Shown: in pieces, positions 1 to 64,000 of the stretch
How positions within the stretch are numbered: the first letter of the stretch is position 1
How the letters are laid out: the number at the start of each line of letters is the position of its first letter
NCBI GenBank assembly: GCA_964370865.1
Contig: CAYJKF010000001.1
Coordinates: 111,766 to 175,765 of the forward strand
Direction of reading: 5' to 3'
Origin: an uncultured Candidatus Saccharibacteria bacterium
GTDB taxonomy: Bacteria > Patescibacteriota > WWE3 > 2-01-FULL-39-13
Length of the DNA: 64,000 nucleotides
The notes under the pieces: generated by a model
What the model saw: the letters and a program-made list of their open reading frames with translations, nothing else
The model's database searches: none
What the model was told of the DNA's origin: nothing
Position numbers and translations under genes: made by a program

Positions 1-95
1 TTAATGAAAAAGGATTAATAATTGGTTTTACAGTCTTCAGTGCGACCTATTTTTTCACCACCAATATAGATACGTTAAAACATATATCTATAACA

Positions 96-1181
96 TTGCC
101 AATTAGTGTATTGTTAATAGCAATCTCCTTGAAAAGTATTAGTAAAAAAACTTTGTTAATGATCAACATACTCCTACTATCACTTATATTATTAGGGTAT
201 CTTCCTTACCTAATTACCTTTCTGATAATAGGAATCCTATTGTTGCGACAAAAATCCTTTAATCACTTAAAAATCATGATAGCGATTAACCTCCTGTTTG
301 GAATAATTAGTTCGATTCTTTGGACTTGGGAACAATCCTTATATAACCTTACAAGATTCACATGGGTCCCACAAAATGATAAAACTCTCTATCAACTATT
401 CATGAAAGTATTTTCTGCTTATGAAGGAAACATCATCTCAGAAATACTCCTTTTGATATTAATAGCCGCTGCTATTTATCAGATATATTTTGTAATCAAA
501 AATAAAAATATACATCCTTATTGGAACTATCTTCTATCATTTTTTCTCATATCCATTGTACTAGGCTATGCTCTCTCCTTAAATGTTAGGGTACGCTATA
601 ATCCATTATTTATATTAAGTTTCTTTATTCTATCTGGGTACGGATTATTAAAATTTCCTTTCCGTTATGTCTATATTACAACGCTCTTAATCACTTTATC
701 GCTAAGCACTGTTTCATTTATAGAATTAGAAAGAAGTGACAAATTTTATTTTAATAAATTAAATAATACGATTGCTCAAAAGACAAATCCCAATTTACGA
801 TACAAACTAATTGCATACCCGGATGTTAAACCATATGTCTATCTAGAAGGAACAATAACGGCTAGTGCTAACATAATTCCGAGTAATATAATCACGGATT
901 TTAGTACAAAACATGAAATTTTTGATAGACGTGTAATAGCTAGCGAAGGGCAACTGGATAAATTTCTAGATTCTCCAAATGAAGATCAATTGCGGACATT
1001 CGAAAAATTTATAACGCAAAATAATGATATTGATTCATTTATCTTATTGTTGGAACCAACTAAAGGCGATCAGCGACAATTTCTTTTAATTAATTTATTT
1101 GAAAAGTATTGTCAACCAGAATCTATAGAAGCGTTGAATTATTCGGTCTCGATAAGCTTCTATAACAAATGCGAAATATAA
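96..1181 (+). CDS. hypothetical polytopic membrane protein (N-terminal multi-TM, C-terminal soluble domain)
   Basis: 361-aa ORF. The N-terminal ~200 aa consist of successive hydrophobic helices, and the C-terminal half is hydrophilic. No recognisable family motif. Confidence 0.4.
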   Translation: MPISVLLIAISLKSISKKTLLMINILLLSLILLGYLPYLITFLIIGILLLRQKSFNHLKIMIAINLLFGIISSILWTWEQSLYNLTRFTWVPQNDKTLYQLFMKVFSAYEGNIISEILLLILIAAAIYQIYFVIKNKNIHPYWNYLLSFFLISIVLGYALSLNVRVRYNPLFILSFFILSGYGLLKFPFRYVYITTLLITLSLSTVSFIELERSDKFYFNKLNNTIAQKTNPNLRYKLIAYPDVKPYVYLEGTITASANIIPSNIITDFSTKHEIFDRRVIASEGQLDKFLDSPNEDQLRTFEKFITQNNDIDSFILLLEPTKGDQRQFLLINLFEKYCQPESIEALNYSVSISFYNKCEI

Positions 1182-1202
1182 ATTCGGTGAAAATAATACC
1201 AC

Positions 1203-1565
1203 TTAACTACCATCACCTGCTGAAAAAGGCGGATTAAAATAACTATTATCTCCTTCAGAATAACCTAATAGCTTCAAGACTAGCCCTAAGAAAAAGGTTA
1301 TATATGGTAAAGAAATTAATCCTAATACTGCGAAAACAATATTAGTTAAGCCCTCTCTTAGTTTCGTCATAGCATCTTCACTAGGAGATTTAACTACATT
1401 CATAATCGCCATGAAAACATTATATGCCACGAAAACTAACATAATCGCAAAAAGAAAATAATAAACAACATTTAATCCGACATTAGAAATTTGACCAAAA
1501 GAGGATATGAAATCAGATATATTTGTTGGGTCTGGGATACAATTTTCTACATCAGTACATGCCAT
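1203..1565 (-). CDS. small two-helix membrane protein, VirB2/TrbC-pilin-like paralog (third copy)
   Basis: 120 aa with two hydrophobic helices separated by a short loop SPSEDAMTKLREG. It shares the YxLGWA...F.G...L..L.YKL...EEAM....K..V.GL.SL.LGWL..FVGG pattern with 1570..1929 and 2033..2455. It lies 4 nt downstream of the previous paralog. Confidence 0.45.
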   Translation of the reverse strand: MACTDVENCIPDPTNISDFISSFGQISNVGLNVVYYFLFAIMLVFVAYNVFMAIMNVVKSPSEDAMTKLREGLTNIVFAVLGLISLPYITFFLGLVLKLLGYSEGDNSYFNPPFSAGDGS

Positions 1566-1569
1566 CTTT

Positions 1570-1929
1570 TTATTTCAATAAAGTAGGAATAACAAATTGA
1601 ACATTAACTCCGATTAGTCCTCCAACAAATTGTACTAGCCATCCAAGACTTAATGATAGTAAACCTAATACTACTATTACAACGGCCTTCTTGATACCGT
1701 TACTGAAATCAGCCATTGCTTCCTCGCTATCTGATTGGGATAGTTTGTATACTAGCATCATAAGAGTGTATGCAAGTCCAATAAAGGTTAACGCCCATCC
1801 AAGGTAAGAAAACAAATTCAATAGAAAATTGAAGATAGAATACATGCTATCAACTTGTCCGATTTCTGGTAATACTCCAAGATCCTCCTCGGTTATCGCA
1901 TAAGCTTTCTTCACAATAAAATCCATCAT
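1570..1929 (-). CDS. small two-helix membrane protein, VirB2/TrbC-pilin-like paralog (second copy)
   Basis: 119 aa. The motifs YLGWALTFIGLAYTLMMLVYKLSQSDSEEAMADF and LGLLSLSLGWLVQFVGGLIG align almost position by position with the 2033..2455 product. Confidence 0.5.
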   Translation of the reverse strand: MMDFIVKKAYAITEEDLGVLPEIGQVDSMYSIFNFLLNLFSYLGWALTFIGLAYTLMMLVYKLSQSDSEEAMADFSNGIKKAVVIVVLGLLSLSLGWLVQFVGGLIGVNVQFVIPTLLK

Positions 1930-1943
1930 TATTTATATTCTAG

Positions 1944-1976
1944 CAAAAAAGAACGGGGTGCTAAAGCACCCCGTTC
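1944..1976 (-). terminator. rho-independent terminator after first pilin-like gene
   Basis: Perfect 11-bp GC-rich stem gaacggggtgc/gcaccccgttc (1951-1961/1966-1976) with a 4-nt loop. On the minus strand it is followed by TTTTTT (plus-strand aaaaaa at 1945-1950). It sits between the stop of 2033..2455 and the start of 1570..1929. Confidence 0.6.
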
Positions 1977-2032
1977 TTACTCCAAGATGCACTTTTATAA
2001 CTGCATCCTTCAATACCTAAATCGAGTTGTTA

Positions 2033-2455
2033 CTATCCAACAGCAGACACTGGTACATCTGTGAACGGATCAGTTGGTGTTATTTCGTATCCGAAAATTC
2101 CACCTACGAATGTAATTAACCATCCTAAACTCAAAAGTAACAATCCTGCAATAACAATCAAAACTGCCTTAGTTATATAACCTTGTACAGTCTTCATGGC
2201 CTCTTCATTATCTGCATTAAAAAGTTTATATATTAATGAGAATAAAACGAAACCAATTCCAATAAATACCCCCGCCCATCCAAGATACCTAAAGATATTA
2301 TAAACAAACAACAATATCGTATTAAGACCCTCTAGATCTCCGAAATCATTACTCGCTGAATACTCAGTACCCACTAACTCTTGTGCAAATGAAGGAGTCA
2401 CCAATAAAACAAACATTCCAGTGTACGCTGCTAAAATTCCATATAACTTTTTCAT
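2033..2455 (-). CDS. secreted two-helix membrane protein, VirB2/TrbC-pilin-like (putative major subunit)
   Basis: 140 aa. N-terminal signal-peptide-like segment (MKKLYGILAAYTGMFVLLVTPSFAQ), then two hydrophobic helices flanking NADNEEAMKTVQGY. Strong SD AGGAGGTG sits 4-5 nt upstream of the ATG (reverse complement of 2456-2475), and the gene has its own terminator. Confidence 0.55.
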   Translation of the reverse strand: MKKLYGILAAYTGMFVLLVTPSFAQELVGTEYSASNDFGDLEGLNTILLFVYNIFRYLGWAGVFIGIGFVLFSLIYKLFNADNEEAMKTVQGYITKAVLIVIAGLLLLSLGWLITFVGGIFGYEITPTDPFTDVPVSAVG

Positions 2456-2601
2456 AATTCACCTCCTAAGGTAAAAATATTTTAATAAATATTAACTATT
2501 CAACTGAATAAATTCTATACAATAAACCAGATAAACACAACAAACAAGGCAACAGCAGATAATAGCACAACCAGGGTCAAATTGGTATACTTGTCCTAAT
2601 T

Positions 2602-4470
2602 ATGCCTGCCAATTTACGCTCAAAAATTAATAAAATTTTAGGGAACCTATTAATAGTCTTTTTATTGTTAGCGGGATTTACCTTATTTGCTACAAATACC
2701 CTAGCTGATGAAGCCGAAGATTTAAAAAAAATTGAAGAAGAAATCAAGAAACAAGAAAAAGAGCTTAAAGAAACCGAATCTGAACTTAACAAGGTCCGAG
2801 ATAAATCAAAGCAGATTTCAGATACCCTATCGAAACTCTCTGGTAATTTAAATCTAAATCAATCTCAAATAGACGATCTGCAAAAAAATATAGATGAACT
2901 TACAGTAGATATTAATAATTTAGACAAGAAAATGGGGATAAAAAAGGGCGATTTAGAACAAAATACTAAAATCAGAGATATTGCCCTTAAAGAGCTCTAT
3001 ATAAACAACAAGAAAAATCTTGCAGAAGTAGTTTTAGCCGAATCAGGTGTAAGCCAAATGTTCGAAACAGCAGCTTACTACTTCAATTTTGTGAACAACT
3101 CAGAATCACTAATTAGTCTTATAAATGGGGATATAAAGGGATACGAAGAAGACAAAAACGAAGTCGCCGAGATCAAAGCAAAAATCGAGACTCAAAAAGA
3201 CCAACTTAAAAAAGTAGTTGATCAACTGGCTGCTCAAGTAAATAAATCAAAGACTGACCTAGCCTCAACTGAAAAAGATGCTAATTCACTCGAAGGTGAG
3301 AAACAGAACATTCAAAGAAAACTATCAGAACTATCAGCAAAACAGCAAGCAATTTTAGGTGAGAAGACAGATAGTGGAACATTCACAACGAGTGTAGGAG
3401 ATATCCCTATGACAGGTGAAGCAAGTTCACGCGCTGACTTTAATCCTGGTTTTAAAAAAGCCTTCGCTGGATTCTCTTTTGGCGCACCACATAGAAAAGG
3501 TCTTAGCCAATATGGAGCAAAAGGCCGCGCTGAAGATGGCCAAGATTATAAGGAAATACTCAAAGCATATTATGGTGATATAGAAATTGTTGAAATGAGC
3601 GGACTTCCAAAAAACATATCCACCGATAAGGGTTCGCTAGAATTAGATGGTAAGTATCTAAATGGTCTAGCAGAAATGCCTGCTTCGTGGCATAAAGAAG
3701 CACTAAAAGCTCAAGCAGTCGCAGCAAGAACCTATGCACTTTCATATGTTGGATGGCGAGTCTCCGATAAAGAAGCCAAAAAATCTATTTGTACAACAGA
3801 AAGCTGCCAAGTGTGGTCATCCAGCAAAGCAACTGCTTCATCTGCGGCAAGTTGGCACAAAGCCGTAAGCGACACAAAGTCAGAAGTTATGGTAAGTAAA
3901 AAATCTGGTGATATATTCTCTGCCTTTTATGCAGCTTCATCTGGAGGATATAACTACAGTTATTCTAGTATCGGACACAGTACAAAAGGCGGCTGGGACA
4001 CAGAATGTGGCTCCAAAAACTGCTGGACTAGCGAAGCTTACGAAAGTAAAGGTGGTTCACCCTGGTTTTATAAAGGATGGTATAAATCAAGATCAAATAA
4101 AGCCTGTGGAAGATCTCACCCATGGCTAACCGAAAGTGAATTTGCAGATATAGTAGGAGCAGCTGTTCTCTACACTAAAGATGAAGGAAATGAGGCGCAT
4201 CTATCTCAAATTGATGCACAATCCTGCTGGGGTGAAAGTATAAGTGGAACATGGTCGAGAGATACAGTTAAGGAAAAAACTGGAATAACGAGCGTAGACA
4301 GCGTTTCTGTAAGTTACTCTAACGGTGGAACGACGGCTGAAGTGAAAATAAAAACTAATAAAGGCGAATATAAATTTAGCGGAGAGGACTTTAGAGATAT
4401 ATTTAATCTGAGAGCACCTGGAGTGCTAAATATAAAAAGCGCCTTATACAATATTGAAGTTAAAGATTAA
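2602..4470 (+). CDS. membrane-anchored coiled-coil protein with C-terminal SpoIID/LytB-type domain (peptidoglycan-remodelling)
   Basis: 622 aa. N-terminal TM/signal (ILGNLLIVFLLLAGFTLFA). About 250 aa of heptad-like K/E/L/Q-rich sequence follows. The C-terminal region carries EMPASWHKEALKAQAVAARTYALSY, which I recognise as the conserved SpoIID/LytB signature. Confidence 0.6.
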   Translation: MPANLRSKINKILGNLLIVFLLLAGFTLFATNTLADEAEDLKKIEEEIKKQEKELKETESELNKVRDKSKQISDTLSKLSGNLNLNQSQIDDLQKNIDELTVDINNLDKKMGIKKGDLEQNTKIRDIALKELYINNKKNLAEVVLAESGVSQMFETAAYYFNFVNNSESLISLINGDIKGYEEDKNEVAEIKAKIETQKDQLKKVVDQLAAQVNKSKTDLASTEKDANSLEGEKQNIQRKLSELSAKQQAILGEKTDSGTFTTSVGDIPMTGEASSRADFNPGFKKAFAGFSFGAPHRKGLSQYGAKGRAEDGQDYKEILKAYYGDIEIVEMSGLPKNISTDKGSLELDGKYLNGLAEMPASWHKEALKAQAVAARTYALSYVGWRVSDKEAKKSICTTESCQVWSSSKATASSAASWHKAVSDTKSEVMVSKKSGDIFSAFYAASSGGYNYSYSSIGHSTKGGWDTECGSKNCWTSEAYESKGGSPWFYKGWYKSRSNKACGRSHPWLTESEFADIVGAAVLYTKDEGNEAHLSQIDAQSCWGESISGTWSRDTVKEKTGITSVDSVSVSYSNGGTTAEVKIKTNKGEYKFSGEDFRDIFNLRAPGVLNIKSALYNIEVKD

Positions 4471-4471
4471 T

Positions 4472-5461
4472 CTAAAGTACACCAAACAAATCGGTTACCA
4501 CAATTCTAACAATCACACCTGAAAGAATTATTAAAAATAATCCTTGTATCCAAGACATGAACATATCTTTTCCCTTTTGAATTGTTGCTGGATCACCGCT
4601 AGATAAGTTAAGACCAATTAGTGGAAGCATAAAGAGCGAAGAAACAACACCAAGTCCTATTGCTAAGATATGTGCATTTGATCCAAGTGCAGTAAAACAA
4701 GACTCAATTCCAGCATCTGGACTACAACCCTCAAATAGTCCCCCATCAAATTCAAAACCGGGACCACTTAAGGGATCTCCAGGCACTGGTACATCTGGAT
4801 CACCAGGCGCATCCACTGGGTCGGGATCGCCTTCTATTGGCTCTGGAACATCATCCTCGTCAAGCGGTGCAGTGTAATCGAAGTAGAATGGTTGCAAACC
4901 CAAGGCGTCACCATAAAATATGCTACCATCTCGCGCAGGATCCCTTACTGGCCTTAGATAGGATAAGTTGTAACTAGCATTGTCATTCAGTTCCTGAATC
5001 ATCGCTGTCGGCAATAAAGGGTTTAACGGAATTCTAAGACCTGCACCCGAAAATAATGCATCTAGGGCGGTAGAAAGTTCTGTCGCTTTTGCTTGGGTAA
5101 CTTCAGAAGGTGAATCTACGCCCAACATTTGAGTATATAACAATGCGTTTAGGCTAAAACTAAACATATCCCCTCCTGCAATTGGTACAATTTCTCCGTC
5201 TTGCACTGAATAATCACCAATGACGATAATATAGTCATTTACATAATCACCTGATTCTCCAATTCCATCCCAAGGAATTGGACTATAAGTAAGGGGGTTG
5301 AAAGTAATATCTTTAAGCGTTAAGTACATCATTCCATCCTCTGGGTCCTGTTCGTAACCAATTCCACCAATCAATACGTCATCCTGGGCATATAATGGAC
5401 TTGAAGATAAAAGAAAAAAGAAAATACCAAGTAATCCTAAAATTAATTTGTTTGTTATCAT
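4472..5461 (-). CDS. secreted Asp/Pro-rich protein with C-terminal hydrophobic hairpin
   Basis: 329 aa. Signal peptide ending LYAQ|DD. Acidic proline-rich stretch DPDPVDAPGDPDVPVPGDP. Two C-terminal hydrophobic helices. It is convergent with 2602..4470 with a 1-nt gap. Confidence 0.4.
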   Translation of the reverse strand: MITNKLILGLLGIFFFLLSSSPLYAQDDVLIGGIGYEQDPEDGMMYLTLKDITFNPLTYSPIPWDGIGESGDYVNDYIIVIGDYSVQDGEIVPIAGGDMFSFSLNALLYTQMLGVDSPSEVTQAKATELSTALDALFSGAGLRIPLNPLLPTAMIQELNDNASYNLSYLRPVRDPARDGSIFYGDALGLQPFYFDYTAPLDEDDVPEPIEGDPDPVDAPGDPDVPVPGDPLSGPGFEFDGGLFEGCSPDAGIESCFTALGSNAHILAIGLGVVSSLFMLPLIGLNLSSGDPATIQKGKDMFMSWIQGLFLIILSGVIVRIVVTDLFGVL

Positions 5462-5513
5462 TTACATAAATTTAACAGATAGCATTTAAAACTTCTATGC
5501 TAAAATATTTCTA

Positions 5514-5927
5514 ATGACAAATAGAAACAGTCGATTATTGGTTTTATTCTCAATTGCAAGCGCAGAGATTTCTTTTTTACTACCTCGGTATGCATATGCC
5601 CAAGGATGCCAATACGATTTGGATGGAGATCCCCCTGAATTTGGGCCTTATATAGTTTCGTGTTTCCCTAATGTATGGTCAACGATGAGTACACTTATGA
5701 TTGCAGTCGCAATAGGCAGCGCGATGTTACTTCTTTTTACTACTATTAGAGCAAGAAACAATCCTAAAAATTTAGAAACCATTCCTTCGAGATGGATGAA
5801 TTTGATTTTATTTGCCCTTCTAGCAATTGGAGTAGGGGGAACATTATTGAATTTCTTATTAGGCCTTATTGGAGCTGGAAGAGTTCAAACATACATCGAT
5901 ATGCTAGAAAGTGTTTTAAATCCTTAA
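5514..5927 (+). CDS. small secreted membrane protein (signal peptide + two C-terminal helices)
   Basis: 137 aa. Signal-like N-terminus ending AYAQ|GC, a Cys-containing short domain, then two hydrophobic helices. Its architecture resembles the pilin-like set. Confidence 0.35.
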   Translation: MTNRNSRLLVLFSIASAEISFLLPRYAYAQGCQYDLDGDPPEFGPYIVSCFPNVWSTMSTLMIAVAIGSAMLLLFTTIRARNNPKNLETIPSRWMNLILFALLAIGVGGTLLNFLLGLIGAGRVQTYIDMLESVLNP

Positions 5928-5939
5928 AGAAATTTTATT

Positions 5940-7397
5940 CTATTTTCTCTTTTTTGGTCCTGCATCTTCTCCACCGAATAGGGGTTGAACTCCAAGTAAG
6001 CCATCTACAATTTTTCTAGCATTTCTTGCTTTCCAAATTATAGAAATACCAAGAAGCCCCTTTAGTAATACGAACCAAAATTCTAATGTTGTATTAATTA
6101 TATTAAACCCGCTAAACAAAGACTCGCCACTGACATCAGGAGCTATACTCATAATTCCCAAACCTATGACTACAAGAAGGAGCAATAACGGTAATGCAAT
6201 TACATCTGAAACGATTCTCTTTCCAAGATTCATAGCAAGACCCTGTTTACCAGGTAGAACTGATAATAAACCAACAAATGGCGCAAGAACGATTGTTGAT
6301 ACAAGGGATACAAAAATCTTAATGAAACCCCAAAGCCCCGCAAACATAACTACTACTATACCTACAATTGCGGCGACCAAAAAAAGTGCCATTCCAACAC
6401 CATATACGTGTAATCTACTTATTACTCCTATGGCACTATTTAGTGCTCCAACTGCAATAGTCCATACACTAATATCCTGAACCGTGCCCCCCATAATACT
6501 CACGAGTAAGGTTGCCCCGATCCTTAAAGCAAGACCGAGTAGAGGCGGGATTAATGCAAAAGCAGCACTAATAATCGGATAGGATAATAAAATTATTCCA
6601 AGTCCTAGCGGTATTAATGGAAGTACGGAATAAACTGACACCGTGACTTGAGGAGAAATTTTAGTTCTAAACATAATCATCAAACCTACGAGTGCTAGAG
6701 CTGCTCCGAAAAGTGCCAAAGAAATATTTCGTGTAATTTTCCAAGACTCTAAAACAAACTTCTCAAAGGTAGAACCAAAAAAACCGCTCTGAGCATAGGC
6801 CGGTGTAGTAAAAATTGTATTTCCTAAAGTATCGTCAACATATAAAGCTAAATTTGTAGGAATTGGTGCCGTATTAGGTGAAGTCAAGAAGGCGAGACTA
6901 TTACTACCTATATGCCCCAAGCCGTTAGGAATTCTGACATACTCACCTTTTCCAAGATCATTAAAATTTGTTGCATTTGTCCATGTTGCGGCTGGGTCAA
7001 TACAAACTCCACTTTCTAAAAGCTCTTCCATTGTTTGATCGCATACATGTTGAGTTATATTGTTATAAACCAAATTTTGCATTAAAAATGATTGCCCCCA
7101 CATATTCGCATTTAATTCGCATTGACCATCTGAATCTACAAATTCTTTGAAACCACACCATAGGTTGTATACAGAAGATAATGATCTCCAAGCTTGTACG
7201 CCAGCTGTAACCGGATTGATAGCCTCTGCAGGAGTTGGATCTACTAATGCTCCAACTTGTGCATTTGTGGCATTTGGTTTTAATAGTGCAGACATTAAAA
7301 CAGCAAAAATGAAAATTGATAAGGCAAAGGGGAATACCCTGTCACCAAAGTTTTGTATTTTTCTAATTAATGAGAATAAAGCGACGATAATATTCAT
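5940..7397 (-). CDS. polytopic membrane protein, VirB6/TrbL-like candidate
   Basis: 485 aa. N-terminal signal/TM, a ~180-aa extracytoplasmic region, then at least 6 hydrophobic helices and a basic C-terminal tail (KKRK). The call rests on topology and genomic context only. Confidence 0.4.
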   Translation of the reverse strand: MNIIVALFSLIRKIQNFGDRVFPFALSIFIFAVLMSALLKPNATNAQVGALVDPTPAEAINPVTAGVQAWRSLSSVYNLWCGFKEFVDSDGQCELNANMWGQSFLMQNLVYNNITQHVCDQTMEELLESGVCIDPAATWTNATNFNDLGKGEYVRIPNGLGHIGSNSLAFLTSPNTAPIPTNLALYVDDTLGNTIFTTPAYAQSGFFGSTFEKFVLESWKITRNISLALFGAALALVGLMIMFRTKISPQVTVSVYSVLPLIPLGLGIILLSYPIISAAFALIPPLLGLALRIGATLLVSIMGGTVQDISVWTIAVGALNSAIGVISRLHVYGVGMALFLVAAIVGIVVVMFAGLWGFIKIFVSLVSTIVLAPFVGLLSVLPGKQGLAMNLGKRIVSDVIALPLLLLLVVIGLGIMSIAPDVSGESLFSGFNIINTTLEFWFVLLKGLLGISIIWKARNARKIVDGLLGVQPLFGGEDAGPKKRK

Positions 7398-7496
7398 AAA
7401 TATAATTAAAGTTATTCTACAAAATATAGAAACTAATACAAGCTATATAAATATCATTAACTACGTTTTTTTTGGTAGACTTTACTAAATTAATTT

Positions 7497-10400
7497 ATGC
7501 CACCAAAAAAGTTCGAGAAACCAGTCACATTTTCTGGATGGGTTGAAGATATATTTAATCTTCCTAAAGAAGTAACTAACCAGACATTCGGAGTAATAAA
7601 AACAAAACACCAAGAATATTTGGTATGGGTAGCTAAAGCTCGTGCCTCGGATGCTGATTATGCTGAAGCAGATTTAATTCGAGCTTTTACTGAAGGTGCA
7701 GAAGCTTTATCAGATTTACAGGGTATAAATACAACTATTAAAGTTAATGAACTATACGCGAAACCTATCAATACTATTAAAGCTCTGGGACAAAGCACTC
7801 TTAAACAATTGACTGACATGGATGATCTCGCTGGTTATCGACGTGCTGATGCAATCGCTAGGTTAACCAAGGGGCAAGTTACAGACGGACGAGGTAACAT
7901 ACCAAACAGCAGATATATTGATGTTGGTCGGTCAATCAATAATCCTCAAAATTTGATCTTAAAGGGACTAACTACTTCTAGAATAATTCCTCTAAAGCCT
8001 GACGCACTAGTAGAAACCACTCCTAGTGGAAAACTGCGATCAACCATGCAACTTGTAAAAGACGTAACGGAAGGAAAAGATCCAGCAGGTGTTGGAGATT
8101 GGGAAGATCGAAAAGTTGTGGAGGATGGTGTCGGCAGGGATCAACAACATAAACCGTATTTACAACTTTCCGGAGCGTTTTCGCAAATGGCAATGGGTCT
8201 TGAGTCCTATGGCTCAAGGTTAAGTCCAAAAATTACAGTTAATACCCAATACGGTCGCGCACTTGCACAAGAAGTAGGAATTGACCTGGAAAAGGTTTTA
8301 AACGGATCAAGAGGCGGATTGAAAGCCAGTTATGACCTAGACATTAAAGATGCAGTAAGCGGAAGACCAAAATTCCTAAAAGATAATAGACTCAAAAAGA
8401 GTGGAGCAGTAACAATAGGTTCTCTGCATCTCACACTAGCAGACGATGCTGGCGGTGATATTCGGAAATTATTATCCGATGACAATTTAATAGCTAAAGC
8501 ATTATCGATTAGCCCTACTGAATACACAAGTATGAGTGGTGAAGTCAAAGAATTCTTCAAAAACTTTTTAGAAAACGAAGAAATTCAGATTCGTTCCGGT
8601 TATTTAAATCCAAGGGGCGAACTTGGTGAAGAAATAAAAGCAAAATGGAATAATGCGGGACTCGTTCCCTCTCTAGAAGGCGAAATATACACTGGTGCAG
8701 GTGCTGCTTATATTAAGAATGACTTATATCATCTATCGAATGCAAAAAGTACAAAACAGTATCTATTAGGTGATGCGTCGCAAAAACAAATTAAAGCTGA
8801 GGCCTTAAAATCTTTGAAAAAAAAATACGGACATGACGCAAAGCTATTAACAGAAAAGACCGAAGAATTTTATGACAGATTGGCTGCGTTAAATGAAGCT
8901 ACGGTATCTGCCAACACCTTATTCGCCTCTGCAACAGTTAAAGATGCACTTAAAGCTATAAAAGATGGCGATTTTATTAAAGCAGCAATCGTCAATACAA
9001 GATTGCTGGGAATGATTCCGTTTTCAAACAAAAAGATGAGATCTCCAATCGAGTGGGCTGAAATTCTTATGCCTGATAGTGCACAAGATATCATCAATAA
9101 GGGAATAAATAGACTAACTAAACCGAAAATCGATGAGTTAAAGAGATTAGCATCAAGTACGACAGATCCGGTAATTCAACAAAGATACCTTAATCAAATT
9201 AAGAATCTAGAAGGTCTGAAAAACTGGATTAATCCAATTACAATTGCCAAGAAAGTTAGCGATACCGCACAGACAGCCATTGGTATTAAGGTAAAAGGAA
9301 GTCAATTAAACGCTGCACAAAAATTGATAAATGAGCAGACCGGACTGTTCAACTCAACTGTCTTCCTGGAATGGAGACAAAGAGATCCCGTATCCATGCA
9401 AAACGCTAAACGCTACACCATGACGCGAGTAAGTTCAAAAGATGCACAAGGCTTATATGGTAAATTTGGGGTTTTTAGTATTTTTGAAGACATAGAAGCA
9501 GCAAATTTATTCGCACATCCAAGCCTATCTGGCCTCCCATATATACATGATATGCAAACGATGTTTACTGATTTATCAAACATCGATGCATTCTATGCGG
9601 AATTAGCTCGAGTTCAGAGCCATTTAAAAGCGGGGACTCCAATACCTGCGGATTTATTAGATTTTTATAACAACGTCGTAGTACCAATGAATTTCCACGA
9701 GGCATTAGGAGGTGCGGGGGAGTTTGTCATCGACAAGGTAATGGATGGATACAATCAATATAAAGTATCAGGCAAAGTTTTACTTAATAAAATATCTGAT
9801 GACGCGAAAATGGGAGTTGGCAAATTGCATGCCATTGACAGGTGGCAATTTTTAAAAACCTTCAAAGGAAGTGGCCGTGCATCACAACTAAATGATTTAT
9901 ATACAGGCTGGTTAACAAAATATAACCGCTATGCCAACTTCTTCAATGATTACATCCAAAAAAATATTATATTTGGCGATGTACTACTTGGTGTACCTAT
10001 CTTGGGAAAACTTTTTGCTCCTATTCAGGCAGTCTTACGTACGATTGGATTTAGCGAGGAAGTTACAATTGCGGCAACTGTGAGACAGTGGAAATGGGTT
10101 CAACGGCTAATCGGAACAGGAGAAAAAGCGTCGAACATAGGGGGATCACTTTCGGCACGAAGCAGTGGTTCATTATTTGTTAAATCAAGATTTTTAAGGA
10201 ATTTAACATCAAAGTTAACAGGAAAATTTGCTGGCACAGCATTAAAAGGATTAGGATTTGCACTTAAAGGTTTAACCTCTGTAATAACTGGTGGTGTAGC
10301 TTTTGTAGTTTCCACTCTCGGTACGATGGCGTTCAGTGCCAGTTTAAAACTTATTAGAGGTGATGTAAAAGGCGCAAAAATCGCGATTAAAGATGAATTT

Positions 10401-11438
10401 AAAGGATTAGTAAAAGTAGCAAAAATTGTCGTCGGTTATCCTCTTCTTGGGTTTTGTGGCTGCATTATTATTCCAATCGTAGGTATTGCCTTTGCCGTAA
10501 TCGCGATTATGGTACCAGGTTCCATGGCGCCATTTGAAGAAGTTGGTGAAGCCGTAAATGTCGGATCGGCTCTCAGTCAATCCGACTTACTACAAGTTAA
10601 TAAATCAGCAACACTTAGCGGCGACAATACTCAAATAAACTACACAGTTGTAATTACGAATATACACACACCGACTGAACCAGATGATACAGGTGAAGTT
10701 ACAATCCAACAGATTAGTGATGTCTCGTCAATGATTTTAGGATGCGACGAACCTAATGGCGGTACTTCACACAGATATGGAGATGCTGGCTTCATAGGAA
10801 ACTACGATGCTGGTTATAATTTCAACCAATATACTGGCCATGTTTTAGCAACAGGTGAAAGCTTAACCATTACTTATACTCTTTCGAATATTACAGACAA
10901 AGATGCAACGTATAATAACAATATTAACGTCCACGAATCTAGAGAAAAAATAGCTGGAAAATATGCCATCGCGAATTCAACAACAAACATAGGTAACGGG
11001 GGGTGTAATACATGTCCTAGCGGGTGGCCTGTCACTGGTGCGGTTAATATAACTAATAGGCCTGGAGAAAGTTGGACACACAGAGGTCTTTGGCCTCATT
11101 CAATAGATTTGTCACTTGTTGAAGGAACTGAAATTTATGCCACCCATAGCGGAACCGTAGCAACCTCAAATACTGGTAACTTCGGTTATGGTACACATAT
11201 TTATCTCACCTCACCGATGGGGTTTACTAGTATTTATGGACATCTTAGCGGTTTCGCGGTAGAAAACGGAGCGACTGTTCAGGCTGGAGATTTAATCGGC
11301 TATTCTGGTGATACCGGTAACTCATCCGGTCCGCATCTGCACTATGAATTCAGAATCGGGGGCTATTGCCAAGGTCAACCACTTAAGATGAAACCACCTT
11401 TCACGCCATATTATGTACCTTATGATCCGTCGTATTAG
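7497..11438 (+). CDS. giant (1313 aa) protein with central TM hairpins and C-terminal M23/LytM peptidase domain (cell-wall hydrolase)
   Basis: The C-terminus has the M23 signatures HRGLWPHSIDL (HxxxD) and GDTGNSSGPHLHYEF (HxH), flanked by glycine-rich beta segments. Residues ~870-1000 contain several hydrophobic helices (VAFVVSTLGTMAFSASL, LLGFCGCIIIPIVGIAFAVIAIMV). The N-terminal 850 aa are predicted helical and non-secreted. Confidence 0.65.
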   Translation: MPPKKFEKPVTFSGWVEDIFNLPKEVTNQTFGVIKTKHQEYLVWVAKARASDADYAEADLIRAFTEGAEALSDLQGINTTIKVNELYAKPINTIKALGQSTLKQLTDMDDLAGYRRADAIARLTKGQVTDGRGNIPNSRYIDVGRSINNPQNLILKGLTTSRIIPLKPDALVETTPSGKLRSTMQLVKDVTEGKDPAGVGDWEDRKVVEDGVGRDQQHKPYLQLSGAFSQMAMGLESYGSRLSPKITVNTQYGRALAQEVGIDLEKVLNGSRGGLKASYDLDIKDAVSGRPKFLKDNRLKKSGAVTIGSLHLTLADDAGGDIRKLLSDDNLIAKALSISPTEYTSMSGEVKEFFKNFLENEEIQIRSGYLNPRGELGEEIKAKWNNAGLVPSLEGEIYTGAGAAYIKNDLYHLSNAKSTKQYLLGDASQKQIKAEALKSLKKKYGHDAKLLTEKTEEFYDRLAALNEATVSANTLFASATVKDALKAIKDGDFIKAAIVNTRLLGMIPFSNKKMRSPIEWAEILMPDSAQDIINKGINRLTKPKIDELKRLASSTTDPVIQQRYLNQIKNLEGLKNWINPITIAKKVSDTAQTAIGIKVKGSQLNAAQKLINEQTGLFNSTVFLEWRQRDPVSMQNAKRYTMTRVSSKDAQGLYGKFGVFSIFEDIEAANLFAHPSLSGLPYIHDMQTMFTDLSNIDAFYAELARVQSHLKAGTPIPADLLDFYNNVVVPMNFHEALGGAGEFVIDKVMDGYNQYKVSGKVLLNKISDDAKMGVGKLHAIDRWQFLKTFKGSGRASQLNDLYTGWLTKYNRYANFFNDYIQKNIIFGDVLLGVPILGKLFAPIQAVLRTIGFSEEVTIAATVRQWKWVQRLIGTGEKASNIGGSLSARSSGSLFVKSRFLRNLTSKLTGKFAGTALKGLGFALKGLTSVITGGVAFVVSTLGTMAFSASLKLIRGDVKGAKIAIKDEFKGLVKVAKIVVGYPLLGFCGCIIIPIVGIAFAVIAIMVPGSMAPFEEVGEAVNVGSALSQSDLLQVNKSATLSGDNTQINYTVVITNIHTPTEPDDTGEVTIQQISDVSSMILGCDEPNGGTSHRYGDAGFIGNYDAGYNFNQYTGHVLATGESLTITYTLSNITDKDATYNNNINVHESREKIAGKYAIANSTTNIGNGGCNTCPSGWPVTGAVNITNRPGESWTHRGLWPHSIDLSLVEGTEIYATHSGTVATSNTGNFGYGTHIYLTSPMGFTSIYGHLSGFAVENGATVQAGDLIGYSGDTGNSSGPHLHYEFRIGGYCQGQPLKMKPPFTPYYVPYDPSY

Positions 11439-11457
11439 TGTTGTAAAATAAGTTAAA

Positions 11458-12489
11458 ATGATTAGTATAAAACCTTTGATAGAAAAAAATAAAAAAATAG
11501 CCATATTAATTCTAGTTTTATTTTTGGGTGGTTTAATTTATTATCTATTTTCGAGCGGTATATTTTTAGGTCCTGGACCAGGTACAAGTGTCATTGACCT
11601 TTCTACACCAAGTATTAATGTAGCTGGAAACCAAGAAAGTAAATATAAGATAGAAAGATCTCTTTATTTCAAAGTTACGAATCCGCACGGCGGTGAAATA
11701 CTTCCAATTTATAAATATAACAAAAATGATTTAACTACTGATGAGCAGTTAATAGGAAAAATAGCCGAAGAAGTTGGACTCACCAAAAAAAAAGAAATTA
11801 ATTCAGTTGGACAAGGAACTGTCCTTGTTTTGCATTCAGAAGATAGTGCAAGGGGTATCACATTAAATAAACAAAACAACGTTCTAACTTATAGTAATAT
11901 CAGCTACGACAAAGCTATACATTTTAAAACCAACGATCAAATCGAAAAGGCTCGTAATTCAGCAGAAAGTTTTTTGAAGGAATTAAACCTCTGGAGTGAA
12001 AATTATAGTCTAATTGGCGCTCTATATAGAGATGATAAAATATCTTCTCAACAGCCAGAAACTTCAACCCCACTAAATCAGTCTACAACTGTAGAATTTT
12101 TATTTGAAAATAAAATTGATGGCTATGAAGTATCTACTCTACCCTATTCGGTTCAAGGTGATTATATTAATATCGCGGTATCCGCTGATAATTACACCAT
12201 CACAAAAATTCAATTAGTAATTTCAGGTGAAATTTCAAGTGAACAAGGCAAGGTAAAGATTATTTCATTAAATGACCTTATTAGAGATATAGATAATGGA
12301 AACCTAAAATTAATAGATACGTTAGCAGAACCTGATGCGGTATTTGACAGAATCGTTGTGTCGGAAGCTACTATCTTTTATTATGCACTTGATGGTCAAA
12401 TAGTTCCTGCATATAGAATTACAGGAACAGCAACTGACCAACGAGGGCAAGCATCGCCTGTTTATTTTATCGCCAATGCTTTCAAATAA
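11458..12489 (+). CDS. bitopic membrane protein (N-terminal TM, extracytoplasmic domain); VirB8/PrgL-like candidate
   Basis: 343 aa with a single N-terminal helix IAILILVLFLGGLIYYLF, then a soluble domain. The VirB8-like call is based on size, topology and neighbourhood only. Confidence 0.35.
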   Translation: MISIKPLIEKNKKIAILILVLFLGGLIYYLFSSGIFLGPGPGTSVIDLSTPSINVAGNQESKYKIERSLYFKVTNPHGGEILPIYKYNKNDLTTDEQLIGKIAEEVGLTKKKEINSVGQGTVLVLHSEDSARGITLNKQNNVLTYSNISYDKAIHFKTNDQIEKARNSAESFLKELNLWSENYSLIGALYRDDKISSQQPETSTPLNQSTTVEFLFENKIDGYEVSTLPYSVQGDYINIAVSADNYTITKIQLVISGEISSEQGKVKIISLNDLIRDIDNGNLKLIDTLAEPDAVFDRIVVSEATIFYYALDGQIVPAYRITGTATDQRGQASPVYFIANAFK

Positions 12490-15400
12490 AATAGTTTATA
12501 AAATAATATTGGTTGCATTAATCCCTGTTGTGGTAATGGCAATTTTTGCAAATAGAAAAACCGAAAAAGTGTGCGCACAAGTTGAGGGCTTTGACCCAGC
12601 AAGCGCATTCGCAGAATGTATAGGACCGGAACTTGCAGCATACATGCTAGCAATATTAGATGCACAAGCTGCTGGATTAATTCCTTCTAATATCAAACTA
12701 CTATCTCCAGCCTTTAATATGACTTCGAGTACTCTTAATCCTATTGTTGGTGCTGTAAACGAAGCAGCTCCAGGAATCTTTAATCATCCAAATTTAGTTG
12801 GAATTGCAGGTAATATATATGACACTAGTGGTGGAAATTCTATGGGAGATTACTGGTCGAACCAAAATATTAACGGGCTATTTGGAAATATCCCAATTTA
12901 TATTACTGAAACAGGAAATACTGAAAATAGCGGACTATCAAACAGACAAACTGCAGATAATATTGCCGCATTACTGCAAAGCAATCCTAACATTCAAAAT
13001 ATTTCGCTATTTGTTCCAACCGGAAGTAATCCCGCGTATGGTCATCATTCGTGGTCTCAAGACGAAATAAATTATCTTTGCAGCATAACTAACGGGTGCG
13101 AAAAAATTGGTATTAATTATGGAACGTATTTTGGTGGAAATGATTATCACGATGTTAATAACTACAATATGAATTCAGGACTGCAAATCGCCGACATGGG
13201 AAGTATTCCAAGTATTATAGAGGCAGTAAACAATTCTAACGGGGATGTAATTGTAAGAATTGGAGTTGGATCAAGTTCAGGAGGATTTGATACTCCACAA
13301 GCTTATATAAAGTTTCTTAAAGAATTGGGTGACAGTTTACCCCCTGGAGCTAGCGTATTTGCTATTGCTGGTCCAAACGAACCGGATTTAGAGGGCTGGT
13401 TAAGTCCAGAATGCATGAACCTCTTACCTATTAATCCAGCTGACATGTTATGTGGAGGACGAATTGATGAAAAACCCGTGGGTTATCGAGGTGAGGTCGT
13501 TGGACATAATGGTGAAATTCCATGGAGTATCAATTCTAACTTACATCAACAGAAAGATCTTATAGGTGGAACGGTTGAAGGTCAATTAGCATCAACCCTC
13601 CAAGCAGAATTTATAATAAGAGTCCCGCCAAATACTTTTAGACACAATGATTTTAGAGTCGTATCCGATCAAATGGTAGGTTCATTAGATCCAGATGATC
13701 CAAACAATCTCTATTTCGAAGATCGGTTGAGAGACGAAGATGGATTTATAAGTCCACTGAAAGCAAATATGCCTATTTTCAACTCAGCCTTACCTGGAGT
13801 AAAAATTCCGAGTAGTTATTCAGTTGGCATAAATGAGACCTTTCAGTTTGCAGAGTCAAATGAGACACCTGAAGCATATTTAGAGAGAATTTTCAAAAAA
13901 ACTCCTGAACCTGGAGATGGACGTAAACCAGAATTCGGATGGCTCACAGAAATGCCAGCAATGGTTTTTCGAGCATGTATTCAACGGTCTGCCTGCAACC
14001 TTGGTGTAGAAGAATGTTTGAGGGCAGACGGAAGCGGTGAGCTATGCGATGGGAGCGATGATGCTGAGGATTGTAGACCATTTGGACGAACTTTTAATTT
14101 GACTGGCAGGATTGGCCATCGAGAACCTACTGAACTTCACTCGATTTCAAGAAGTTTTGAATTGCAAAAGAGACAACTTGTAGATAGACCAGGCGAACCA
14201 ACTAGTTTCGGAGCTGTTGTAACACAAGAAGATTTGTCTAGATCAACCTATGTCTTTAAAGATCCTGATTTAAATGAGTTAGCGGATGGTATGAAATATA
14301 TTCAAGAGATAAGTCAAAATAGAAATACAAACTATAAAACCTCAAGTGGAAAAGAAGTAACAGTTGCCAACACTAATAATGGTTCTTTAATCAAACCTGC
14401 AGTGGCAAATGCTCAAGGTGATCCAATGGCTCAACCACAAGGGTCACTCGGTGTTGTTGTTATCGAGTTAGGAGGCAATCAGGTTCAAATAGACTATGAA
14501 ACATGTGTTTGGCATCAACTTGGATCTGCTTGTGCAATTCGAGATGTTAGTACAACAATTAATGGACAAGGAACTTTTAACTATATACCAGTTACTCAAG
14601 CAAATATACCAAGGTGTCTAAAACCAAGCTGGGGAAATGCTCCAGTTATTACAGCAGATCTTGCACCAGGAACTTGTACAACACTAAGTGTTCACACAAG
14701 AGGTGGTAGAGTTGGTCCAGAAGGTTGTAGCGATACCTATCAAGACTCCTGCGAAATTTGTAGAGCAAATGATGGAACGATAACTCAAACCTGTGGAATA
14801 ATTCCTCCACCACCACCCGTTGATTGTAGTCAATGTGCAAGTTGGGCACCCAGTTGGCTATGCGCACCAATTATCGCAGACCCCTTACCCGAAGAAACCG
14901 AGTGTGCAGATGGAGCATGTACCTCAAGCGGAAAAATAAGCATAGAAAAAGAGATTCCATGGCAGGATGATGATGATGACCCCGATGATATAAATGATTG
15001 GATTATAAACTGGCTCGATCGACTTAGAGAAGGGGATTTTACCTGGCTAAGTGGACTCTTGGCTGGACTTTTAGAGACAGAAAGAACTGGCGTTAGATGC
15101 GATATCGACTATTCTCTTCCTTCAGAGTCCCCGGGAGGTATTCGTTTCCCAATAGGAATTGAATGTTGGTTTGGATCGCGAGATTATTTAGTATATGCAT
15201 ATCCAATAACATATATTGGCGACTTTGGTGAGAGAACGGTCGATATGTCTATAAACAATGCTATGTTCAGATTAAGTAACAAAACTGACCAATATTTTTG
15301 GCCACAAAGTACAAAAGCACCAGTAACCTTAAAGCTATCGTTAAGAGATCCAACAATTGATGACGAAACCGTAAGATTTGAGGTCCCAAATGGATCCGAA

Positions 15401-16027
15401 CGAGGCTTTGAAATTGGCGCACAAAATACGTTTTATTTAGGACTTAATGACTCTGGTGAAAGAACCATGTTTGTTGAGTATTACTACTTTATGCAACCAC
15501 AGACGAGTGGACAGTGTTTAAAACAGCGTTTCTTATCTCAACCGATTCCTTTGCCTGGCGGAGGAACCGGAGTTCCACTAAGTCATAATACGCTTTGCGG
15601 TTCTCAGGATTTTTGGACTTCTGGCATTACTAGTGGCGACACTACTTCAGCAGTGGATCAAAGAATGATGGCAGCCGTAGAACAAATAGAACAAAATCTA
15701 CTTGCTACTACTGATAGCCAAGATAAAGTTGCCGCTGAAATAAATTTAGATCAAGATATAGTTCCTCAAATTCGAAAATTATATGAACAAGATAAGCATG
15801 CAGATTATGCTGGTAGCAAAATTATGTCGAACATGACATTATCAGAAGTTGAAAATCTTCAAAATCAATTTCTTTCTGAATTTGAAATCATCCTAAATAA
15901 ATACTTCATGTCGAGTGGTAAAGGAGTTTTTAAGGATATAAACGATACACCCGAAAGCATGGAGAAAGAACTAGATGCCTTAGTTAGAAAATACGATAAT
16001 CGGGTTAGCGCTATCGTGAATAACTAA
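12476..16027 (+). CDS. giant (1183 aa) secreted Cys-rich surface protein
   Basis: N-terminal TM/signal (IILVALIPVVVMAIF). A Cys-dense segment CSDTYQDSCEICRANDG...CGIIPPPPPVDCSQCASWAPSWLCAP, an acidic DDDDDPDD run, and no catalytic motif I can place. The start overlaps the previous gene by 14 nt. Confidence 0.5.
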   Translation: MLSNKIVYKIILVALIPVVVMAIFANRKTEKVCAQVEGFDPASAFAECIGPELAAYMLAILDAQAAGLIPSNIKLLSPAFNMTSSTLNPIVGAVNEAAPGIFNHPNLVGIAGNIYDTSGGNSMGDYWSNQNINGLFGNIPIYITETGNTENSGLSNRQTADNIAALLQSNPNIQNISLFVPTGSNPAYGHHSWSQDEINYLCSITNGCEKIGINYGTYFGGNDYHDVNNYNMNSGLQIADMGSIPSIIEAVNNSNGDVIVRIGVGSSSGGFDTPQAYIKFLKELGDSLPPGASVFAIAGPNEPDLEGWLSPECMNLLPINPADMLCGGRIDEKPVGYRGEVVGHNGEIPWSINSNLHQQKDLIGGTVEGQLASTLQAEFIIRVPPNTFRHNDFRVVSDQMVGSLDPDDPNNLYFEDRLRDEDGFISPLKANMPIFNSALPGVKIPSSYSVGINETFQFAESNETPEAYLERIFKKTPEPGDGRKPEFGWLTEMPAMVFRACIQRSACNLGVEECLRADGSGELCDGSDDAEDCRPFGRTFNLTGRIGHREPTELHSISRSFELQKRQLVDRPGEPTSFGAVVTQEDLSRSTYVFKDPDLNELADGMKYIQEISQNRNTNYKTSSGKEVTVANTNNGSLIKPAVANAQGDPMAQPQGSLGVVVIELGGNQVQIDYETCVWHQLGSACAIRDVSTTINGQGTFNYIPVTQANIPRCLKPSWGNAPVITADLAPGTCTTLSVHTRGGRVGPEGCSDTYQDSCEICRANDGTITQTCGIIPPPPPVDCSQCASWAPSWLCAPIIADPLPEETECADGACTSSGKISIEKEIPWQDDDDDPDDINDWIINWLDRLREGDFTWLSGLLAGLLETERTGVRCDIDYSLPSESPGGIRFPIGIECWFGSRDYLVYAYPITYIGDFGERTVDMSINNAMFRLSNKTDQYFWPQSTKAPVTLKLSLRDPTIDDETVRFEVPNGSERGFEIGAQNTFYLGLNDSGERTMFVEYYYFMQPQTSGQCLKQRFLSQPIPLPGGGTGVPLSHNTLCGSQDFWTSGITSGDTTSAVDQRMMAAVEQIEQNLLATTDSQDKVAAEINLDQDIVPQIRKLYEQDKHADYAGSKIMSNMTLSEVENLQNQFLSEFEIILNKYFMSSGKGVFKDINDTPESMEKELDALVRKYDNRVSAIVNN

Positions 16028-16749
16028 TTAAAAAATTTCGCTATTTTATTAATTCCCCTTGTAACAGGAGATTCCTCCGCTTCTTCAGGTAGGTTTTTCT
16101 CAAATTTTATCCCTTTAAAATTTATTAAAGGATAATTAGGAAAAGAATTCTGTTTATAAAGTAAGTGACCTAAAAATTTCTCATAAAAACCAGCTCGGTT
16201 TAGAACAACCGTCATGTTCATTAATTCAAAGGATAATTGATGGATATCTTTTTGACGAATGTCAAAATATTCTTGAGCGGATTCACTAATGATAAATTCA
16301 ATTTCTGGCCTTTTCTTAAGCCATTTTCGTTTAAGAAAATTAAGCCTTAAAGAGGCAATCTCTTTACTTTGCTTTTTAACTATCACCAATATTTTAGTGG
16401 ATTTACTAGGATAGATTCCCACAAAAAGGACATACGGCTTACTTAAGACTTTTTTTATATCTTTCGACATTAAATTAATAGAATCCTTAAGTTCTTTAAA
16501 ATAGAGAACCCTTCTATTAATTAATCCTTTTAGTTCTTCACCTTCAGGATAAATATAATTATCTAGGAAATAAAGTGTTCCAGAGGTGATTGCTGTTGTA
16601 AGTAACTCCTTATAATTTTCAGGTGAAATTTGTTCATTTAAGAAAAAGTGATGCACTTCATCTTTTGTAGGACAAAAATAATGTTCAGATAAAAATGTAA
16701 TTGTGTCGTATAAGTCTTCAGTTAAATAATTCTCCTTATAATTTTCCAT
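16024..16749 (-). CDS. hypothetical cytoplasmic protein co-transcribed with rnhA
   Basis: 241 aa with no recognisable motifs. Its start overlaps the rnhA stop by 14 nt. It is convergent with 12476..16027, with a 4-nt overlap. Confidence 0.4.
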   Translation of the reverse strand: MENYKENYLTEDLYDTITFLSEHYFCPTKDEVHHFFLNEQISPENYKELLTTAITSGTLYFLDNYIYPEGEELKGLINRRVLYFKELKDSINLMSKDIKKVLSKPYVLFVGIYPSKSTKILVIVKKQSKEIASLRLNFLKRKWLKKRPEIEFIISESAQEYFDIRQKDIHQLSFELMNMTVVLNRAGFYEKFLGHLLYKQNSFPNYPLINFKGIKFEKNLPEEAEESPVTRGINKIAKFFN

Positions 16750-17158
16750 CGGCAGCTTTATTGTCTAAGCAGACATTTACTAATCTATCGGCTTCTTTAT
16801 TTTGTTCTCGTCTTACATGTGAAATAGTAAAATGTTCTAACTTATTAAGCAACTCACGTGCCTTGGCGTGCAGGAGCTTTAGATTCTCATCCTTAACTTT
16901 ATACTCCCCTTTTATTTGTTTAACGATTAATTCACTATCCATTCGTATCTCAATATTTGAATAAGAACCCTTCAAAGCTGATTCTATTCCCAATATCAAT
17001 GCCTTGTATTCAGCCACGTTATTTGTTGCCGTGCCGATAAATTCCGAATAACTATCCAAAATTTCCATATCTAGGTTATAAAAGACCGCGGCTATTGCTG
17101 AAGGCCCTGGATTACCCCTTGCTCCTCCATCCGTTTGTAATATTACTTTATTGTCCAT
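16736..17158 (-). CDS. rnhA: ribonuclease HI
   Basis: 140 aa. TDGGARGNPGPSAIAAV, TNNVAEYKALILGIE, MDSELIVKQ and HVRREQNKEADRLVN match the RNase H type-1 catalytic core (D, E, D, D, H). Confidence 0.8.
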   Translation of the reverse strand: MDNKVILQTDGGARGNPGPSAIAAVFYNLDMEILDSYSEFIGTATNNVAEYKALILGIESALKGSYSNIEIRMDSELIVKQIKGEYKVKDENLKLLHAKARELLNKLEHFTISHVRREQNKEADRLVNVCLDNKAADGKL

Positions 17159-17262
17159 GTAACAACCTATTATAACCGTACTTAAATAAAATCAAACTGC
17201 TTTTTTAAATTGAAAACTGTTAATATTAGTGTAGGCTTTTTTAGACGAAAGTTACTGCCAAT

Positions 17263-19944
17263 ATGAAAAAAATCTTAATCTACGGGAATAATTCAGTATC
17301 AAACTTTCTATTAAGTGGACTAAATTACTTCGACTATGAAACCTTGGATATTACTAATTCATCTGATATTAGTGAGCATTTCAATGGAGACACTGTTATC
17401 GACTGTATTATCGATGCGTCTAACGCGATAGAAACAATAGAAGAAGATCAAATCTTTTTTCACAATGATGAAGGGATTATAGAACTACTACACTATTCGA
17501 ATAGGTATAAGATTCCTTTCCTTTTTGTTTATAAGGAACCATTAACTATCGACCGAACATCATCTCTTACATACGCAATTGAAAACATAGATAAGTTAAA
17601 GAAACCTACTTCGATGTTCGTAAAGGTACAAATTGAAGATATTTATGGTCCTGATTTAAATACTTCCCAAAAAATTGAAGACTACCTAACATCGTTGGCC
17701 TCTAATCAAAGCATTAATGTTGAATCAGACTTAACAGAGTTCTACTTAATGCATCAAAAAGACTTGTTTTCTGGAATAATCGCCGCAATGAGGGATGTTA
17801 AAGCTACCAAGACCCAGAGATTCTTTACTCTCTTTCCTGAAGAACCTATAACCGAAATTGAACTTGCCCACTTGGTTACGGAACTCACTGACTTGTCAGT
17901 TGAGATCGAATATTTATCTGAAGACATTAACAGAAGAAATCTTGAAGTAGATATTGACACAATGTATCCAATTAATTGGATGCCAAAAACATCTATTGAT
18001 AAAGGGATAGTAGAGCTATTTAAGTATTATGGAATCCCATTGAAGGAAAATAAATCCGTTCAAGAATCCAACCAGGTAGACATAGGAACGGTTGATGATA
18101 CGAATGAGATGGACGAAACCCCTCCATCAACTATCTCAATTGAGATAAATCCAGAACCTGTAGACGAAGAACCTCAAATAGAACAATCGGATTCAATTGA
18201 TCCGATTGACCCACTTGGTCTATTAGAAACAAATTCTGTAGATAATATCTCTACAGAAATTGAAACCGGAACTAGGTATTATAGACCTGCTCGAACTGTT
18301 GAGTCCCACAAAAAAGAGACATCAAAATCTACCAGAAAATTGAAAAAAAACATAACAGTCGGAATAGCACTTTCTTCACTCTTGGTCTTATCTAGCCTTT
18401 CGTCAGTCGCTTATATTAGTAGATATAAACAAGTTGTAAATTTAATTGACGATAGTAATTCCTTATTCGAAAATCAACGATACGAGGAATCTGCAGAAAC
18501 TGCAGACAAGGCTTTGAGTCAATCAAATGGTTTATACAATCCACCCTTTTTAATAAATTTATATTCTCAACAATTAGGTCTAGGTGATAAACAAATTTAC
18601 GAAGCGACTAAGAATTTATCAACAGTAGCAGAATTACAGAAGAATTTAGCATTTACTTATAAGTCAATAAATTCGATTAACCCATCAGGTACTAACGTTT
18701 CCATCTCTGACAATTCAGTCTTGGGAGCAAATACTTCAGACTCAACAAATATTTATATAGATAAATTAAAGGAATTATTATCAAGTTCTCCGAGAAATAA
18801 TACCGATTACATTTTATATACAGATGAACTAAATAATATTTCTTCAGACGTTATACAGAATTCCGAGTTTATAACTAAAGTAGACACAACTTTACTAAGA
18901 AAAGTATTTGGATTTAGTTCGAAACAGAAATATTTATTTGTAACTCAAGATATAAGCAACATTAAGGCAACTGGTGGAGCTATTAGAAAATTCGGCCATC
19001 TAGACTTTGAGATAGGAAAAATAACTTTTGCAGAGCAAAAAGACATAAAAGAATTTGATGATTCAATTAAATTAACCAGCTCATCGTTTATTGCACCAAA
19101 TGAAATTAAAGTAATAAAAGGAGTCGACTTTATGCCTGCAAGTGAAATAAATTGGGATGTTGATTTTAATAAAAATGCAGAAAATTTATTAAGTGTATAT
19201 AAAAGCACTTATGGGAATACTGCTTTTGACGGTGTAATTGCTATAGATCAAAAAATTTATGATGAATTATCATCTAATAGCCTATCTTCCGATATAGATA
19301 AATTAAACAAAGTAATTAGCGGTCTAAATAGCAGGCATATTTACCTTTACCATACTGATGGACCAATCAAAGGGTATCTTCTTGAAAATAAATGGACTGG
19401 TTCAATCGAACCTTTTGAAGATGATTATTTATATGTTGTGGACACGAATTTATCGGAGGAGAATACCAATGATAAAATCACAAGGTCAATCGAATATAAG
19501 TTCTCGCCGCTTGAAAATGAAAATACGTTTGCAAGAGAATTAATAATTAAATATAAAAACGACAATACCGAAGGAACCGGATATATAAATCACTTAAGGA
19601 TTGTGGTTCCAAATAATATCCTACTTAATTCAGGATCGCTATCTATAAATAATTCCGAAAAAACATCTATTACAAGATCCATCAAGATGTTGCCCGCTGG
19701 AAAATATAACGTTATTTCAACCGATGTATTAGTTCCAAACGGCACTGAAATAGCGTTATTTATTGAATATGAATCTCCATACAAATCACTAGAGGATAAA
19801 AAAATTAACCTCTTCGTACAAAAACAACCTGGACAAATCAATGAAAAGCTTGTAATTACAGGCATATATCCAGCCCAAGGCAGAAATAGTATAATATGGG
19901 AAGGTTTGGCGGATAACGATATTAACGTTGAAATACCGCTTTAA
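17263..19944 (+). CDS. large (893 aa) hypothetical protein with central transmembrane helix
   Basis: N-terminal ~260-aa cytoplasmic-looking domain, an acidic linker, one TM helix (ITVGIALSSLLVLSSLSSVAYI, ~aa 365-386), then a ~500-aa extracytoplasmic Asn/Ser-rich domain. No family recognised. Confidence 0.45.
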   Translation: MKKILIYGNNSVSNFLLSGLNYFDYETLDITNSSDISEHFNGDTVIDCIIDASNAIETIEEDQIFFHNDEGIIELLHYSNRYKIPFLFVYKEPLTIDRTSSLTYAIENIDKLKKPTSMFVKVQIEDIYGPDLNTSQKIEDYLTSLASNQSINVESDLTEFYLMHQKDLFSGIIAAMRDVKATKTQRFFTLFPEEPITEIELAHLVTELTDLSVEIEYLSEDINRRNLEVDIDTMYPINWMPKTSIDKGIVELFKYYGIPLKENKSVQESNQVDIGTVDDTNEMDETPPSTISIEINPEPVDEEPQIEQSDSIDPIDPLGLLETNSVDNISTEIETGTRYYRPARTVESHKKETSKSTRKLKKNITVGIALSSLLVLSSLSSVAYISRYKQVVNLIDDSNSLFENQRYEESAETADKALSQSNGLYNPPFLINLYSQQLGLGDKQIYEATKNLSTVAELQKNLAFTYKSINSINPSGTNVSISDNSVLGANTSDSTNIYIDKLKELLSSSPRNNTDYILYTDELNNISSDVIQNSEFITKVDTTLLRKVFGFSSKQKYLFVTQDISNIKATGGAIRKFGHLDFEIGKITFAEQKDIKEFDDSIKLTSSSFIAPNEIKVIKGVDFMPASEINWDVDFNKNAENLLSVYKSTYGNTAFDGVIAIDQKIYDELSSNSLSSDIDKLNKVISGLNSRHIYLYHTDGPIKGYLLENKWTGSIEPFEDDYLYVVDTNLSEENTNDKITRSIEYKFSPLENENTFARELIIKYKNDNTEGTGYINHLRIVVPNNILLNSGSLSINNSEKTSITRSIKMLPAGKYNVISTDVLVPNGTEIALFIEYESPYKSLEDKKINLFVQKQPGQINEKLVITGIYPAQGRNSIIWEGLADNDINVEIPL

Positions 19945-20124
19945 TTGCTGTTTAATTAGTGCTAGAATAAACGAGCCAAAAATGACATCTGATAAGCACC
20001 TTTCGCAAACCAGACTACTGGACGAGCTTATAGCAAGTTCGGGTAAAATGGATAAGCGCAAATCGGTAACACATGAAGATGTACTATTGGTTAAAAAGTT
20101 ATTAAGAAATAATACAAATTTACT

Positions 20125-20835
20125 ATGGAATTATCTGTACAAAAAAGAGAAATCAAAGGCGCCAAAGTCAAAACATTAAGGCGCGCAGGGATTATACCTG
20201 GAGCAATATTTTCAACTAAAACATCAAGAGGTGAGGGTGAAGTTACTGATATTCAAATGAACCAGTTAGAATTCCGAAAATTATATTCAGTGGCGGGAGA
20301 ATCAACCCTTATCGAATTAAATATAGACGACGAGAAAAGAGATGTTCTAGTTAAAGAAGTACAACTAGATGTAATCTCTTTACTACCAATTCATGTTGGG
20401 TTTTTCGAAGTTGATATGAATCAACCAATTATTACCGAAATTCCTATCATTTTAATAAATGAGGATATTTGTGAACCAGTCAAAGCCAATCTTGGTATTC
20501 TGATTACTGTTTTGGACACAATAGAAGTTAAATCGTTACCTAAATTTATTCCACAAGCTTTTGAAATTGACGTTAGCGTATTAAAGAATGTCGAGGATTT
20601 CTTAACAGTAAAAGATGCTATTAAAGTAGATTCCGATAAGATTGAGATTCTGTCAGACTTAGACGAAGTTATCGTAAAAGTTGACTTCGCCGAACAGCAA
20701 GAGGTTGAAGAAGAAACAGGACCTGAAAGCGTCGAAGGTGTCGAGGTAATCGCTGAAGAAGAAGCTAAAGGCAGACAAGAAGATGGCGAAGCAGAAAAAA
20801 CAGATTCAAAACCTGATGCTAAAAGTACTGAATAG
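20125..20835 (+). CDS. rplY: 50S ribosomal protein L25 / general stress protein Ctc form
   Basis: N-terminus LSVQKREIKGAKVKTLRRAGIIPGAIFS...LYSVAGESTLIEL is typical L25. It has a long acidic C-terminal extension, as in Ctc-type L25. Confidence 0.8.
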   Translation: MELSVQKREIKGAKVKTLRRAGIIPGAIFSTKTSRGEGEVTDIQMNQLEFRKLYSVAGESTLIELNIDDEKRDVLVKEVQLDVISLLPIHVGFFEVDMNQPIITEIPIILINEDICEPVKANLGILITVLDTIEVKSLPKFIPQAFEIDVSVLKNVEDFLTVKDAIKVDSDKIEILSDLDEVIVKVDFAEQQEVEEETGPESVEGVEVIAEEEAKGRQEDGEAEKTDSKPDAKSTE

Positions 20836-20849
20836 AACTCCCCAGAGTA

Positions 20850-21419
20850 TTATCGAATCAAAAGTAAGTATTCTCTGTTGTGACCTTTATCCCCAAGAAT
20901 AGGTGAAATTATATTGTTAACGAGTTCCCTATTATCCCTTTCTAAGATTCCTCTTAATTTTGTAATATACAAAGGAATGAACTCCTCTAAATATTCTTCA
21001 GACACGGATCCTTTTATTAAATACTTTTTATCTACTTCATACTGAGGCTTAAGTAATGCGATTATCACACCTTCCTCCTTAAGATTTTTAAGGATATTCG
21101 GAATTATTTTTTCTAATTTTGTCCAACCGACATCGACAACACATAAGTCCACCAGTTCAGGAAGAAGCACGTGTAAGGCATTAGTTCTTTCCATTACAAC
21201 CACACGGGGGTCATTGCGTAACTTCCAGGCGAGTTCACCATAAGCAGTATCAACTGCATATATTTTTTGCGCTCCATTCTGTAATAGGCAATCAGTGAAT
21301 CCTCCTGTACTTACACCAAAATCCGCACAAATTAAATTTTTTGGATTTATTGAAAATGCTTCTAGGGCTGCGGCGAGTTTTAAACCGGCCCTTGAGACAT
21401 AGGGATTATTTTTATCCAT
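20850..21419 (-). CDS. TlyA/FtsJ-like RNA 2'-O-methyltransferase (no S4 domain)
   Basis: 189 aa. The motifs YVSRAGLKLAAALEAF, ICADFGVSTGGFTDCLLQNGAQKIYAVD and DVGW resemble the TlyA/RrmJ SAM-binding core. Confidence 0.55.
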   Translation of the reverse strand: MDKNNPYVSRAGLKLAAALEAFSINPKNLICADFGVSTGGFTDCLLQNGAQKIYAVDTAYGELAWKLRNDPRVVVMERTNALHVLLPELVDLCVVDVGWTKLEKIIPNILKNLKEEGVIIALLKPQYEVDKKYLIKGSVSEEYLEEFIPLYITKLRGILERDNRELVNNIISPILGDKGHNREYLLLIR

Positions 21420-23631
21420 TCTTTTGTGGCCAGTTACTAACGATTAAATCTGCGTCATCTGGTTGCTTCAACTCTTGCCAAATTGATTCCGTCACAAAAG
21501 GCATAAATGGATGTAATAATTTTAGGCATCCGAAATATACATGTTTAAATATTGCCATGGTATTCTCATCCTCACGATTCCTTATTTCTTCAAGGTATCC
21601 ATTCGCAAAATCATTCCATATAAAATCATATAATTTTTCACCTGCTATTTTGAAATTATATTTATCGAGATCTTTTGTAACTTTATCTACTAAAGAATTA
21701 TATTTGTTAACAATCTCTAAATCGGTTGCAAGATTGGTAGTAAATTTATTAGGTATTCTAAGACTTTCGGTTTTTATTTGATAATATCGACCAACATTCC
21801 ATATTTTATTTGCAAAGTTTCGATAGCCTCGAACTTTATCTTCATCAAAAGGTGTAAGCTTTGAAGCAGTATTTCCACCAACTAAGATGCCCATCCTCAG
21901 TGCATCTGCCCCATATTTATCTATTATTGTTAAAGGGTCAACCACATTCCCCTTACTTTTGCTCATCTTTACCCCATGCTTATCGGTAACCATTCCATGA
22001 AAATAAACATAATAAAAAGGAACTTTACCAGTCAGATATTTAGAGAACATAATCATTCTTGCGATCCAAAAAAACATAATATCGTAGCCAGAATCCAAAA
22101 AATTAGTTGGATAGAAGTGCTTATGTAGATCTCCATCGGGGTAGTCAGTAGTGGTTAAAGGCCATTGACCCGAACTAAACCATGTATCAAATGTATCTGT
22201 ATCTTGCAGATAATTATCTCCAGGTGAATCTACACTAATTCTGAATTTTGCATCGCTTGGTGCAACGACTTTTTGTAAACCGTTTTCTATTTCTTGAAAG
22301 GAGTATTGTTTCAATAAATTTGAGATACTCCCAATCTGAGTTTCATTATTTTTGGTTCGAAATGTAACTGACAAATTAGGATTCTCTACAACTGAATACC
22401 ATGCAGGAATTCTTATTCCAAAAACAGTTTGTCTGCTAATTGGCCAAGGCTTTTTTTGCACAATCCATTTAAGAACATCTCTTCTCCACATTTTTTGATT
22501 GAACGTTACCTCTTCATCTTCAATGGCCTCAATTGCCAGATCGCAGAATTTCTCCATATCTATAAACCAATTATCTAAAACCATAGGTTCAATTGGATTA
22601 TGATCTTTGTAGTCAACTAAAACACGATTAGTGTATTTTTCATCGACTTTCTGCAAGGCTCCTTTTTCTTTTAATATATCGGCAACTTTTACTCTCGCTT
22701 GTTTGGCAAAGAAACCAACACACTCGTCTGCGTTCTCATTCATTCTTCCATCTAAATTTATTAAGGATATAACTTCCAAATTATGAGTCTTACCAATCTT
22801 AAAGTCATTCTGGTCGTGGCCAGGCGTAATCTTCAAAGCTCCAGTACCAAATTTCTTATCGACATAACCATCTTCAATAATCTTCAACTTTCGACCGTTA
22901 AGTGGGTTAATCGCAAATTTACCAACAAATTTTGTATATCTTTTGTCTTTTGGATTTACTGCTATAGCCACATCGGCGTAAATAGTTTCTGGGCGTACTG
23001 TTGCAACTGTTATTAAATCTTCTGATCCTTCAATCTTGTATGAAACATAATAAAGTGGTGAAACCGTATCAATATATTCAGTTTCTAGGTCACTAAATGT
23101 TGTCCCATAGAAAGTGGAGTAATTTACCATATACCCAGCCCGATAAACCATTCCGTCTTTATACATTTTAAGGAAAGTATCGTAGACAGTTTTAATAACC
23201 TCATCATCAAGCATAAAAGTATTTTTTGACCAATCAGCGCTAATTCCTAAGATTTTAAATTGATTTATCGCAATATCCGAATTTTCTTTTACAAAGTCTA
23301 AAACTTTATTGTAAAAAGTAACCCTATCGAAATCAAAACGGCTTTTACCTTCTTTTTTTAAATGTTTCTCGTATACATATTGAGTTTCGAAACCAGCATG
23401 GTCGGTACCTGGTAAGTACAGAGTATCGTACCCCTGCATCCTCTTATACCTGGCAACAAGGTCCTGTATTGAATATGTGCAATGACCAATGTGTAAATGT
23501 GCGTTTGCATTTGGGGGAGGCATTAATATTGTAAAAGGACGCTTACTTGATTTAGGAGAAAAAGCACCCGCGTTTTCCCATTTTGAATATATCTCGGGCT
23601 CCTTAGTTTTGTGGTCAAATACCTTATCCAT
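21412..23631 (-). CDS. valS: class I aminoacyl-tRNA synthetase, most likely valine--tRNA ligase (compact form)
   Basis: PPPNANAHLHIGH (HIGH motif in ValRS-like context PPPN...H.GH) and KMSKSKGN (KMSKS). 739 aa, apparently lacking the C-terminal coiled-coil. IleRS or LeuRS are not fully excluded. Confidence 0.6.
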   Translation of the reverse strand: MDKVFDHKTKEPEIYSKWENAGAFSPKSSKRPFTILMPPPNANAHLHIGHCTYSIQDLVARYKRMQGYDTLYLPGTDHAGFETQYVYEKHLKKEGKSRFDFDRVTFYNKVLDFVKENSDIAINQFKILGISADWSKNTFMLDDEVIKTVYDTFLKMYKDGMVYRAGYMVNYSTFYGTTFSDLETEYIDTVSPLYYVSYKIEGSEDLITVATVRPETIYADVAIAVNPKDKRYTKFVGKFAINPLNGRKLKIIEDGYVDKKFGTGALKITPGHDQNDFKIGKTHNLEVISLINLDGRMNENADECVGFFAKQARVKVADILKEKGALQKVDEKYTNRVLVDYKDHNPIEPMVLDNWFIDMEKFCDLAIEAIEDEEVTFNQKMWRRDVLKWIVQKKPWPISRQTVFGIRIPAWYSVVENPNLSVTFRTKNNETQIGSISNLLKQYSFQEIENGLQKVVAPSDAKFRISVDSPGDNYLQDTDTFDTWFSSGQWPLTTTDYPDGDLHKHFYPTNFLDSGYDIMFFWIARMIMFSKYLTGKVPFYYVYFHGMVTDKHGVKMSKSKGNVVDPLTIIDKYGADALRMGILVGGNTASKLTPFDEDKVRGYRNFANKIWNVGRYYQIKTESLRIPNKFTTNLATDLEIVNKYNSLVDKVTKDLDKYNFKIAGEKLYDFIWNDFANGYLEEIRNREDENTMAIFKHVYFGCLKLLHPFMPFVTESIWQELKQPDDADLIVSNWPQKNG

Positions 23632-23681
23632 TTGTAATATTATACGATAGTATGGGTAAAAGCTGATAGTGTGGGCAGAGG

Positions 23682-24986
23682 CTAAAATCCCGTTCTAAAC
23701 AAACTTCTTATTTTTTCTTTTTCTGCGCTAAAGATTTTGTATAAACTGTTGTCGTTCTCGCCGATAGCTATAGCCAAATTATTAAAAACATCTATGAATT
23801 CTTTATTACCACTATTGGTGGTAAAGTAGCTATGCGAAGAAGAGTCGGCATATTCAATAAACCCTTGTAAATATTCATTACTTTTCGTAATAGAATCTAG
23901 CGATTTTACACTAGGAATTTCACCAAAATTTGCGTATTTGGAGTATTCACTAAACATCTTTGTTTGTTGTTCAGGCATACTTAACCAATTTAAAAAATCC
24001 CATGCCAACTTTTGTTCATCCTTGGAGAGATCAGTCGAAACCGTTTCAACGAACGAAGAAGCGACTGTTAACCTGGTTGTTCCTCCTTCACTAAGTGGTA
24101 ACTGCGGCACTGAAATGACTTCTAAATTCATAGATGGATTAAGGTTCAAAATAGTTTTTAAATCACCCGTTTTCACGAAAACCATTCCAACTTTACCTTC
24201 AGCGAATGCACCTATAGAATCTGGCAAACTGTCACTCCAGACTCTATCGATTTTTGAAAAATTCATATAATAGCCAATAACCTCAACGGCCGTTTCTGAG
24301 TCAATACTATCTGGAATCTTAATATTACTCTGCGCTAACATCAAGGAAATAATATCAGAATGGTTTGCAACATTATTTGTGGAACCAATTGCAGCCCCCG
24401 CTACAATGATATTGTTCCGACTGTCTCTTTTAGTAATCCTTATTGCTGCATTTCGAAAATCTTCCCATGTAACTGGAACTCCAGCACCCGATTGCTGAAA
24501 CAAGTCCTTGTTATAAGCAAGTGCCAATCCGTCATACATTATAGGAATACATTTGACCTCTTCATTAATAATACATTGTGTCCGGTAGGCTCTATAAAAG
24601 GCCGCCTCGAAATCTTTCTTTGAAACGGATGTATTTATGGCCATCTCTGATGATAGAAATGGTGACCAGGTTGCATGGATTCGAAATATATCTGGTCCCT
24701 CTCCTGAGCGTAATTTTTCTGCCAATAATTTTTTATACTCAGTTAAATCGTCATAACTCTTTCTTTCATACTTTATCAATACATTAGGATTGCTTTTCTC
24801 GTATTCAGAAATTAATGGCTGAATTACCTCTACTGGTAAGTTTATACCCCAGTATGTGAATTCAGTTCTAGAGGCGACTGTTGGACGATTATTTCCTGGG
24901 AGTGAGACATTAGTTACTAGATATAAAACAGCCAAGAGGGAAATAAAAACGATCGCCAGTGTAAATAATAACTTAGTAGTATTCAT
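23682..24986 (-). CDS. extracellular solute-binding protein (ABC transporter family-1-like), orphan
   Basis: 434 aa. N-terminal TM/signal, then TEFTYWGINLPVEVIQPLISEYEKSNPNVLIKYE, typical of sugar-type SBP N-lobes. No permease or ATPase lies adjacent. Confidence 0.45.
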   Translation of the reverse strand: MNTTKLLFTLAIVFISLLAVLYLVTNVSLPGNNRPTVASRTEFTYWGINLPVEVIQPLISEYEKSNPNVLIKYERKSYDDLTEYKKLLAEKLRSGEGPDIFRIHATWSPFLSSEMAINTSVSKKDFEAAFYRAYRTQCIINEEVKCIPIMYDGLALAYNKDLFQQSGAGVPVTWEDFRNAAIRITKRDSRNNIIVAGAAIGSTNNVANHSDIISLMLAQSNIKIPDSIDSETAVEVIGYYMNFSKIDRVWSDSLPDSIGAFAEGKVGMVFVKTGDLKTILNLNPSMNLEVISVPQLPLSEGGTTRLTVASSFVETVSTDLSKDEQKLAWDFLNWLSMPEQQTKMFSEYSKYANFGEIPSVKSLDSITKSNEYLQGFIEYADSSSHSYFTTNSGNKEFIDVFNNLAIAIGENDNSLYKIFSAEKEKIRSLFRTGF

Positions 24987-24991
24987 TGGTT

Positions 24992-26230
24992 TTATTCGAC
25001 TTTTTTAGCATAGGAACCTGATACCCAACCTTCTTTTTCTCCTTCATATTTTATTTTGTACCAACCGCTTTTTTCTTCCAATACATCAAACTCAAGCCCT
25101 TCATTAACTCGGCCGACCTCTTTACCCGAAGTAGCACCATTGTCTCTTACTCTTAAGAATCCAAGGCCAGTTGGCTGTATTTTAACTTTAAAACCAGCAC
25201 CAGCTGGGGCAGTTCCATCATTTTCAGTGATACTCACTTCTCCATTTAAAGCTTGATTAATTGACTCTTTTGCCTGATCTGTCAATTGCATTTTATCTTC
25301 ATAGCCTAAATACACGATGGCAGTATCGCCTTCTGCTTTCATTTCGGTTGGATTGATTTGATTTCCATCACCATCATATATTTCACCATTGTCTGAAATG
25401 AAATAATTAAATCTATCTATCTTGAAATTTCCAAATACATTAGCTTCTCGAGTCTTTATCCAGTAATTAATTCCCTTTGCCCAACTTTTCTTATCCATAA
25501 ATCCTGGATTTGAAACTTTAGAGAAGTTAAGGAATTTAACTCCCTCTGGTAATCCGTCTAAAGATGAATATTCTTTGGGAATTGGAATTAGAAATAAATC
25601 AACTCTAATATTTAATTGGTATCCAGGAACAGCTGTGACCGCTACTTGTTGCTCCTCATAACCGTCTTTTCTAAAAGTGAGGATATATCTATTATTTTCA
25701 TTCTCTTTTAATAAATCTTTTGTAGCGAATTTAGTTGGAGTTTTGCCAATTTCTACTCCGTCCACGATTACCGAAACACCTTCTACCAATGGTGAAACTA
25801 CGGAAATTTGAGCCTCATCTTGGCTAAAGGATTTCTCCATCCAAATATTTTGACCTGAACTAAAAGCCTCTCCTACACCAAGATCTCTACTTATAATTGC
25901 TAAAGTACTATTTGCCGGCCTAATTGAGGTGGAGTAATCATTTGTTTCGCCTCTAATCTTTACTTCAATATCGCTTGTTAGGATATCTTCAGAATAAACA
26001 GGCGCATCACCGTAATCCTTATTGTTTACGGAAACCGAGGCTTTTCCATTCATTACTTCAACCTGTATAGCAGATCTTCCGAAACCACCTGTAAAATAAT
26101 TGTAAATAAAGAATACAACTGCGCCCAGAATCGCGAGTCCTAAGAAGATGCTTGAAATTTGGTAAAAATCAAATTTTTTCATAATAATACTTATTAAAAG
26201 GTAGCATCTAGGAGGATTAAACTCAACCAC
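24992..26230 (-). CDS. membrane-anchored hypothetical protein with C-terminal SH3b-like segment
   Basis: 412 aa. N-terminal TM (IFLGLAILGAVVFFIYNYF). The C-terminal SGWYKIKYEGEKEGWVSGSYAK resembles bacterial SH3 motifs. Confidence 0.4.
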   Translation of the reverse strand: MVEFNPPRCYLLISIIMKKFDFYQISSIFLGLAILGAVVFFIYNYFTGGFGRSAIQVEVMNGKASVSVNNKDYGDAPVYSEDILTSDIEVKIRGETNDYSTSIRPANSTLAIISRDLGVGEAFSSGQNIWMEKSFSQDEAQISVVSPLVEGVSVIVDGVEIGKTPTKFATKDLLKENENNRYILTFRKDGYEEQQVAVTAVPGYQLNIRVDLFLIPIPKEYSSLDGLPEGVKFLNFSKVSNPGFMDKKSWAKGINYWIKTREANVFGNFKIDRFNYFISDNGEIYDGDGNQINPTEMKAEGDTAIVYLGYEDKMQLTDQAKESINQALNGEVSITENDGTAPAGAGFKVKIQPTGLGFLRVRDNGATSGKEVGRVNEGLEFDVLEEKSGWYKIKYEGEKEGWVSGSYAKKVE

Positions 26231-26244
26231 AATAGAGTTAAATT

Positions 26245-27069
26245 TTAGTGTTTACGGTATCGTGAAGCTATTTCCAGTCGACGATTGATGAAGTCGCTTT
26301 TATCAAGAAATGCGATTCTTATGGTCTGCCCTTTTTCTAGAATTATTTTATCGTTTTGTTTGACTTCTATCTCTTTTTTTATTCCGTCGATATAAATTAT
26401 TTCAGGTTCTCTTATGGATTTAGAAACTATCTCGAGTTTCTGGATAGTTAAGATATCCTCTAGGAATCTATTACAAACCACACCATTTATTGACCAAAGA
26501 GATGACCCAAGAGGCAAGATTGATCCTCCTAAATTAAAATTGTAACCAGTCGAGCCAAGATCCGTACTAACACAAATTCCGGACCCACTTATTTCAAAAT
26601 CAGAAAACGAGCCATCCTCTGAATTTAGAACGAAATGATGATATCCCATTATTGTTGAGCCAATCACAACATCATTTATTGCATAACCAGCAAATATTTT
26701 TTTGCCAGTCTCTTTTAAAACGCTGACTTTAATTGAGGTCGTTTTAATTTCGGTAAGTGCGACATTTTCCTTTTTCAGCCTTCCAAATAATTTTTTTATA
26801 TCGTCAGTTGGATTCATCAAGAAGTTAAGTGTTCCGCCTGCAATTCCGAAAAAAGGAACTTGAAGTTTATTGTGTTCCTGAATCGCATGCAAAAGCGCTC
26901 CGTCTCCACCAGCAACCACAAGTAACTCTGGAATCGTTTCAAGCGTAAACGAATTGAAGTACTTTTCCACAATATGGTTCACTTTTAGATTTCGTTGATC
27001 TGTCGTAGATATATATTTAATCCTCATTGGTAATACGTTATAATAGCCTAGATTCTTGAAATTAGACAA
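26245..27069 (-). CDS. nadK: NAD(+) kinase
   Basis: 274 aa. The GGDGALLHA (GGDG) motif and the NDVVIGS and TGSTGY segments are typical of NAD kinases. Confidence 0.75.
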   Translation of the reverse strand: MSNFKNLGYYNVLPMRIKYISTTDQRNLKVNHIVEKYFNSFTLETIPELLVVAGGDGALLHAIQEHNKLQVPFFGIAGGTLNFLMNPTDDIKKLFGRLKKENVALTEIKTTSIKVSVLKETGKKIFAGYAINDVVIGSTIMGYHHFVLNSEDGSFSDFEISGSGICVSTDLGSTGYNFNLGGSILPLGSSLWSINGVVCNRFLEDILTIQKLEIVSKSIREPEIIYIDGIKKEIEVKQNDKIILEKGQTIRIAFLDKSDFINRRLEIASRYRKH

Positions 27070-27142
27070 TATGGTGAGATACCAAAAACGGTCATCCGCC
27101 TATGGACTACGAATAATTGTCTAATCCAGGAGTATTCCGCGT

Positions 27143-27218
27143 GGTGAGATAGCCAAGTTGGTCACGGCATCGGTCTGAAAAACCGACTATGTGAGTTCGA
27201 TTCTCACTCTCACCACCA
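27143..27218 (+). tRNA. tRNA-Phe (anticodon GAA), CCA encoded
   Basis: Manual cloverleaf. Acceptor GGTGAGA/TCTCACC, anticodon stem TCGGT/ACCGA with loop CTGAAAA (U33, anticodon GAA, A37). T-arm GTGAG-TTCGATT-CTCAC, discriminator A, CCA. Confidence 0.7.
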
Positions 27219-27300
27219 TTAGGTTATTCCCTTATGTTATAGAGGAATGCTTCCCCCGTTAAACAGTAATGGCGTGTAATAAATGTTATAGAATTGTTTT

Positions 27301-27858
27301 ATGCCAGTACTAGAATTCGTCGGAATTGCTCGAGCAGGAAAAACTACGGTAGCGAAACTTTTAGAAAAAGACATCCTCAGTTTACGATATTATCCCGAAC
27401 GACATGATTTAATCCCAAAAGAATATTTAGAAGATAACTTTAAACAAAGTTATTGGTATGCGCAGTACTGCATAGAAAAACTAAATGAAGCGAAGAAACA
27501 AAAAGGCATACATATATTTGAACGTGGGGTAGTTGATAGATTAGTAATTGCTCGAACCTATAAAAAAATTGGCGTACTTACAGACACACAATATGAGGAT
27601 ATGGAAAAGTTACTTAAACCTCATCTCCAATATGTAGATAAAGTTTTTATATTTTTAATTCCAGTACAAGAATCGGTTATACGTGCTGAGAAAATGGGAA
27701 AAGATGTTAAGAAGGCCGTTCCTTATATGGATAACTTATTCGCGGAGTATGAAAACATTAATAAATGGTTTTCTAACTGTTTGTATTTATCTAGGAATTC
27801 AACTCCAGAACGATTGGAATCAATTATCCAAGGTGAAATAAAATTTTTAGGATTCTAA
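27301..27858 (+). CDS. P-loop kinase, deoxynucleoside-kinase-like
   Basis: 185 aa. Walker A VGIARAGKTTVA. An ERG..D motif (FERGVVDRLVIARTY) resembles the dNK ERS motif. Confidence 0.4.
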   Translation: MPVLEFVGIARAGKTTVAKLLEKDILSLRYYPERHDLIPKEYLEDNFKQSYWYAQYCIEKLNEAKKQKGIHIFERGVVDRLVIARTYKKIGVLTDTQYEDMEKLLKPHLQYVDKVFIFLIPVQESVIRAEKMGKDVKKAVPYMDNLFAEYENINKWFSNCLYLSRNSTPERLESIIQGEIKFLGF

Positions 27859-27884
27859 AGCGGTTCCTTTCCAGTTAAACCGCT
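27859..27884. terminator. possible bidirectional hairpin between convergent genes
   Basis: AGCGGTT(27859-27865)...AACCGCT(27878-27884), a 7-bp stem with a 12-nt loop, lying between the convergent stops at 27858 and 27888. No clear U-tract. Confidence 0.25.
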
Positions 27885-27887
27885 CCC

Positions 27888-28211
27888 TTAGTCTTGGATA
27901 TTAAATCCCTTTATAACAATTGTTGAGCTACTAAGATCCCAACCAACCAGACCAACTCCAAACCTTTTATATAATTCATCCTTAAACTTTTCTGTAAAGT
28001 CTTTGATGAAAGCCTCTTTATTATCGTAACCATCTTCGACATATTTATAAGTGAATCCAATTCCATTTTGGTCTTTACTACATTTTCTAACGTAAAGATT
28101 TATGAACTTATCATCACTTGCCCACTCATTTGCCAACTCTACTAATTGATTTTCATCTATGGAATCAGAAAATTTCCACAACCCTGTTGCGTAATTTGAA
28201 TATTTAACCAT
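27888..28211 (-). CDS. hypothetical small cytoplasmic protein
   Basis: 107-aa ORF with no motif. It faces 27301..27858 convergently. Confidence 0.35.
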   Translation of the reverse strand: MVKYSNYATGLWKFSDSIDENQLVELANEWASDDKFINLYVRKCSKDQNGIGFTYKYVEDGYDNKEAFIKDFTEKFKDELYKRFGVGLVGWDLSSSTIVIKGFNIQD

Positions 28212-28436
28212 TTAAAATCACCTCCTAAAAACAAAAAATCCGCTAACATAGGTTCCGCGGATTCATAAAATAAATATTAAGTTGCCTGGTAGCTCAACCT
28301 ACCCGGAACGGAAAAGAAAGGAAAGGAACCTGAATGCATAATAGCAAACTATAGGACTCTTTTCAAGAGCGGAATCGTGAAATCAATTATAAAACAAGTC
28401 CCCAATAGACCGCTCAAATACGCTATAATTACACCG

Positions 28437-29177
28437 ATGGAAATTAGAATCAACAAATACTTAGCTACGGCTGGAGTTGGAGCTAGACGAAAAGTCGAAA
28501 GAATGCTCTGGGACGGCGAAATAGAGGTCAATGGTGTCAAAGCAGTTCCTGGACAACTAATCGATGACAACGATGTGGTTACTAGGAATGGCGAAAGAAT
28601 CGTCAGAACAAATAAACTCATATATATAGCTTTAAATAAGCCTGTTGGAGTAGTTTCCACCACAAGCGATGAAAAAGGCAGGCCTACAGTTATGGATCTG
28701 ATCCCTTTCAAGGAAAGGCTTTATCCAGTCGGAAGGCTTGATCAAAATAGTACGGGACTTATTCTCCTTACAAATGACGGCGACTTGGCTTTAAGACTTA
28801 CTCATCCAAGATATCACCTACCTAAAACCTACGAGGTGACTACAAAAGAAAACATTTCTGACTATCAATTAAATAGACTTAGAAATGGGGTTTTGGTTTA
28901 TGACCAAAAAACTGACCCAGCCTTTGTAAAACTTAAGGGCCCAAATTCATTTCAAATAATTTTGCACCAAGGTCTAAAAAGGCAAATTAGAGAAATGTGT
29001 AAAAACGTAGGTCTAAACGTAAAATCTTTGCATCGTGTGCAAATCGGTCCTATTACTCTTGGCAGGATAAAGGCAGGAGAATTTAGAGAACTAAGCCCGA
29101 AAGAACTTGAAGTTCTAAGCGAAACAAAAAAGATGGAACCAGTCGACCGAAACCACCAAGAAGAAACTTCGGAATAA
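28437..29177 (+). CDS. pseudouridine synthase, RsuA/RluB family (S4 + catalytic domain)
   Basis: S4 domain IRINKYLATAGVGARRKVERMLWDGEIEVNG. Catalytic motif GRLDQNSTGLILLTNDGDLALRLTHPRY (catalytic Asp). The start is chosen at MEIRIN (28437). The ORF-track start 28377 adds 20 non-conserved residues. Confidence 0.75.
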   Translation: MEIRINKYLATAGVGARRKVERMLWDGEIEVNGVKAVPGQLIDDNDVVTRNGERIVRTNKLIYIALNKPVGVVSTTSDEKGRPTVMDLIPFKERLYPVGRLDQNSTGLILLTNDGDLALRLTHPRYHLPKTYEVTTKENISDYQLNRLRNGVLVYDQKTDPAFVKLKGPNSFQIILHQGLKRQIREMCKNVGLNVKSLHRVQIGPITLGRIKAGEFRELSPKELEVLSETKKMEPVDRNHQEETSE

Positions 29178-29217
29178 AATCTATACCGAGTTTTTCTGCT
29201 AAAATATGCATAGTTTT

Positions 29218-29291
29218 GGCGCGATAGCCAAGTGGTAAGGCAGGAGTCTGCAAAACTCCCACCGCCGGTTCGAGTCCGGCTCGCGCCTCCA
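29218..29291 (+). tRNA. tRNA-Cys (anticodon GCA), CCA encoded
   Basis: Acceptor GGCGCGA/TCGCGCC. Anticodon arm GGAGT-CTGCAAA-ACTCC (GCA). T-arm GCCGG-TTCGAGT-CCGGC. Discriminator T, CCA. Confidence 0.75.
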
Positions 29292-29295
29292 AAAA

Positions 29296-30699
29296 CTACA
29301 GATTTTCTAAAATTCCCTTTCTAACACTTAAAAATAGGATAAATAATGTAAAAATAATACCCACAATTCCATAGCCGTACGAAATCCGCATTAATGAAAG
29401 ACTAAAGTACAATCCCAATAGCACCATCGAAACACTTGAGTAAAATAAATTAAATTTTTTGGGGATCTCAAATCTATTAAATAAATAAGAAAATATAAAT
29501 GCGATTACACCAACCATTAAATAATAACTGGCAGGAGCAACCAGTAAATGAGGTTGATCCCATCTCCACAATTTATCAATCAGTGAAAATTTTTGAAAAA
29601 TAACCGCCAATAATATTACGCAATAAGAAACTAACAAAGGAATTGCAATAATGCGTGAAAGAGCCACCAAGAAAACATAACAGGCTAATAAGAAATAAAA
29701 TGGAATATCCAATAAACCAAAAAAAGCATATTCGGAATTGTGGATGTTATTCCCATAAACATACCCAATTTTTCTGTTAATTAGTTCTATAAATAATACT
29801 ATCGCTATCGTAATGAAAAAAGTTCTAATATTAATTCCTACAACAATCGTTAAAAATAAAAAAATAAAAAATATCCCGATAAAGGATAAGCTTGCAATCA
29901 CAGTGTTTTCAGGGCTAAATATCAATTTTATCGACATCAGTAATACCATTAGAATTAAAGCATTATTCTTAATTGCAGTAGTTTTTTTAAGGGTTGCTTT
30001 TGATTTATTAAAACTAAAACTTGTAGTTATTCGATAGCCTAATAGAGCAGCTAATAAATGAATAAGGTATCTGCCTGGTTGGTTAGTTTTTTCATACCGG
30101 TGAGCATCAGAAATAATAGGCGTTCTTAAAATTTTCACGACATCTTTTCCAGCTTGAGAATGAACTTTTCTCGATAAATCGATATCTTCAAAAGTAGTTA
30201 GGTCTTCTGAAAATCCTTTAACAGATTTAAAAACAGATGACTTCACTAGGATAAATCGACCTATGCCAAATCTAAAATATAGATTTACTAGATTGTGCAA
30301 CCAGACGATAAAATTACTAAACCCAATATACTTTTTAAAACTCGTATTCGCACTAATAAATTCATAGTCCTTAGAATAAAATAAGACCTGTTCAAATAAT
30401 TCAGAACTAATTTCACAATCAGAATCCAGAAAACAAATCCATTTAAATTGGGACGACTTCGCCCCGAAATTTCGCAGGACCGATTTGTTACGAGCTTTTT
30501 CGTGAACGACCCTTGCTCCTTTTCTTTTGGCGATAATTGACGTTTTATCTGTTGAACCATTATCTACAACAATAATTTCGTAAACGGTTTTTTTATTCTT
30601 ATATAATTTGTGAATAGAATCGATTGCGACACCAATTCTCTTTTCTTCATTTAATGCAGGTATAACAAAACTAATCTGCGGGGGTTTCATATGCCTCAT
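29296..30699 (-). CDS. family-2 glycosyltransferase (polyprenyl-phosphate sugar synthase-like) fused to C-terminal polytopic membrane domain
   Basis: N-terminus ISFVIPALNEEKRIGVAIDSI...EIIVVDNGSTDKTSIIA...FLDSDC (GT-A fold DxD). The C-terminal ~230 aa contain at least 6 hydrophobic helices. Confidence 0.6.
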   Translation of the reverse strand: MRHMKPPQISFVIPALNEEKRIGVAIDSIHKLYKNKKTVYEIIVVDNGSTDKTSIIAKRKGARVVHEKARNKSVLRNFGAKSSQFKWICFLDSDCEISSELFEQVLFYSKDYEFISANTSFKKYIGFSNFIVWLHNLVNLYFRFGIGRFILVKSSVFKSVKGFSEDLTTFEDIDLSRKVHSQAGKDVVKILRTPIISDAHRYEKTNQPGRYLIHLLAALLGYRITTSFSFNKSKATLKKTTAIKNNALILMVLLMSIKLIFSPENTVIASLSFIGIFFIFLFLTIVVGINIRTFFITIAIVLFIELINRKIGYVYGNNIHNSEYAFFGLLDIPFYFLLACYVFLVALSRIIAIPLLVSYCVILLAVIFQKFSLIDKLWRWDQPHLLVAPASYYLMVGVIAFIFSYLFNRFEIPKKFNLFYSSVSMVLLGLYFSLSLMRISYGYGIVGIIFTLFILFLSVRKGILENL

Positions 30700-30780
30700 C
30701 TTAGTCGAAAATGATTATCACGACAATCTTTTTGAGTGATAGAAAACCGTGTGAAACCGCCTGTCACTCTACCTCTGAAG

Positions 30781-30809
30781 TTGACAGCCTAAGTTGCCTT
30801 CTGTTATAT
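30781..30809 (+). promoter_or_regulatory. putative sigma70-type promoter of groES-groEL (TTGACA-N17-TTATAT)
   Basis: Exact -35 TTGACA (30781-30786), a 17-nt spacer, and TTATAT (30804-30809). This is only 8 nt before the groES ATG, implying a very short or leaderless 5' UTR. No CIRCE inverted repeat is present. Confidence 0.3.
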
Positions 30810-30817
30810 TTTTCTGT

Positions 30818-31111
30818 ATGAAAATAAAACCACTATCCGATAAAGTCGTCGTTAAGTTATTAGAAGCTAAAGAAATGACTTCTGGCGGAATCTATTTACC
30901 AGAGACTGGGCAAGAAGAATCACACGTCGCAGAAGTTATGGCCGTTGGAGATGGCAGGGTAATTGATAACGGAACTCTTGTAAAACCTGGCGTACAAGCT
31001 GGTCAAAAAGTAGTAATAAGAGGAAAATGGGCAGGCGATAACGTAACCGTTGATGGAGTTGAATATAAAGTAGTCGGCGAAAACGACGTACTAGCAATTT
31101 TAGAGGATTAA
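30818..31111 (+). CDS. groES: co-chaperonin GroES
   Basis: MKIKPLSDKVVVKLLEAKEMTSGGIYLPETGQEESHVAEVMAVGDGR is canonical Cpn10. The start is set at the internal ATG 30818. The ORF-track TTG start at 30794 is unlikely. Confidence 0.85.
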   Translation: MKIKPLSDKVVVKLLEAKEMTSGGIYLPETGQEESHVAEVMAVGDGRVIDNGTLVKPGVQAGQKVVIRGKWAGDNVTVDGVEYKVVGENDVLAILED

Positions 31112-31129
31112 TTAATTATAAAAAAATAC

Positions 31130-32755
31130 ATGTCAAAACAAATTTTATACAACCAAGAGGCAAGAAATAAATTAAAGAATGGCGTTGATGCTGTTGCAAA
31201 TGCAGTTGGCGCAACAATGGGACCACTCGGTAGAAATGTCGGAATCCAAAGTAAATGGGGTTCACCAAACATTACACATGACGGAGTTACCGTTGCAAAA
31301 GAAATTGAATTAAAAGATCCGTTTGAAAATATGGGAGCAAAATTAGTGCTTCAAGCAGCAACAAAAACAAATGATGTTGCTGGAGATGGAACAACTACGG
31401 CGACCGTGCTTGCTCAAGCCCTTGTCGAAGAAGGTTTAAAAAATGTAGCTGCCGGCGCGAACCCAATGTTTATAAGAAGAGGTTTAGAAAAAGCAGCAAA
31501 AAGTTTAATCGAAGAAATAAGAGCTATGGCAACTCCCATTAATGGAAAAGATGATCAAACTCAAGTTGCAACTAACTCTGCACAAGATGAACAAATCGGA
31601 GGAATTATTGCCGAGGCAATGTCAAAAGTTGGCGCTGACGGAGTAATCACTGTAGAAGAAGGAAAAAGTTTAGAGATGGAATTAAAAGTTAAAGATGGAT
31701 TAAATTTTGATAATGGATATCTCTCCCCTTACTTTGTAACTGATCCAGATAAGATGATGGCAGAAATTGAAGATGCCAGAATTTTAATCACGGATAAGAA
31801 AATTAGTAACATTCAAGATTTGGTTCCAATGCTAGAAGGTTTAGTCAAAATAACAAACAATTTAGTTATTGTCGCTGATGATGTTGAGGGACAAGCCCTT
31901 GCAACTCTTGTTGTTAACAAAATGAGGGGCACTTTGAAAGTATTAGCTGTAAAGGCTCCAGGATTTGGTGACAGAAGAAAGGCCATGTTAGAAGATATTG
32001 CAGTAGTTACAGGTGGTACTGTTATTAGTGATGATTTAGGACGTAAGTTAGATTCCGTAACCACAGAGGACCTTGGTCAAGCAGATAAAGTAATCTCCTC
32101 AAAAGAAGACACAACGATAGTTGGTGGAAAAGGAGACAAACAAGCTATCGATGCAAGAGTTGCAACAATTAGAAATGAGATGGATAAATCCACGAGTGAT
32201 TATGATAGGGAGAAATTACAAGAGAGGCTCGCTAAATTAATTGGTGGCGTTGCAATTATAAGCGTTGGAGCCGCTACCGAATCGGAAATGAAAGAGAAAA
32301 AATATAGAGTTGAAGATGCAGTAAATGCAACCCAAGCTGCAGTCGCTGAAGGAATTGTCCCTGGCGGTGGAGTTGCCTTATTAAAAGCCCGCAAACGATT
32401 GGATAATATATCCTTAGAGGGTGACGAGAAAATTGGCGCAACCATTCTATACAATGCTCTGGAAAAACCATTTAGAAAAATTGTAACCAATGCAGGTTTA
32501 GAACCAGGAATGTATATAAAAGAAATTGAAGAGAATTTAGACAAAAGCATTGGTCTTAATGTTTTAACCGGCAAACTGGAGGATATGATAAAAGCTGGAG
32601 TAATCGATCCAGCAAGAGTTACCAGAAGTGCGATCGAGAACGCAGTCAGTGTAACAATAAGTGTTATAACGACAGATGCGTTAATCGCCGATGAACCAGA
32701 AATAGAAAAAGAACATGACCACTCCGCACATGGCGGAATGGATGGCATGATGTAA
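31130..32755 (+). CDS. groL: chaperonin GroEL
   Basis: 541 aa. [34 protein letters not shown] and the C-terminal GGMDGMM tail. Confidence 0.95.
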
Positions 32756-32775
32756 ACGCTAGAAAAGATATAAAT

Positions 32776-32797
32776 GAGGGCGCCTTCGGCGCCCTCA
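32776..32797 (+). terminator. GC-rich hairpin downstream of groEL (probable terminator)
   Basis: gagggcgcc-TTCG-ggcgccctc, a perfect 9-bp stem with a tetraloop, 20 nt after the groEL stop. The U-tract is weak (aaattctcc). It is unusually GC-rich for this genome. Confidence 0.45.
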
Positions 32798-32829
32798 AAT
32801 TCTCCCCTCTATGTTAAACTTTAGGTATT

Positions 32830-34074
32830 ATGGAGAATCCTGCCAATGAGCAATTAAACACCCAAGAAGTCAACAATTCAGAATTCGCACAGAAAGAGCC
32901 ACTTGTTTATAAAAAAACTATAAAAAAATATGCAATGATCGCGGTGAGTGGCTTATTAGGACTGGCCATAATAATTACTGCTGTCGTTATCTATATGCGT
33001 TTTATGGATAGATTTAATGTGACGGAACCAACTCCACCGGTGACACCAACACCAACTCCTGAAATACCAAAAGCAGCATCGCCATTAATCGCCTATATTA
33101 AAAATGATAAATCAATTTGGATTGTAAACACTGATGGAACTGATAAAAAAGTATTGCTCGAACTGCCTGGATCATCGGATCAGTTCTTCTCGGATCTGAC
33201 TTGGAAAAGCAAAGGGTTTCTATCTTATTCACTCTGTGACACAAATCCAAATTGTACTGTGGAGACTTATAATTTAGAGACAAAGTCTTCTGTAACAGAA
33301 ATTAATAATTCAGAAGAAGGATTTGTGGAGTCATTAACTTGGGCACCTGAAAATAAATTCATCGGGTATTTTCAATACAAAGACCAAGGATCTCAGAACC
33401 AAACGGTGGAACTAAGACTTAAGACTGGAACAACCAATACTGTTTTATCAACACATAAAACAGAAATAAAAGATATCGAACAAGTCTCAAAAGTAACTTT
33501 CTCAGAAGACGAGGATCATATAGCCTTTGGTTTTGTAGAATTAGTTGCTTCAACAAGAGGCCGGACTATTACATATACAGCAAAACCTAAAATCTTAGTA
33601 TATAGAGTAAGCGGAGTATTGTTGGATACAATCAGCGATGCCAAAGACCCGATGTTCATAGACGAAAAAACCATCGCATATCAAAAGGGAGCACAGCTCA
33701 TACATAGGGAAATTGGGACATTATCAGAAACAGCTATTACTCCAATAACAGGATTCAACTTAGATGTTTCTCCTGACAAAAGTAAGTATGCATATTGGAG
33801 CCCTACAGGTGGATTCTCAGATGCTTTATTAATTATTTTTGATGGAAACCTAAACCTTCAAAGGAATATATTAAGAGGCGTCCTATTTCCACAGTGGATA
33901 AGCAACTCTACCGTTGTTGGGATAAAAGCTGATAACTGTTTAGGTTCAAAATGTGAATTATTCGATTATCAAACCATTAGTTTAGCTACCGTTAACATCG
34001 AAACAAAACAAGCAAATCCAATTGATCAAGGTCGCACTATTAAAGATGTTGAAGTAAATTACTATGCCAATTAA
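32830..34074 (+). CDS. membrane-anchored hypothetical protein with Pro/Thr linker and beta-rich extracytoplasmic domain
   Basis: 414 aa. TM helix IAVSGLLGLAIIITAVVIYM, linker TEPTPPVTPTPTPEIP, then a repetitive beta-strand-like domain. The stop overlaps the next gene's start by 11 nt. Confidence 0.4.
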   Translation: MENPANEQLNTQEVNNSEFAQKEPLVYKKTIKKYAMIAVSGLLGLAIIITAVVIYMRFMDRFNVTEPTPPVTPTPTPEIPKAASPLIAYIKNDKSIWIVNTDGTDKKVLLELPGSSDQFFSDLTWKSKGFLSYSLCDTNPNCTVETYNLETKSSVTEINNSEEGFVESLTWAPENKFIGYFQYKDQGSQNQTVELRLKTGTTNTVLSTHKTEIKDIEQVSKVTFSEDEDHIAFGFVELVASTRGRTITYTAKPKILVYRVSGVLLDTISDAKDPMFIDEKTIAYQKGAQLIHREIGTLSETAITPITGFNLDVSPDKSKYAYWSPTGGFSDALLIIFDGNLNLQRNILRGVLFPQWISNSTVVGIKADNCLGSKCELFDYQTISLATVNIETKQANPIDQGRTIKDVEVNYYAN

Positions 34075-35746
34075 AGAAGAATCACTAGAGGCCAATGCAG
34101 GTCAAAAACACCCAGTCCCACAGAACGTCATGGATGTTGAGTTTAAAGTTGTAGGAGATTTAACATTAAGGCAAGTCATGTATATTGCATTTGGGGGAGT
34201 TACAGCATACTTTTTATATAAAACAGGTTTACCAAATTTCTGGAAATATATACTAATGGGAATAAGTTTGATTACCGGAACGACAGTTGCTTTTGTTCCA
34301 ATTCAGGAACGCGGGCTTGATAAATGGTTAGTTATATTTATTAATTCAATCGTGAATCCGACCCAAATGATATGGAGAAAGTCTGTTAATTATGCCTCTG
34401 TATCCTTTTTATCAAACTACGACCAACTTCAAATAATAAAAAACGAAATGGTCTCACTTACACCTATTAAGAATCGTAACCGACTAGAAGAATATTTGGG
34501 TATGATTGAAAACACTCAAGATTCTAATTATGACCAATTCGAGATAACCCGAATGGGAGAAATCCAAAATAACCTAAGCGCTAAATCAAACGTTAGTGTC
34601 ACAACTCGCTTTGAAGAAACTCCAACTCTAGAACCTGTAATTCCGACTATTGATAAAGCCAGAATTCCAGAGAGAACACATGAAATAATTGACGTAGAAA
34701 AGAATCCAAAAATAGCTTCTCTTCCACACCAAAATACCATTGCTGAAGACGAGCTGGAGAGTAAGAAGGAGTTATTAAATGCCCTAGCAAACATCGAGGG
34801 AGGGTATAATAAAGATGGGCCAATCGAAATCTTTACTGAACAAAAGGTTAACAGACCTATTCTAAATCTACCTGAGCTTGGATCCAATAACTTCTCCTTG
34901 AAGGGTGAAATTAAATTAAAGAATATACGTAAATTCCCAACGGTAATCGTTGCCGAAGATATAAAAGGCATAAAAGAGCACGAAGAATCTCTAGAAAAAA
35001 AAGTATCAGAATTATTAATACTCGCAAAAAAAGCTAGAGCACAGTATCAAATTAAAAGTGGAAAAGAACCTAGTTTTAATACACCTATTGTTGAGGACGT
35101 TAAAGGCAGGGTTACGCAGTTAAGAGAGGAAAAGAAAAAACTTAAATTGGAAATTGATAAAAGCACAGAACAAGTAAATCTTATAGATAATACAAACAAA
35201 AACAGAGAAACACTTCAAAACCAAATTCAGATGTTAACACATAAAAATGAGGAACTTGAAACCATACTAAAGAAAATTAACTTAGAACTTGATGAACTGA
35301 AAGGAACACCAGAATACAAGGCTTCCAAGCAAAAAGAACCTGTAGAAAAGGTTGAAACTGAAGAAACTAAAACTGAAGAAGTGTTTACACCTGAAAAACC
35401 AATTACCCCAAAACCAATCGACAACCAGGTCGATGAGTTTAAATTCAAAGCAAGGCCATCCGTCAATAGTTCGTATCAAAACACTAATATTATCGAAGGA
35501 CTTGTAAAAGACATCTCTGGTAAACTAGTAGAAGGAGCAGCGGTTATTATTAAAGACTCACAGGGAAATGTTATTAGAGCCCTAAAAACTAACCAAGTCG
35601 GACAGTTCAGAACGCAGACTTCTGTACCAAATGGCAAATATACAATTGAAGTACTAAAAGGTGGCATGAGTTTTGATATTATAATAGTTGAAGCCGTTGG
35701 AAGGCATCTGAATCCAATTTACTTAGTAGCCAAGGAGTTAAATTAA
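34064..35746 (+). CDS. PrgI/VirB3-like two-helix membrane module fused to long coiled-coil domain
   Basis: The N-terminus DLTLRQVMYIAFGGVTAYFLY plus a second helix ILMGISLITGTTVAFVPI resembles the PrgI family of Gram-positive T4SS. It is followed by ~350 aa of K/E/L heptad-rich sequence. It lies directly upstream of the VirB4-like ORFs. Confidence 0.45.
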   Translation: MPIKEESLEANAGQKHPVPQNVMDVEFKVVGDLTLRQVMYIAFGGVTAYFLYKTGLPNFWKYILMGISLITGTTVAFVPIQERGLDKWLVIFINSIVNPTQMIWRKSVNYASVSFLSNYDQLQIIKNEMVSLTPIKNRNRLEEYLGMIENTQDSNYDQFEITRMGEIQNNLSAKSNVSVTTRFEETPTLEPVIPTIDKARIPERTHEIIDVEKNPKIASLPHQNTIAEDELESKKELLNALANIEGGYNKDGPIEIFTEQKVNRPILNLPELGSNNFSLKGEIKLKNIRKFPTVIVAEDIKGIKEHEESLEKKVSELLILAKKARAQYQIKSGKEPSFNTPIVEDVKGRVTQLREEKKKLKLEIDKSTEQVNLIDNTNKNRETLQNQIQMLTHKNEELETILKKINLELDELKGTPEYKASKQKEPVEKVETEETKTEEVFTPEKPITPKPIDNQVDEFKFKARPSVNSSYQNTNIIEGLVKDISGKLVEGAAVIIKDSQGNVIRALKTNQVGQFRTQTSVPNGKYTIEVLKGGMSFDIIIVEAVGRHLNPIYLVAKELN

Positions 35747-36442
35747 ATGAATAACAATATCAAAACTACGACACAAGGTCACCTTGACATAGCAGATATA
35801 AAAAATAATATTGTAATCTTAACAAACGGAGGAGCCTGCGCAATTATAGAAACCAATGCAATTAATTTTGATTTATTATCCCTACCCGAACAAGATGCAG
35901 CGATTTCATCCTTTAGTGCGTTGCTCAATTCCCTAACTTTTCCAATGCAGATTACAATTAGATCAAAAAAAATGGACATAAGCGAGTATTTAGAAAGGAT
36001 TAAAGAAGTTGAAGATAAACAAACAAACCCCAAGATCAGAGGACAAATAATGGCATACAGAACGTTCATCAAAGACGAACTTGTTACAAAAGAGGAAGTT
36101 TTAGATAAAAATTTTTACGTCACTATTCCATACAAAACAGTTTCTCTTGGTTCAATTTCACCTATGACTTGGATAAATGACTTAATGAATTTAGATACAA
36201 AAAACAAAAGTAAAATAAATGTCGAATCCATATTACAAGAAGCTACTCCAGATCTAGCCCCGAAAATTTCGTTTATACTTAAAGAATTCTCGAGGATGGG
36301 AATAAAAGCAAGACAATTAGGAACTGGCGAATTGATTAAACTTTTCTATGATTTATATAATAGTGAGAGTGCTCAGAGCCAGAAAATGAGGACCAATATG
36401 GCAGACTTCTCGTCTGTATTAGTTGAGCCAAAATTAGGATAA
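35747..36442 (+). CDS. VirB4/PrgJ-like conjugation ATPase, N-terminal domain (separate ORF)
   Basis: 231 aa. HLDIADIKNNIVILTNGGACAIIETNAINFDLLSLPEQDAAISSFSALLNSLTFPMQI matches the N-terminal domain pattern of Gram-positive VirB4 homologs. It ends at TAA 36440-36442, 4 nt before the next ORF, which is in a different frame. Confidence 0.55.
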   Translation: MNNNIKTTTQGHLDIADIKNNIVILTNGGACAIIETNAINFDLLSLPEQDAAISSFSALLNSLTFPMQITIRSKKMDISEYLERIKEVEDKQTNPKIRGQIMAYRTFIKDELVTKEEVLDKNFYVTIPYKTVSLGSISPMTWINDLMNLDTKNKSKINVESILQEATPDLAPKISFILKEFSRMGIKARQLGTGELIKLFYDLYNSESAQSQKMRTNMADFSSVLVEPKLG

Positions 36443-36446
36443 AAAT

Positions 36447-38561
36447 ATGTTAGGAATATTTGGGAAGAAAAAACAAGAGAAACCAAAAACTAATATTCCA
36501 AGCGATATGGAACAACCCGAAAATGTATCGAAAGCACTCTTAAAGGGAATTCCAGGGGTAAAAGATATAATCGCACCAAGCGCAATTGAAGTTGATTATA
36601 ATCATATAAAAATTGGAGATAAATATTTCAGAACCCTATTCATTTCTGCATACCCAAGATTCTTAGGCGCAAACTGGCTAGAACCAATAATAAACTTCAA
36701 TCATACAATGAGCATTTCAATGTTTTATTATCCAGTAAATGCGAGAAATGTTTTAGATGATATGAGAAGAAAAATCGCAGAAATGGAAGCCTCCATAAAC
36801 ATTGCGCGCGACAAAGGTAAAGTTGTAGATCCTGGAATTCAAGTGGCTCTGGAAGATGCGAAATCGCTACAGGAACAACTAGTAAAAGGGATTGAAAGAT
36901 TTTTTCACTATTCGTTCTATGTAACGTTTTCAGCCGATTCCTTAGAGGAACTAAAGGACGTATCTTATCAAGTTGAATCAACATTAGGGTCAATGGGACT
37001 GATGTCGAAAAAAGCTTCCCTTGATATGGAAAATGCTTTTAAAAGCACCCTTCCTCTTTGTTTAGATAAACTAAAAATAATTCGAAACATGGATACTACT
37101 TCCGTGGCTACAACCTTTCCGTTTACATCCAGCGATTTAACGGCGAATGAAGGAATTTTATATGGTGTAAATAAACATAACAGATCATTGGTTATTTTTG
37201 ATCGATTTAGTCTTGAGAACTACAACACTGTAGTCTTTGCCAAATCAGGTTCTGGTAAATCATATCTAGTGAAACTTGAAGCACTGAGATATTTGCTATT
37301 TGGCGTGGATATTATCGCCATAGATCCCGAAACTGAATACAGAAGATTATGCGAAGCTGTTGGGGGAGACTATATAGACTTCAATATAAAAAGTCAATCT
37401 AAGATAAATCCTTTTGAATTACCAGTTGTCACTGATACAGAAGATCAGTTAAGTCTTAAAATTTTAAGCCTTCATGCTCTTTTTAAAATTATGTTAGGAG
37501 CACTCTCCCCTGCAGAATCATCTATTCTGGATAGAGCCTTGGTAGATGTATATAGACTAAAAGGCATTACACAGGATGCTGCCACACAGAAAAATGAGCC
37601 TCCTCTAATGGAAGATTTATATAAAGTTCTACTTGCCATGGATGAACCAGAGTCTAAAGCTATTTCCGAGAGACTCGAAAGATTTATAAAGGGCTCCTTA
37701 GCAGGTGTATTTGATCAACGTTCAAATATCAATTTAGATAATAACTTCACTGCATTTTCGATTCGAAACCTTGAGGATGTATTAAGGCCAATCGCAATGT
37801 TTATGATTTTGGATTTTATTTGGACAAAGGTTAAATATGATCTCAAAAAACGTATATTAATTTTGGATGAGGCCTGGACGTTAATGCAATATCCTGATTC
37901 GGCTGCATATGTTTATTCATTAGCGAAAAGAGCCCGAAAATATTTCTTAGGATTAACAACTATTACTCAAGATGTTGCCGACTTCTTAGGTTCAGATTAT
38001 GGAAAAGCTGTTTTAAATAACTCCTCAATTCAAATACTACTAAAACAACATCCAGCCGCAATCGATAAAGTTGCTGAAGTCTTTTACTTGTCAGCAGGAG
38101 AAAGAAATTTCTTGCTTTCAGCAGGTGTTGGCGAGGGATTATTCTTTGCTGGAACCAACCACGTGGCAATTCAATTCAAGGCTTCGAAACAAGAACATTT
38201 GTTAATTACTACAAATCCTCAGGAAGTTGCGAAAATCGATGCTGATAAAAGCTTTAATGATTCACTAAAAACCGTAGATGAAAAAAACCAAACTAATGCT
38301 CCTCAGCAAGTGGGGATAGCTAATAAATATCAAATTATTGAACAGATTCCGCAACAAACACCAGTAGAAACCAATAGTGAAGTTATTGATCCTTTCGATA
38401 AAATTAGTCCCGTCTCAACTTCAGATGAGACTAAACCTATAAGCAATGCCGGCATTACTCCAATGCCAAATCCCTACTCTGGAATAACTGGAGATGACAG
38501 TGAAAATTATAAATCTGGAACAATTATTCTAAACGAAAGAAATTCAAGACCTACGGCGTAA
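36447..38561 (+). CDS. VirB4/PrgJ-like conjugation ATPase, ATPase body (Walker A/B) with C-terminal low-complexity tail
   Basis: IKIGDKYFRTLFISAYPRFLGANWLEPIINF (VirB4 mid-region), Walker A FAKSGSGKSY, Walker B RILILDEAW, then a ~100-aa Pro/Thr/Asn-rich tail. AGGA ribosome-binding site 7 nt upstream of the ATG. Confidence 0.7.
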   Translation: MLGIFGKKKQEKPKTNIPSDMEQPENVSKALLKGIPGVKDIIAPSAIEVDYNHIKIGDKYFRTLFISAYPRFLGANWLEPIINFNHTMSISMFYYPVNARNVLDDMRRKIAEMEASINIARDKGKVVDPGIQVALEDAKSLQEQLVKGIERFFHYSFYVTFSADSLEELKDVSYQVESTLGSMGLMSKKASLDMENAFKSTLPLCLDKLKIIRNMDTTSVATTFPFTSSDLTANEGILYGVNKHNRSLVIFDRFSLENYNTVVFAKSGSGKSYLVKLEALRYLLFGVDIIAIDPETEYRRLCEAVGGDYIDFNIKSQSKINPFELPVVTDTEDQLSLKILSLHALFKIMLGALSPAESSILDRALVDVYRLKGITQDAATQKNEPPLMEDLYKVLLAMDEPESKAISERLERFIKGSLAGVFDQRSNINLDNNFTAFSIRNLEDVLRPIAMFMILDFIWTKVKYDLKKRILILDEAWTLMQYPDSAAYVYSLAKRARKYFLGLTTITQDVADFLGSDYGKAVLNNSSIQILLKQHPAAIDKVAEVFYLSAGERNFLLSAGVGEGLFFAGTNHVAIQFKASKQEHLLITTNPQEVAKIDADKSFNDSLKTVDEKNQTNAPQQVGIANKYQIIEQIPQQTPVETNSEVIDPFDKISPVSTSDETKPISNAGITPMPNPYSGITGDDSENYKSGTIILNERNSRPTA

Positions 38562-39042
38562 TATTAATATTTTCTCCTACTTTTAGTCCTAACTTCTGAA
38601 CTTGACCCGCGTTTAATTCTAAAACGAATCTAGCAGGACTTGTTGGTACAATGCTATGACATAAAGCATCTACTGTAGATTCACACGGTTTTGCATTTTC
38701 TTTTATAAAAACAACTTTTCCCTCCTCATTAATCCAAATAATATCAAGTGCTATTAGGGTGTTTTTCATCCAAAATGGATATATTGAGGTGGACTCAAAT
38801 ATAAAAAGCATTCCTGCCTTTTCATCCATTTCTTTAACATGCATTAGCCCTCTTTGCCGTTTATCGTCATCATCAACAATCCATATATTATAGTTTTGTT
38901 CATTGATGGATATAGATTTAGTTGGAAGGCCGGATAAATAGGTATCGTCGGGTTTAATTTTATTTATTTTAAAATAGGTTGTGGATAAATAGAAAACACA
39001 CGCCACAACAACGAGTGTACATGCAATATAAATTACGTTCAT
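38551..39042 (-). CDS. DUF192-family protein (COG1430-like), membrane-anchored
   Basis: 163 aa. N-terminal TM, then IWIVDDDDKRQRGLMHV...GMLFIFE...YPFWMKNTLIALDIIWINEEGKVVFI, the DUF192 signature. Confidence 0.55.
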   Translation of the reverse strand: MNVIYIACTLVVVACVFYLSTTYFKINKIKPDDTYLSGLPTKSISINEQNYNIWIVDDDDKRQRGLMHVKEMDEKAGMLFIFESTSIYPFWMKNTLIALDIIWINEEGKVVFIKENAKPCESTVDALCHSIVPTSPARFVLELNAGQVQKLGLKVGENINITP

Positions 39043-39047
39043 TATTA

Positions 39048-39407
39048 CTATAATACCTGATTTGAAACTTCTTGGGATTCGATTGAAACAATTCCTTTTA
39101 GTGCTTTGAGGGCTTTTTCAATTTGTTCGTATTTGAGGTTGGTATTTCCTGTAAGTAAATCTACGTATATAAAGGAATGCTCTGGCCAAGTATGCAAAAC
39201 CAAACTAGACTCCGATAAAATGTATACTAAAGTTTCTCCTTGAATGGGATAAGCATAGTAGCATTTTTCAACAACACTTAATTGCGCTTCTTTTGAGATA
39301 GTATCGGCTAATAAATATAAGGCTTCCTTTGAATATTTATATTCCGAAGAAGTAGTGATTTTTATGACCGAATGATCAATTTTGATGTGTGTAGATGCTT
39401 TTTCCAT
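39048..39407 (-). CDS. speH: S-adenosylmethionine decarboxylase proenzyme (SpeH-type, pyruvoyl)
   Basis: ESSLVLHTWPEHSFIYVDLLTGN matches the class-1 AdoMetDC core (ES|S processing site, HTWPE). The start is set at MEKASTHIKID. The ORF-track start at 39503 would overlap the upstream gene by 128 nt. Confidence 0.65.
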   Translation of the reverse strand: MEKASTHIKIDHSVIKITTSSEYKYSKEALYLLADTISKEAQLSVVEKCYYAYPIQGETLVYILSESSLVLHTWPEHSFIYVDLLTGNTNLKYEQIEKALKALKGIVSIESQEVSNQVL

Positions 39408-40359
39408 TATATTGTCCTTTGACGAGTGGTTCTGTAGACGGAGTAACGTCGCAAACGTACAAATTACTTGAAGATCCAATACTTTCGGCTCCTTTATATA
39501 CATTAAACCTGTCGAGTGAATATCTTATCATAAGCCCACTGTCGGTTACAACCTTCTGGATTTTGAGGAATTTCTCCCTAGAAAGCTCACTATTACCGTA
39601 ACAGAAATAAATTCTTGAGGCTTTGTTATGAAAATCTAGTGCCTGAATTGCCCGGGAAAGAAATATCTTTATTCCCTCTTCTGTATAAGGTGGATCGGTA
39701 AAAACCACATCGAACTGACTTTTCAAATCTGTAGGAAAATTATCTTTAACGTCTCCTTTTATGATTTTAATTGGTAAGTTGAAACCAGCGGCATGTGTTT
39801 TTATAGAATTAATAACAAGATCATCTATTTCAAACACGCTAACTTGCTCGGCTTCATTCAATATACTTACAGCAACCGAAGTATAATCATCATCCCCAAG
39901 AAATAAAACTCGTTTACCCGACAAATCAAAATTCTTACTCATGTATAAAGCTCGTTTAGTAATAGTTTCGGAAGTTGCGGCAAATTGGTCGAACTCTCTT
40001 TTATCATGGACTTGAGACTTTTCCCTAATATCCTTTATTGTGTTATAGAGCTCTGTACTTTCAACATTTTCAATCTTTACGGACTGTCGGTTATCGGATA
40101 ATGTGGCTAAACTTTGCGCGACTTTTTTACCGTATTCGCTCAGCATAGTTTGAGGAACGATCTTCTCGAACATAGGACTTAATTCTTTTTTGATTAAAGT
40201 TAGACTTTGCAAAGATACGCCAGTTGATTGGATTACTTCTTTATTAACTAGACTACCTTGTTTAAAAAGCAGCACGAATAACTCCACAAGCTGGGAAAAA
40301 GGAATCCCAGATTTTTTAGAAAATCCTAATAAATCGGCGTTTACAAGTGGTTTTGCCAT
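39376..40359 (-). CDS. DUF43/BpsA-like aminopropyltransferase (polyamine biosynthesis)
   Basis: 327 aa. The FLGDDDYTSVAV (GDDD motif) and FTDPPYT segments resemble the DUF43 branched-polyamine synthase family. Its 3' end overlaps speH by ~32 nt. Confidence 0.5.
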   Translation of the reverse strand: MAKPLVNADLLGFSKKSGIPFSQLVELFVLLFKQGSLVNKEVIQSTGVSLQSLTLIKKELSPMFEKIVPQTMLSEYGKKVAQSLATLSDNRQSVKIENVESTELYNTIKDIREKSQVHDKREFDQFAATSETITKRALYMSKNFDLSGKRVLFLGDDDYTSVAVSILNEAEQVSVFEIDDLVINSIKTHAAGFNLPIKIIKGDVKDNFPTDLKSQFDVVFTDPPYTEEGIKIFLSRAIQALDFHNKASRIYFCYGNSELSREKFLKIQKVVTDSGLMIRYSLDRFNVYKGAESIGSSSNLYVCDVTPSTEPLVKGQYNGKSIYTHQN

Positions 40360-40426
40360 TAGGCTATTATAACGGTGCTAAGCCTGTTTGTCATATCGTT
40401 TGGATAATACGCTATAATTAGTAGGC

Positions 40427-41023
40427 ATGAATAACAAAAACATACCACTAATCTTAATACTTGGGTTAATAGTGTTAGTATCCGTTTTAATTGCTTGGAC
40501 AAATAGAGGAATCAAAGGAGATGTAACAATTCAGCCAGTCGAGAATTCCGTAAATCAATTTAACTCCACTCCAACTTCGGATAAAAATGTCGGGGAGGTT
40601 TTAAAATCAAATCCTGAATTTTCTAAATTCGTTGAGCTATTAGAATCACAAAATATGGTGTCCGCTTTAGAGGGTCTTGGACCATTTACTGTATTGGCTC
40701 CAACGAATCAGGCTTTTGATAATGTTAATCCATTAGCCTGGGCAGAACTTGTAAAAGATCAAGAAGACTTGGTCGCGGTAATCGGATATCACTTCTTACC
40801 ACAAATTGTGACGACAAGTACTATTAACTCTTTACCTGAACTAATAACGATTTCGAACAGGGAAATACAGGTAACTAATAATTTAGGTGGAAATTCTTTG
40901 CTAAACGGCGCAGAAATCGTAACTCCTAACCAACCTGCATCAAATGGAATCGTTCATGGAATCGATACGGTTCTTATACCACAAGATGAAGACGAAGAGG
41001 ATGTCGGCGAGCTTGAACTGTAA
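40427..41023 (+). CDS. fasciclin (FAS1) domain protein, secreted/membrane-anchored
   Basis: 198 aa. N-terminal TM/signal, then GPFTVLAPTNQAFDNV and IVHGIDTVLIP, the FAS1 signatures. Acidic tail. Confidence 0.7.
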   Translation: MNNKNIPLILILGLIVLVSVLIAWTNRGIKGDVTIQPVENSVNQFNSTPTSDKNVGEVLKSNPEFSKFVELLESQNMVSALEGLGPFTVLAPTNQAFDNVNPLAWAELVKDQEDLVAVIGYHFLPQIVTTSTINSLPELITISNREIQVTNNLGGNSLLNGAEIVTPNQPASNGIVHGIDTVLIPQDEDEEDVGELEL

Positions 41024-41038
41024 GAACTACTCGTTAAG

Positions 41039-42106
41039 TTAAAAACTTATAGCGTCTACAATTCTTCCCCAAAAGCTTTGAAGGCTTTCTAGCTCTTGCC
41101 CAGTTTCGGCATCATAAGTGATTAAGGTATCTATTCTCGTCTCGAAAAGACCTAATACGCTTTGTGCTTTTTCAGCAGTCAATTCATATGCGATTTTTCC
41201 GTCTTTTTCAACGATTTCAACGCTTGAGACCTCGATCGAATCATCCGACTCTGACACTTTGCTTAATATTGCGTCTGGTAAATATTGGAGAGATTTTTCC
41301 CCACTATCTGTTAAAAGCAATATATCTCCAGTCGCGTCATCTACAGTTAATGGCAATCTAACTCTAACTTTTTTGCCCCTGTGCTCCAATTCATATGTCT
41401 CATCATCTTCACTTCTAATTAATACATCGTCATCCTCAGGTTCTGATTCATCTTCTGTTTCGTCCTCTAACTCATCTTCTAGCTCATCATTATCACTCGT
41501 TCTGCCAATTACCCTAACATAATTATGATTCTCATCATATTTAACTTTCGTAATACTCTGGTCCTCGTTTTTAATCATGAGTCTAAATTCTTCTCCATCC
41601 TTTGATTTGTACTTAATTTCGGATACTTTACCACCATTCTCTGAAAACACTTTGGCTTGATACTCTTGTTCCGAGTTACCGTTTTCGTCTTTTGCTTTAT
41701 ACTCTTCGATAACTTTACCGTTTACTCCATAGGTTTTAGTCTCGATTTCCACTTTTCCGTTATCTTCAACCTTTTTCTTTGTAACAGTGCGGGTTCCATC
41801 TTGGTTTACTTTAGTAGTTCGAGTCTCTTTTTGCTCGTCATCATCTCTTTCATCTTCATCATTGTCATCATCTTCATCGTCATCATCTTCATCCCTACCA
41901 TTACGCTCACCTTCGTTTTCATCATCCTCATCTTCGTCATCGTCTTCCTCATCTTCCTCAGACTCATCCTCGTCACCAAGGACGTAGCCGAAAAAAGTAA
42001 AAGCCAAGGCTTTTGAGGGAAACATTGACCTGAATAAAATTGCCGGACTTAAAATAAGAGCAATTGAAATTACTAGGTAAAACACGAGATCTTTAAATTT
42101 CATCAT
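41039..42106 (-). CDS. secreted hyper-acidic (Asp/Glu-repeat) protein
   Basis: 355 aa. N-terminal signal/TM, then ~70 residues of nearly pure D/E (DEDESEEDEEDDDEDEDDENEGE...DDDDEDDDNDEDERDDDEQ), a beta-rich middle, and a second acidic block. Confidence 0.45.
   Translation of the reverse strand: MMKFKDLVFYLVISIALILSPAILFRSMFPSKALAFTFFGYVLGDEDESEEDEEDDDEDEDDENEGERNGRDEDDDDEDDDNDEDERDDDEQKETRTTKVNQDGTRTVTKKKVEDNGKVEIETKTYGVNGKVIEEYKAKDENGNSEQEYQAKVFSENGGKVSEIKYKSKDGEEFRLMIKNEDQSITKVKYDENHNYVRVIGRTSDNDELEDELEDETEDESEPEDDDVLIRSEDDETYELEHRGKKVRVRLPLTVDDATGDILLLTDSGEKSLQYLPDAILSKVSESDDSIEVSSVEIVEKDGKIAYELTAEKAQSVLGLFETRIDTLITYDAETGQELESLQSFWGRIVDAISF
41790..41975. repeat. GAT/GAA/GAC codon-repeat low-complexity DNA (encodes D/E tract)
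   Basis: Imperfect trinucleotide repeats (gatgatgaagatgacgaagat...). They produce spurious Ser/Ile-rich antisense ORFs (41657..42016, 41787..41987). Confidence 0.5.
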
Positions 42107-42233
42107 ATTTTTATACTATATGAACTGATTTCTATGTCAAATCAGTTTTTGGGTTTTCAAAATATTATTTATAGTTAGGAGTATTCCATATGTTTTTAAG
42201 AATAGCCGACCGAGGAATGCTATAATCGGTATC

Positions 42234-43019
42234 ATGGAAACCGATGATTGGAACATCAAGGTAGATCGAATTAAGAAAAAAATAATTGAGGCAGGAAATA
42301 TCGGATTACAACATTTTAGAAACCATCCAATAAACGCAATTGAGAAAACTACTTTCTATGAAATTGTCACTGAACAAGATATAGAAATGGAAGACATTAT
42401 AAAAAAAGAAATCTTAAAGAATTTTCCAAGTGCATTTATATTAGCCGAAGAATCTCCGACCTAAGTCGAAGGAAATTTTTGGACAGTCGATCCCCTAGAT
42501 GGCACGAGCTATTACCAAAGAGGATTATCAGACTGGTCTGTTAATGTGGCTTATATAAAAAACAAAGACGTCGTTTTAGCCATAACATACTGCCCAGTTA
42601 CTAAAGAGTTATTTTATTCTGAAAAAGGAAAAGGTGCTTATCTTAACGGAAAAAGAATTCATGTGTCTGATACTACTGAAATGAAAAAAGGATGCTTCTT
42701 CTTTGGATATAATTACCTTCGAAAGTTTAATAATTCTAAATCAATTAAATTTAGGTCTGGATTTCGTACCATCTGGAGTACAGGGTCAACTGCATTAGCA
42801 TTAGCAAACTTGGCAGCTGGAAGAGTTGATGTCGGAATTCAAATCAACCAATCTTTTTGGGATATAACTGGAATGCTTCATGTTACAGAAGCCGGAGGTC
42901 GCTTTACGAATTGGAAAAATGGGAAAAAATTCGAATACTCCGCTTCGCAGATAAACAATTTCTGTGCGACAAATGGAAAGCTCCATCCCTTAGTCATGGA
43001 TTCACTCGCGGAAAAATAA
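42234..43019 (+). pseudogene. inositol-monophosphatase-family (SuhB/CysQ-like) gene interrupted by one in-frame TAA
   Basis: ORFs 42234..42464 and 42546..43019 are in the same frame. Together they read ...ILAEESPT*VEGNFWTVDPLDGTSYY...SFWDITGMLHVTEAGG, with the IMPase motifs (EE metal site, WxVDPLDGT, WD..G...EAGG) on both sides of the TAA at 42462-42464. No other stop intervenes. Confidence 0.6.
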
Positions 43020-43117
43020 CTCCATATGTGGTGGGCAGAACTGAATGAAGTGTCGAACTGAAAATAGGTTGGATCAATTCTAAAGAGCACCCAGAAATAT
43101 TTCTTAAAAACTTATAA

Positions 43118-43924
43118 TTATTTATCTTGAGTGAAATTCATCGTTCCAATAATTTTTTCGAGCTCATCTATTGAATTTTTGTTTTCTGTGTTATTCTCAA
43201 TGCTGAATACATAAAGTGTATTAAACAATTTCTCTTCGTGTATTAATAGATAATATCTTTTAATATTATCTGCATATTTAATATCCATAACCATTACGTC
43301 TTTTCCTTGTATTTTGAAAACTCTTTTTTGTGTGACTTCCCCATTTTCCATATCCACTAAAGGTTCTGGAGTACTGAATTCAAAACCATAGTCAGCTTTA
43401 TACGAATCTAATAATGAATACTCAGTGGTTGTTAACTGGAGAAATATCTCATTTTGTTTACTTTCATTAAATAAAAAATTCATCCCTTCCGCACCAGCAA
43501 TTCTTGCCGTCCAATCAGATGGATAAATCAAGCTATAGCCACTAACTTTATATCCATCTAAAGGTACTGTTACTTTATTTTTAAATTCATCGGCTTTTTC
43601 ATAACAATACATTTCGGGTTGCTGACAATTTAACATTCCACTTTTATCAATAGCATCATTAACAACCTCATTTGTAGATATAGTTACTACGTTTTCATCA
43701 ATTGTGTTTGTTTCAGCTTTATTGGGAACTATTAGCGAATTGCTACACGAGAGTTCTACTAACTTAGGTATAGTTATAAGACTTTGATATTTCATACCAA
43801 AATAAAAGCCGATAAAGGGCATTAAGATAAATATTATCAAAGCTAATGTCTTGGACAATGGAGTAACTTTTGTAAAATTATATTTTAAGTCTTTATGAAA
43901 ACTTTCGTCAGTACTATTAACCAT
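43118..43924 (-). CDS. hypothetical membrane-anchored protein
   Basis: 268 aa. N-terminal TM LALIIFILMPFIGFYFGM, then an extracytoplasmic domain. No motif. Confidence 0.4.
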   Translation of the reverse strand: MVNSTDESFHKDLKYNFTKVTPLSKTLALIIFILMPFIGFYFGMKYQSLITIPKLVELSCSNSLIVPNKAETNTIDENVVTISTNEVVNDAIDKSGMLNCQQPEMYCYEKADEFKNKVTVPLDGYKVSGYSLIYPSDWTARIAGAEGMNFLFNESKQNEIFLQLTTTEYSLLDSYKADYGFEFSTPEPLVDMENGEVTQKRVFKIQGKDVMVMDIKYADNIKRYYLLIHEEKLFNTLYVFSIENNTENKNSIDELEKIIGTMNFTQDK

Positions 43925-43967
43925 TACTATAAATATAACCTACTTTATATTTAATGGTCAAAGAGCC

Positions 43968-44044
43968 TGGTGGGCGGACATGGACTCGAACCATGAACCT
44001 CCAAGGTATAAGCTTGATGCTCTAACCAGTTGAGCTATCCGCCC
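43968..44044 (-). tRNA. tRNA with anticodon UAU (tRNA-Ile reading AUA), CCA encoded
   Basis: Reverse complement folds as acceptor GGGCGGA/TCCGCCC, D-arm GCTC-AACTGGTTA-GAGC, anticodon arm TCAAG-CTTATAC-CTTGG (U33, TAT, A37), T-arm CATGG-TTCGAGT-CCATG, discriminator A, CCA. Confidence 0.65.
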
Positions 44045-44182
44045 GTTGAAGGATTGATAGAGTGATTTGCTTGAAGGTATACCTTTAGCTCAACTTAGAC
44101 CAAGCACGAATATTTTAACACGAAGAAATGTCTAGTAGTATAAGGAAATCAAAAGGGCTAAGTGGAATTACTGCTCTAATTT

Positions 44183-45268
44183 CTACTCATCAATAGATGT
44201 AACAAATCGAGTTTTCCCTTCTTTGCTCTGGATAGTAATGGCACGGCTTTGCATAGAATCTAGAACCTGATTTATCCCAACATAGTTATCATATCTGGCT
44301 CCCGCCCAATCAGAAATATAATCCCAAGAAGTCGAACCAGGTTTTTTATAAATCGATGCAATCCCCAATTTTGGAAGATCGGTAATACTCTTTGAATAAA
44401 TTGCGTCGGATTTTAGATTTTGAATATTTCCTTCTGAAAATTCTTTCATCTGGTCTGAAAAAACCTTGGAATTAGATATTATTAAAAATTTAGAATCATC
44501 CATTGAAGCCGTGATAATTGTGTAGGCAGCGTATTTATTTTTAGGGTTCTCTTTATACTTATTAAAAGTAGCCACCCTATCGTTTACAAATTGTTCATCT
44601 TTATACTTAAGAACGATTCCCCATCTATCAAAATTATTATCAGGAAAGAGAAAAGCAAACTCTTTATCGAAGTAAACATCAAAATCGTCGTCGGAAATAT
44701 CAAAGTCTTTTTTTATCTCTTCCAACATTTGATCATGTCCTAAAATATTTTTAAGGAAATGCCTAAAATCAAAAAGCTCTGCGAGAACATTTATGTCAGC
44801 TCCGGCAAAATTGGCATAAGCTACTGTTTCAAAGTTACCTTCTTTCAAATCCATTTCTAAATCGATACTTCTTTCATCACCGACTATTTGAACTAGATTT
44901 AAATCTTCAGTGTTTAAGGCAGAATTAAGTGAAGGTTTTTTTAAATCATCTTTAACAGGAGTCATATACGAACGACCCATATAGAAAAAGTAGTAAGCAC
45001 CGAGTGCAGCAGTGGTCGCAAATAATAAAAATAAGAATATCGGAATTAGGAATTTTAATTTTTTGCGGGAAGATACACGATTGTCTTGGGGTTTATTTGT
45101 AATTAAATCAACATTCGAACCAACCATTTGTTCAAAGATGGATTTAACCTCTGTTTTAGGACTACCATCTAAATCATCTCGTTTCTCTAAATATCCGCAA
45201 TTATGACAAAAATCAGTCTTTTTAATGGCTTTACAACTAGGGCAATAATCGTGTACTCCAATTTCCAT
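44183..45268 (-). CDS. zinc-ribbon / TM-anchored hypothetical protein
   Basis: 361 aa. N-terminal CPSCKAIKKTDFCHNCGY (C4 zinc ribbon), TM helix IPIFLFLLFATTAALGAYYFFY, and a large extracytoplasmic domain. Confidence 0.4.
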   Translation of the reverse strand: MEIGVHDYCPSCKAIKKTDFCHNCGYLEKRDDLDGSPKTEVKSIFEQMVGSNVDLITNKPQDNRVSSRKKLKFLIPIFLFLLFATTAALGAYYFFYMGRSYMTPVKDDLKKPSLNSALNTEDLNLVQIVGDERSIDLEMDLKEGNFETVAYANFAGADINVLAELFDFRHFLKNILGHDQMLEEIKKDFDISDDDFDVYFDKEFAFLFPDNNFDRWGIVLKYKDEQFVNDRVATFNKYKENPKNKYAAYTIITASMDDSKFLIISNSKVFSDQMKEFSEGNIQNLKSDAIYSKSITDLPKLGIASIYKKPGSTSWDYISDWAGARYDNYVGINQVLDSMQSRAITIQSKEGKTRFVTSIDE

Positions 45269-45313
45269 ACCTGTATTCTTTATTAATAGGTGTAAAGTGT
45301 CAACCTTAGTGAG

Positions 45314-47563
45314 TTAGTACCTAGATCTCCCGCCCCCACGTGAAAATCCTCCACGACCGCCATTATCTCTTCGGCTTCCACCAAATCTGTTTCCGCCACC
45401 TCGATCAAAGCTTGGTCTAGGTTCTGGTTCAACATATCCTTCTGGTTTTTCTAATAAAGCCTTTCGTGATAGTGAAATTTTTCCATTATCTAGTGACTTA
45501 ACTTTTGTGGTTATTTTGTCACCTAGATTTACGTATTCACTAATATCATTGATAAAATCATAAGAATATTCAGAAACATGAAGTAAACCTTCTTGTTTTG
45601 GAGCGAGTTCAATAAACGCACCATAAGGTTCAATTCTTGTAACAACACCTTCATATGTTTCACCGACTTCTATTTCGATAGTCATTCGCTCAACCATATC
45701 TACGGCTGCTGCTAATTTTTCTGGATCGTTAGACATTATTGAAACGACTCCACCTTCGGGAACTTCATCGACATCTACCTGTGCTCCAGTTGCTTCCATG
45801 ATTCCTCGAATAGTTGCTCCACCACTTCCAATAATCATACCTATTTGATCTTTTTCAATCATAATTGTAACGATTCTTGGTACGGTCTTACCCAACTCTG
45901 CCCTTGGTGTAGAGATAACAGATTCCATAACATCCAAGACCTGCATTCTAGCGGTTCTGGATACTTCGAATAATTTATCGAATATACCAAGAGGCAAACC
46001 TTGGAGTTTTAATTCTAATTGAATTGCAGTCATACCTTCTCTTGTTCCTGTTAATTTGAAATCCATATAACCTGCAAAATCCTCAATACCCATAATGTCA
46101 GTCAGCAATTTGTAATCTTCTAGGGATAAATTTTCTTTATCCTTATCAACAAAAAGACCAACGCCAATACCTGCTACATGTGATTTAATTGGTACGCCTG
46201 CATCCATTAATGCTAATGAAGATCCGCATGTTGATGCCATTGAGGTAGAACCATTTGAGGATAGTATTTCTGAGACAACCCTAATAGTATAAGGAAAATC
46301 CTTTTCGTCTGGCAGAACGGCTATGAGAGCCTTCTCAGCCAACATTCCATGTCCAATCTCTCGTCTGTTTGTATTACCTACTCTTCCTACTTCACCTGTC
46401 GAGTACGGAGGAAAATTATAATGATGCATGTAACCTTTTTTAGATTCGCCATACATACTTTGTGTGTAGTGTTTTTCACTTGCAGAACTTAACGTAACAA
46501 TGGATAATGCTTGAGTTAATCCTCTGCTGAATAATCCTGATCCATGAACCTGAGGTAATACAGCAACCTCTGCTGAAAGCTCTCGGATTTGATTATCAGG
46601 TCGTCCATCAATTCGGCTATTTTTAACCATCACTACATTTCTGACCCAATCTTTTTGAACTTCGTTAATTATTATTCCGATTTGTTTTTCGGAAAATTTA
46701 TCTTCGTATTTTGGTCCAACTTCTTTTGCAATTCCATTTAAAGTTCTGTTCCATTCTCTATCTTTATAAGTTAATCCATTTGCCAACATTTCATCAATCT
46801 TTGCAAACGTAACTTCTTTAAATTCAGCTATGGCGTCTTTACTCAACCAATTCTTTTCGTACTTTCTTATTGGAACATTTAGTTTGGAAATAAATTCATT
46901 AACTAAATCGAAAAGTGGTTTAACTTCTTCTCCTCCTTGTTTGATAGCGGCAACAACTTCTGCTTCTGGAATTATATGGGCATGAGCTTCTAGGGCTTGG
47001 ACTTTGCTTCCATTCTCTAAGTAAGAAACTACTAAATCCATTGCTGATTCTGGATGACCTTCTGATAAATCATATCTTGTTTCACCATTAACCTTAGAAA
47101 TTCGAAGTGGCAAAATAGGTCCTTTAAAAGGAATCCCACTTATCCCAAGTGCTGAAGTAACTCCCAAAAATCCTGCAAATAATGGATCATTAACACCATC
47201 TATCGAAAGAACTGTAATAACTATTTGAGTATCATCTGCATAATCTTTTGGAAATAACGGCCTAATTGCATGATCAATTAAACGTCCGTTTACAATTGCT
47301 CCATCATTTGGTCGACCTTCTCTTCTTGTATATCTTGAACCACCAAGTTTTCCCCCGGCATAAAATCTTTCTTCGTAATCAATCTTTAAAGGTAATCCAT
47401 CAGTTATTTCTACTGTTGGTTGTGAAACAACAGTTACCAAGACAGTTGTTTCACCGACAGTCGTTAAGACTGCAGCATCTGCCTGCTCAGCTAATTTACC
47501 AATTTCCAACTTAATACTTTGACCCTTAAAAGAGCCTTCCTGCTTTATTATTTTTTTATTCAT
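45314..47563 (-). CDS. pnp: polyribonucleotide nucleotidyltransferase (PNPase)
   Basis: 749 aa. Two RNase PH-like cores, KH and S1 (GETYEGVVTRIEPYGAFIEL) domains, and a C-terminal RGG-rich tail. Confidence 0.9.
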   Translation of the reverse strand: MNKKIIKQEGSFKGQSIKLEIGKLAEQADAAVLTTVGETTVLVTVVSQPTVEITDGLPLKIDYEERFYAGGKLGGSRYTRREGRPNDGAIVNGRLIDHAIRPLFPKDYADDTQIVITVLSIDGVNDPLFAGFLGVTSALGISGIPFKGPILPLRISKVNGETRYDLSEGHPESAMDLVVSYLENGSKVQALEAHAHIIPEAEVVAAIKQGGEEVKPLFDLVNEFISKLNVPIRKYEKNWLSKDAIAEFKEVTFAKIDEMLANGLTYKDREWNRTLNGIAKEVGPKYEDKFSEKQIGIIINEVQKDWVRNVVMVKNSRIDGRPDNQIRELSAEVAVLPQVHGSGLFSRGLTQALSIVTLSSASEKHYTQSMYGESKKGYMHHYNFPPYSTGEVGRVGNTNRREIGHGMLAEKALIAVLPDEKDFPYTIRVVSEILSSNGSTSMASTCGSSLALMDAGVPIKSHVAGIGVGLFVDKDKENLSLEDYKLLTDIMGIEDFAGYMDFKLTGTREGMTAIQLELKLQGLPLGIFDKLFEVSRTARMQVLDVMESVISTPRAELGKTVPRIVTIMIEKDQIGMIIGSGGATIRGIMEATGAQVDVDEVPEGGVVSIMSNDPEKLAAAVDMVERMTIEIEVGETYEGVVTRIEPYGAFIELAPKQEGLLHVSEYSYDFINDISEYVNLGDKITTKVKSLDNGKISLSRKALLEKPEGYVEPEPRPSFDRGGGNRFGGSRRDNGGRGGFSRGGGRSRY

Positions 47564-47658
47564 TTATTTTTTTTGAGATTATGGATGGAAGATTCGTAAT
47601 CGAGTATCTAACGAAAATTTTAATCAGATATCCAACTACGAAATAATCCCCTGTCCCG

Positions 47659-47928
47659 TTATCCCTTAATCTTCAACTTTTCAACTAAACTAGTATAAAC
47701 TGTATATTGTTTTGTCTTTAGGTAATTCAATAATTTTCTCCTTTTGCTGACTAATTGCAAGAGTCCTCTTCTTGAATGGAAGTCCTTTTTGTGTACCTTT
47801 AAATGGTCTGATAATGAGTTAATCCTCTCTGTTAATAAGGCGATTTGAACATCGCAAGAACCAGTATCGTTTCCGCCTCTTTGAAATTTCTTTATTACTT
47901 TTGTTTTTGTATCTTTTTTGAGCGCCAT
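47659..47928 (-). CDS. rpsO: 30S ribosomal protein S15
   Basis: 89 aa. [35 protein letters not shown] is canonical S15. Confidence 0.85.
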
Positions 47929-47974
47929 AATTACTGCTATATATTAACAGAACGAATTTATATTATCAAACTGG

Positions 47975-48694
47975 TTATTCCTTAAGTTTAGAGCTTTCAG
48001 ATGCCGATTGCTCTACGCTGACATCATCTCCCATCTCTGAGATAAAATGCTTTTGTAATCCATATAATAGCACGGTGGAGATTTGTGCACTTGGCGTATA
48101 TTTCCAATCTGCAAACTTTCTCAGTACGAGGCTTATGATTGAATCGGACTCGCTATATACATAATTAATACTTCCATATTTTTTGTTATTTTCATTCACA
48201 TCTAGATTGATAATTTCAGCAGAATCAAAGTCCGCTTTGTTTTTTTGATAGAAATCCCCTAATCCTTGTAAATCAGCAATACCGAGGGTGAAGATTAAAT
48301 CTACGTCTTCCCCTACTTCTTCCATTATAATTTTGGCTTTATCGAAATTTCTATTAATCTCTTTAAGTTCTAGAACTAGCTTTGTGTCATCGACTTTTTC
48401 CCATCCGACTGCACTTATTCCAGAATCAGAATAGTCAATTGTAATTTTAAGGCTTTTTGTTGCAAAAGAATCTTTTATTTCGACAATATCAAAAAAACTA
48501 GATTCGATTTCGGAAATATCTCCTGTGTAAACCAAACTAGCCTTTTTTGAAAATTTCTCAGACATAAAGAGTGCCATAGCAACTCCTGCATTAAAGGACT
48601 GTTTATCAGATGATGTACAAATCGCGATGTTTTTTGCTTCGGTTATTAGTTTTGATATTGTATCTAAACTGTTATTTTTCATAATATCTTCCAT
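47975..48694 (-). CDS. hypothetical protein in the nrnA/truB slot (possibly degenerate DHH-family)
   Basis: 239 aa. It sits where rbfA, nrnA or truB usually lie in the nusA-infB...rpsO-pnp operon. There is a weak resemblance to the NrnA N-terminal region but no DHH histidines. Confidence 0.3.
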   Translation of the reverse strand: MEDIMKNNSLDTISKLITEAKNIAICTSSDKQSFNAGVAMALFMSEKFSKKASLVYTGDISEIESSFFDIVEIKDSFATKSLKITIDYSDSGISAVGWEKVDDTKLVLELKEINRNFDKAKIIMEEVGEDVDLIFTLGIADLQGLGDFYQKNKADFDSAEIINLDVNENNKKYGSINYVYSESDSIISLVLRKFADWKYTPSAQISTVLLYGLQKHFISEMGDDVSVEQSASESSKLKE

Positions 48695-48996
48695 ATCTTC
48701 TGTCGGCAGTAATTAAATTTATATCGGCAGGAAATGTGAAATCCGATAAATGTATCAAAGATAGGCGGGGATGTCAAGGAGGGGACACAAAAGAGCCTAT
48801 GAATGGGCTCTTCGATATGGATATATTTTATGTTAGGCTTATTGTATGGAAAGACAGCACCAACTAATTTTTCTGTTGATATTAGCAGCTTTGTCGATTT
48901 CGCTTCTTCTTTTTATCCAAACTACGCAAGAAGCCGTGGATGTCGCTCCAGAATTAATGGCTAAGTAAACGCAATCTTAATAAATAAGAATTAGTT

Positions 48997-50481
48997 CTAA
49001 AGAATTTTCACAGTATCCTCGAGTTGTATGTCTGGAATCTCTGGTTTAAATAGTAATCCGCATTCATCACCTTTACCTGCGGTCTCTTTTTCACCTTTGC
49101 CAATATGAATACTTCTAATTCTAGCTACGTACAATGGAGTATCCATATCTTCCCTGAAGATTCCAACTCTGTTATTTACTTTAAATCTACCTGCTTCTAC
49201 AAGAGTTCCCGCAACAACCATTCCGGATTTTGGTAAGACAAATTTATCAATCACAATACCTTTACCTTTTATTTTCGATTCTTCAATTTCTAAAACGCCT
49301 TCTAGCGCTCCCTCAATCTCTTCGATTAATTTATATATAATCTCATGCTCACGAATAATAACTTTATTGGATTCTGCAATCTTAGCGATACTTCCAGGAG
49401 CGGAAACTTTGAAAGCAATTATTATTGCTTTTGCTGTAGACGCTAATAATACATCTGATTCTTTTACATCTCCAGTTCCAGCAAGTATGACTTCTGGTCT
49501 CGCATCATCTACGATGACTTTCAATAGTGATTGCTCAATTGCTTCTTGAGTACCTACTGTATCAGCTCGAATTATTAGGTTTAGCTTTTTATCTTTATTG
49601 GTATCGACTTGCTGTACTGTTTCCGATGACGTGCCAGATACTTCTTCTTGCTCGGGGGATTCTCCTTTACGATAAATAATATCTCCAACGTGGGGAACAT
49701 CTGAAATTCCCATTAATTCTCCGGCTTCTCCAGTTAAGATTTCTTTAATTGATTTTTGATTCCAAGAAGACATTGATTTTACCTTGCCTACAATCCCCGA
49801 AACGACAATTTCATCGCCTAATTTGAGAATTCCCTTTTTTACAATAACACTTACTAAAACACCTCTTCGATTATCTCTTTTTGATTCTATGATAATTGCT
49901 TCTAACCGGTCAGAAACATCTGTCTTGTACTTATCCGCTTCCATTTCGGCAGTGAGGTTTATGACCTCCAATAACTGATCGAGATTTGTTTTCTGTGTTG
50001 CCGATACGTCCACCGCTACGATATCTCCTCCAAAGCCTTCTACCATAATGCCGTTTTCACCTAATTGTTTCTTAACCCTCATGGGATCGGCAGTAGGTAA
50101 ATCAATTTTGTTTATAGCAACTATAATTGGCACATTAGCAGCCTTCGCGTGCATAATCGCCTCTTTTGTTTGTGGTTTAACTCCATCATTGGCCGCAACA
50201 ACTAAAATTACAATATCTGCGGCGGCACCACCTCGAGATCTCATTTGAGTGAAAGCTTCATGTCCTGGGGTGTCTATAAAGGTTATTTTCTTTCCGTTGG
50301 TTTCTATTGTGTAGGCTCCAATATGCTGAGTAATTCCTCCTGATTCGCCTTTAACAACATTAGAATTTCTTATAGCATCGAGAATCGATGTTTTACCGTG
50401 ATCGACGTGACCCATTATAGTTACTACCGGTGGCCGATATGTATTCGATTTAGTTGCGACAGTCTTTTTCGCCTTTGGCAT
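48997..50481 (-). CDS. infB: translation initiation factor IF-2 (minimal form lacking N-terminal domains)
   Basis: 494 aa. The G domain starts at residue ~20 (VTIMGHVDHGKTSILD, DTPGHEAF, NKID), followed by domain II and the C1/C2 domains. Confidence 0.85.
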   Translation of the reverse strand: MPKAKKTVATKSNTYRPPVVTIMGHVDHGKTSILDAIRNSNVVKGESGGITQHIGAYTIETNGKKITFIDTPGHEAFTQMRSRGGAAADIVILVVAANDGVKPQTKEAIMHAKAANVPIIVAINKIDLPTADPMRVKKQLGENGIMVEGFGGDIVAVDVSATQKTNLDQLLEVINLTAEMEADKYKTDVSDRLEAIIIESKRDNRRGVLVSVIVKKGILKLGDEIVVSGIVGKVKSMSSWNQKSIKEILTGEAGELMGISDVPHVGDIIYRKGESPEQEEVSGTSSETVQQVDTNKDKKLNLIIRADTVGTQEAIEQSLLKVIVDDARPEVILAGTGDVKESDVLLASTAKAIIIAFKVSAPGSIAKIAESNKVIIREHEIIYKLIEEIEGALEGVLEIEESKIKGKGIVIDKFVLPKSGMVVAGTLVEAGRFKVNNRVGIFREDMDTPLYVARIRSIHIGKGEKETAGKGDECGLLFKPEIPDIQLEDTVKIL

Positions 50482-50523
50482 TTATCCCCCTCCTATACTA
50501 AGTACACTCAACGATGTTGCGAT

Positions 50524-51552
50524 TTATGCTGTTTCTTCTGGGCTTTCGCTTTGTTTAGCTTCTTCTGCTGGCCCTGAGTCTGGTTTATCTTCTGCTTTTT
50601 GAGGAGCTTCACCGTCTATATTTATTTTCCAACCAGTTAATTTTGCGGCTAACCTTACATTTTGTCCGTTATTTCCAATTGCTAATGACAATTGATCTTC
50701 AGATACTTTTACTTTGGCTGATTTAGTTTCTTCATCCACAATAACGTCAATTACGTGTGCCGGTTGAAGAGATGTTGCAATAAATTTATCGATGCTTCGA
50801 CTATGATTTACGATATCTATTTTTTCTCCATTTAATTCGTCTGTTACTGCCTGGACTCTAACTCCACGTTGTCCAATACATGCTCCAGATGGATCAACTT
50901 TGTCGTCAGAAGAAGAAACGGCAATCTTTGTTCGTTCGCCAGCTTCTCTTGCGATGCTTTCAATTTTTACAATTCCAGACATCATCTCAGGCACTTCTTG
51001 TCTGAATAATTCTTCTATAAACTTTGGATCGGATCTTGAAAGAATAATGTTTGACGCTCCTGTTATATCATTCTTTTTAACCTCTTTTATCAAGACTTTC
51101 ATTTTTAAATTCATTGAATATCTCTCGGATGGTATTTGTTCTGACACAGGAAGGATTCCTTGGGTTTTTCCAATATCCATAATTGCAGTCTCTTTATCTA
51201 ATCTGAAAATATAACCCATTACAATTGTATCGATTAATTTCTTATATTCGGCAGCTATTGATTCTTTTTCAGCCTCCCTTATTTTTTGTAAGATAACCTG
51301 TTTTGCGGTTTGTGAAGCAATACGGCCAAAACCAGGGGGAGTTACATCTTTTCCATCAAGAAGGATTTTAATTTCTCCACTCTCATCATCAATGCTGGCA
51401 ACTAGTTTTTCAGCTTCCTGTTCGGAAACCTCTACATCTTTTTGATATGCCGCCACTAAAGCCTCTCTCAAGGTTTCTAAAACGTCATCTACTGATATGT
51501 TCCTTTCACTTGCAACCTGATTGATTGCTGCTGTAAATTCTGATATTGCCAT
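50524..51552 (-). CDS. nusA: transcription termination/antitermination factor NusA
   Basis: N-terminal domain, S1 and KH regions (IIDVIVDEE, LAIGNNGQNVRLAAKLTGWKI). The start is set at MAISEF (51552). An ORF-track start at 51597 is possible. Confidence 0.85.
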   Translation of the reverse strand: MAISEFTAAINQVASERNISVDDVLETLREALVAAYQKDVEVSEQEAEKLVASIDDESGEIKILLDGKDVTPPGFGRIASQTAKQVILQKIREAEKESIAAEYKKLIDTIVMGYIFRLDKETAIMDIGKTQGILPVSEQIPSERYSMNLKMKVLIKEVKKNDITGASNIILSRSDPKFIEELFRQEVPEMMSGIVKIESIAREAGERTKIAVSSSDDKVDPSGACIGQRGVRVQAVTDELNGEKIDIVNHSRSIDKFIATSLQPAHVIDVIVDEETKSAKVKVSEDQLSLAIGNNGQNVRLAAKLTGWKINIDGEAPQKAEDKPDSGPAEEAKQSESPEETA

Positions 51553-51687
51553 GTTTTTTTCAACTAATATTAATAAAAAAGGTGAGCCAAAACCCACCCA
51601 TTACACAAATTTCTAACGCTTATAAGTTACCAGAAATCAACATCTTTTGCAAAGGACAAATAAAGAAGTAAAATACCTAGTAGAAAC

Positions 51688-52242
51688 ATGAACCCTCTTA
51701 AACTCTTTCAAAAACTTAAGAATAACGAAGAAAACTTAATTTACGACCTAGAAAAGGACTTTCAAAGCAATAATTTTAGGTTAGCGCTTAAACTATATTC
51801 GGAAATCGGTAGCTCGGTACTATTATTAGTACTAATTGGTGTTATCGGCATATTATACGGATTTCAGGTATTTGTCCTAATTTTATTGGTCTATCTATTT
51901 CAGCTTGTTCTAATTGAAGTTATAAAATATGTTTTTAATCGTGGAAGGCCAAAAACCTATAAAAACGATTCGATTTTAGGTTTTCGAATGACTAGTGGTT
52001 CATTTCCATCAGGGCATACATCCAATGCATTTGCGATGGCCTTTTTGCTTGCAAATGTATTCAAAACCGATATTTACACGACAACAATGTTTTTTATAAT
52101 AGCCGGCGTAGTTGGGATTACTCGAATATTTTTAGGGAAACATTTTTTAGTCGATGTTGTCGGAGGCGCAATCCTTGGACTAGTTTTTGCAACTGTGGGA
52201 CTAGCCCTTTACGTAGCCGGGTATGGAATACTCTTCCAATAA
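51688..52242 (+). CDS. PAP2-family lipid phosphatase
   Basis: 184 aa. KYVFNRGRPK (KxxxxxxRP), SFPSGHTSNAF (PSGH) and FLGKHFLVDVVGG (SRxxxxxHxxxD-like) are the three PAP2 motifs. Four TM helices. Confidence 0.7.
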   Translation: MNPLKLFQKLKNNEENLIYDLEKDFQSNNFRLALKLYSEIGSSVLLLVLIGVIGILYGFQVFVLILLVYLFQLVLIEVIKYVFNRGRPKTYKNDSILGFRMTSGSFPSGHTSNAFAMAFLLANVFKTDIYTTTMFFIIAGVVGITRIFLGKHFLVDVVGGAILGLVFATVGLALYVAGYGILFQ

Positions 52243-52246
52243 ATAA

Positions 52247-53065
52247 ATGTTAATTGATACACACATCCATCTCTCTGATGAAAAATACACTGATGTAGAA
52301 GGAATTCTAAAGTCGGCAAACCAAAACTTGGTAAAAAATATAATTACTATTGGATGTACCGTACAGGAAATTAATAAAAATAAACAACTTGTTGAACAAT
52401 TTGACAATGTTTATTCATCGGTTGGGGCTTATCCGCTGGATAATGTTCGAGAAAATATGAATTTAGGAATAAACGAATTAATAGAGAACATTCACAAATC
52501 ATCTAAAGAAGAGCATGTCGTGGCAATCGGGGAATGCGGTTTAGACTTTAGTGAAAGTCTTCCTCCTTGGGAAGTTATGCGAACACAGAAAGAACAAGAA
52601 AAATTATTTTGTTCACAAATAGAAATCGCGAGAAATATGAATGTTCCCGTGATTGTTCATTCGAGAAATGCCGCTGACTTAACACTAGAAATTCTAACTT
52701 CAGAAATAAAGACTAAGGAATTTAAATTTGTATGGCATTGTTTTACTGAAAACTTCGAAGTCGCGAAAAAAGCCCTCGGCCTCGGAGGGTTAATTTCTTT
52801 TACTGGAATAATAACTTATAAAACAGGAAGTCCACTTGCGGACGTTATCCAGCACTTTCCACTTGAAAAAATGATGCTAGAAACTGATGGCCCCTATTTA
52901 GTACCAGAGCCGGTTCGATCAAGTGGCATAAAAATAAATCGGCCTGAATATGTTAAAATTATTGCCGAGAAAATAAGCGAAATCAAAGGGATTTCTTATG
53001 AACAGGTGGCCGCTCAAACCACGCTAAATGCCACTCAATTTTTTAGTCTAAAACCAAATGATTGA
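52247..53065 (+). CDS. TatD-family metal-dependent hydrolase (DNase)
   Basis: LIDTHIHLSDEKY (HxH), IGECGLDF, VIVHSR and METDGPY are TatD motifs. Confidence 0.8.
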   Translation: MLIDTHIHLSDEKYTDVEGILKSANQNLVKNIITIGCTVQEINKNKQLVEQFDNVYSSVGAYPLDNVRENMNLGINELIENIHKSSKEEHVVAIGECGLDFSESLPPWEVMRTQKEQEKLFCSQIEIARNMNVPVIVHSRNAADLTLEILTSEIKTKEFKFVWHCFTENFEVAKKALGLGGLISFTGIITYKTGSPLADVIQHFPLEKMMLETDGPYLVPEPVRSSGIKINRPEYVKIIAEKISEIKGISYEQVAAQTTLNATQFFSLKPND

Positions 53066-54590
53066 TCCTAAAAAGAAACTAGATAGATTTTTAATGTTCA
53101 TACCAGGATTTTCCAGTTGGGTAATGATTTTTATGCCAATTTGGCTTGGGCTAACATCTCCAAGAAGCGCTGCTTTTGTTTTAACTTTTCTTGCTGTGTA
53201 TTGGGTTTATCTTTCTGTCATTCATGTATTCAATTTATTTAAGGGATATTACCGCTATGAAAGAGAAGTAAAGATTGATTGGCTACAGAGGATTAAAGCT
53301 CTTGATTATAAAAATCTACCTGGAAAAGAAACTCTACCTGACTCATTTGAGAAAACTAAACACTTCATATTAATTCCAACAGTAAAGGAAGGATACTCAA
53401 TTCTGAAAGATACATTTGAAGCATTGATAAACAGTAACTATCCAAAAGAAAATATGATAATTATTGTTGGAACCGAAGAAATCGGAAAAGAAATAGTTGA
53501 AAATGCTTTAGCTCAAGTTAAAGAAACGTTTGGAAACAAACTTCCAAGGATTATGCATTTCATTCATCCACGTGGTTTGCCTGGGGAAATCGTTGGTGTT
53601 GCTTCACCTAATAGAAAATGGGCAACGGTAAAAGGGATTGAGACATTATTAGCAGAAGGTGAAGATATTAAGAATTATATTTTTACAACTTTTGATTCTG
53701 ACTGGAAATTACATAAAGAATTTATTCCAAGATTAACTTACGAATATTTAACCGATGAAAAAAGATTTAATAGATTTTATGAAACCGTCGTCCATCTATT
53801 TAGCAACAACTTGCTAGAGGTTCCTTTAATCTCGCGGATAGAATCACACAATATAACACTTGGGATGCTCGCAAACTGGACGTTATCTCCACAGTATAAA
53901 GAGTCGTTCTCCTGTTACTCTGCTGCGTTACAAACAGTAATTGATGCTAATTATTGGGATACAACAATGATTGATGATACGGTTTTTTATTGGAGAGCAT
54001 TATTAGCAAGAGAGGGAGATTTTACTGCAAAGCATTTTTATATTCCAATCTATGGCGATGCAACCGATGGCGATACTTATCTAAAGGCCCATAAAAATCT
54101 TTATAAACAATTGGAGAGATGGGGTTGGGGAAGTATTACTACAGTAATTGGTTTAAAAACCGTTCTAACTATTTTAAGAAAGAAAACCTCCTTCGAAGAT
54201 AAAGTCTTATGGGTGTGGTCAAAAATGGAACGACATTTATTTTTGCGAACAAGCGTTTTCTTATTAACATTTGGGTTTTCAATTATTACCTTAGTTAATA
54301 TAACTTTCAAAAGCACGACTACCGTTTATGCACTTCCTCAAACGTTAAGCGTCTTACTTACAACTGGATTGCTAATGTTAATACCAATTGGATATATAAA
54401 ATATAAGCTCTACCAAGATTTAATTCATAAAGACTGGCCACTTTGGCGAAAGGCAATTATTTTTTTGGAAGGACCCTTGATAATGATTAACTTATTAACC
54501 TTTTCATTTATCCCTTGGTTAATAGCAGAAACACAAATGATGTTTGGAAAACTACCAAAAGTGACTTTTTATACTCCCAAAACAAGATAG
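53058..54590 (+). CDS. membrane-embedded family-2 glycosyltransferase with QxxRW motif (processive-synthase-like)
   Basis: 510 aa. N-terminal TM pair, then a GT-A-like domain with TFDSDW and YKQLERWGWGS (QxxRW). Five C-terminal TM helices. Confidence 0.45.
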   Translation: MIDPKKKLDRFLMFIPGFSSWVMIFMPIWLGLTSPRSAAFVLTFLAVYWVYLSVIHVFNLFKGYYRYEREVKIDWLQRIKALDYKNLPGKETLPDSFEKTKHFILIPTVKEGYSILKDTFEALINSNYPKENMIIIVGTEEIGKEIVENALAQVKETFGNKLPRIMHFIHPRGLPGEIVGVASPNRKWATVKGIETLLAEGEDIKNYIFTTFDSDWKLHKEFIPRLTYEYLTDEKRFNRFYETVVHLFSNNLLEVPLISRIESHNITLGMLANWTLSPQYKESFSCYSAALQTVIDANYWDTTMIDDTVFYWRALLAREGDFTAKHFYIPIYGDATDGDTYLKAHKNLYKQLERWGWGSITTVIGLKTVLTILRKKTSFEDKVLWVWSKMERHLFLRTSVFLLTFGFSIITLVNITFKSTTTVYALPQTLSVLLTTGLLMLIPIGYIKYKLYQDLIHKDWPLWRKAIIFLEGPLIMINLLTFSFIPWLIAETQMMFGKLPKVTFYTPKTR

Positions 54591-54607
54591 TTATATACTA
54601 GGTAAAT

Positions 54608-56080
54608 ATGAAGCCTCGAATTAAGAAGCTAGGAACAATTAGAGACTTATTCAATGAAAACCTCCCGTATATGATAATGGTTTTGATTCTATTACTTTCA
54701 TTAGCTGGGTTTATTCAACAGAACTTTCGAAATCTTCCACTTCAGATCCCGCTTTTTTACGCATTAGGATGGGGAACTCAACAGCTTGGACCTCGTAATT
54801 ATCTTTGGATTTTTTATGGAATTCTTGTATTTATTGGCATAATCAATTCGGTAATGGCAATGATTGAAACTAGAAAAGGTAATTATCAAATCTCAAAACT
54901 TTATCATTATTTTTCTTATTTCATCATCGTAACGGGGTCAATTTTCATCAATAATACGATTTCTGCGGTTACTCTTTTTGATATGGAAGTCCCTATGATT
55001 ATTAGAATCATAGTATTACCAATGGTAGCGGCGGCCATAACCGTTTTATTCGTCACGCCGATAGTAATAAAACTTGCTAGACGAAATGGCTTTATGGATG
55101 ACCCACTCGCGCATAAACATCCCGGAATGCTAATAAAAAAACCAACTCCAAGAGCAGGAGGACTCGCTTATTATCTTGGCATTATAATTCCAGGACTAAT
55201 TATTCTACCTATACTTAGCAGTCAAAAACTTATAGGAATATTAATTGGGGCAGCCGTATGTGTTCTAGTTGGTTTAAAGGATGATAAAAAAGATATTCAT
55301 CCAATTACCAGACTAATCGTGCAAATCTTAACTGTCAGCATACCGGTTTTATCAGGAATAATTCTTTTATATATACCCAACCCTTTCGGTGACGCCGTCG
55401 TATTAGACCAATACAGAATTACTTTTAATTATTTAGGCGAACATAGTGTTTATTATTATTCAGTCCTTGTCGCAATGCTTTGGATGGGCGTCACCATGAA
55501 TTTTATGTCTTTTGCGAATGGATCAGATGGAGCATACGCAGGATTAGTCTTCGTTGCTTCTTTTGTAATTGCGATAGTTATGTTTCAAACACTCGATGTT
55601 GATCCGGAGCAAGCTATGTTTATAAAATTGGCGGCGTTGTCGGCTGGCGCCGCAATTGGAATGGCGTATTTTACATGGCCACCTCAAAAAATATTGTGGG
55701 GATTTGGTGCAACGTCCGCAGGTTTAATAATTGCGGCGCTGTCTATTATCGGTAGTACAAAAGTTGCGGTAATGTTATTGGTATTATTGATTCCATTTTT
55801 TGACGGATTAGTTGCGGTCGTTAGAAGAATTCGAAGGGGGCAACTTCCATTTTGGGGAGATCGTGAGCATCTTCATCATAAACTTTTATTTAGACTTGGA
55901 TGGAATAAATCTAAAGTAGCTACTTTTTACTGGGCATCATCAATAATGTTAGGGGTAGTTGGTATTTTAACTTCTGGAAGAATCAGAGCATTATGGGCAT
56001 TAACAATGGTTGGAATATTCTTTTTAGGAATCGCCGCACTAAACTTTATTGGAAGAGACAAAGAACCTGCTGTTAAATAA
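54608..56080 (+). CDS. polyprenyl-phosphate N-acetylhexosamine-1-phosphate transferase (MraY/WecA family, GT4) with N-terminal extension
   Basis: 490 aa, polytopic. GLKDDKKDIHP (DD motif) and FMSFANGSDGAYAGL (NxxNxxDGxDGL-like) are characteristic of the MraY/WecA superfamily. Confidence 0.65.
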   Translation: MKPRIKKLGTIRDLFNENLPYMIMVLILLLSLAGFIQQNFRNLPLQIPLFYALGWGTQQLGPRNYLWIFYGILVFIGIINSVMAMIETRKGNYQISKLYHYFSYFIIVTGSIFINNTISAVTLFDMEVPMIIRIIVLPMVAAAITVLFVTPIVIKLARRNGFMDDPLAHKHPGMLIKKPTPRAGGLAYYLGIIIPGLIILPILSSQKLIGILIGAAVCVLVGLKDDKKDIHPITRLIVQILTVSIPVLSGIILLYIPNPFGDAVVLDQYRITFNYLGEHSVYYYSVLVAMLWMGVTMNFMSFANGSDGAYAGLVFVASFVIAIVMFQTLDVDPEQAMFIKLAALSAGAAIGMAYFTWPPQKILWGFGATSAGLIIAALSIIGSTKVAVMLLVLLIPFFDGLVAVVRRIRRGQLPFWGDREHLHHKLLFRLGWNKSKVATFYWASSIMLGVVGILTSGRIRALWALTMVGIFFLGIAALNFIGRDKEPAVK

Positions 56081-57053
56081 CTACGGTTTCTGCAAAGAGT
56101 GGCAGTACATTTGTAATCACTACAATAATAATTGTCATTAAAATTACTGAGAATAGTAAAGGGCGATCATTCAGCAAGACTCTTTCTGGACTTTCCCCTT
56201 CTTTCTTCTCGTAAATTACATATAAATATCTAGCGACTCCATAAATTACGATTGGAATAGTTAACATTAATAACTTTGGCCCGGCTAAAGTGGATGGAAG
56301 AAATTTTCCAAATTCCCCTTGAAATGGATTGTCTGGAGATGTTTGAAACGCAAATAAAGCGTATGTGATTATAGAAAAAGACGCCGACATTGAAATCATT
56401 GAGTCTAATAAATTATCTGGATAGTGTTTTAAAATAGTTCGTGTACTCTCTCTCGAAATTCCTTGGGCTTCAAGCAATGTTCTTTCTGCACGTCTCTTTC
56501 CAAAAGCTAGTAGAAGTGACGCCCCAGTAATTGCCAGTATCAACCAAGACGAAATTGATAACGGAATTGCTAAAGCTCCTGCAAATGCTCTAAGAATAAA
56601 ACCTAATGAAATCGTTAAAGCATCAACAATTATTACATCTTTTAGCTTAAGGTTATAAGCCATTTGAAGTAACACATATATACAGAGTACAATCCCAAAA
56701 TACTTTCCAACATTTACAAATGAAAGAGGCAAAAATACTGCAAAAATTACCAACGCGATAGCGATGGCCAATCGAACAGGAAGCTTTCCTGACGCGATTG
56801 GCCTATTCTTTTTAACAGGATGAAGCTTATCTTTTTCAATATCCTTTATATCATTTATTAGGTAGACTCCGGAAGCTATAACACTAAAGAATACAAATGC
56901 ACTCGTGGATTTCCAAAAAATTTCAGCATTAAAAAGTTCTCCAGAGAAGATTACAGGGGCAAAAATTATAAGATTCTTAATCCATTGCCTTGGCCTAAAC
57001 GCTCGAATAATATGATAGATTAAATGATCCGACTTCAATACCATTTGATGCAA
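56073..57053 (-). CDS. UbiA-family prenyltransferase (decaprenyl-phosphate phosphoribosyltransferase-like)
   Basis: 326 aa, polytopic. YLINDIKDIEKDKLHPVKKNRPIASGK carries the NDxxDxxxD motif plus a basic loop, as in DPPR synthases. Confidence 0.6.
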   Translation of the reverse strand: MHQMVLKSDHLIYHIIRAFRPRQWIKNLIIFAPVIFSGELFNAEIFWKSTSAFVFFSVIASGVYLINDIKDIEKDKLHPVKKNRPIASGKLPVRLAIAIALVIFAVFLPLSFVNVGKYFGIVLCIYVLLQMAYNLKLKDVIIVDALTISLGFILRAFAGALAIPLSISSWLILAITGASLLLAFGKRRAERTLLEAQGISRESTRTILKHYPDNLLDSMISMSASFSIITYALFAFQTSPDNPFQGEFGKFLPSTLAGPKLLMLTIPIVIYGVARYLYVIYEKKEGESPERVLLNDRPLLFSVILMTIIIVVITNVLPLFAETVVI

Positions 57054-57066
57054 TTATAGCAAACCG

Positions 57067-57618
57067 CTAGATTTTGATTTTTCTACCTATCTTCGCTATT
57101 AAATCTTCGTAAAAGGTACTCTCTGGTTCTTCTTCTATTGATAGATACTCGTTTACAATACGTACCAGCGCCGTTTTATCCATATCGTTTGGAAGTATAA
57201 GAAATAATCTCCCAGGTAAGGGATCTACTGTGTTAAAAGTCAAAAGCTCGTAACCATATTTTTTTTCTAAGAAAAAGTTCTTGAAATAGTCCCACTTGTA
57301 TAAATGTGCGGACGCATAATGTACTCCACTCGTACTTATTTTATGAACTACATTTTTTGGCGGGATTGAGGTAGCAACGTATACGACGAAATAAACCGCA
57401 AACAACACAAGAACAAAAACAATCTCTTTAAATATTAGAAGTAATATAGAAAAGAAAATAATAATCACCGCGATTTTTCTGTAAAATTCTCTGGATTTTT
57501 TCACGAAAATTCTTTCAGGGGCTTCCCATTCTAGAAGTACTTGTGTTGGTTTTATGATTTTAGGGGCACTCTCTACCTCGGTTTGCTCTGGTGGTAAGAA
57601 TTTACTAAAAATAGCCAT
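57067..57618 (-). CDS. hypothetical two-TM membrane protein
   Basis: 183 aa with central helices IAVIIIFFSILLLIF and IVFVLVLFAVYFVVYV. No motif. Confidence 0.35.
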   Translation of the reverse strand: MAIFSKFLPPEQTEVESAPKIIKPTQVLLEWEAPERIFVKKSREFYRKIAVIIIFFSILLLIFKEIVFVLVLFAVYFVVYVATSIPPKNVVHKISTSGVHYASAHLYKWDYFKNFFLEKKYGYELLTFNTVDPLPGRLFLILPNDMDKTALVRIVNEYLSIEEEPESTFYEDLIAKIGRKIKI

Positions 57619-57641
57619 TTGATATAGCTATATTAACATAA

Positions 57642-58205
57642 CTATATCTTCGTATCATACAACCGTGTATGAGCCGCGTCTGAGACCGAAATGATATGTT
57701 CAAAGCCTGTATCGTCAATATCTATGATTGTTAAAGAAGTATTATGAATAACAAAATGTGTAAATGTAGTTGGACTGGCCTCTCCCAATATTCGCATTAA
57801 TAAAGATCTTATTAGATTGCCATGTGTAAACAGAATAATTTCTTCATTTAAGTGACGTTTAACAAATCTGTGAAATAATTCATAGATTCTATCAGAATGC
57901 TCTTTCAAATCCTTTATCCCAGCAACGGGAGTAGGTTGCCCTGGTCTTGGCCAATCATCATTTCCCACCTCATTTAAGGCTGAGGTGTAAATAACAGGCA
58001 TTTCATGAACTTCGTTAACAATTTGGCAGGTTTCCATTGCTCTTTGAAGTCGACTACAGTACATAGTATTAAATTTGTTTTCTTTTAAACGTCGGGCAAG
58101 TTGTAACGCTTGGATTTTTCCTTGGTTATTTAATGGATAATTATCTAACTGAAGACCATCAAGTCCATAAGCATCCCCATGCCTGACTAGATAAATACGA
58201 GTCAT
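57642..58205 (-). CDS. histidine phosphatase family protein (phosphoglycerate-mutase-like)
   Basis: 187 aa. The RIYLVRHGDA (RHG motif), RAMETC and LFTHGNLIRS (H-G) segments are typical of the family. Confidence 0.65.
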   Translation of the reverse strand: MTRIYLVRHGDAYGLDGLQLDNYPLNNQGKIQALQLARRLKENKFNTMYCSRLQRAMETCQIVNEVHEMPVIYTSALNEVGNDDWPRPGQPTPVAGIKDLKEHSDRIYELFHRFVKRHLNEEIILFTHGNLIRSLLMRILGEASPTTFTHFVIHNTSLTIIDIDDTGFEHIISVSDAAHTRLYDTKI

Positions 58206-58305
58206 ATATATTTATAGTAGCAGAAAAACACATCTCTTAGTAGGAATTTTATGCGGATTTAAGCGCTAAAATCGTGATACAATTGCGTAGTTACAGGCTA
58301 AACGA

Positions 58306-58398
58306 GGAGGGATGGCCGAGTGGTTTAAGGCGACGGTTTGCTAAACCGTTGGGGGTCTAAAAGCTCCCGCGCAGGTTCAAATCCTGTTCCCTCCGCCA
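58306..58398 (+). tRNA. tRNA-Ser (anticodon GCU), long variable arm, CCA encoded
   Basis: Acceptor GGAGGGA/TCCCTCC. Anticodon arm ACGGT-TTGCTAA-ACCGT (GCU). Long extra arm TGGGGGTCTAAAAGCTCCCGC. T-loop TTCAAAT. Discriminator G, CCA. Confidence 0.75.
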
Positions 58399-58401
58399 AG
58401 A

Positions 58402-59343
58402 TTATTCGAATAACAAATACTGTATATAACTTGACAGGTCAGGGTGGTTATTCAAATAATCTCCAATAGTTCGAGAGGTAATCGGACCTCCAGCATTAAA
58501 TTCCCTCGCAAAATCTGGAGAGAAACGCGAAAGATATTTAATAATCCTAATTTGAAAACCTGGTCCTAGATTTGACTGTACATAATGCTCAAACTTAGCC
58601 TTATATGGATCTTCCGGTAATGCGCACCAGCAGTCCAAAAGGCCTTTTAGTAGATTTGCTTCTTCTCTTGCTAACTCTGGATGAACCTGTAAGGCAGACT
58701 GAAAACCTAATTCTTTATAATCATCGGTTAGATGAAATCCCCGATGAAGTCTCCACGAATTCCCTGAAGGAGCTTTTGAAAACCCAACGGCAACACTCTT
58801 AAAAGGATAAGTCATTTTTTTCCCTCTCCTTGTATTATCCATCTGGGAAAATTCCATCTCAATTGAACAAAACTCATCTGTTTTAGTAAATATTAGAAAC
58901 CCCATATTTTCCATCCTTAATCTTATGATTTTGCCTTCAGAAAGTGAATTATCAACTAGTGTCGGCTGAAATGAGGGTAGTACTCCTTTTTGATACGTTC
59001 CTAAACGAGAGACTCTAGGTAAGTCTTGCATCTTCACTGGCGCCAAACCAAGGTTGTTAAGTACAGTGTGAGAAATATTATCGGGATCAAAAACTCTAGA
59101 ATTACTATTAAAATACGCCCAGGTAGAATCAGAAAACGTCTGCTCCACTACGGTTAAGAACGTCTGGTCGAACTCAGGAAAACCTTTAGCCGAGGGATTT
59201 CTTTGACAAGTTTTAAGATGATTAGAAGCTTCGATAAAAATGTCGTAGGCGTCGTCTAGAGCCGTAACCCATGGGTCGAGCTCTCTTCGAGCCTGCTCAA
59301 TCTCTTCATATTTTGGGTCAAAATTACTAAATTCGTCGCTCAT
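58402..59343 (-). CDS. hypothetical cytoplasmic protein
   Basis: 313-aa ORF beginning 3 nt after tRNA-Ser. No recognisable motif. Confidence 0.4.
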   Translation of the reverse strand: MSDEFSNFDPKYEEIEQARRELDPWVTALDDAYDIFIEASNHLKTCQRNPSAKGFPEFDQTFLTVVEQTFSDSTWAYFNSNSRVFDPDNISHTVLNNLGLAPVKMQDLPRVSRLGTYQKGVLPSFQPTLVDNSLSEGKIIRLRMENMGFLIFTKTDEFCSIEMEFSQMDNTRRGKKMTYPFKSVAVGFSKAPSGNSWRLHRGFHLTDDYKELGFQSALQVHPELAREEANLLKGLLDCWCALPEDPYKAKFEHYVQSNLGPGFQIRIIKYLSRFSPDFAREFNAGGPITSRTIGDYLNNHPDLSSYIQYLLFE

Positions 59344-59402
59344 GGCTATAGGGTACTATATTTATTGGAAAAGTAAATCGATAAATTTGGTAAAATAAAT
59401 AC

Positions 59403-59888
59403 ATGAAACATAACCACCTAGCAATCTGGATACTAGTTTTAGCTCTGCAAGTTTATTCTTTACTTTGGTACTCCGCACCGATGTTTGGGGGGCAATGGGC
59501 AAGACTCCAAGGCAAAGAAACCGTTGTGAATGTTTCAACCGACCCATTTCCATATATTGTTAATATTTTAGCTACGGTTATTCTTGCTTACATAACCTCT
59601 GTACTCATAAATAAATTTAGTTTATTTAATGTAGCCAAATCTGCACTAGTTGGTTTTTTAATTTCTATTGGATTTGTATTACCTACACTTTTTAGCCGCT
59701 ATGCATTTATGCAATTAAACTTTTTAATTGCATTAATAGATGCAGGAGTTGTTTCATCGGTAGTTGTAATATCCTTTGTAGTTCTTTCGTTATTTAGAAG
59801 CAAGGAAACAACAGTCAAGGCCGACTCGATAGAAGAGAGCTTACCAGAAGAACCAGCGGATGAAGTTACGGTCGTAGAGGATCTTTAA
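59403..59888 (+). CDS. hypothetical four-TM membrane protein
   Basis: 161 aa with four hydrophobic helices and an acidic C-terminal tail. Confidence 0.4.
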   Translation: MKHNHLAIWILVLALQVYSLLWYSAPMFGGQWARLQGKETVVNVSTDPFPYIVNILATVILAYITSVLINKFSLFNVAKSALVGFLISIGFVLPTLFSRYAFMQLNFLIALIDAGVVSSVVVISFVVLSLFRSKETTVKADSIEESLPEEPADEVTVVEDL

Positions 59889-60880
59889 ATATCCAAGAGT
59901 TTCATTGCCGTTTTAACTTCATGTAAAGTTTCTGAAGCAATTTCTCTTGCCCGGTTAGTTCCAAATTTTAGAATATCCATTAACAAAGATTGATCCTCAT
60001 AAAGTTTTCTACTTTCTCTTATTGGGTCAAGAAAAGAATTAACCGCAATCACTAATTTTTGTTTAACTTCGATATCTCCAACTTCACCTTTTACATATCT
60101 ATTTTTTAGGTCTTCAACTTCTGATTTATTTGGATTAAAAATATCGTGGTAAATAAAAACGGGATTACCTTCGACTTTTCCTGGATCAGTTGCCCTAATT
60201 CTATTTGGATCTGTGTACATCGACATTATTTTCGTTTTAACCATCTCTGAATCATCATCAAGATAAATAGCGTTATTAGAGGATTTTCCCATTTTAGAAC
60301 TATTATCTAAACCAATAAGTCTTGCGGTCTCTCCCACTTTTGCTTCTGGAACTGGAAACACCTCCCCATAAACAGAATTAAATTTGCGAACGATTTCTCT
60401 TGTTTGTTCTATATGAGGTAATTGGTCTTCACCCACGGGCACAAGATTTGCTTTAAAAATTGTTATGTCTGCGGCCTGTGAAACTGGATACATGAAAAAC
60501 CCAAGTGGCACACCTTCATTAAACTTTTGTTTCTCTTTTATTTCATCCTTAACAGTAGGATTTCTTTCGAGCCGAGCAGTTGTTACTAAATTTGCATAAA
60601 AAATAGTTAGCTCTGCAATTTGTGGAATTGCAGACTGTAATAGGAAAGTAACCTTCTTTGGATCCAATCCTACTGCTAAATTATCTTGCAAAACTTGTAA
60701 TGTATTTTTTGAAACTTTTTCTGGATCGTCAAAATTATCAGTCAAAGCCTGAACATCTGCAATCATAATAAATGTTTCATAGTCGTCTTGAAGCCGCACT
60801 CTATTTGCAAGTGTTCCAACATAATGACCAAGATGTAGATGACCAGTAGGACGATCACCCGTTAAAATTCGTTTCTTCAT
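59885..60880 (-). CDS. trpS: tryptophan--tRNA ligase
   Basis: 331 aa. N-terminal ILTGDRPTGHLHLGHYVG (HIGH-type) and KMGKSSNN (KMSKS) in TrpRS arrangement. Confidence 0.85.
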   Translation of the reverse strand: MKKRILTGDRPTGHLHLGHYVGTLANRVRLQDDYETFIMIADVQALTDNFDDPEKVSKNTLQVLQDNLAVGLDPKKVTFLLQSAIPQIAELTIFYANLVTTARLERNPTVKDEIKEKQKFNEGVPLGFFMYPVSQAADITIFKANLVPVGEDQLPHIEQTREIVRKFNSVYGEVFPVPEAKVGETARLIGLDNSSKMGKSSNNAIYLDDDSEMVKTKIMSMYTDPNRIRATDPGKVEGNPVFIYHDIFNPNKSEVEDLKNRYVKGEVGDIEVKQKLVIAVNSFLDPIRESRKLYEDQSLLMDILKFGTNRAREIASETLHEVKTAMKLLDI

Positions 60881-60889
60881 ATAGGAATA

Positions 60890-63800
60890 TTATACGTTAT
60901 TCTTTTTACGTCTTCGAAAAATAAACAAGAAGACTGCGGACAGGATTATTCCAACGGTAAAACCATACACATATTTAAGTTTTGACTGTGTACCATTTTC
61001 CTCTAGTTGAATTTTTATCTCAATTCTTTTGTTATCAGAAGTGGAATCAATCGTAAACTCTTGCTTTGCTAATAAATCTCCTTTATAGATTTCGAGTTTA
61101 TGTGCACCTTTTTCTACATTTGTAAATAGGACCTCACCCTTTTCGTCTGTAATCCCCTCTTGAACTTCTGAATGAAGAATGACCTTGGCGCCAATAACAG
61201 CGTTTTGATTTTTATCTACTATCTGTAAAAGTAAACTTTCAATTCTTTCTTGAGGTAAAACTTCTGTGTTTGTTTCGTTTTCAGTTGTAACCGAATGCGT
61301 AGGTGAAATAATCTCCTCCGCTTCTTCAATAACTTCGGTCTTTCCGGGGAATACTTCCGTTTCAGAATTCTCGACAACCGACTTAATTAAAAGGCTACTC
61401 GATTCACCACTCTTCAAGGTTTTAACTGAAATATGATCTGACCAATCGCTATCTCCACAATCATGAGTTGCTCTAATTTGGAAAAAGTATTCAGTATCGA
61501 TCTCCAGACTTTTAATAGTATCTGATAAATCACCTCTTTTTGAAATATTTCTTATAGTTTTTTCATGCGTTACTTTTGACTTGCCATACCTTAAATCAAA
61601 AGTCTCGTAATCATCTTTTAACTCTCCATAGAATAGCTTAATTTCTGAAGGACTTTCGGCAATGGCTGATATTATTTTTGGCTCTCTGGGAATATCATCA
61701 TCTTCACATTGATCGTTTTCACTGCTACTTGCTTCAACTTCTTCCGGAGGAGTTGGTGTCGGCGTTGGTGTAGGAGTAGGCGTTGGCGTCGGCGTTATAT
61801 AGTTAAAAGTAATATCTTGTAGCTCTGAACTAGCAGAAGAGGTTCCTCCAAAATTTGCACGGTACTGTAGGTACCTTCCTACCAATCCGATTTCATCTAA
61901 ATCACTAAAATCACTGGACCAAGAAGACCAGGTAATTGCATCATCAGAGGTCCTCGCTTGAATTCCAAGAGTAGTGCTTCCGGGGAGTTCTAGATTATAA
62001 GACAGCTCACCCCACTCGGTGTTGGCAGTCTGCGAATCGAGAAAACATGAATTATAGACACCAGAAGTGGCGGTATACGATTCTGGTGTATCTATCCAAT
62101 CCAGAGTAAGATCCGAACCCGACGTCGTTGTATTATTGGAAAGAATTACAACTTGATTCGACGCTGGAATATTTGTAGTCACGGTATCTACTAAGACATC
62201 ATCGATATAGTATCTAACTTCAGTTGTATCCCAATCAATTTTATATTTATGAAATGCTCCCAGATACGAAGTCCCTAGCGTTGTCTGTGTCTGACTACCC
62301 CCATCGTAAGTTCGCGTTTTTAAAGTAGCTTCATTCCCTGTACTAAACATAACAAATGTGTTAAACCCTTCATCCGATGCAAATCCAATATGTTGGTCAT
62401 TATGAGCCGTAAATTGTGCTCTAAATTCTAGCGTTGTTCCTACGGCAAAACTAGAACTAGTTTTCACATAAACTCCAGTGGAGTTTTTATAGACCAGTAG
62501 ATTTCCATCGGGGATAGGATCAAAGAAACCTGAAGCATATACGCCGCCCGTCCATTTATCTGAAAAAAGACTTGTGTAAGGAACCTGAGGTGTCTGAAAA
62601 TCATCAGCAAGAGTATTAAGAAGTGAAATTTCCCCTCCCTCTCGATTCTTCACCACCGTATCCTCAAGTACAGCGCATGAACCACCAAATACATCCCAGT
62701 CAGTCTGAACATATGGGGAGCTTGCTACATTGATATCTGAAAAAGTATTACTGTCAGAGAGTGTTACATAGCCAAAATGGATTTCATGGGGAGGAGTGCT
62801 AGCATCCAACGCGTTATTGAGTCTGTAAAACAACAGAATTTTATCATCAACTCTAGATTCATAAGTAATGGGAATATCTATGGAACGATTCGGAACAGTG
62901 TAGTACGAAACCGATGAGGACCAACTATTTCCATCAAAGGTTTTATAGTAAGTATGCCCACAAACAGAAGCATCCCCACTTATTAAATAAAAGTAATAAA
63001 GGTTGTCTTCAACATTGTCATAACTTATATCAAAAGTTGGGTATAAACAATGTGTTCCACTTGCCGAATATACATTGCTTACAAGTGAAACGGTATCATC
63101 CGCACTAACTTCGAAAAGACTTTGAGTATCACCCGACCCACCTGTGATCCAGCGAGCAATTCCAATATAAACTTTTTCATGTGCATAAATGGGTTTGCTT
63201 ATGAGCTCATGTTTTAACGAATAACCGCTATTATTATTGATTGGACCACCAAACTCTTCGGCTGTAGTCCAACTACCGCTCCAATTCATTTCGACTTCAT
63301 CATAATTCAACCGACGATAAATATACGTATCATTACCCGAAGCAAAATAGTACAAGTCATTTATATTGGGACCACTATCAACGACTAGAGCAGATTGTTG
63401 TTGGACCGCCGCCGAACCAGACACAACATAAAGAATATTGTAATCGACTAATGCATTAGAGACAGAAGTATCCGAAACTCCATTGAGCGCGTCCCAATTT
63501 CCAGCAATAAAATCGTTTGAATTATTGCTTAAGATACGTGTAGTTGCACGAAATTCCGTAATATCTTCTCCCGAACAACCCGTTTTTCCAGCAAACCACA
63601 TTGCCACTAATACTTTTTGCCCATTAAATTCTTTTAAAATTGCGATGGGGTTATATCCCCACATATCACTACACCCCGTCCCGTCATCTAATTTAAGGTT
63701 TGTTGTCCCGGGGTCTACTACAAAGCCAGTTATTTCATAATTAGAATTTCGAGTGATTTTTATTCGTGTGTAGTAAACAGCTCCACCAACAACATTTCCA

Positions 63801-64000
63801 ATTGCATGCAATTTGTCAGTGGAATCATCATAAACAACAGATGATCGATTCAGGATCGTCGTTGTGGCAAAATCAAACTCATTCCAATTAACTCCTTTAT
63901 CATTACTGTAAGCAATTCGAAGGCTACTATCTCCGTGTTCCTGAATTGGAACCATGTAGTGCCCATACGCATCAATCATGATTGGTCTGCCCTGTGACCA
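60890..64000 (-). CDS. giant cell-surface protein, 5'-partial (N-terminus lies beyond the window end), C-terminal TM anchor
   Basis: More than 1029 aa, still open at the window edge. A PT-repeat linker, an FN3-like segment, a CarbopepD_reg-like beta-sandwich (GAKVILHSEVQEGITDEKGEVLFTNVEKGAHKLEIY), then the C-terminal helix GFTVGIILSAVFLFIF followed by RRRKKNNV. Confidence 0.55.
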   Translation of the reverse strand, partial: WSQGRPIMIDAYGHYMVPIQEHGDSSLRIAYSNDKGVNWNEFDFATTTILNRSSVVYDDSTDKLHAIGNVVGGAVYYTRIKITRNSNYEITGFVVDPGTTNLKLDDGTGCSDMWGYNPIAILKEFNGQKVLVAMWFAGKTGCSGEDITEFRATTRILSNNSNDFIAGNWDALNGVSDTSVSNALVDYNILYVVSGSAAVQQQSALVVDSGPNINDLYYFASGNDTYIYRRLNYDEVEMNWSGSWTTAEEFGGPINNNSGYSLKHELISKPIYAHEKVYIGIARWITGGSGDTQSLFEVSADDTVSLVSNVYSASGTHCLYPTFDISYDNVEDNLYYFYLISGDASVCGHTYYKTFDGNSWSSSVSYYTVPNRSIDIPITYESRVDDKILLFYRLNNALDASTPPHEIHFGYVTLSDSNTFSDINVASSPYVQTDWDVFGGSCAVLEDTVVKNREGGEISLLNTLADDFQTPQVPYTSLFSDKWTGGVYASGFFDPIPDGNLLVYKNSTGVYVKTSSSFAVGTTLEFRAQFTAHNDQHIGFASDEGFNTFVMFSTGNEATLKTRTYDGGSQTQTTLGTSYLGAFHKYKIDWDTTEVRYYIDDVLVDTVTTNIPASNQVVILSNNTTTSGSDLTLDWIDTPESYTATSGVYNSCFLDSQTANTEWGELSYNLELPGSTTLGIQARTSDDAITWSSWSSDFSDLDEIGLVGRYLQYRANFGGTSSASSELQDITFNYITPTPTPTPTPTPTPTPPEEVEASSSENDQCEDDDIPREPKIISAIAESPSEIKLFYGELKDDYETFDLRYGKSKVTHEKTIRNISKRGDLSDTIKSLEIDTEYFFQIRATHDCGDSDWSDHISVKTLKSGESSSLLIKSVVENSETEVFPGKTEVIEEAEEIISPTHSVTTENETNTEVLPQERIESLLLQIVDKNQNAVIGAKVILHSEVQEGITDEKGEVLFTNVEKGAHKLEIYKGDLLAKQEFTIDSTSDNKRIEIKIQLEENGTQSKLKYVYGFTVGIILSAVFLFIFRRRKKNNV
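61749..61796. repeat. ACNCCN hexanucleotide tandem repeat encoding (PT)8 linker
   Basis: The minus strand reads acg ccg acg cca acg cct act cct aca cca acg ccg aca cca act cct, which encodes TPTPTPTPTPTPTPTP. Confidence 0.5.

Follow-up and report, generated by a model that had tools for sequence, protein, structure and literature searches.

A predicted envelope-glycan hydrolase with a circularly permuted GH-A-like barrel in a putative type IV secretion/pilus locus of Patescibacteria

The locus and its probably exported product

The window, a 64,000-nucleotide stretch of DNA from an ultrasmall Patescibacteria bacterium, contains an open reading frame at 12476-16027 on the forward strand. It begins with ATG and encodes a product of 1183 amino acids; the coordinates and length agree with the earlier note. 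Two operon genes precede it. The first (7497-11438, +) encodes a 1313-residue protein whose three to four transmembrane segments lie in aa 823-1013 and whose C-terminal domain is Peptidase_M23, and this M23 giant is conserved upstream of the orthologues in loci L001, L003, L005 and L051. The second (11458-12489, +) encodes a 343-residue protein having one N-terminal transmembrane segment and no family match. The start codon region of the 1183-residue protein overlaps the end of this second gene by 14 nt (12476-12489, +). The overlap recurs in orthologous loci, 14 nt in L001 and L004 and 4 nt in L003, which upholds the translational coupling proposed previously.

Upstream of the operon, a 485-residue polytopic membrane protein, a candidate divergent VirB6/TrbL, is encoded divergently at 5940-7397 (-). 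In 19 of 50 loci its relatives adjoin family genes, and only one of 20 such relatives matches TrbL (E=0.006). The 329-residue product of 4472-5461 (-) was related by phmmer to genes from other loci that match T4SS_pilin (VirB2-like), with E=4e-22 to an L001 gene having a faint T4SS_pilin match and E=1.7e-4 to an L050 pilin. The gene at 2602-4470 (+) encodes a protein with a SpoIID domain and a long coiled coil; its position about 5 kb ahead of family genes is conserved, and it was found near them in 10 of 50 loci. PrgI/TrsD/VirB4 lie about 18 kb downstream of the query gene, with housekeeping genes between. The secretion/pilus neighbourhood assigned to the gene in the earlier note is supported, with the pilin relatives, polytopic protein, M23 and SpoIID close by and the PrgI/TrsD/VirB4 group at a distance. 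VirB2-like pilin genes and the polytopic membrane protein recur beside family genes on many unrelated Patescibacteria contigs.

Residues 1-35 (12476-12580, +) form a probable export signal or anchor, as judged from hydrophobicity and a conserved A-Q motif. A K-rich n-region is followed by a 16-residue hydrophobic core and ends in KVCA-Q. The positive n-region, the core and the V-C-A-Q site are all present and conserved, and the A-Q motif closes the N-terminal hydrophobic stretch also in orthologues and in relatives of other strand order. Signal peptide cleavage would fall between the A and Q of V-C-A-Q, but with a c-region as long as ~10 residues the segment may instead be an uncleaved anchor. 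Within the whole protein, this segment alone (approximately residues 5-27) gives a Kyte-Doolittle window above 1.6, in line with the anchor or signal read earlier. Together with many conserved Cys residues, this segment supports the suggestion that the product is a large, disulfide-rich secreted protein, which it probably is.

In a second assembly of the same genome, a 10-N scaffold gap falls at window positions 12983-13011 and the gene call is split into 191 and 952 residues. An orthologue with 85% identity, from an independent assembly, has continuous sequence across the gap point. The open reading frame is intact. Its product has no match among Pfam, NCBIfam and PHROG families.

A circularly permuted barrel and its family

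The AF2 model of residues 36-320 (12581-13435, +) has a pLDDT of 88 and a pTM of 0.86. It consists of eight beta/alpha units forming a (beta/alpha)8 barrel, a clan GH-A-like catalytic domain in its predicted fold, and the strands follow one another in the circularly permuted order beta5-beta6-beta7-beta8-beta1-beta2-beta3-beta4. Three segments make up the domain. Segment C (aa 36-164; 12581-12967, +) contains alpha4, beta5 (LLSPAFN81), beta6 (AGN113IY115) and beta7 (ITE145TG); in other-order relatives it stands after the NEP block. Segment A (aa 165-207; 12968-13096, +) contains alpha7 and beta8 (LFVPTGSNP) and is N-terminal in beta8-first relatives and C-terminal in standard-order relatives. 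Segment B (aa 208-314; 13097-13417, +) contains beta1 (GIN214YG), beta2 (LQIA), beta3 (VR261IG) and beta4 (FAIAGPNE302P).

In the model and alignment, the barrel residues that are invariant in the family are all at, or directly after, the C-termini of strands. Two are candidate catalytic residues. Glu145 (codon 12908-12910, +), the predicted nucleophile at the end of beta7, is invariant in alignments A1, A2 and A3 and terminates model strand 109-114. Its ITETG motif (143-147) aligns with the nucleophile motif GNIPIYITENG of the GH1 beta-glucosidase 8ht0_A (E=0.013). Glu302 (codon 13379-13381, +), the predicted acid/base after beta4, belongs to the NEP motif (301-303); the sequence G-P-N-E-P is invariant in the same three alignments, and Glu302 is directly after model strand 262-265. 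Going round the ring, the Glu145 strand is three strands past that of Glu302, the "4/7" arrangement of clan GH-A. The arrangement appears only when the strands are read as a ring; along the chain of the query the two motifs stand in reverse.

The earlier note had seen the TETG and NEP pair, which is indeed present, and rejected it for its wrong order, stating that no enzymatic motif could be recognised. The homologues support neither statement. More than 150 diverged relatives invariably retain NEP and TExG, and there are homologues with the two motifs in the opposite linear order. In 17 of these, BLAST aligned query residues 167-313 to positions ~25-190 and query residues 42-151 to positions ~190-315, as two independent HSPs each (E=1.6e-26 and 3.9e-18 in the example homologue P0012). 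Nearly all homologues retain NEP and [ILV]TE.G, their order being opposite between two groups. The reversed order, with the motifs at the C-terminal ends of beta7 and beta4, reflects circular permutation of a clan GH-A-like barrel.

When 1.84 billion representatives were searched with a profile, 321 clusters were recovered; the linear order of 171 family sequences was typed with four sub-HMMs. The query type (beta5-8, beta1-4) was found in 94 of the 171 and in 11 more that are partial, the beta8-first type in 30, the standard beta1-8 type in 24 and the beta3-first type in 7. All four orders, which occur in nature within one unannotated enzyme family, are cyclic rotations of one ring and no other kind of order was found. 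Identity is ~36% between orders versus 38-54% inside one order. The permuted forms have been seen in Patescibacteria only; the standard form occurs also elsewhere, e.g. in Haliangium. Some standard-order relatives come from a predatory myxobacterium, and some are fusions with cohesin or dockerin. The beta8-first members immediately follow T4SS_pilin arrays, with SpoIID and an M23 giant nearby. M23, SLT_3, SLT_4, C39-like and GDSL domains are fusion partners of some family members.

The scaffold gap in the second assembly falls exactly at the border of the two swapped blocks, and on that account the block order might be taken for an artefact of assembly or gene calling. This is extremely unlikely. 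The query order is common to 105 independent cluster representatives and dozens of contigs from different studies, the 85%-identical orthologue runs through the junction without a break, and the permuted chain gives a closed barrel with high model confidence.

The permuted chain also appears to have a clasp. Cys48 (ECIGPE; codon 12617-12619, +) and Cys313 (WLSPEC; codon 13412-13414, +; nearly invariant in A2 and A4) are partners in a putative disulfide. In the beta8-first and beta3-first types the pair is separated by 7-17 residues around one loop, whereas in the query type the spacing is ~267 residues and the two Cys are at opposite ends of the domain. We infer that in the permuted barrel this disulfide ties the new N-terminus to the new C-terminus. 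What closes a short loop in the other-order relatives would then probably be a staple for the new chain ends in the query.

Relation to known glycosidases

The family shares several features with clan GH-A (GH1, GH5, GH10, GH26, GH39, GH53): a (beta/alpha)8 barrel, an Asn-Glu-Pro acid/base with a Thr-Glu nucleophile three strands on, the barrel and the catalytic roles being predicted in the query, and a conserved Tyr one strand before the nucleophile. It departs from the standard beta1-to-beta8 topology of the clan, the query running beta5-8 and then beta1-4. The only recurring Pfam match is to PF11790 Glyco_hydro_cc (GH128), found below threshold in four of 20 standard-order members (best E=3.6e-4); one further family member matches at E=1.7e-5. 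The standard-order matches are collinear over profile positions ~70-226 and score 18-19 bits, the Pfam gathering threshold being 21 bits. The query itself has no match to Glyco_hydro_cc, and its blocks, rejoined by hand in standard order, give 12 bits (E=0.16). GH128 beta-1,3-glucanases have a small GH-A barrel that is similar in size to the query domain. No sequence profile match passes any curated threshold, and family profiles found nothing among PDB sequences. The closest structural neighbours are from clan GH-A, yet their scores are no better than those to unrelated TIM barrels.

The domain could instead belong to a TIM-barrel superfamily other than the glycosidases, with a coincidental likeness of NEP and TExG to GH-A. 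This is very unlikely, considering that the spacing of the two acidic motifs round the ring, three strands, follows the GH-A 4/7 rule, that the sole recurring Pfam match is a GH-A family, that the GH1 nucleophile motif aligns residue by residue, and that all the fusion partners are cell-wall hydrolases.

The textbook natural permutation of a glycosidase (beta/alpha)8 barrel is that of GH70 versus GH13 in clan GH-H, which was recognized because the conserved motifs stand in rotated order (PMC5216370). That pair belongs to another clan with other chemistry and represents one permutation between two old families, whereas the present family has four rotations at ~36% identity.

The C-terminal region and the role of the protein

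The C-terminal 850 residues (~70% of the protein) have only a low-confidence model, with an overall pLDDT of 50. The protein has 28 Cys residues in all (2.4%), and 20 C-terminal ones are nearly invariant among orthologues. A five-Cys motif (C501, C507, C514, C524, C533; aa 501-533; 13976-14074, +) is nearly invariant in A4, in a region of moderate model confidence (~65-71). Residues 650-820 (14423-14935, +) appear to form a strand-rich beta-sandwich region (pLDDT 60-83) with weak Foldseek matches to Ig-like, CARDB and SoxZ structures (E ~5e-3). The densest Cys cluster is here, 9 in 80 residues or 10 in 82 (734-815), a clustering that is non-random, 10 in 82 being reached by 12 of 20000 shuffles. 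The cluster and the peptides quoted for it in the earlier note are real, including PPPPP at 777-781, but the count of ~14 Cys is too high. Likewise the acidic tract exists (aa 831-838; 14966-14989, +), not as eight Asp but as DDDDDPDD, seven Asp in eight residues. Residues 1057-1183 (15644-16024, +) are modelled as long helices, probably coiled-coil (pLDDT ~60-77). The C-terminal part appears to be a lineage-specific, disulfide-rich region in which one or more Ig-like sandwiches are combined with an acidic tract and a helical tail. It may serve for spacing or targeting.

A pure adhesin or cargo role may apply to these 850 residues. Extended to the whole protein, it would make it mainly a non-catalytic adhesin or pilus-tip/cargo protein, whose barrel is a sugar-binding pseudo-enzyme and whose Cys-rich part sticks to a host surface. 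The large, lineage-specific, disulfide-rich extracellular region with its Ig-like sandwich and helical tail, the adjoining pilin genes and the lack of any enzyme family match at curated thresholds would fit such a protein. Pseudo-enzymes, however, usually lose catalytic residues. Here four orders at ~36% identity have kept both candidate Glu, N-E-P, T-E-x-G and Tyr115 with little or no variation, and this retention disfavours a pseudo-enzyme. In addition, the barrel is the only part common to the family, the C-terminal parts being interchangeable. An essentially adhesive protein is therefore distinctly unlikely.

Most probably the Patescibacteria type IV secretion/pilus locus has in this protein a secreted, circularly permuted GH-A-like hydrolase of envelope glycans, the activity being predicted. 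Exported through Sec, the mature protein would have ~1150 residues. The chain of its barrel would begin at helix alpha4, run through beta5-8 and then beta1-4, and stop directly past the acid/base loop. The barrel would be a retaining beta-glycanase using double displacement, with Glu145 as nucleophile and Glu302 as acid/base, on a C-terminal barrel face presumably lined by Asn301, Tyr115, Asn81, Asn214 and Arg261. The product would be co-made with the membrane-embedded M23 peptidoglycan endopeptidase and the small membrane protein. By cutting an envelope polysaccharide, that of its own wall or of an attached host, alongside the peptidase, it would let the T4SS/pilus apparatus pass. No clan GH-A family is known to act on peptidoglycan, which counts against this reading, as do the 18 kb and the housekeeping genes that separate the VirB4 module from the gene.

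An active barrel might also serve as a housekeeping autolysin on the cell's own wall during growth and division, unrelated to secretion or pili. In favour, SpoIID and M23 next to the gene are enzymes of a classic wall-remodelling kind, VirB4 is 18 kb distant and the fusion partners are general wall hydrolases. Against this, the pilin and polytopic membrane genes recur beside the family in many unrelated contigs, and the standard-order relatives in a predator, with the cohesin/dockerin fusions, suggest action on foreign polymers. A housekeeping autolysin is rather unlikely.

The predicted hydrolase resembles the VirB1-type wall hydrolases of monoderm conjugation (PrgK, TraG of pIP501, CwlT), which are also large, secreted, multi-domain hydrolases beside T4SS/pilin genes. 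Further likenesses are the SLT-like and peptidase domains fused to family members and the M23 peptidase encoded together with the query. As differences, the query lacks an SLT/lysozyme-like or CHAP/NlpC-P60 domain (some relatives have SLT_3, SLT_4 or C39-like), it has a TIM-barrel glycosidase fold in place of a lysozyme-like one, and its gene is not adjacent to virB4. According to a survey, VirB1 is rarely near virB4 in Patescibacteria and other glycosidases may take that role (PMC12102498).

It is possible, though doubtful as a whole, that a family which underwent at least three natural permutations (ends after beta2, beta4 and beta7) while keeping its catalytic residues and ~36% identity, with permuted forms seen in Patescibacteria only and a loop disulfide turned into the clasp of the query-type termini, is the missing wall-breaching glycosidase, the VirB1 equivalent, of the Patescibacteria T4SS/pilus, used to pass the envelope of the host or of the cell itself.

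A permuted barrel with a GH-A-like catalytic layout

A genuine ORF spans 12476-16027 (+); its product has 1183 aa. As the earlier note proposed, it appears to be coupled to the gene before it, a 343-aa ORF that it overlaps by 14 nt from its ATG on, and the overlap is kept in orthologous loci. The N-terminal anchor or signal corresponds to exactly one strongly hydrophobic segment, residues ~5-27. A second public assembly of this genome (ENA ERZ13692952, locus L051) has a 10-N scaffold gap (L051:2833-2844, equivalent to window 12983-13011) in place of 29 nt of the barrel domain, which splits its gene call into proteins of 191 and 952 aa. In the window the ORF is unbroken, in agreement with an orthologue of 85% identity from an independent source. 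The window carries housekeeping genes and has a low GC content (~36%), and is thus chromosomal.

Scans of the whole protein against Pfam, NCBIfam and PHROG gave zero matches. The AF2 model of residues 33-340 (pLDDT 88.2, pTM 0.86) consists of eight alternating strand/helix units. The model and the alignment together showed that the residues invariant in the family all lie at, or just past, the C-terminal ends of strands: N81 after LLSPAF, N113 and Y115 in AGNIY, E145 in ITETG, F179 and N185 after LFVP, N214 in GINYG, R261 in VRIG, and N301-E302-P303 after FAIAG. Counted around the modelled ring, the ITETG strand comes three strands on from the NEP strand. Retaining glycosidases of clan GH-A carry their catalytic residues on β4 and β7 (the 4/7 rule), and the spacing in the query ring is this layout. 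By GH-A numbering, the chain runs α4, β5, β6, β7, β8, β1, β2, β3, β4.

The earlier note saw the TETG...NEP pair and rejected a GH-A reading on the ground that the motifs stand in the wrong order. That verdict was mistaken. Almost all homologues have both NEP and [ILV]TE.G. In one group NEP precedes TE.G; in the other, to which the query belongs, TE.G leads. The observation was largely right and the dismissal of the catalytic motifs wrong; the rejected pair is the most interesting point of the protein.

Two sequence comparisons bear on the GH-A link. The nucleophile motif of a GH1 β-glucosidase, GNIPIYITENG (8ht0_A), aligns with GNIPIYITETG of the query (E=0.013). Second, Glyco_hydro_cc (PF11790), the GH128 β-1,3-glucanase family (PMC11609419), is the only Pfam family that recurs across family members. 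It matches 4 of 20 members of standard strand order, at best with E=3.6e-4, just below the gathering score, and one further family member with E=1.7e-5. Profiles of the β8-first and the standard-order domains found nothing meaningful among PDB sequences, and in the last homologue search the standard-order profile did not lead to proteins with a GH128 annotation. When the query and nine query-type domains were rejoined by hand into standard order, they matched Glyco_hydro_cc only at E=0.16 and 0.011; these matches are unconvincing and are not counted as evidence. Because the PDB profile searches were empty and the reordered query was of no help, the domain is labelled GH-A-like, in fold and in catalytic layout, and is assigned to no classified family, GH128 included. 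A TIM barrel outside the glycoside hydrolases fits less well with a catalytic pair that stays invariant across four chain orders.

Four chain orders in one family

A homologue search with the query returned 37 proteins, the BLAST match being collinear in 19. In 17 others, query residues 167-313 align with their residues ~25-190 and query residues 42-151 with their ~190-315, each protein giving two separately significant HSPs (1.6e-26 and 3.9e-18 for homologue P0012). Searching 1.84 billion representative proteins with a profile yielded 321 clusters, 160 of them with E<=1e-30. The profile was then cut into four blocks, A (α7-β8), B1 (β1-β2), B2 (β3-β4) and C (α4-β5-β7), and each block was placed independently in 171 sequences. 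The query type, C-A-B1-B2, was found in 94 sequences and in 11 more with one weak block; A-B1-B2-C (β8 first) in 30; B1-B2-C-A (standard β1-8) in 24; and B2-C-A-B1 (β3 first) in 7. The four orders are rotations of a single ring, and no non-cyclic block order was seen in the 171 sequences. Each protein has a single motif set, so the domains are not tandem repeats. After reordering, identity is ~36% between types versus 38-54% within types. If the swapped order were an artefact, the invariance of the catalytic pair across the four orders would be harder to account for than by true permutation.

In a rough NJ tree of the reordered domains the β3-first type forms one clade, and the β8-first and standard types are mostly, though not cleanly, clustered; the tree is too rough for counting permutation events. 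Duplication intermediates between chain orders were searched for and none was found. Four candidates that looked promising in the HMM table (P0107, P0069, P0075 and P0077) each have one motif set and were rejected.

The named relatives are all Patescibacteria/CPR, among them WWE3, Woesebacteria, Dojkabacteria and Collierbacteria. Outside this group there are further members of standard order (P0175, P0173 and P0180; short proteins of 435-530 aa), which suggests, without proving it, an ancestral standard order and an origin of the permutations within Patescibacteria. P0175 is a hypothetical protein of the predatory myxobacterium Haliangium ochraceum, and some standard-order members carry a fused cohesin or dockerin module.

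Natural circular permutations of TIM barrels are rare, GH70 versus GH13 being the standard example. That pair is the known precedent for a permuted glycosidase barrel (PMC5216370). Literature searches turned up no permuted family of GH-A or GH128-like type, nor any account of this barrel family in CPR.

Cysteines, chain termini and fusion partners

In the β8-first and β3-first types two conserved Cys, 7-17 residues apart, stand on either side of the short loop that links the acid/base motif to helix α4 (NEP..E.W..C ... C.G..LA.YMN). The query-type chain is cut exactly in this loop. Its C48 and C313 are the first and last conserved residues of the domain, ~267 residues apart. If they still pair, the former loop disulfide would clamp the new termini.

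The rest of the protein, residues 331-1183, is common only to about a dozen orthologues, among which 20 of its Cys are nearly invariant. A search with these C-terminal 853 aa alone returned only the protein itself and the 85%-identical orthologue. The whole protein has 28 Cys. The Cys cluster described earlier exists at a lower count than the ~14 in 80 residues claimed: 10 Cys fall within 82 residues (734-815), a density reached by just 12 of 20000 shuffles. The acidic tract, given as D8, is present and reads DDDDDPDD. The AF2 model of the C-terminal part is poor (pLDDT 50), its usable pieces being a five-Cys motif (aa 501-533), a strand-rich region with the Cys cluster (aa ~650-800) and long C-terminal helices (aa ~1057-1183). 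The strand-rich region gave weak Ig-like/CARDB/SoxZ Foldseek matches, generic sandwiches at E ~5e-3.

The C-terminal regions of other family members are quite different. They carry Peptidase_M23, SLT_3, SLT_4, Peptidase_C39-like, C70 and GDSL/SGNH domains, almost all of which are cell-wall hydrolase modules.

The envelope locus and a proposed function

Orthologous loci keep the operon order of M23 giant, 343-aa membrane protein and barrel gene. The M23 giant (7497-11438, +; 1313 aa) has TM segments within 823-1013 and a C-terminal M23 domain; its ~820 N-terminal residues lack TM segments and family matches, and are followed by 3-4 TM segments and an outside part ending in M23. In PHROGs this M23 domain also matches the M23 domains that end phage tape-measure proteins and endolysins. 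The flanks too are kept: SpoIID, pilin-like genes, RNase H, DUF4012, L25 and a divergent polytopic membrane protein of 457-485 aa. The RNase H-like gene (RVT_3/RNase_H) is always immediately downstream of the orthologues (window 16736-17158 (-) and 16024-16749 (-); L001:13317-13742 (+); L003:14794-15195 (-)). It points in opposite directions in different genomes, so a local inversion has left the gene order unchanged.

Pilin genes recur beside the family. The β8-first members P0019 and P0021 directly follow arrays of up to 9 T4SS_pilin (VirB2-like) genes, near SpoIID and an M23 giant, and the pilin-like genes of these loci have a relative in the window, the ORF 4472-5461 (-). At L050:4378-9985 at least 8 T4SS_pilin (VirB2-like) genes, with small unannotated genes between them, lie directly upstream of a β8-first member with a C-terminal SLT_3 lysozyme-like domain. 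In 10 of 50 loci SpoIID is conserved upstream of the family gene, at a distance of ~5 kb and beside pilin arrays; in the window (2602-4470, +) it has a 250-residue N-terminal coiled coil.

The polytopic membrane protein (window 5940-7397, -; 485 aa) has relatives that in 19 of 50 loci adjoin the family gene, in many cases just downstream of it (L015:3624-5243, L025:10545-12293, L040:10404-11981, L047:11143-12816 and others). They have a large N-terminal loop followed by 6-8 TM segments, and no Pfam or PDB match apart from TrbL/VirB6 in 1 of 20 relatives (E=0.006). VirB6 is seemingly missing in Microgenomatia (PMC12102498), and this protein may be its divergent counterpart.

The window has PrgI, TrsD-like and VirB4-like genes at 34-38.5 kb, with housekeeping genes between them and the barrel gene. 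The T4SS core module (32830-38561, +) includes a PrgI-family (VirB3-like) protein with a CarboxypepD_reg domain (34064-35746, +), a TrsD/VirB4-N-like protein (35747-36442, +) and a VirB4-like ATPase (TraG P-loop/AAA_10; 36447-38561, +); L25, FtsJ, LeuRS, SBP and GroEL separate it from the operon. A second giant (1029 aa) at 60890-63979 (-) matches Glyco_hydro_16 in part (E=1e-6) and has a CarbopepD_reg-like domain; it is possibly another secreted glycanase, unrelated to the barrel family.

Patescibacteria live attached to other cells and rely on a T4SS and pilin arrays, which are essential in the only species tested (PMC12102498). A 2025 survey of their T4SS found VirB2 arrays widespread and VirB1 homologues scarce and rarely near virB4 (PMC12102498). 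In the proposed mechanism the protein would be exported by its N-terminal signal, with plausible cleavage after VCA34, and would fold extracellularly, with disulfides. The permuted barrel would hydrolyse a β-linked envelope polysaccharide by retaining double displacement, with E145 the predicted nucleophile and E302 the predicted acid/base. Together with the co-expressed M23 endopeptidase it may open the wall, the cell's own or that of the attached host, for the pilus/T4SS apparatus. The analysis shows the predicted fold, the permutation, the conserved motifs and the gene linkage, whereas activity, substrate, disulfide, localisation and role are inferences. Neither a non-catalytic adhesin nor a housekeeping autolysin fits a catalytic pair that stays invariant in all four orders as well as does this apparatus-linked hydrolase.

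What emerges is an unannotated GH-A-like family in four circular orders, tied to the pilin/T4SS envelope locus of Patescibacteria. Linear profile methods miss the permuted domain, which would leave hundreds of giant Patescibacteria "hypothetical proteins" without annotation. If borne out, one family with 4 of the 8 possible rotations, ~36% identity and an intact catalytic pair would be a ready-made natural experiment, and could address the folding of (β/α)8 barrels, the new termini they tolerate and the origin of permutation. For the organisms, a conserved, predicted secreted glycosidase found with pilins, SpoIID and M23 is a concrete candidate for how the apparatus crosses the wall.

Follow-up and report, generated by a model that had tools for sequence, protein, structure and literature searches.

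The closest described relatives of the locus reported here are the T4SSs of the Patescibacteria clade, which are chromosomal, mostly relaxase-less, and encode TrsD, PrgI/VirB3 and arrays of VirB2 (Quinonero-Coronel et al. 2025, PMC12102498). The T4SS of Southlakia epibionticum is essential (Wang et al. 2023, PMC10633639); with this system, in Saccharibacteria, a T4SS was for the first time shown to be essential to its own bacterium. Among the classical subclasses, a separate TrsD is found solely in that of pGO1/pSK41, with its TrsC-TrsD-TrsE series (VirB3-like, TrsD, VirB4); TrsD is a remote homologue of the N-terminal portion of VirB4 (PMC12102498). The staphylococcal pGO1 system is plasmid-borne, in contrast to that of the window, and conjugative. 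By the window we mean the whole 64-kb stretch of WWE3 DNA analyzed.

The system in the window is largely the known chromosomal T4SS of Patescibacteria, with a few undescribed details. It shares with that clade a VirB4 whose TrsD is encoded separately, an adjoining PrgI/VirB3 homologue and a hydrolase of the M23 type; small two-TM ORFs with weak pilin matches and a 7-TM protein are candidates for the VirB2-like array and VirB6. It is likewise chromosomal with no relaxase nearby, and its closest VirB4 relatives are all from Patescibacteria. It departs from the published description in having two loci about 16-17 kb apart, which we call A and B, with locus B fixed beside groESL; in a WWE3-specific propeller gene before prgI; and in a 560-aa PrgI that carries a coiled coil and a beta-sandwich. 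Locus B is very likely the cytoplasmic-membrane energizing module of this T4SS, derived from monoderm MPF-FATA machinery.

Like the MPF-FATA systems (CD1110/CTn2, pCF10, and the Brevibacillus plasmid NZ_CP144923), locus B has a PrgI-family gene ahead of one for a CD1110-family VirB4, and both here and on NZ_CP144923 there is a cell-wall hydrolase nearby. The Brevibacillus plasmid encodes a PrgI of 136 aa, a single VirB4 of 804 aa and a VirD4 coupling protein, whereas the window has a PrgI of 560 aa, a VirB4 split into 231 + 704 aa, and no VirD4 or relaxase among the larger ORFs; identity between the window's VirB4 and plasmid VirB4s is at most 37%. Loci of Chloroflexota and Actinomycetota (L046, L053, L054, L061) have the same PrgI-TrsD-VirB4 order at VirB4 identities of 34-45%, and those of Chloroflexota also have a small VirB2-like two-TM gene just upstream. 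PrgI at these loci is either short (125-155 aa) or fused to TrsD (309-331 aa), and none has the beta-sandwich extension.

The genes of locus B

Locus B is a genuine block of four closely packed, intact genes on the + strand (32830-38561). Their packing is operon-like: prgI begins 11 nt before the end of p414, the trsD start codon comes right after the prgI stop with a gap of 0 nt, and 4 nt separate trsD from virB4.

The last gene (36447-38561, + strand) encodes a 704-aa VirB4 ATPase of the CD1110 type. As the original prediction held, the protein belongs to the VirB4 family, scoring 396.5 bits against the curated cut-off of 325 for NF045971 (CD1110-family VirB4; E 2.3e-118). It also matched the VirB4 C-terminal domain structure PDB 4ag5 (E 1.2e-47) and PF19044 (105 bits). 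Both nucleotide-binding motifs named in that prediction are intact, Walker A (GSGKSY) at aa 268-273 (37248-37265, + strand) and Walker B (ILILDEAW) at aa 470-477 (37854-37877, + strand); the C-terminal tail, residues 586-704, is of low complexity. The NF045971 alignment spans profile positions 186-744 of 752, and the N-terminal domain is not on the same polypeptide. We rejected a HerA/FtsK identity because the HerA/DUF87 match (26 bits) is far below the VirB4 score, and a CedB identity because NF041017 gave 52.6 bits, where its cut-off is 700.

VirB4 was originally placed directly downstream of PrgI, which overlooked an intervening TrsD-like ORF of 231 aa (35747-36442, + strand). This ORF is the N-terminal domain of VirB4 encoded separately. 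It matched positions 100-236 of NF045975 (VirB4_plasma) with an E of 4e-10, and NF041427 (TrsD) with an E of 5e-6; the latter score, 26.4 bits against a curated cut-off of 200, does not reach the cut-off and thus indicates distant homology to the TrsD family, not membership. When 17 trsD orthologues were compared with the same profiles, all 17 matched the TrsD model (best E 4.3e-10), 16 matched VirB4_plasma and 10 matched CD1110 VirB4. A Ktedonobacteria MAG has one ORF of 937 aa in which TrsD is fused to VirB4, and the window's ORF aligned to its aa 69-264 (E 3.7e-21). Neither a single-sequence nor a 17-sequence profile search with TrsD found a VirB4 N-domain structure in the PDB, so we drew the link between TrsD and VirB4 from the NCBIfam profiles and the fused ORF. 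The split is kept across loci and is not a frameshift; the window shows VirB4 to be split in this lineage.

Upstream of trsD lies an extended PrgI/VirB3-family gene of 560 codons (34064-35746, + strand). The PrgI-type hairpin proposed for its start was borne out by PF12666, which matched aa 17-98 (34112-34357, + strand) at 32.8 bits against a gathering score of 27 (E 1e-7). This domain comprises a conserved N-terminal motif, two TM helices paired as a hairpin (aa 35-53, 58-77) and then an amphipathic helix (aa 84-97); the AF2 model places helices at the same three intervals with pLDDT up to 96, giving the two TM segments followed by a C-terminal helix that are typical of the family. Residues H16, P19, Q20, F27, Q37, Y40, A76, F77, R83 and D86 are invariant, and part of the hairpin reads DLTLRQVMYIAFGG (aa 32-45, from nt 34157). 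The original prediction had named two outcomes that would speak against it, an ATPase of the FtsK/HerA type and a hairpin with no similarity to the PrgI profile; neither result refutes the VirB4/PrgI reading.

In size, the protein does not resemble its family. VirB3-type proteins are small, at 10-15 kDa, and have short ends in the cytoplasm (PMC12857230), and PrgI is about 120-135 aa long in canonical systems, compared with 560 aa here, 460 of them in a C-terminal extension. The coiled coil of roughly 400 aa first assigned to this extension is really about 120 aa long according to AF2 and heptad counts, with coiled-coil-like helices at aa 293-331, 341-372 and 379-413 (34940-35302, + strand; pLDDT about 80-94) whose heptad a/d positions are 75-80% hydrophobic, versus 9-30% elsewhere. 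Segments 176-222, 245-292 and 414-476 are modeled with low confidence or as disordered. A further domain had been missed altogether, a transthyretin-like beta-sandwich of the CarboxypepD_reg type at aa 477-555 (35492-35728, + strand). AF2 folded it with pLDDT of at least 95, PF13620 matched the ORF at 32.3 bits, equal to the cut-off, and Foldseek retrieved the C-terminal domain of carboxypeptidase D/N and CnaB (E about 1e-4). A PDB sequence search with the whole protein gave a weak match to the beta-sandwich and nothing else.

All WWE3 and Microgenomatia loci compared have the beta-sandwich on their PrgI ORFs, whereas Chloroflexota PrgI lacks it. The long architecture is kept in 85 near homologues, and long PrgI with a beta-sandwich forms a large family, with at least 1465 clusters (50% identity) at E<=1e-30. 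A term search of the text of PMC12102498 found no mention of a coiled coil or beta-sandwich on PrgI, and "PrgI" and "VirB3" were not found as terms in PMC10633639; we found no mention in either paper of a VirB3-like anchor with a large conserved extension.

The first gene of the block, p414 (414 aa; 32830-34074, + strand), was left undescribed by the original prediction, even though its coordinates began at 32830. It encodes a bitopic membrane protein: the N-terminal TM helix spans aa 28-62 and is followed by a P/T-rich linker and an ectodomain that is all-beta and propeller-like. The AF2 model (pTM 0.65) has strands across aa 86-409, and Foldseek matched it to beta-propellers (tricorn, prolyl oligopeptidase, WD40) with E about 1e-7. 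A Pfam scan of p414 gave sub-threshold WD40 matches only and did not reproduce PF26550, a precomputed label on its homologues. Just seven homologues were found, with C136, C142, C370 and C375 invariant in their alignment. The gene sits between groEL and prgI in seven WWE3 loci and is absent from the other loci compared, making p414 a candidate accessory subunit specific to WWE3.

Relatives, chromosomal residence and locus A

Best tblastn identities to the window's VirB4 were 65-98% in WWE3, 52-63% in Microgenomatia, 46-50% in Gracilibacteria and Peribacteria, 40-45% in Chloroflexota and 34-40% in Actinomycetota; plasmid VirB4s reached at most 37%. The 45 loci of highest identity (46-98%) carry Patescibacteria labels, or labels that we judged wrong from gene order, and matches from outside the CPR reach at most 45%. 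On this identity ranking, VirB4 probably falls within the Patescibacteria T4SS clade. The prgI gene adjoins virB4 but for trsD, an order kept in about 30 loci. Variants in which neighbors are fused, namely the TrsD-VirB4 ORF of Ktedonobacteria and PrgI-TrsD ORFs of 309-331 aa in the actinomycetes Nocardiopsis, Thermoactinospora, Thermomonospora and Actinomadura, put the chain in the order PrgI, TrsD, VirB4. A 348-aa PrgI-TrsD ORF in a Chloroflexota locus (L048) was rejected as a wrong-frame call in a GC-rich genome, where the real PrgI has 131 aa. Longest-ORF calls in four actinomycete loci (L058, L060, L068, L071) were in the wrong frame, again in GC-rich DNA, and were disregarded.

The view that the system is old and chromosomal, and not a recent mobile element, held up well. 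Seven WWE3 loci with VirB4 identities of 68-77% keep the order groES-groEL-p414-prgI-trsD-virB4, and GC, GC3 and synonymous codon usage cannot be told apart from those of housekeeping genes (r 0.97-0.985). On this composition and synteny we rejected recent horizontal acquisition. Pfam scans of the 45 larger ORFs of the window revealed no domain of a relaxase, T4CP or integrase; a relaxase or T4CP may lie elsewhere in the genome, as many genomes have VirD4 homologues far from virB4 (PMC12102498). The published account of a clade of relaxase-less T4SSs in Patescibacteria chromosomes is in agreement (PMC12102498).

Locus A (1203-16027) contains small two-TM VirB2-like ORFs (1203-2455 and 5514-5927) and a 7-TM VirB6-like protein (5940-7397), along with an M23 peptidase (1313 aa), a bitopic protein (343 aa) and a Cys-rich secreted protein (1183 aa). 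Pfam gave nothing above threshold for the small ORFs; a 329-aa protein has a weak T4SS_pilin match at its C-terminus (E 0.018, below threshold), and the match of the pilin homologue in OZ246395.1 is likewise weak. As originally noted, housekeeping genes separate the ATPase from this structural locus. The end of locus A at 16027 is 16.8 kb upstream of locus B, and between them lie genes for RNase H, L25, FtsJ, LeuRS, NAD kinase, dNK, a pseudouridine synthase, two tRNAs, GT2 and GroES/GroEL.

The window is a clean WWE3 example of this layout, with the ATPase module locked beside groESL and the pilin/VirB6/hydrolase module about 16 kb away. In OZ246395.1, a complete WWE3-like chromosome, the whole locus A block is syntenic, with its pilin/VirB6/M23 genes inverted and about 16 kb away from locus B. 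Several Microgenomatia loci have VirB6-like and M23-peptidase matches no more than about 5 kb ahead of prgI-trsD-virB4, and two loci (L016 and L025) have a pilin-like array and a VirB6-like gene on the same stretch as these three genes. We infer from these arrangements that locus A is the structural partner of locus B.

Proposed mechanism, membrane topology and role

As part of an energizing module, the PrgI/VirB3-like protein would cross the membrane as a hairpin of two helices, keeping its N- and C-termini in the cytoplasm, and would dock the VirB4 ATPase via TrsD. ATP hydrolysis by VirB4 would then power the assembly of, and transport through, the channel and pilus made by locus A, to which the latter would contribute the VirB2-like pilins, the polytopic VirB6-like protein and the M23 cell-wall hydrolase. 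The 460-aa extension, made up of juxtamembrane helices, linkers, coiled coil and beta-sandwich, would hang into the cytoplasm next to a VirB4/TrsD barrel. No hydrophobic segment follows the hairpin in this protein, and VirB3 termini are cytoplasmic (PMC12857230). The PrgI-TrsD and TrsD-VirB4 fusions put the C-terminus of PrgI in the same compartment as VirB4.

It is unlikely that the same T4SS module instead holds its hairpin N-out/C-out, with the extension serving as an extracellular wall-crossing stalk or adhesin that compensates for missing VirB8/VirB10-type parts. CarboxypepD_reg-type domains are mostly extracytoplasmic, which is at odds with a cytoplasmic extension, and CnaB and transthyretin-like folds too are typical of surface proteins. 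The hairpin is flanked by little charge bias (3 K/R versus 6 D/E at the N-terminus), and homologues of VirB8 and VirB10 are scarce in this lineage (PMC12102498). However, besides the cytoplasmic termini of VirB3, fusions of PrgI to TrsD and of VirB3 to VirB4 need a cytoplasmic C-terminus. Conserved PrgI motifs occur at the N-terminal end and directly after TM2, the inter-helix loop of about 4 residues is too short to bind VirB4, and the extension has no Cys, in contrast to the conserved Cys pairs in the predicted ectodomain of p414.

Taking the cytoplasmic placement further, beta-sandwiches of several PrgI copies on their coiled-coil arms might form a ring at the cytoplasmic face of TrsD/VirB4, acting as a substrate receptor or gate that replaces the coupling protein, which is not found beside these systems; long PrgI would then be a lineage-wide innovation of WWE3/Microgenomatia T4SSs, and p414 the external, host-facing part. 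We regard this scheme as speculative and unlikely.

Because no relaxase or coupling protein was found among the window's larger ORFs, the machine's role would be non-conjugative, in cell-cell interaction through either pilus biogenesis or passage of protein or other cargo into a host cell. It may resemble the role in Saccharibacteria, whose homologous system is essential for epibiotic growth. That the machine is chiefly an importer of DNA or nutrients from the host, Ced/ComB-like, rather than an exporter or pilus-assembly motor seems quite improbable. The lack of a relaxase and T4CP in the window would suit import as well, as would the weak CedB similarity, the reliance of Patescibacteria on hosts for nucleotides (PMC10633639) and the co-localization of T4SS loci with competence genes in the class ABY1 (PMC12102498). 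Yet VirB4 scores far higher against conjugative CD1110 than against CedB, and the sequence carries no sign of transport direction. In Southlakia, natural transformation is a non-essential route to nucleotides for DNA synthesis, and the essentiality of its T4SS cannot stem from an interaction with ComEC (PMC12857230).

An integrated conjugative element, of which locus B would be a part or decayed remnant, is largely refuted and hardly credible: the nearest characterized families (PrgI, TrsD, CD1110 VirB4) are conjugative and plasmid VirB4s reach 37% identity, but no integrase, relaxase or T4CP was found among the larger ORFs, composition is native, groESL synteny is kept across WWE3, and the four genes are intact with a conserved VirB4 split.

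These WWE3 details leave the current picture of the Patescibacteria T4SS unchanged and are useful for modeling the machine. A promoter and terminator scan of 30500-39200 gave 18 promoter-like sites, fewer than the 30.3 in shuffled sequence, and therefore no promoter was assigned. Between groEL and p414 lies a GC-rich 10-bp hairpin (32775-32797), whose function on the + strand is uncertain because its T-rich tail is on the - strand only; it may be the groESL terminator, setting locus B apart as a separate transcription unit.

Gene content of locus B and the split VirB4

Locus B, the stretch of the window at 32830-38561 (+), consists of four tightly packed ORFs. The first encodes p414 (32830-34074, 414 aa) and overlaps the gene for the PrgI-family protein (34064-35746, 560 aa) by 11 nt. 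The gene for a TrsD-like protein (35747-36442, 231 aa) starts on the base right after the prgI stop, and 4 nt separate it from virB4 (36447-38561, 704 aa). Upstream lies groEL (31130-32755), with a GC-rich 10-bp hairpin at 32775-32797 between it and p414. The original prediction left the first gene of this interval undescribed. We found p414 to be bitopic: a TM helix (aa 28-62) precedes an all-beta, propeller-like ectodomain carrying four invariant cysteines.

The 704-aa protein scored 396.5 bits against the NCBI curated CD1110-family VirB4 model (cut-off 325) and matched the solved VirB4 C-terminal domain 4ag5 (E 1.2e-47). As proposed, both Walker motifs are intact: A (GSGKSY) spans aa 268-273, and B (ILILDEAW) aa 470-477. 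Two other identities were rejected, HerA/DUF87 (26 bits) and CedB (52.6 bits vs a cut-off of 700), both far below the CD1110 VirB4 score. Since the PrgI and VirB4 models were both passed and these two were far weaker, neither outcome named beforehand as refuting the prediction was obtained: the ATPase is of VirB4 rather than HerA type, and similarity to the PrgI profile is likewise present.

VirB4 had been placed directly downstream of the PrgI-family gene; in fact, the 231-aa TrsD-like ORF stands between them. This ORF matches the TrsD/TraD model of NCBIfam (E 5e-6) and, over positions 100-236, a full-length VirB4 model (E 4e-10), and the 704-aa protein aligns to the CD1110 model over positions 186-744 only. 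On these alignments, VirB4 is split into an N-domain protein of 231 aa and a remainder of 704 aa. All 17 TrsD-like orthologues matched TrsD, 16 of the 17 the full-length VirB4 model, 10 CD1110 VirB4 and 6 TIGR00929. VirB4 ends in a low-complexity, Q/P/S/T-rich tail of about 120 aa (aa 586-704). In four WWE3 relatives (L002, L007, L012 and L069), tblastn matches extend to query positions 698-703. The tail is shorter in Microgenomatia, as the VirB4 ORFs measured there are 635-658 aa, so that in WWE3 a longer tail goes together with a longer PrgI linker.

Convergent with virB4 are genes for DUF192, S-adenosylmethionine decarboxylase (AdoMetDC) and a BpsA-like branched-chain polyamine synthase (38551-40359, -), with the DUF192 gene end overlapping the virB4 end by 11 nt. 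The ORFs at 39048-39503 and 39376-40359 share 128 nt, so one of their start codons was probably called too early.

Architecture of the extended PrgI

The PrgI-type hairpin predicted at the N-terminus was confirmed: PF12666 matched aa 17-98 with 32.8 bits (gathering score 27), and the motif DLTLRQVMYIAFGG lies at aa 32-45. The extension is not the roughly 400 aa of coiled coil that had been claimed. An AlphaFold2 model built on an alignment of 48 sequences places the hairpin at aa 35-53 and 58-77; an amphipathic helix (aa 84-97) follows, then short helices as far as aa 175. Model confidence is low for aa 176-222 and 245-292, beyond which three long helices (aa 293-331, 341-372 and 379-413) lead through a disordered P/T/E/K-rich linker (aa 414-476) to a very confidently modeled beta-sandwich (aa 477-555). 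A clear heptad pattern is seen in the helices of aa 293-413, where a/d positions are 75-80% hydrophobic vs 9-30% elsewhere.

The beta-sandwich matches Pfam CarboxypepD_reg at threshold (32.3 bits) and aligns structurally with transthyretin-like domains from carboxypeptidase D/N as well as with CnaB domains. It was present in PrgI from all WWE3 loci (540-625 aa) and all Microgenomatia loci (330-430 aa) examined and absent from the 125-aa Chloroflexota PrgI. The main difference between the WWE3 and Microgenomatia proteins is some 200 additional residues of linker and coiled coil. When 1.84 billion representatives were searched with a profile of the extended PrgI, 3271 clusters were recovered at E<=0.001, of which 1465 reached E<=1e-30; among the best 150, members are mainly 430-750 aa, and most match the profile over almost its full length. 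PMC12102498 does not mention a CarboxypepD_reg/PF13620 domain, a coiled coil or WWE3, and PMC10633639 does not mention PrgI or VirB3; on the basis of these two papers, the combination of PrgI and beta-sandwich seems undescribed. Elsewhere in the window, a 1029-aa protein (60890-63979, -) combines a GH16 glycoside hydrolase segment with a CarboxypepD_reg-like domain, which shares its fold class with the PrgI C-terminal domain.

Relatives and chromosomal residence

Our scan for relatives, limited to one genome per species, returned 74 loci. The nearest VirB4 is on a Patescibacteria MAG fragment (98% identity). Identity is 65-77% to candidate division WWE3 MAGs, some with mistaken Saccharibacteria labels, 52-63% to Microgenomatia (Woese-, Collier- and Beckwithbacteria, many mislabelled Pseudomonadales), 46-50% to Gracilibacteria and Peribacteria, 40-45% to Chloroflexota, 34-40% to Actinomycetota and at most 37% to plasmid VirB4s. 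Many public MAG records among L013-L030, L050, L051 and L070 are entered as 'uncultured Pseudomonadales bacterium' or as 'Candidatus Saccharibacteria' yet hold T4SS loci of Microgenomatia or WWE3 type; judged by gene order and identity, these titles look taxonomically wrong.

With window proteins as tblastn queries, the order groES-groEL-p414-prgI-trsD-virB4 was found in seven WWE3 loci (L002, L003, L006-L009 and L012). In L012, DUF192, polyamine synthase and AdoMetDC genes likewise follow virB4; unlike in the window, its BpsA and AdoMetDC matches are on the virB4 strand and only DUF192 is convergent. Microgenomatia loci have the order prgI-trsD-virB4, where tblastn found neither groESL nor p414. 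Several of them have VirB6-like or M23-peptidase matches within about 5 kb upstream, and L016 and L025 carry a pilin-like array and a VirB6-like gene on the same stretch.

Locus A, the putative structural partner (1203-16027), encodes three small two-TM ORFs in tandem and another after the gene for a 329-aa protein whose C-terminus weakly matches T4SS_pilin, a VirB6-like protein with 7 TM, a 1313-aa protein that has three TM segments and ends in an M23 peptidase, a bitopic 343-aa protein, and a secreted 1183-aa protein with 28 cysteines. Together with the adjoining RNase H and 241-aa genes, the entire block is syntenic in the complete WWE3-like chromosome OZ246395.1 (L075). On that chromosome, the locus A copy occupies about 39.3-55 kb, with the gene order RNase H, 1281-aa, 341-aa, M23, VirB6-like and pilins. 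As in the window, some 16 kb separates it from locus B (about 14.7-24.0 kb), which here has the opposite orientation to that in the window.

In GC, GC3 and synonymous codon usage, loci A and B were indistinguishable from 14 housekeeping genes (r 0.97-0.985). Pfam scans of 45 of the larger window ORFs identified LeuRS, PNPase, IF-2, NusA, a class-Ib (Trp/Tyr) tRNA synthetase, L25 and similar proteins, and no relaxase, coupling protein or integrase. Synteny, native composition and this absence from the scanned ORFs support the view that locus B is an old, chromosomally integrated system. The original observation was borne out in part, and its interpretation is supported.

Membership, topology and proposed arrangement

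A survey of 3,035 Patescibacteria genomes (Quinonero-Coronel et al. 2025, PMC12102498) described a VirB4 clade that is monophyletic and nested within MPF-FATA. TrsD is the component most often associated with it, and PrgI/VirB3 homologues, VirB2-like pilin arrays and VirB6 occur too; these systems are chromosomal, and relaxases are rare. A homologous system is essential for Southlakia epibiotic growth (Wang et al. 2023, PMC10633639). Given these descriptions, locus B is very probably a member of the described Patescibacteria T4SS. The additions to the published picture are modest: an extended PrgI, a WWE3-specific propeller gene and a conserved two-locus layout. On a canonical Firmicutes plasmid, by comparison, PrgI has 136 aa and VirB4 is unsplit at 804 aa; VirD4 and an NlpC/P60 hydrolase are encoded as well.

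Natural fusions occur at seven Actinomycetota loci (L054, L055, L056, L059, L062, L065 and L066) and one from Ktedonobacteria (L061). In Nocardiopsis, Thermoactinospora, Thermomonospora and Actinomadura, a single ORF of 309-331 aa carries the PrgI motif and hairpin and then the TrsD domain, and the Ktedonobacteria MAG has TrsD and VirB4 as one 937-aa protein. PrgI, TrsD and VirB4 are separate genes in Chloroflexota loci L046 and L053, the latter with a 101-aa VirB2-like ORF directly upstream.

The window PrgI has no hydrophobic segment C-terminal of the hairpin, so its sequence would put the extension on the same side of the membrane as the N-terminus. We infer that this side is the cytoplasm, given that both VirB3 termini are cytoplasmic (PMC12857230), that VirB3-VirB4 fusions are known (PMC12102498), and that the PrgI-TrsD and TrsD-VirB4 fusions imply a chain order of PrgI, TrsD and VirB4 with a cytoplasmic PrgI C-terminus. 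An extracellular stalk is an unlikely alternative that keeps some weight because the beta-sandwich fold is usually extracytoplasmic. Based on the topology and fusion evidence, we propose that PrgI tethers TrsD and VirB4 to the membrane. The coiled-coil arms of PrgI would keep the beta-sandwich next to the ATPase barrel or below it, and VirB4 would energise both the assembly of the pilus and transport via the channel of locus A. Import and conjugation are weaker readings of what the machine does.

Two further features of the window deserve mention. A 355-aa protein (41039-42106, -) has a signal-like N-terminus and long D/E runs, e.g., EDEEDDDEDEDDENE, and no Pfam match. At 43968-44044 (-) lies a tRNA-Ile with anticodon UAU, an uncommon solution for AUA decoding, since most bacteria use a lysidine-modified CAU tRNA.

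Follow-up and report, generated by a model that had tools for sequence, protein, structure and literature searches.

Two adjacent open reading frames, ORF1 and ORF2, in the 64,000-nucleotide stretch of DNA analysed here (the window) are best read as two bona fide genes of a chromosomal type IV secretion system (T4SS), coding for a TrsD-family protein and a VirB4 ATPase respectively, which have been split since ancient times and whose products likely constitute a non-covalent unit. We place the probability of this reading at about 0.9. The host of the locus would be a Patescibacterium related to WWE3/Katanobacteria, and the T4SS itself is probably of the monoderm MPF_FATA type.

Gene organization of the locus

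ORF1 occupies positions 35747-36442 of the forward strand (231 aa; ATG at 35747 and TAA stop at 36440-36442), and ORF2 occupies positions 36447-38561 of the same strand (704 aa; ATG at 36447) whose frame is +1 with respect to that of ORF1; the junction consists of a stop, 4 nt and a start. An A-rich run, TAAAAAT, lies at this junction, and a Shine-Dalgarno-like AGGA (36436-36439, forward strand) overlaps the final sense codons of ORF1 and precedes the ATG of ORF2 by 7 nt. A TAG at 36435-36437 closes the frame of ORF2 12 nt ahead of the ATG. On rereading the sequence, the coordinates given by the preliminary description for both ORFs, the AGGA and the TAG proved exact, as did the +1 frame; its statement that a 1-nt indel around 36430-36446 would fuse the two ORFs holds only if a base is lost between the TAG and the TAA, at about 36438-36439, and fails for an indel elsewhere in that interval.

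These genes are the third and fourth of a tightly packed operon on the forward strand, in the order 414-aa gene, PrgI/VirB3-like fusion, TrsD (ORF1) and VirB4 (ORF2). The 414-aa gene (32830-34074), taken from the list of open reading frames, is conserved but has no assigned function, and its product gave no confident match in Pfam or NCBIfam; the gene order is the same in the related loci L001 and L003, the latter coding for a 414-aa protein of 34% identity. It overlaps by 11 nt with the gene for a 560-aa protein (34064-35746), which according to Pfam combines a PrgI/VirB3-like N-terminal region (PrgI, 1e-7, aa 17-98) with a C-terminal part bearing a CarboxypepD_reg-like domain (aa 477-535). 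In two other related loci (L005 and L006) separate adjacent genes match the two parts of this protein. The stop codon of the 560-aa gene (TAA, 35744-35746) directly abuts the ATG of ORF1, and a Shine-Dalgarno-like AAGGAG (35732-35737, forward strand) is found 9 nt upstream of that ATG. The system is chromosomal and lies amid housekeeping genes, with GroES/GroEL upstream.

ORF2 is a VirB4-type ATPase with a truncated N-terminal domain

The profile conju_CD1110 (NF045971) recovers ORF2 with 396.5 bits (E = 2.3e-118), well above the curated equivalog cut-off of 325, over profile positions 186-744 of 752. Further matches to P-loop_TraG (PF19044; 3.5e-30) and to the VirB4 structure PDB 4AG5 (1.2e-47) bear out the earlier recognition of a VirB4-like ATPase body in this ORF. 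Its translation shows an intact Walker A motif, AKSGSGKS (aa 265-272, positions 37239-37262, forward strand), and an intact Walker B region, ILILDEAW (aa 470-477, positions 37854-37877, forward strand), and both ORF1 and ORF2 are full length. ORF2 does not hold the full N-terminal domain and the ATPase on one polypeptide: about 185 N-terminal profile positions of the CD1110 family are missing from it, and the absent stretch corresponds to ORF1, nothing else in the operon supplying it. An alignment of the N-termini of ORF2 and its relatives shows a variable Lys-rich stretch first, with the conserved body beginning at about aa 30; the pattern M..F.KKK is conserved as the start, the TrsE protein of the plasmid pSK41 included.

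ORF1 is a distant member of the TrsD/TraD family

Against the NCBIfam TrsD/TraD model NF041427, ORF1 scores 26.4 bits (E = 5.1e-6), far below the curated cut-off of 200, suggesting that it is a distant member of the TrsD family. Among the precomputed matches listed for the Pfam family PF26593 ('TraC-like') at E <= 1e-5 are the exact ORF1 protein and 120/120 of the homologues listed; a Pfam scan of ORF1 and two homologues at E <= 10, using a Pfam copy older than PF26593, gave no match. A profile-profile comparison (hhalign) with pSK41 TrsD returned a probability of 93% (E = 3.2e-7) over 174 columns. Taken together, these comparisons support a homology of ORF1 to the TrsD family, as judged from sequence. 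A PDB sequence search with the ORF1 profile gave no meaningful match, and a fold comparison of the ORF1 model gave a match to TrwK/VirB4 only, the model superposing on TrwK. For a C. botulinum VirB4 of the CD1110 type, which is full length, the profile match between its N-terminus and ORF1 is weak (hhalign E = 4e-4, probability 34%). ORF1 is remotely homologous to the N-terminal part of VirB4, and as a stand-alone protein of 231 aa, whose gene follows a VirB3-like gene and directly precedes that of a VirB4-type ATPase, it fits the size (about 200-230 aa) and setting of the family.

The listed lengths of TrsD homologues range from 155 to 787 aa, and their C-terminal extensions are highly variable; the longest non-fused homologues, at about 715 aa, are without any Pfam match. 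Some ORF1 relatives have 317 aa and a partner ORF2 of 608 aa, but this does not mean that the split point has shifted: the boundary is unchanged when the ORF2 N-termini are aligned, and the added length is a TrsD C-terminal extension. A weak BLAST HSP had also raised the idea that ORF1 arose by internal duplication of the ORF2 N-terminal region, which is not supported, the hhalign probability being 2.6%.

Conservation of the split

The closest relatives of the window all come from WWE3 or other Patescibacteria (MAGs). A 231-aa protein identical to ORF1 was read from at least 24 contigs of independent assembly, and 43 index blocks list it; 369 homologues, nearly all of 226-250 aa, extend down to 43% identity, and a relative is encoded in 482 species-representative genomes. 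The comparison of the junction among relatives that the preliminary description had called for was carried out on 84 loci with both genes, spanning 80 species-representative genome loci from WWE3 and other Patescibacteria. At every one of them (84/84) ORF1 is terminated by a stop and ORF2 begins with an ATG. The genes are separated by -4 to +9 nt in 76 of the 84, the full range of spacers being -4 to +65 nt. An SD-like core is present 3-12 nt upstream of the ORF2 ATG in 54/80 related loci, usually as GAGGA(A/G), which encodes the C-terminal Glu-Glu of ORF1. The frame of ORF2 relative to ORF1 is offset by 0 in 19, by +1 in 33 and by +2 in 32 loci, indicating that the +1 offset in the window is incidental. 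The weight previously laid on the 'different frames' of the two ORFs was hence misplaced: in the closest species (L008, 97% amino acid identity) both genes lie in one frame with a 3-nt spacer, yet a TAA stands between them.

Comparison with this closest species gave dN 0.022, dS 1.8 and pS 0.68 for ORF1, and dN 0.011, dS 0.93 and pS 0.53 for ORF2, with a dN/dS of about 0.012 in both genes; this pattern of substitution indicates strong purifying selection on the pair. A rare natural fused relative (P0215, 787 aa) joins the two parts exactly at the TrsD/VirB4 boundary. The AF2 model of this protein (pLDDT 53, pTM 0.29) is too poor to be used for the packing of TrsD on the VirB4 body.

Interpretation of the split gene pair

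The conserved stop and ATG, the purifying selection and the analogous pair in pSK41 (see below) argue for a functional two-subunit split, which was one of the options raised at the outset. In evolutionary terms, ORF1 would correspond to the N-terminal ~200 residues of a VirB4 of full length, and ORF2 would represent the rest, namely the remaining N-terminal domain and the RecA-like ATPase domain. ORF2 is probably translated from its own ATG. The location of the Shine-Dalgarno-like element within the last codons of ORF1, together with the 4-nt spacer, would favour termination-reinitiation coupling at the junction and hence a roughly matched synthesis of TrsD and VirB4. Most likely the products of ORF1 and ORF2 associate non-covalently to form a unit resembling VirB4, in which TrsD would supply the N-terminal subdomain that is membrane-proximal, with VirB3, in solved diderm systems. 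The split appears to be ancient and to have been reversed now and then by fusion, its boundary being common to the TrsD-TrsE pair of pGO1/pSK41.

A more speculative extension, to which we give a rather low probability, is that the TrsD/VirB4 seam is a joint that is mobile in evolution, kept open by nearly all Patescibacteria and closed again by a few, with TrsD serving as a modular adaptor and not simply as a detached piece of VirB4. If this were true, the split would allow adjustment of the TrsD:VirB4 ratio by the cell, or an exchange of lineage-specific C-terminal extensions of TrsD, and thereby tune the docking of the ATPase on the PrgI/VirB3-fusion membrane platform of an epibiont's essential T4SS.

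We also give a low probability to a role of TrsD that is separate from that of VirB4, either as a diverged paralogue or as an accessory factor in its own right, such as an assembly chaperone, a regulator or a membrane adaptor, rather than as a stoichiometric piece of VirB4. The remoteness of the similarity between ORF1 and VirB4 N-termini, the high variability of the TrsD C-terminal extensions and the report of Gracilibacteria TrsD genes lying apart from virB4 (PMC12102498) would be in keeping with such a role. Against it, the profile coordinates of ORF1 and ORF2 are colinear with VirB4, the fused form found in nature is joined exactly at the boundary, the genes are adjacent and tightly coupled almost throughout the 84 loci, the ~185 positions absent from ORF2 have no other source in the operon, and an origin by internal duplication found no support.

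That the two ORFs are instead joined by a programmed +1 ribosomal frameshift or by bypass of the stop codon, with a fused VirB4 of ~935 aa as the functional product, is very improbable. The proximity of the ORFs (4 nt), the A-rich run and the existence of a viable fused architecture in nature (P0215) might suggest it, but the variable offsets and spacers, the own ATG at all 84 loci, mostly with an SD-like core upstream, and the retention of M..F.KKK as a start even in pSK41 TrsE refute this earlier proposal. The proposed check for a slippery A-run did locate TAAAAAT at the junction, but the last codons of ORF1, GGA-TAA, permit no re-pairing in the +1 frame, and the TAG at 36435-36437 leaves a window of only 2-3 nt for a shift. 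The combination typical of prfB/dnaX, a conserved frame with a slippery site and no independent downstream start, is not found here.

We regard it as scarcely credible that the locus is a pseudogene in which a recent inactivating indel cut a once-intact virB4 in two: canonical VirB4 proteins do combine an ORF1-like region with the ATPase on a single chain, as seen from the profile coordinates and P0215, but pSK41 and relatives of as little as 42% identity keep the same boundary, dN/dS is equally low on both halves in spite of heavily diverged synonymous sites relative to L008, and both ORFs are complete with intact Walker motifs. An artificial split through a 1-nt miscall in sequencing or assembly, for which the AT-rich region with its short A-runs might be invoked, has a negligible probability too, as the gene calls and junction sequence are the same in the independent assemblies L001 and L002, the protein recurs unchanged on the other contigs noted above, all 84 loci are split across different projects and assemblers, and the same-frame relatives L008 and L003 still have a stop codon between the genes.

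Relationship to known systems

The pairing of TrsD with VirB4 is conserved across Patescibacteria and some Gram-positive plasmids and is already known, having been described for Patescibacteria (PMC12102498), and in this respect the present finding is ordinary; current understanding is unchanged by these results. To the published picture the present analysis adds the junction statistics, the natural fused variant, the match of the fold to TrwK and, for this lineage, the PrgI fusion; the first three of these lend modest support to the view that TrsD is a detached N-terminal subdomain of VirB4. For annotation, two genes should be called (trsD-like and virB4/trsE-like), with no flag for a frameshifted pseudogene.

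Among characterized systems, the staphylococcal conjugative plasmids pSK41/pGO1 (MPF_FATA, pGO1 subclass) offer a close parallel with their TrsD-TrsE pair, as do the TraD proteins that NCBIfam places in one family with TrsD (NF041427). In pSK41 the genes trsC, trsD (227 aa) and trsE (672 aa) reproduce the order of the window, i.e. VirB3-like/PrgI, a TrsD of ~230 aa and a VirB4-type ATPase of ~670-700 aa. By hhalign, pSK41 TrsD shows homology to ORF1 along its entire length, and residue 2 of TrsE aligns with residue 1 of ORF2 (1e-45), implying that the split point is the same. The window differs in that its system is chromosomal rather than borne on a conjugative plasmid, in the fusion of its VirB3-like gene to a large extra domain, and in the low sequence identity. 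A Pontibacillus megaplasmid likewise carries a TrsD-like gene of 274 aa (hhalign E = 1.6e-29), after which come a VirB4 of 621 aa and an M23 peptidase.

With the full-length VirB4 ATPases, such as TrwK of R388 (PDB 7O41/7O42/8RTB), the CD1110 family of Bacillota and the Mbov_0397 family of Mollicutes, ORF1 and ORF2 are colinear in profile coordinates, and the C-terminal domain of ORF2 is that of a typical VirB4 ATPase, whereas the N-terminal subdomain is a separate polypeptide in the window. The name TrsD is absent from the main text of Guglielmini et al. 2014 (PMC4027160).

The nearest counterpart is the Patescibacterial (CPR) T4SS described by Quiñonero-Coronel et al. 2025 (PMC12102498), who reported that TrsD is remotely homologous to the N-terminus of VirB4 and that, adjoining virB4, it exceeds in abundance every other T4SS component found in this group, with 1,664 of 2,272 TrsD homologues associated with virB4. 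They report that the TrsD homologue of Ca. Southlakia epibionticum ML1, which lies beside virB4, is listed as essential, and cite Wang et al. 2023 for the essentiality of the T4SS in that organism. Several of the related loci analysed here adjoin dnaN/dnaA, a neighbourhood that fits the origin-proximal location given in the same work. The component set is the same as in the window (VirB4, TrsD and PrgI/VirB3, with TrsD beside virB4) and there is no substantive difference between the two; the locus is thus one further instance of the Patescibacterial T4SS that is reported to be essential for the epibiotic lifestyle.

Identity of the two proteins

The downstream gene, ORF2 (704 aa, ATG at 36447 to 38561, plus strand), encodes a VirB4-type type IV secretion (T4SS) ATPase. 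It matches the Pfam models P-loop_TraG, AAA_10 and DUF87, exceeds the cut-off of 325 for NCBIfam conju_CD1110 (396.5 bits), aligns with the crystallised VirB4 C-terminal domain (4AG5, 1.2e-47), and contains intact Walker A (AKSGSGKS) and Walker B (ILILDEAW) motifs. The CD1110 profile (752 positions) is matched by ORF2 only at 186-744, and a mycoplasma VirB4 profile (894 positions) only at 293-892. The upstream gene, ORF1 (231 aa, ATG at 35747 to TAA at 36440-36442, plus strand), matches positions 100-236 of the same mycoplasma profile (E 4e-10). A scan of ORF1 against a local copy of Pfam returned no match; a match to Pfam PF26593 ("TraC-like") is precomputed in a protein database, and the TrsD/TraD model NF041427 is matched with an E of 5e-6, at a score well under its trusted cut-off. 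In sequence and in structure, ORF1 is homologous to the N-terminal subdomain of VirB4, which ORF2 lacks.

In the TrsD-family proteins P0122-P0269 the conserved domain is always N-terminal and the C-terminal extensions are very variable, with no Pfam match in those tested. Lengths among the matches listed range from 155 to 787 aa, the last being the fused protein P0215; many are of 300-600 aa, and the longest non-fused proteins have about 715 aa.

The junction and its operon

Re-reading the window sequence confirmed the coordinates of the preliminary description exactly: AGGA at 36436-36439 precedes the ORF1 stop, ORF2 begins in the +1 frame relative to ORF1, and a TAG at 36435-36437 closes its frame upstream. 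The spacer directly before the ORF2 ATG is AAAT. In the same operon, and also on the plus strand, a 414-aa gene (32830-34074) and a 560-aa gene (34064-35746) share an overlap of 11 nt; the latter's TAA abuts the ORF1 ATG, and AAGGAG lies 9 nt upstream of that ATG. As these neighboring junctions are equally tight, the ORF1/ORF2 junction resembles any other intergenic junction of the operon.

In the 560-aa protein, a PrgI/VirB3-like region (aa 14-194) and a CarboxypepD_reg-like C-terminal part (aa 462-556) are fused. The two parts are adjacent separate genes in other Patescibacteria, such as at the related loci L005 (PrgI of 186 aa and a 705-aa protein) and L006 (190 and 613 aa). This gene is a second fusion/fission polymorphism within the TrsD-VirB4 operon. 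GroES/GroEL lie directly upstream of the operon (31130-32755 and upstream), and the G+C content of the window is 36%. The operon adjoins dnaN in the related loci L003, L005, L006 and L088, with dnaA following dnaN in L006, in agreement with the origin-proximal T4SS location noted in PMC12102498.

Conservation of the split and selection on both genes

The preliminary description had left four readings of a VirB4 encoded in two frames: a functional split, a programmed frameshift, a recent inactivating indel or an assembly error. It had proposed comparing the junction in related genomes. A homology search with ORF1 recovered 369 relatives from WWE3 and other Patescibacteria, nearly all of 226-250 aa and with identities down to 43%; in a survey with one genome per species, 482 genomes encoded a relative. 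Each diverged relative that was spot-checked showed the gene order PrgI, (X), TraC-like, P-loop ATPase. The junction was compared in 80 loci kept from the species scan together with the window and loci fetched earlier, 84 of which hold both genes. A stop codon terminates ORF1 in all 84 (TAA in 63, TGA in 12, TAG in 9), and an ATG-initiated ORF2 comes next in each, across a spacer of 65 nt at most, which in 76 loci measures -4 to +9 nt. In 54/80 loci an SD-like core is present 3-12 nt before the ORF2 ATG; it typically reads GAGGA(A/G) and at the same time supplies the codons for the two C-terminal Glu residues of ORF1.

A conserved programmed frameshift is excluded by the variable offset of ORF2 relative to ORF1 (0 in 19 loci, +1 in 33, +2 in 32). 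In L008, the closest species (97% amino-acid identity), the 3-nt spacer places both genes in one frame, yet a TAA still separates them. A recent inactivating indel is incompatible with the conserved split and with strong purifying selection on both genes, as dN/dS against L008 is about 0.012 for ORF1 (dN 0.022, dS 1.8) and for ORF2 (dN 0.011, dS 0.93). An assembly error is dismissed by the split in 84/84 loci, by the identical ORF1 protein in at least 24 contigs read (43 index blocks listed), and by gene calls and junction sequence identical to the window in the independent assemblies L001 and L002. ORF1 and ORF2 are two independently initiated genes under selection, almost invariably adjacent and tightly spaced, which bears out the functional split.

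Although the proteins of L008 are 97% identical, synonymous sites of 35747-38561 and L008 (1100-3264) are heavily diverged (pS 0.68 for ORF1 and 0.53 for ORF2); the constraint on both proteins is unusually extreme. In two MAG loci, L009 (4681-6776) and L087 (2860-4848), the ORF2 relative is itself broken into two frames, in L009 as a 155-aa ORF followed by the remainder in another frame; these breaks could be local frameshift errors or pseudogenes.

Proposed mechanism

Termination-reinitiation would couple translation of ORF1 and ORF2 and so yield matched amounts of the two proteins, which would then join non-covalently as a VirB4-like protomer. On the model of the R388 inner-membrane complex (VirB3-VirB4-VirB6-VirB8-VirB10), which is represented among the Foldseek matches, TrsD would take the membrane-proximal side, close to the PrgI/VirB3-like product of the preceding gene. 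An AF2 model of a fused relative (pLDDT 53) is too poor for judging a TrsD-VirB4 interaction.

Comparison with known systems

The TrsD-VirB4 arrangement is already published. TrsD occurs in the pGO1 subclass of MPF_FATA and, of the T4SS components recovered from Patescibacteria, is the most abundant, with 1,664 of 2,272 homologues associated with virB4; a TrsD homologue adjoining virB4 is listed as essential in Ca. Southlakia epibionticum ML1 (Quiñonero-Coronel et al. 2025, PMC12102498). In the summary of a 2025 FEMS review (PMC12857230), the patescibacterial T4SS is indispensable to epibiotic growth. The locus in the window is an ordinary case of this system, and in practice annotation of its two genes as a frameshifted virB4 pseudogene should be avoided.

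In the window, a 1313-aa protein (7497-11438) carries a C-terminal M23 peptidase domain; two ORFs of 343 and 1183 aa, neither with a Pfam match, come next (11458-16027). Similarity of the M23 region to the peptidase that immediately follows virB4 in L088 and on a Pontibacillus sp. megaplasmid suggests a T4SS-associated cell-wall hydrolase, which in this genome lies about 25 kb away.

The staphylococcal conjugative plasmid pSK41 has the same gene order as the window: trsC (VirB3-like), trsD (227 aa) and trsE (672 aa, VirB4-like). TrsD aligns over its whole length with the ORF1 profile (hhalign probability 93%, E 3.2e-7) and the alignment of TrsE begins with its residue 2 against residue 1 of ORF2, Lys-rich N-terminus included (E 1e-45); the split boundary is thus the same in both. 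The Pontibacillus megaplasmid (NZ_CP062975.1, 355436-361354) encodes a TrsD-like 274-aa protein (hhalign E 1.6e-29) and, after it, a VirB4 of the CD1110 family (621 aa) and a large M23 peptidase (1050 aa). This Bacillota plasmid is typed as non-mobilizable and carries the same TrsD-VirB4-M23 module, and its VirB4 is the best plasmid match of ORF2 (37% identity). In a full-length VirB4 (797 aa) of a C. botulinum plasmid, residues 25-218 align weakly and colinearly with the ORF1 profile (E 4e-4). Among the best 150 TrsD-profile matches from 1.84 billion representatives, the single fused protein is P0215 (787 aa), whose residues 1-199 match ORF1 (42% identity) and 213-767 match ORF2 (64%). It derives from a Patescibacterium and occurs on three contigs, including L088 (4001-6364; ENA/NCBI assembly) and L089 (877-3240; Logan assembly of a sequencing run), in both of which a 273-aa PrgI gene precedes and an 890-aa M23 peptidase gene follows; dnaN stands at the end of L088. 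The TrsD/VirB4 boundary thus acts as a domain seam, usually split and occasionally fused.

Follow-up and report, generated by a model that had tools for sequence, protein, structure and literature searches.

Two overlapping genes in a 64-kb window (the whole stretch of DNA that was analyzed) form, as judged from sequence comparison, a Patescibacteria-wide, translationally coupled module, in which a protein of the BpsA (DUF43) family is paired with a small homologue of the pyruvoyl S-adenosylmethionine decarboxylases (AdoMetDCs). On balance, we consider it probable that this pair is a two-gene aminopropyl-transfer module characteristic of Patescibacteria (Microgenomates-type CPR bacteria). The two genes and the main motifs of the larger one are as follows:

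39376..40359, minus strand: bpsA-like gene, 327 aa, encoding a protein with a winged-helix-like, helical N-terminal part and a Rossmann catalytic domain (PF01861)
39048..39407, minus strand: speH/speD-like gene, 119 aa, encoding a class-1b pyruvoyl AdoMetDC homologue without the catalytic Cys
39886..39897, minus strand: GDDD motif (G155–D158) in the translated bpsA-like gene, in register with G157–D160 of Tk-BpsA
39685..39696, minus strand: DPPY motif IV (D222–Y225) in the translated bpsA-like gene, with D222 corresponding to D225 of Tk-BpsA

Both genes have hundreds of homologues and are, therefore, real genes rather than chance open reading frames (ORFs). In agreement with an earlier note on this DNA, which had recognized a DUF43 protein with a GDDD motif, the 327-aa protein matched Pfam BpsA_C (PF01861) with an E value of 3e-45 and 154.8 bits (cutoff 27), the match spanning profile positions 4–189 of 243 only. 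A phmmer search against the PDB retrieved Tk-BpsA (5xnc) at 3.5e-19. For the AF2 model (pLDDT 90.7), the best nine Foldseek matches in the PDB were all BpsA-family structures (E values of 6e-21 to 9e-17), comprising eight BpsA chains and 2qm3, an unnamed P. furiosus homologue; METTL5 followed at 1e-10. The matches listed included at least 120 homologues of 312–343 aa, of which those with a named source belonged to Woese-, Davies- or Chisholmbacteria or the Patescibacteria group, and more than 500 metagenome matches were confirmed among those listed. By homology, the 327-aa protein is a BpsA-family (DUF43) member of a Patescibacteria-specific clade. It keeps 72 of 86 clade-conserved positions, with conservative changes at the others, and its dN/dS against a 93%-identical MAG was 0.071.

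Column-by-column alignment of GDDD to Tk, Tt and Pf BpsA revealed near-complete conservation among CPR sequences (G 29/29, D 29/29, D 28/29 and D 29/29). In Tk-BpsA, this motif positions the aminopropyl amine of dcSAM (review PMC12979288). FDQ, GDDD, D203, D222-P-P, E258 and Y288 are kept in 27–29 of 29 clade members. Aligning the active site with that of Thermococcus BpsA, as the earlier note had suggested, yielded counterparts for GDDD and for D225, E259 and Y290, which correspond to D222, E258 and Y288, while a C-terminal deletion makes the counterpart of Y316 uncertain.

The Rossmann core and DPPY are shared with RsmD (m2G966), METTL5 (m6A) and PrmC methyltransferases, the motif IV of which reads (D/N)PP(Y/F). 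This similarity would suit an ordinary SAM-dependent N-methyltransferase of the N6-adenine, RsmD or PrmC type, next to which the small protein would be an unrelated, neofunctionalized arginine or ornithine decarboxylase. We regard such an arrangement as highly improbable. Methyltransferase profiles matched the 327-aa protein weakly: Cons_hypoth95 (RsmD-like) reached 32 bits over residues 169–234 only and N6-adenineMlase 22.1 bits, under its cutoff of 23.2, as opposed to 154.8 bits for BpsA_C, and NCBIfam RsmD (19 bits, cutoff 117) and PrmC (17 bits, cutoff 199) fell far under their cutoffs. The glycine-containing GxGxG loop that binds the SAM carboxylate in methyltransferases is replaced by GDDD, and the overlap and gene fusions described below tie the protein to a SAM decarboxylase homologue. 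With BpsA_C dominant and GDDD in register with Tk-BpsA, an N6-adenine or RsmD-type methyltransferase identity, the former named by the earlier note as the competing possibility, was rejected.

Assignment to the BpsA family leaves room for a genuine BpsA (EC 2.5.1.128), the product of which would be N4-bis(aminopropyl)spermidine or some other branched or long polyamine, which is the function that the earlier note had in mind. Tk-BpsA (TK1691; 5XNC/5XNF/5XNH) and T. thermophilus BpsA (6J27/6J28) share with the window protein PF01861, the two-domain fold, FDQ, GDDD, the Asp of DPP, E259, Y290 and a C-terminal (I/L)-Tyr; moreover, the neighboring AdoMetDC homologue could provide dcSAM, and the 93%-identical orthologue MDQ5981939.1 is named ‘N4-bis(aminopropyl)spermidine synthase’ at NCBI. 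Against these points stand only about 20–23% identity in structural alignments (about 22% to Tk-BpsA), a length of 327 aa compared to about 350 aa for the full-length BpsA architecture, the absence of the N-domain CxxCxG(R/K) motif and the deletion of the NWGY...KP segment of roughly 20–30 residues. Where Tk, Tt, Pf and Desulfobacterota BpsA have the Glu of DPPE (E228), Tyr is present in 29/29 CPR sequences. The C terminus differs as well. Tk, Pf, Tt and the canonical-type Desulfobacterota gene in locus L008 end in (E/D)(L/I)Y(D/N/E)D(E/Q)ESSTT, whereas the clade consensus reads ...KGxYDKPIYTNN and the window protein ends in ...KGQYNGKSIYTHQN, with IYT(N/D)N replacing the acidic ELYDDEESSTT tail. 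Residues of this acidic cluster in BpsA have been mapped as the aminopropyl carriers of its ping-pong mechanism, and the cluster governs product specificity (PMC12979288).

The setting of the gene differs from that of BpsA in further respects. In a 2026 review, both BpsA orthologues and branched polyamines are described as restricted to thermophiles, whereas the clade stems from non-thermophilic Patescibacteria of river water and groundwater, and the window host is a mesophilic freshwater/groundwater member of this group. The Spermine_synth (speE), SpeA, SpeB and ODC families had no match on called genes across the 64-kb window, in line with the canonical speE that the same note reported missing, and a genuine BpsA would, thus, have no spermidine source there. 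Coupling or fusion to AdoMetDC is tight in the CPR clade, in contrast to the Desulfobacterota gene in L008. We conclude from these sequence features that the bpsA-like gene is not an orthologue of thermophile BpsA. N4-bis(aminopropyl)spermidine as product of the clade enzyme is not supported, the corresponding database name is probably an over-annotation, and a true BpsA function is very doubtful. Of the branched or long polyamine module proposed earlier, the link between a BpsA-family protein and an AdoMetDC homologue is, thus, retained, while the product is not, given the missing acidic cluster, CxxC and NWGY...KP and the presence of DPPY.

The connection between the two genes is centered on the following element:

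39376..39420, minus strand: translational-coupling junction with SD-like AAAGGA, speH-like ATG and bpsA-like stop

Although the longest speH-like ORF (39048..39503, minus strand) would encode 151 aa, gene callers and homologues start at ATG 39407, giving 119 aa. The AAAGGA sequence (39415..39420) lies inside conserved Lys-Gly codons of the bpsA-like tail, 7 nt 5′ of the speH-like ATG (39405..39407), and the bpsA-like TGA stop is located at 39376..39378. The resulting overlap of 32 nt between the minus-strand ORFs matches the ~32 nt given in the earlier note. Among 55 loci, the distance from the speH-frame ATG, usually preceded by AAAGGA or AAGGAG, to the end of the bpsA-like gene was 29 nt in 43 and 23–32 nt in 53, and gene calls indicated overlaps of 26–32 nt in L001, L004, L006, L091 and L093. 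Of 53 distinct loci, 39 have the decarboxylase gene directly downstream of the bpsA-like gene; an adjacent decarboxylase gene is lacking in about one in four clade members. Furthermore, BpsA_C and AdoMet_dc occur fused in single polypeptides (P0151/P0278, P0158, P0253 and P0251). The conserved overlap, conserved synteny and natural fusions argue that the BpsA-like protein is functionally tied to the AdoMetDC homologue.

Two features of the speH-like gene are central to its interpretation:

39180..39212, minus strand: processing and catalytic core E66-S67|S68...H72-T-W-P-E76, from the translation and alignment to T. maritima (Tm) AdoMetDC
39147..39149, minus strand: Gly87 (codon GGA), aligned with the catalytic Cys83 of the Tm enzyme

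The 119-aa protein matched Pfam AdoMet_dc (PF02675) with an E value of 5.5e-13 and 49.6 bits (cutoff 25) and, in the PDB, 2iii (3e-7) and 1tlu (8.6e-7), but fell short of the TIGR03330 equivalog (40.7 bits, trusted cutoff 75.65). Best Foldseek matches of its AF2 model (pLDDT 90.1) were 1vr7, 1tlu and 2iii with TM scores of 0.70–0.72 (1vr7, 4.6e-8, TM 0.71). Class 1b AdoMetDCs from T. maritima (1TLU/1VR7) and A. aeolicus (2III) have the same fold and ES| processing site as well as His68, Pro71, Glu72 and Asp79 in common with the window protein, which retains Ser67 (the predicted pyruvoyl precursor; Tm S63), Thr59, His72 (Tm H68), Pro75-Glu76 and Asp83. The pyruvoyl AdoMetDC of the earlier note is, thus, borne out by family, ES|S site and HTWPE core, but an intact enzyme is not supported in this lineage, since Gly87 takes the place of the catalytic Cys, a change that the note had overlooked. 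Where the class 1b enzymes have Cys83, His64 and Pro51, the window protein has Gly, Ser and Ile, and a near-invariant His before the DL motif is replaced by Tyr81. The positions of Tm P51, H64 and residue 77 that are changed here are 98–100% conserved in 46 other CPR partners, and Cys is present at the Gly87 position in 96% of these 46 partners and in 145 of 150 library representatives.

Loss of the catalytic Cys is shared by the 93%-, 88%- and 44%-identical relatives (G, G and S, respectively) and is, therefore, not a sequencing error; moreover, two changes would be needed to convert GGA to a Cys codon, and the identical protein occurs on 29 contigs. A word-indexed search with the 119-aa protein returned three relatives, the rest being recovered by an exhaustive HMMER search. 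A dN/dS of 0.063 against the 93%-identical MAG indicates purifying selection and argues against pseudogene decay. Disproportionately fast evolution relative to the bpsA-like gene was not seen, with a ratio of local-alignment identities of 0.94, equal to that of other pairs. Among other partnered copies, Cys83 was lost independently in L026/L028 (Tyr), P0174 in L095 (Ser) and P0255 (Gly). With Cys83 and three further residues changed, dcSAM supply in this organism is uncertain.

SpeD homologues without SpeE, as well as SpeD-derived ornithine and arginine decarboxylases, are known in CPR bacteria (Li et al. 2023, PMC10407285), which would accommodate the unrelated decarboxylase considered above together with a methyltransferase. 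However, the Pro of HTWPE (P75 here) is diagnostic of bona fide AdoMetDC as opposed to the arginine-decarboxylase form SpeDA (PMC10407285). The SpeDC ornithine-decarboxylase motif Q..ETS...GHF...Y.D.FSC is absent, the window protein featuring YILSESSLVLHTWPE instead; only the Tyr before Asp (Y81) coincides with this motif, as represented by two domains printed in Fig. S5 (OCR text). In speD–speE operons and for SpeDA/SpeDC, a small pyruvoyl decarboxylase is likewise found beside a partner polyamine enzyme, but the partner here is a BpsA-family protein rather than SpeE, HSS or SpeY, and HTWPE is of the AdoMetDC and not the ornithine-decarboxylase type. BpsA partners are not mentioned in PMC10407285.

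The substitutions in the active site also suit a SpeH-like protein that, in this lineage, is a non-catalytic or differently catalytic partner stabilizing or regulating the aminopropyltransferase. We view this as a real possibility, albeit one that is less likely than not to apply. Comparable cases are provided by human spermine synthase, with its AdoMetDC-like N-terminal domain, and by the trypanosomatid prozyme. Wu et al. 2008 reportedly found the spermine synthase domain to be needed for dimerization. After AdoMetDC structures, this domain (3c6k, E value of 7e-5) was the best match of the speH-like model. Human spermine synthase (3C6K) combines an AdoMetDC-fold module with an aminopropyltransferase in one chain, as do the CPR fusions, which show that both proteins can work as one polypeptide. 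The two systems differ in that spermine synthase has its module, which lacks catalytic residues and does not undergo processing, at the N terminus of a SpeE-type domain, whereas in CPR the module forms the C terminus or a protein of its own, retains the pyruvoyl Ser and has a BpsA-type partner. Loss of Cys83 with changes at P51, H64 and the near-invariant His, yet under strong constraint as seen from the low dN/dS, would agree with a non-catalytic partner, as would the independent Cys83 losses in other partnered copies. A purely structural role, on the other hand, requires none of the retained processing and catalytic residues, the speH-like protein has diverged no faster than its partner by local-alignment identity, and no second AdoMetDC gene is visible as a dcSAM source within the 64-kb window.

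A different acceptor is suggested by the gene neighborhoods of relatives. About 40% of related loci have the preQ0 (7-deazaguanine) genes folE-queD-queE-queC directly downstream of the pair, the acceptor of which may, therefore, not be a polyamine. Of 40 distinct loci, 17 encode FolE on the same strand ≤700 nt downstream and 21 contain some que or yhhQ gene, with such loci scattered over the clade tree. Full clusters have the order BpsA_C–AdoMet_dc–FolE–QueD–QueE–QueC–carbamoyltransferase–GT2 with overlapping or near-abutting genes. Under this scenario, the BpsA-like enzyme would aminopropylate a non-polyamine, such as a preQ1-like amino-7-deazaguanine base, a 7-deazapurine glycoside or a nucleic acid that contains one of these, and the pair would be the front end of a 7-deazaguanine pathway, separated from que in the window lineage. 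Amino-methyltransferases acting on exocyclic nucleobase amines have a motif IV that the invariant DPPY matches, and the RsmD-like profile and METTL5 are the secondary Pfam match and the next structural neighbor, respectively. DPPY and the frequent preQ0 context favor a planar or nucleobase amine over an aliphatic polyamine as acceptor and count against the aminopropyl-transfer reading in its polyamine form. We nevertheless consider a deazaguanine acceptor unlikely. The 64-kb window contains no que genes, nor do L004 and L007, two loci of the window clade, and the speH–folE gap is 66–88 nt while que genes abut each other. CPR genomes are compact, which makes adjacency weaker evidence than usual. 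We know of no aminopropylated deazaguanine, such a compound was absent from the literature found, and searches for BpsA, DUF43 or AdoMetDC with CPR or with deazaguanine yielded nothing relevant.

A more specific, and less probable, version of this scenario is that a Patescibacteria branch of BpsA lost the carrier tail, gained a nucleobase-type DPPY pocket and aminopropylates, instead of spermidine, an amine derived from 7-deazaguanine, namely a preQ1-like base or glycoside that is either free or part of a nucleic acid; the window lineage would then be derived, the pair having left the que cluster and the decarboxylase working without the canonical Cys. Two other genes near the pair in related loci were assigned during this analysis. 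An OTCase-like neighbor in L001 was YgeW and not a putrescine carbamoyltransferase, and the RrnaAD gene ending que-type clusters, considered as a candidate Erm-type resistance gene, matched KsgA/RsmA best, under the cutoff, and is probably a housekeeping gene.

For the favored aminopropyl-transfer module, we propose the following mechanism. The SpeH-like proenzyme would self-cleave between Glu66 and Ser67 to generate an N-terminal pyruvoyl group, and the processed enzyme would decarboxylate S-adenosylmethionine to dcSAM. In the Cys-less decarboxylase, which we infer to have residual activity in this lineage, Tyr81 in place of the near-invariant His could be the proton donor. The BpsA-family enzyme would then bind dcSAM, with Asp157 and Asp158 of GDDD pairing with the aminopropyl amine and disfavoring the SAM carboxylate, after which an amine acceptor, activated by Asp222 (DPPY), Glu258 and Tyr288, would receive the aminopropyl group from this enzyme. 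Since the clade is without the C-terminal acidic carrier cluster, transfer is more likely direct (SN2, SpeE-type) than ping-pong via an enzyme ester. The most economical guess for the acceptor is a scavenged di- or polyamine, in which case the module would replace SpeE as the aminopropyltransferase of the cell.

BpsA has been described as thermophile-confined, and these data reveal that mesophilic Patescibacteria of groundwater and freshwater include a large clade carrying a BpsA-derived enzyme that is hard-wired to a SAM decarboxylase homologue. CPR bacteria have a minimal metabolism; retention of a coupled, sometimes fused, SAM-consuming module therefore suggests that it is important to the cells. 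As the sole aminopropyltransferase, it would provide a non-SpeE route to spermidine-like polyamines. A deazaguanine acceptor would instead imply new chemistry and an unknown class of aminopropylated deazapurines. With the Cys-less yet selected decarboxylase, nature also offers a case in which to test whether class-1b AdoMetDCs can dispense with Cys83.

Flanking the pair in the window are two additional features:

38551..39042, minus strand: DUF192 gene (Pfam E value of 3.4e-31) with an N-terminal membrane-anchor/signal-like segment
40366..40394, minus strand: promoter-like site ATGACA-17-TATAAT, with 11/12 consensus matches; sites in this region are not above shuffle expectation

The DUF192 gene is co-directional and located 5 nt downstream of the speH-like gene and is, thus, probably co-transcribed with it here. 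The earlier note had correctly placed it immediately downstream, but it is not a conserved module member: only the window clade and, in inverted orientation, L004 have DUF192 next to the pair, and it is absent from 80/80 other loci. We therefore rejected it as a third component and consider it a lineage-specific neighbor. A lone solute-binding protein encoded at 23682..24986 was assessed as a PotD-type polyamine binder and discarded, its best PDB relatives being sugar and maltose binders. Upstream of the pair, 6 nt separate the −10 box of the promoter-like site from the bpsA-like ATG, a spacing that may mean a leaderless mRNA.

The window carries an overlapping pair of genes, which the earlier note had read as a compact long-chain or branched polyamine module. 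A Pfam scan matched both expected families, and the features are as follows, all on the minus strand:

39376..40359, minus strand: bpsA-like gene, 327 aa, Pfam BpsA_C/PF01861 (DUF43), E 3e-45
39048..39503, minus strand: speH-like gene (AdoMetDC homologue), longest ORF, 151 aa, Pfam AdoMet_dc/PF02675, E 5.5e-13
38551..39042, minus strand: DUF192 gene (Pfam), next after the speH-like gene

Gene callers and all close homologues place the speH-like start at the ATG at 39407, preceded by AAAGGA at 7-nt spacing, giving a 119-aa protein with the N-terminus MEKAS and hence a 32-nt overlap. Translation confirmed the motifs GDDD and DPPY in the bpsA-like protein and ES|S and HTWPE in the speH-like one; remaining Pfam matches of the former were weak methyltransferase families only. 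The pair, its overlap and the DUF192 neighbor thus stand as first described, as does the missing speE: gene tables spanning nearly the whole 64-kb window contained no SpeE, SpeA, SpeB or ODC. The sole solute-binding protein in the window is sugar-type and was set aside. Upstream, a promoter-like site at 40366-40394 (minus strand; ATGACA-17-TATAAT, near-consensus and a consensus match only) has its −10 box ending 6 nt before the bpsA-like ATG, a putative position that suggests a leaderless transcript. It lies in a 67-nt divergent intergenic region shared with a fasciclin gene.

The host is a mesophilic CPR bacterium. GC content is ~35%, a MAG from river water, labelled 'Patescibacteria group bacterium', has a 93%-identical locus, and named sources of homologues are Woese-, Davies- or Chisholmbacteria or Patescibacteria group. 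A Patescibacteria-type T4SS cluster (32830-38561, plus strand; PrgI-like, TraC-like and VirB4-like with an AAA_10/TraG P-loop) lies beside the locus, meeting the DUF192 gene tail-to-tail with an 11-nt overlap; this DUF192/VirB4 order is kept in the sister locus L004. The closest known system is thermophile BpsA plus SpeD. A 2026 review describes bpsA orthologues as restricted to thermophiles (PMC12979288), and BpsA partners go unmentioned in a paper on how SpeD neofunctionalised (PMC10407285).

By sequence and fold, the bpsA-like protein is a member of the BpsA family. Searching the PDB with phmmer retrieved Thermococcus kodakarensis BpsA (5xnc, 3.5e-19), the Pyrococcus homologue 2qm3 and Thermus thermophilus BpsA, with GDDD in register. 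The nine top Foldseek matches of its AF2 model (pLDDT 90.7) were all BpsA-family structures (E 6e-21 to 9e-17), followed by METTL5 (1e-10). We reconstructed the T. kodakarensis, P. furiosus and T. thermophilus sequences from the full-length alignment and aligned them with 29 members of the Patescibacteria-specific clade. Clade and BpsA share F/Y-D-Q, T131, GDDD, D206, D225-P-P, E259 (D or E) and Y290. However, every clade sequence compared replaces BpsA E228 with Tyr (yielding DPPY), lacks the NWGY...KP segment and ends in ...GAESIGSxSSLF..TPKTKPLIKGxYDKPIYTNN instead of the acidic ELYDDEESSTT; the N-domain CxxC is likewise absent from all of them. According to the review, the acidic tail is the aminopropyl carrier in a ping-pong mechanism, and the same region sets product specificity (PMC12979288). 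The protein is therefore a BpsA-family member that lacks features defining the BpsA enzyme: of the proposed BpsA-type aminopropyltransferase the family, fold and GDDD hold, while carrier tail, DPPE, NWGY...KP and CxxC do not. Its motifs make direct transfer the more likely mechanism, and we regard the NCBI name of an orthologue, 'N4-bis(aminopropyl)spermidine synthase', as an over-specific transfer. Within its own clade the protein is orthodox, keeping 72 of 86 positions conserved at ≥90%, with conservative changes at the remainder.

The pair is real and widespread, its function putative. A metagenome scan provided 80 loci from at least 518 confirmed matches; these collapsed at 90% identity into 63 groups, 53 with enough flank. 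Among the loci listed, 39 of these 53 have an AdoMetDC homologue immediately after the bpsA-like gene and in the same orientation. Two exceptions carry truncated speH-like remnants 3′ of an intact bpsA-like gene (L048:5947-6132 and L074:5872-6072), the latter followed by a 175-aa ORF, possibly an inserted element. The decarboxylase-frame ATG sits exactly 29 nt before the bpsA-like end in 43 of 55 loci (23-32 nt in 53), usually preceded by AAAGGA/AAGGAG, a motif that also encodes the Lys-Gly pair within the conserved IKG of the upstream protein's tail. An exhaustive search covering 1.84 billion representatives revealed single-chain proteins with a CPR-type BpsA_C followed by a C-terminal AdoMet_dc domain: P0151/P0278 (419 aa; L094:8001-9260), P0158 (404 aa), P0253 (439 aa) and the more divergent P0251. 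Three share the junction IYTFE-...FP(Y/F)VDH, and one of the fusions resides on a 212-kb NCBI contig (GCA_964387275.1) with both domains in precomputed Pfam data. Given that overlap and synteny are both conserved and that Rosetta-stone fusions exist, functional coupling of the two proteins is the best-supported statement. Since GDDD replaces the SAM-carboxylate loop, decarboxylated SAM (dcSAM) is the likely shared metabolite.

The 119-aa protein was modeled with a pLDDT of 90.1 and a TM of ~0.7 to T. maritima and A. aeolicus AdoMetDC. HTWPE with its Pro places the sequence with AdoMetDC and not with the ornithine decarboxylases. The pyruvoyl Ser S67, T59, H72, P75, E76 and D83 are present, and Gly87 occupies the position of catalytic T. 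maritima C83, a Cys in 145 of 150 library representatives. Relatives with 93%, 88% and 44% identity carry Gly, Gly and Ser, which rules out a sequencing error and indicates an ancient loss. Three further positions, conserved at 98-100% across the 46 other CPR partners, are also altered in the window clade: P51, H64 and a nearly invariant His, for which the window protein has Tyr81. Judged from these comparisons, the active-site loss is unusual and lineage-specific. Independent Cys losses occur in other BpsA-partnered copies (L026/L028 Tyr, P0174 Ser, P0255 Gly), including:

L026:3599-4006: Cys-less SpeH-like copy (L026/L028)
L095:8988-9332: Cys-less copy P0174

The decarboxylase gene of L095 runs in the opposite direction to bpsA-like, the two being convergent. 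Fused domains keep Cys83 in all four cases, with His64 replaced by Asn (P0151, P0158, P0253) or Ser (P0251). The speH-like gene is under purifying selection (dN/dS 0.063). Two readings remain: with Tyr81 or water standing in as proton donor, the protein may still make dcSAM; alternatively, it may be drifting towards a non-catalytic partner. The latter has a precedent in the best structural match after bacterial AdoMetDC, the human spermine synthase N-terminal domain (3c6k/3c6m), an AdoMetDC-like, non-catalytic domain attached to an aminopropyltransferase. An unusual family architecture was seen in P0223 (357 aa), an AdoMetDC domain with a C-terminal multi-pass membrane region.

Clustering all neighboring ORFs of related loci identified GTP cyclohydrolase I (FolE), QueD, QueE, QueC, a NodU/TobZ-type carbamoyltransferase, a GT2 glycosyltransferase and YhhQ as the commonest neighbors after the decarboxylase. 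Among the loci listed, 17 of 40 distinct groups carry a co-directional FolE gene no more than 700 nt downstream, 21 of 40 contain some que/yhhQ gene, and the pair directly precedes the 7-deazaguanine (preQ0) cluster in ~40% of distinct related loci. On two long contigs, the order is BpsA_C, AdoMet_dc, FolE, QueD, QueE, QueC, (peptidase), carbamoyltransferase, GT2:

L091:10001-17546: pair directly 5′ of folE-queD-queE-queC, same strand
L093:10001-16882: same arrangement (also L009, L023, L027, L032, L043, L056, L057, L061, L065, L081, L084 and others)

The carbamoyltransferase and glycosyltransferase genes often follow this cluster, sometimes with the preQ0/preQ1 transporter YhhQ. Such loci are scattered over the whole clade in a crude neighbour-joining tree. 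The que context is absent from the window lineage and L004, the only ones among the loci listed where DUF192 adjoins the pair. We found no literature on this association. Because of it and the nucleobase-type DPPY motif, a non-polyamine acceptor is possible.

Elsewhere in the window, the 355-aa product of 41039-42106 (minus strand) matches no Pfam family; it has a hydrophobic segment at its N-terminus and contains very long runs of Asp and Glu. An inositol-monophosphatase-family gene (42234-43019, plus strand) is apparently split into 76-aa and 157-aa ORFs 81 nt apart, also in an independent ENA assembly (L006), and may represent a pseudogene, frameshift or intervening sequence. Three consecutive genes at 7497-16027 (plus strand) encode a 1313-aa Peptidase_M23 protein and proteins of 343 aa and 1183 aa without Pfam match.
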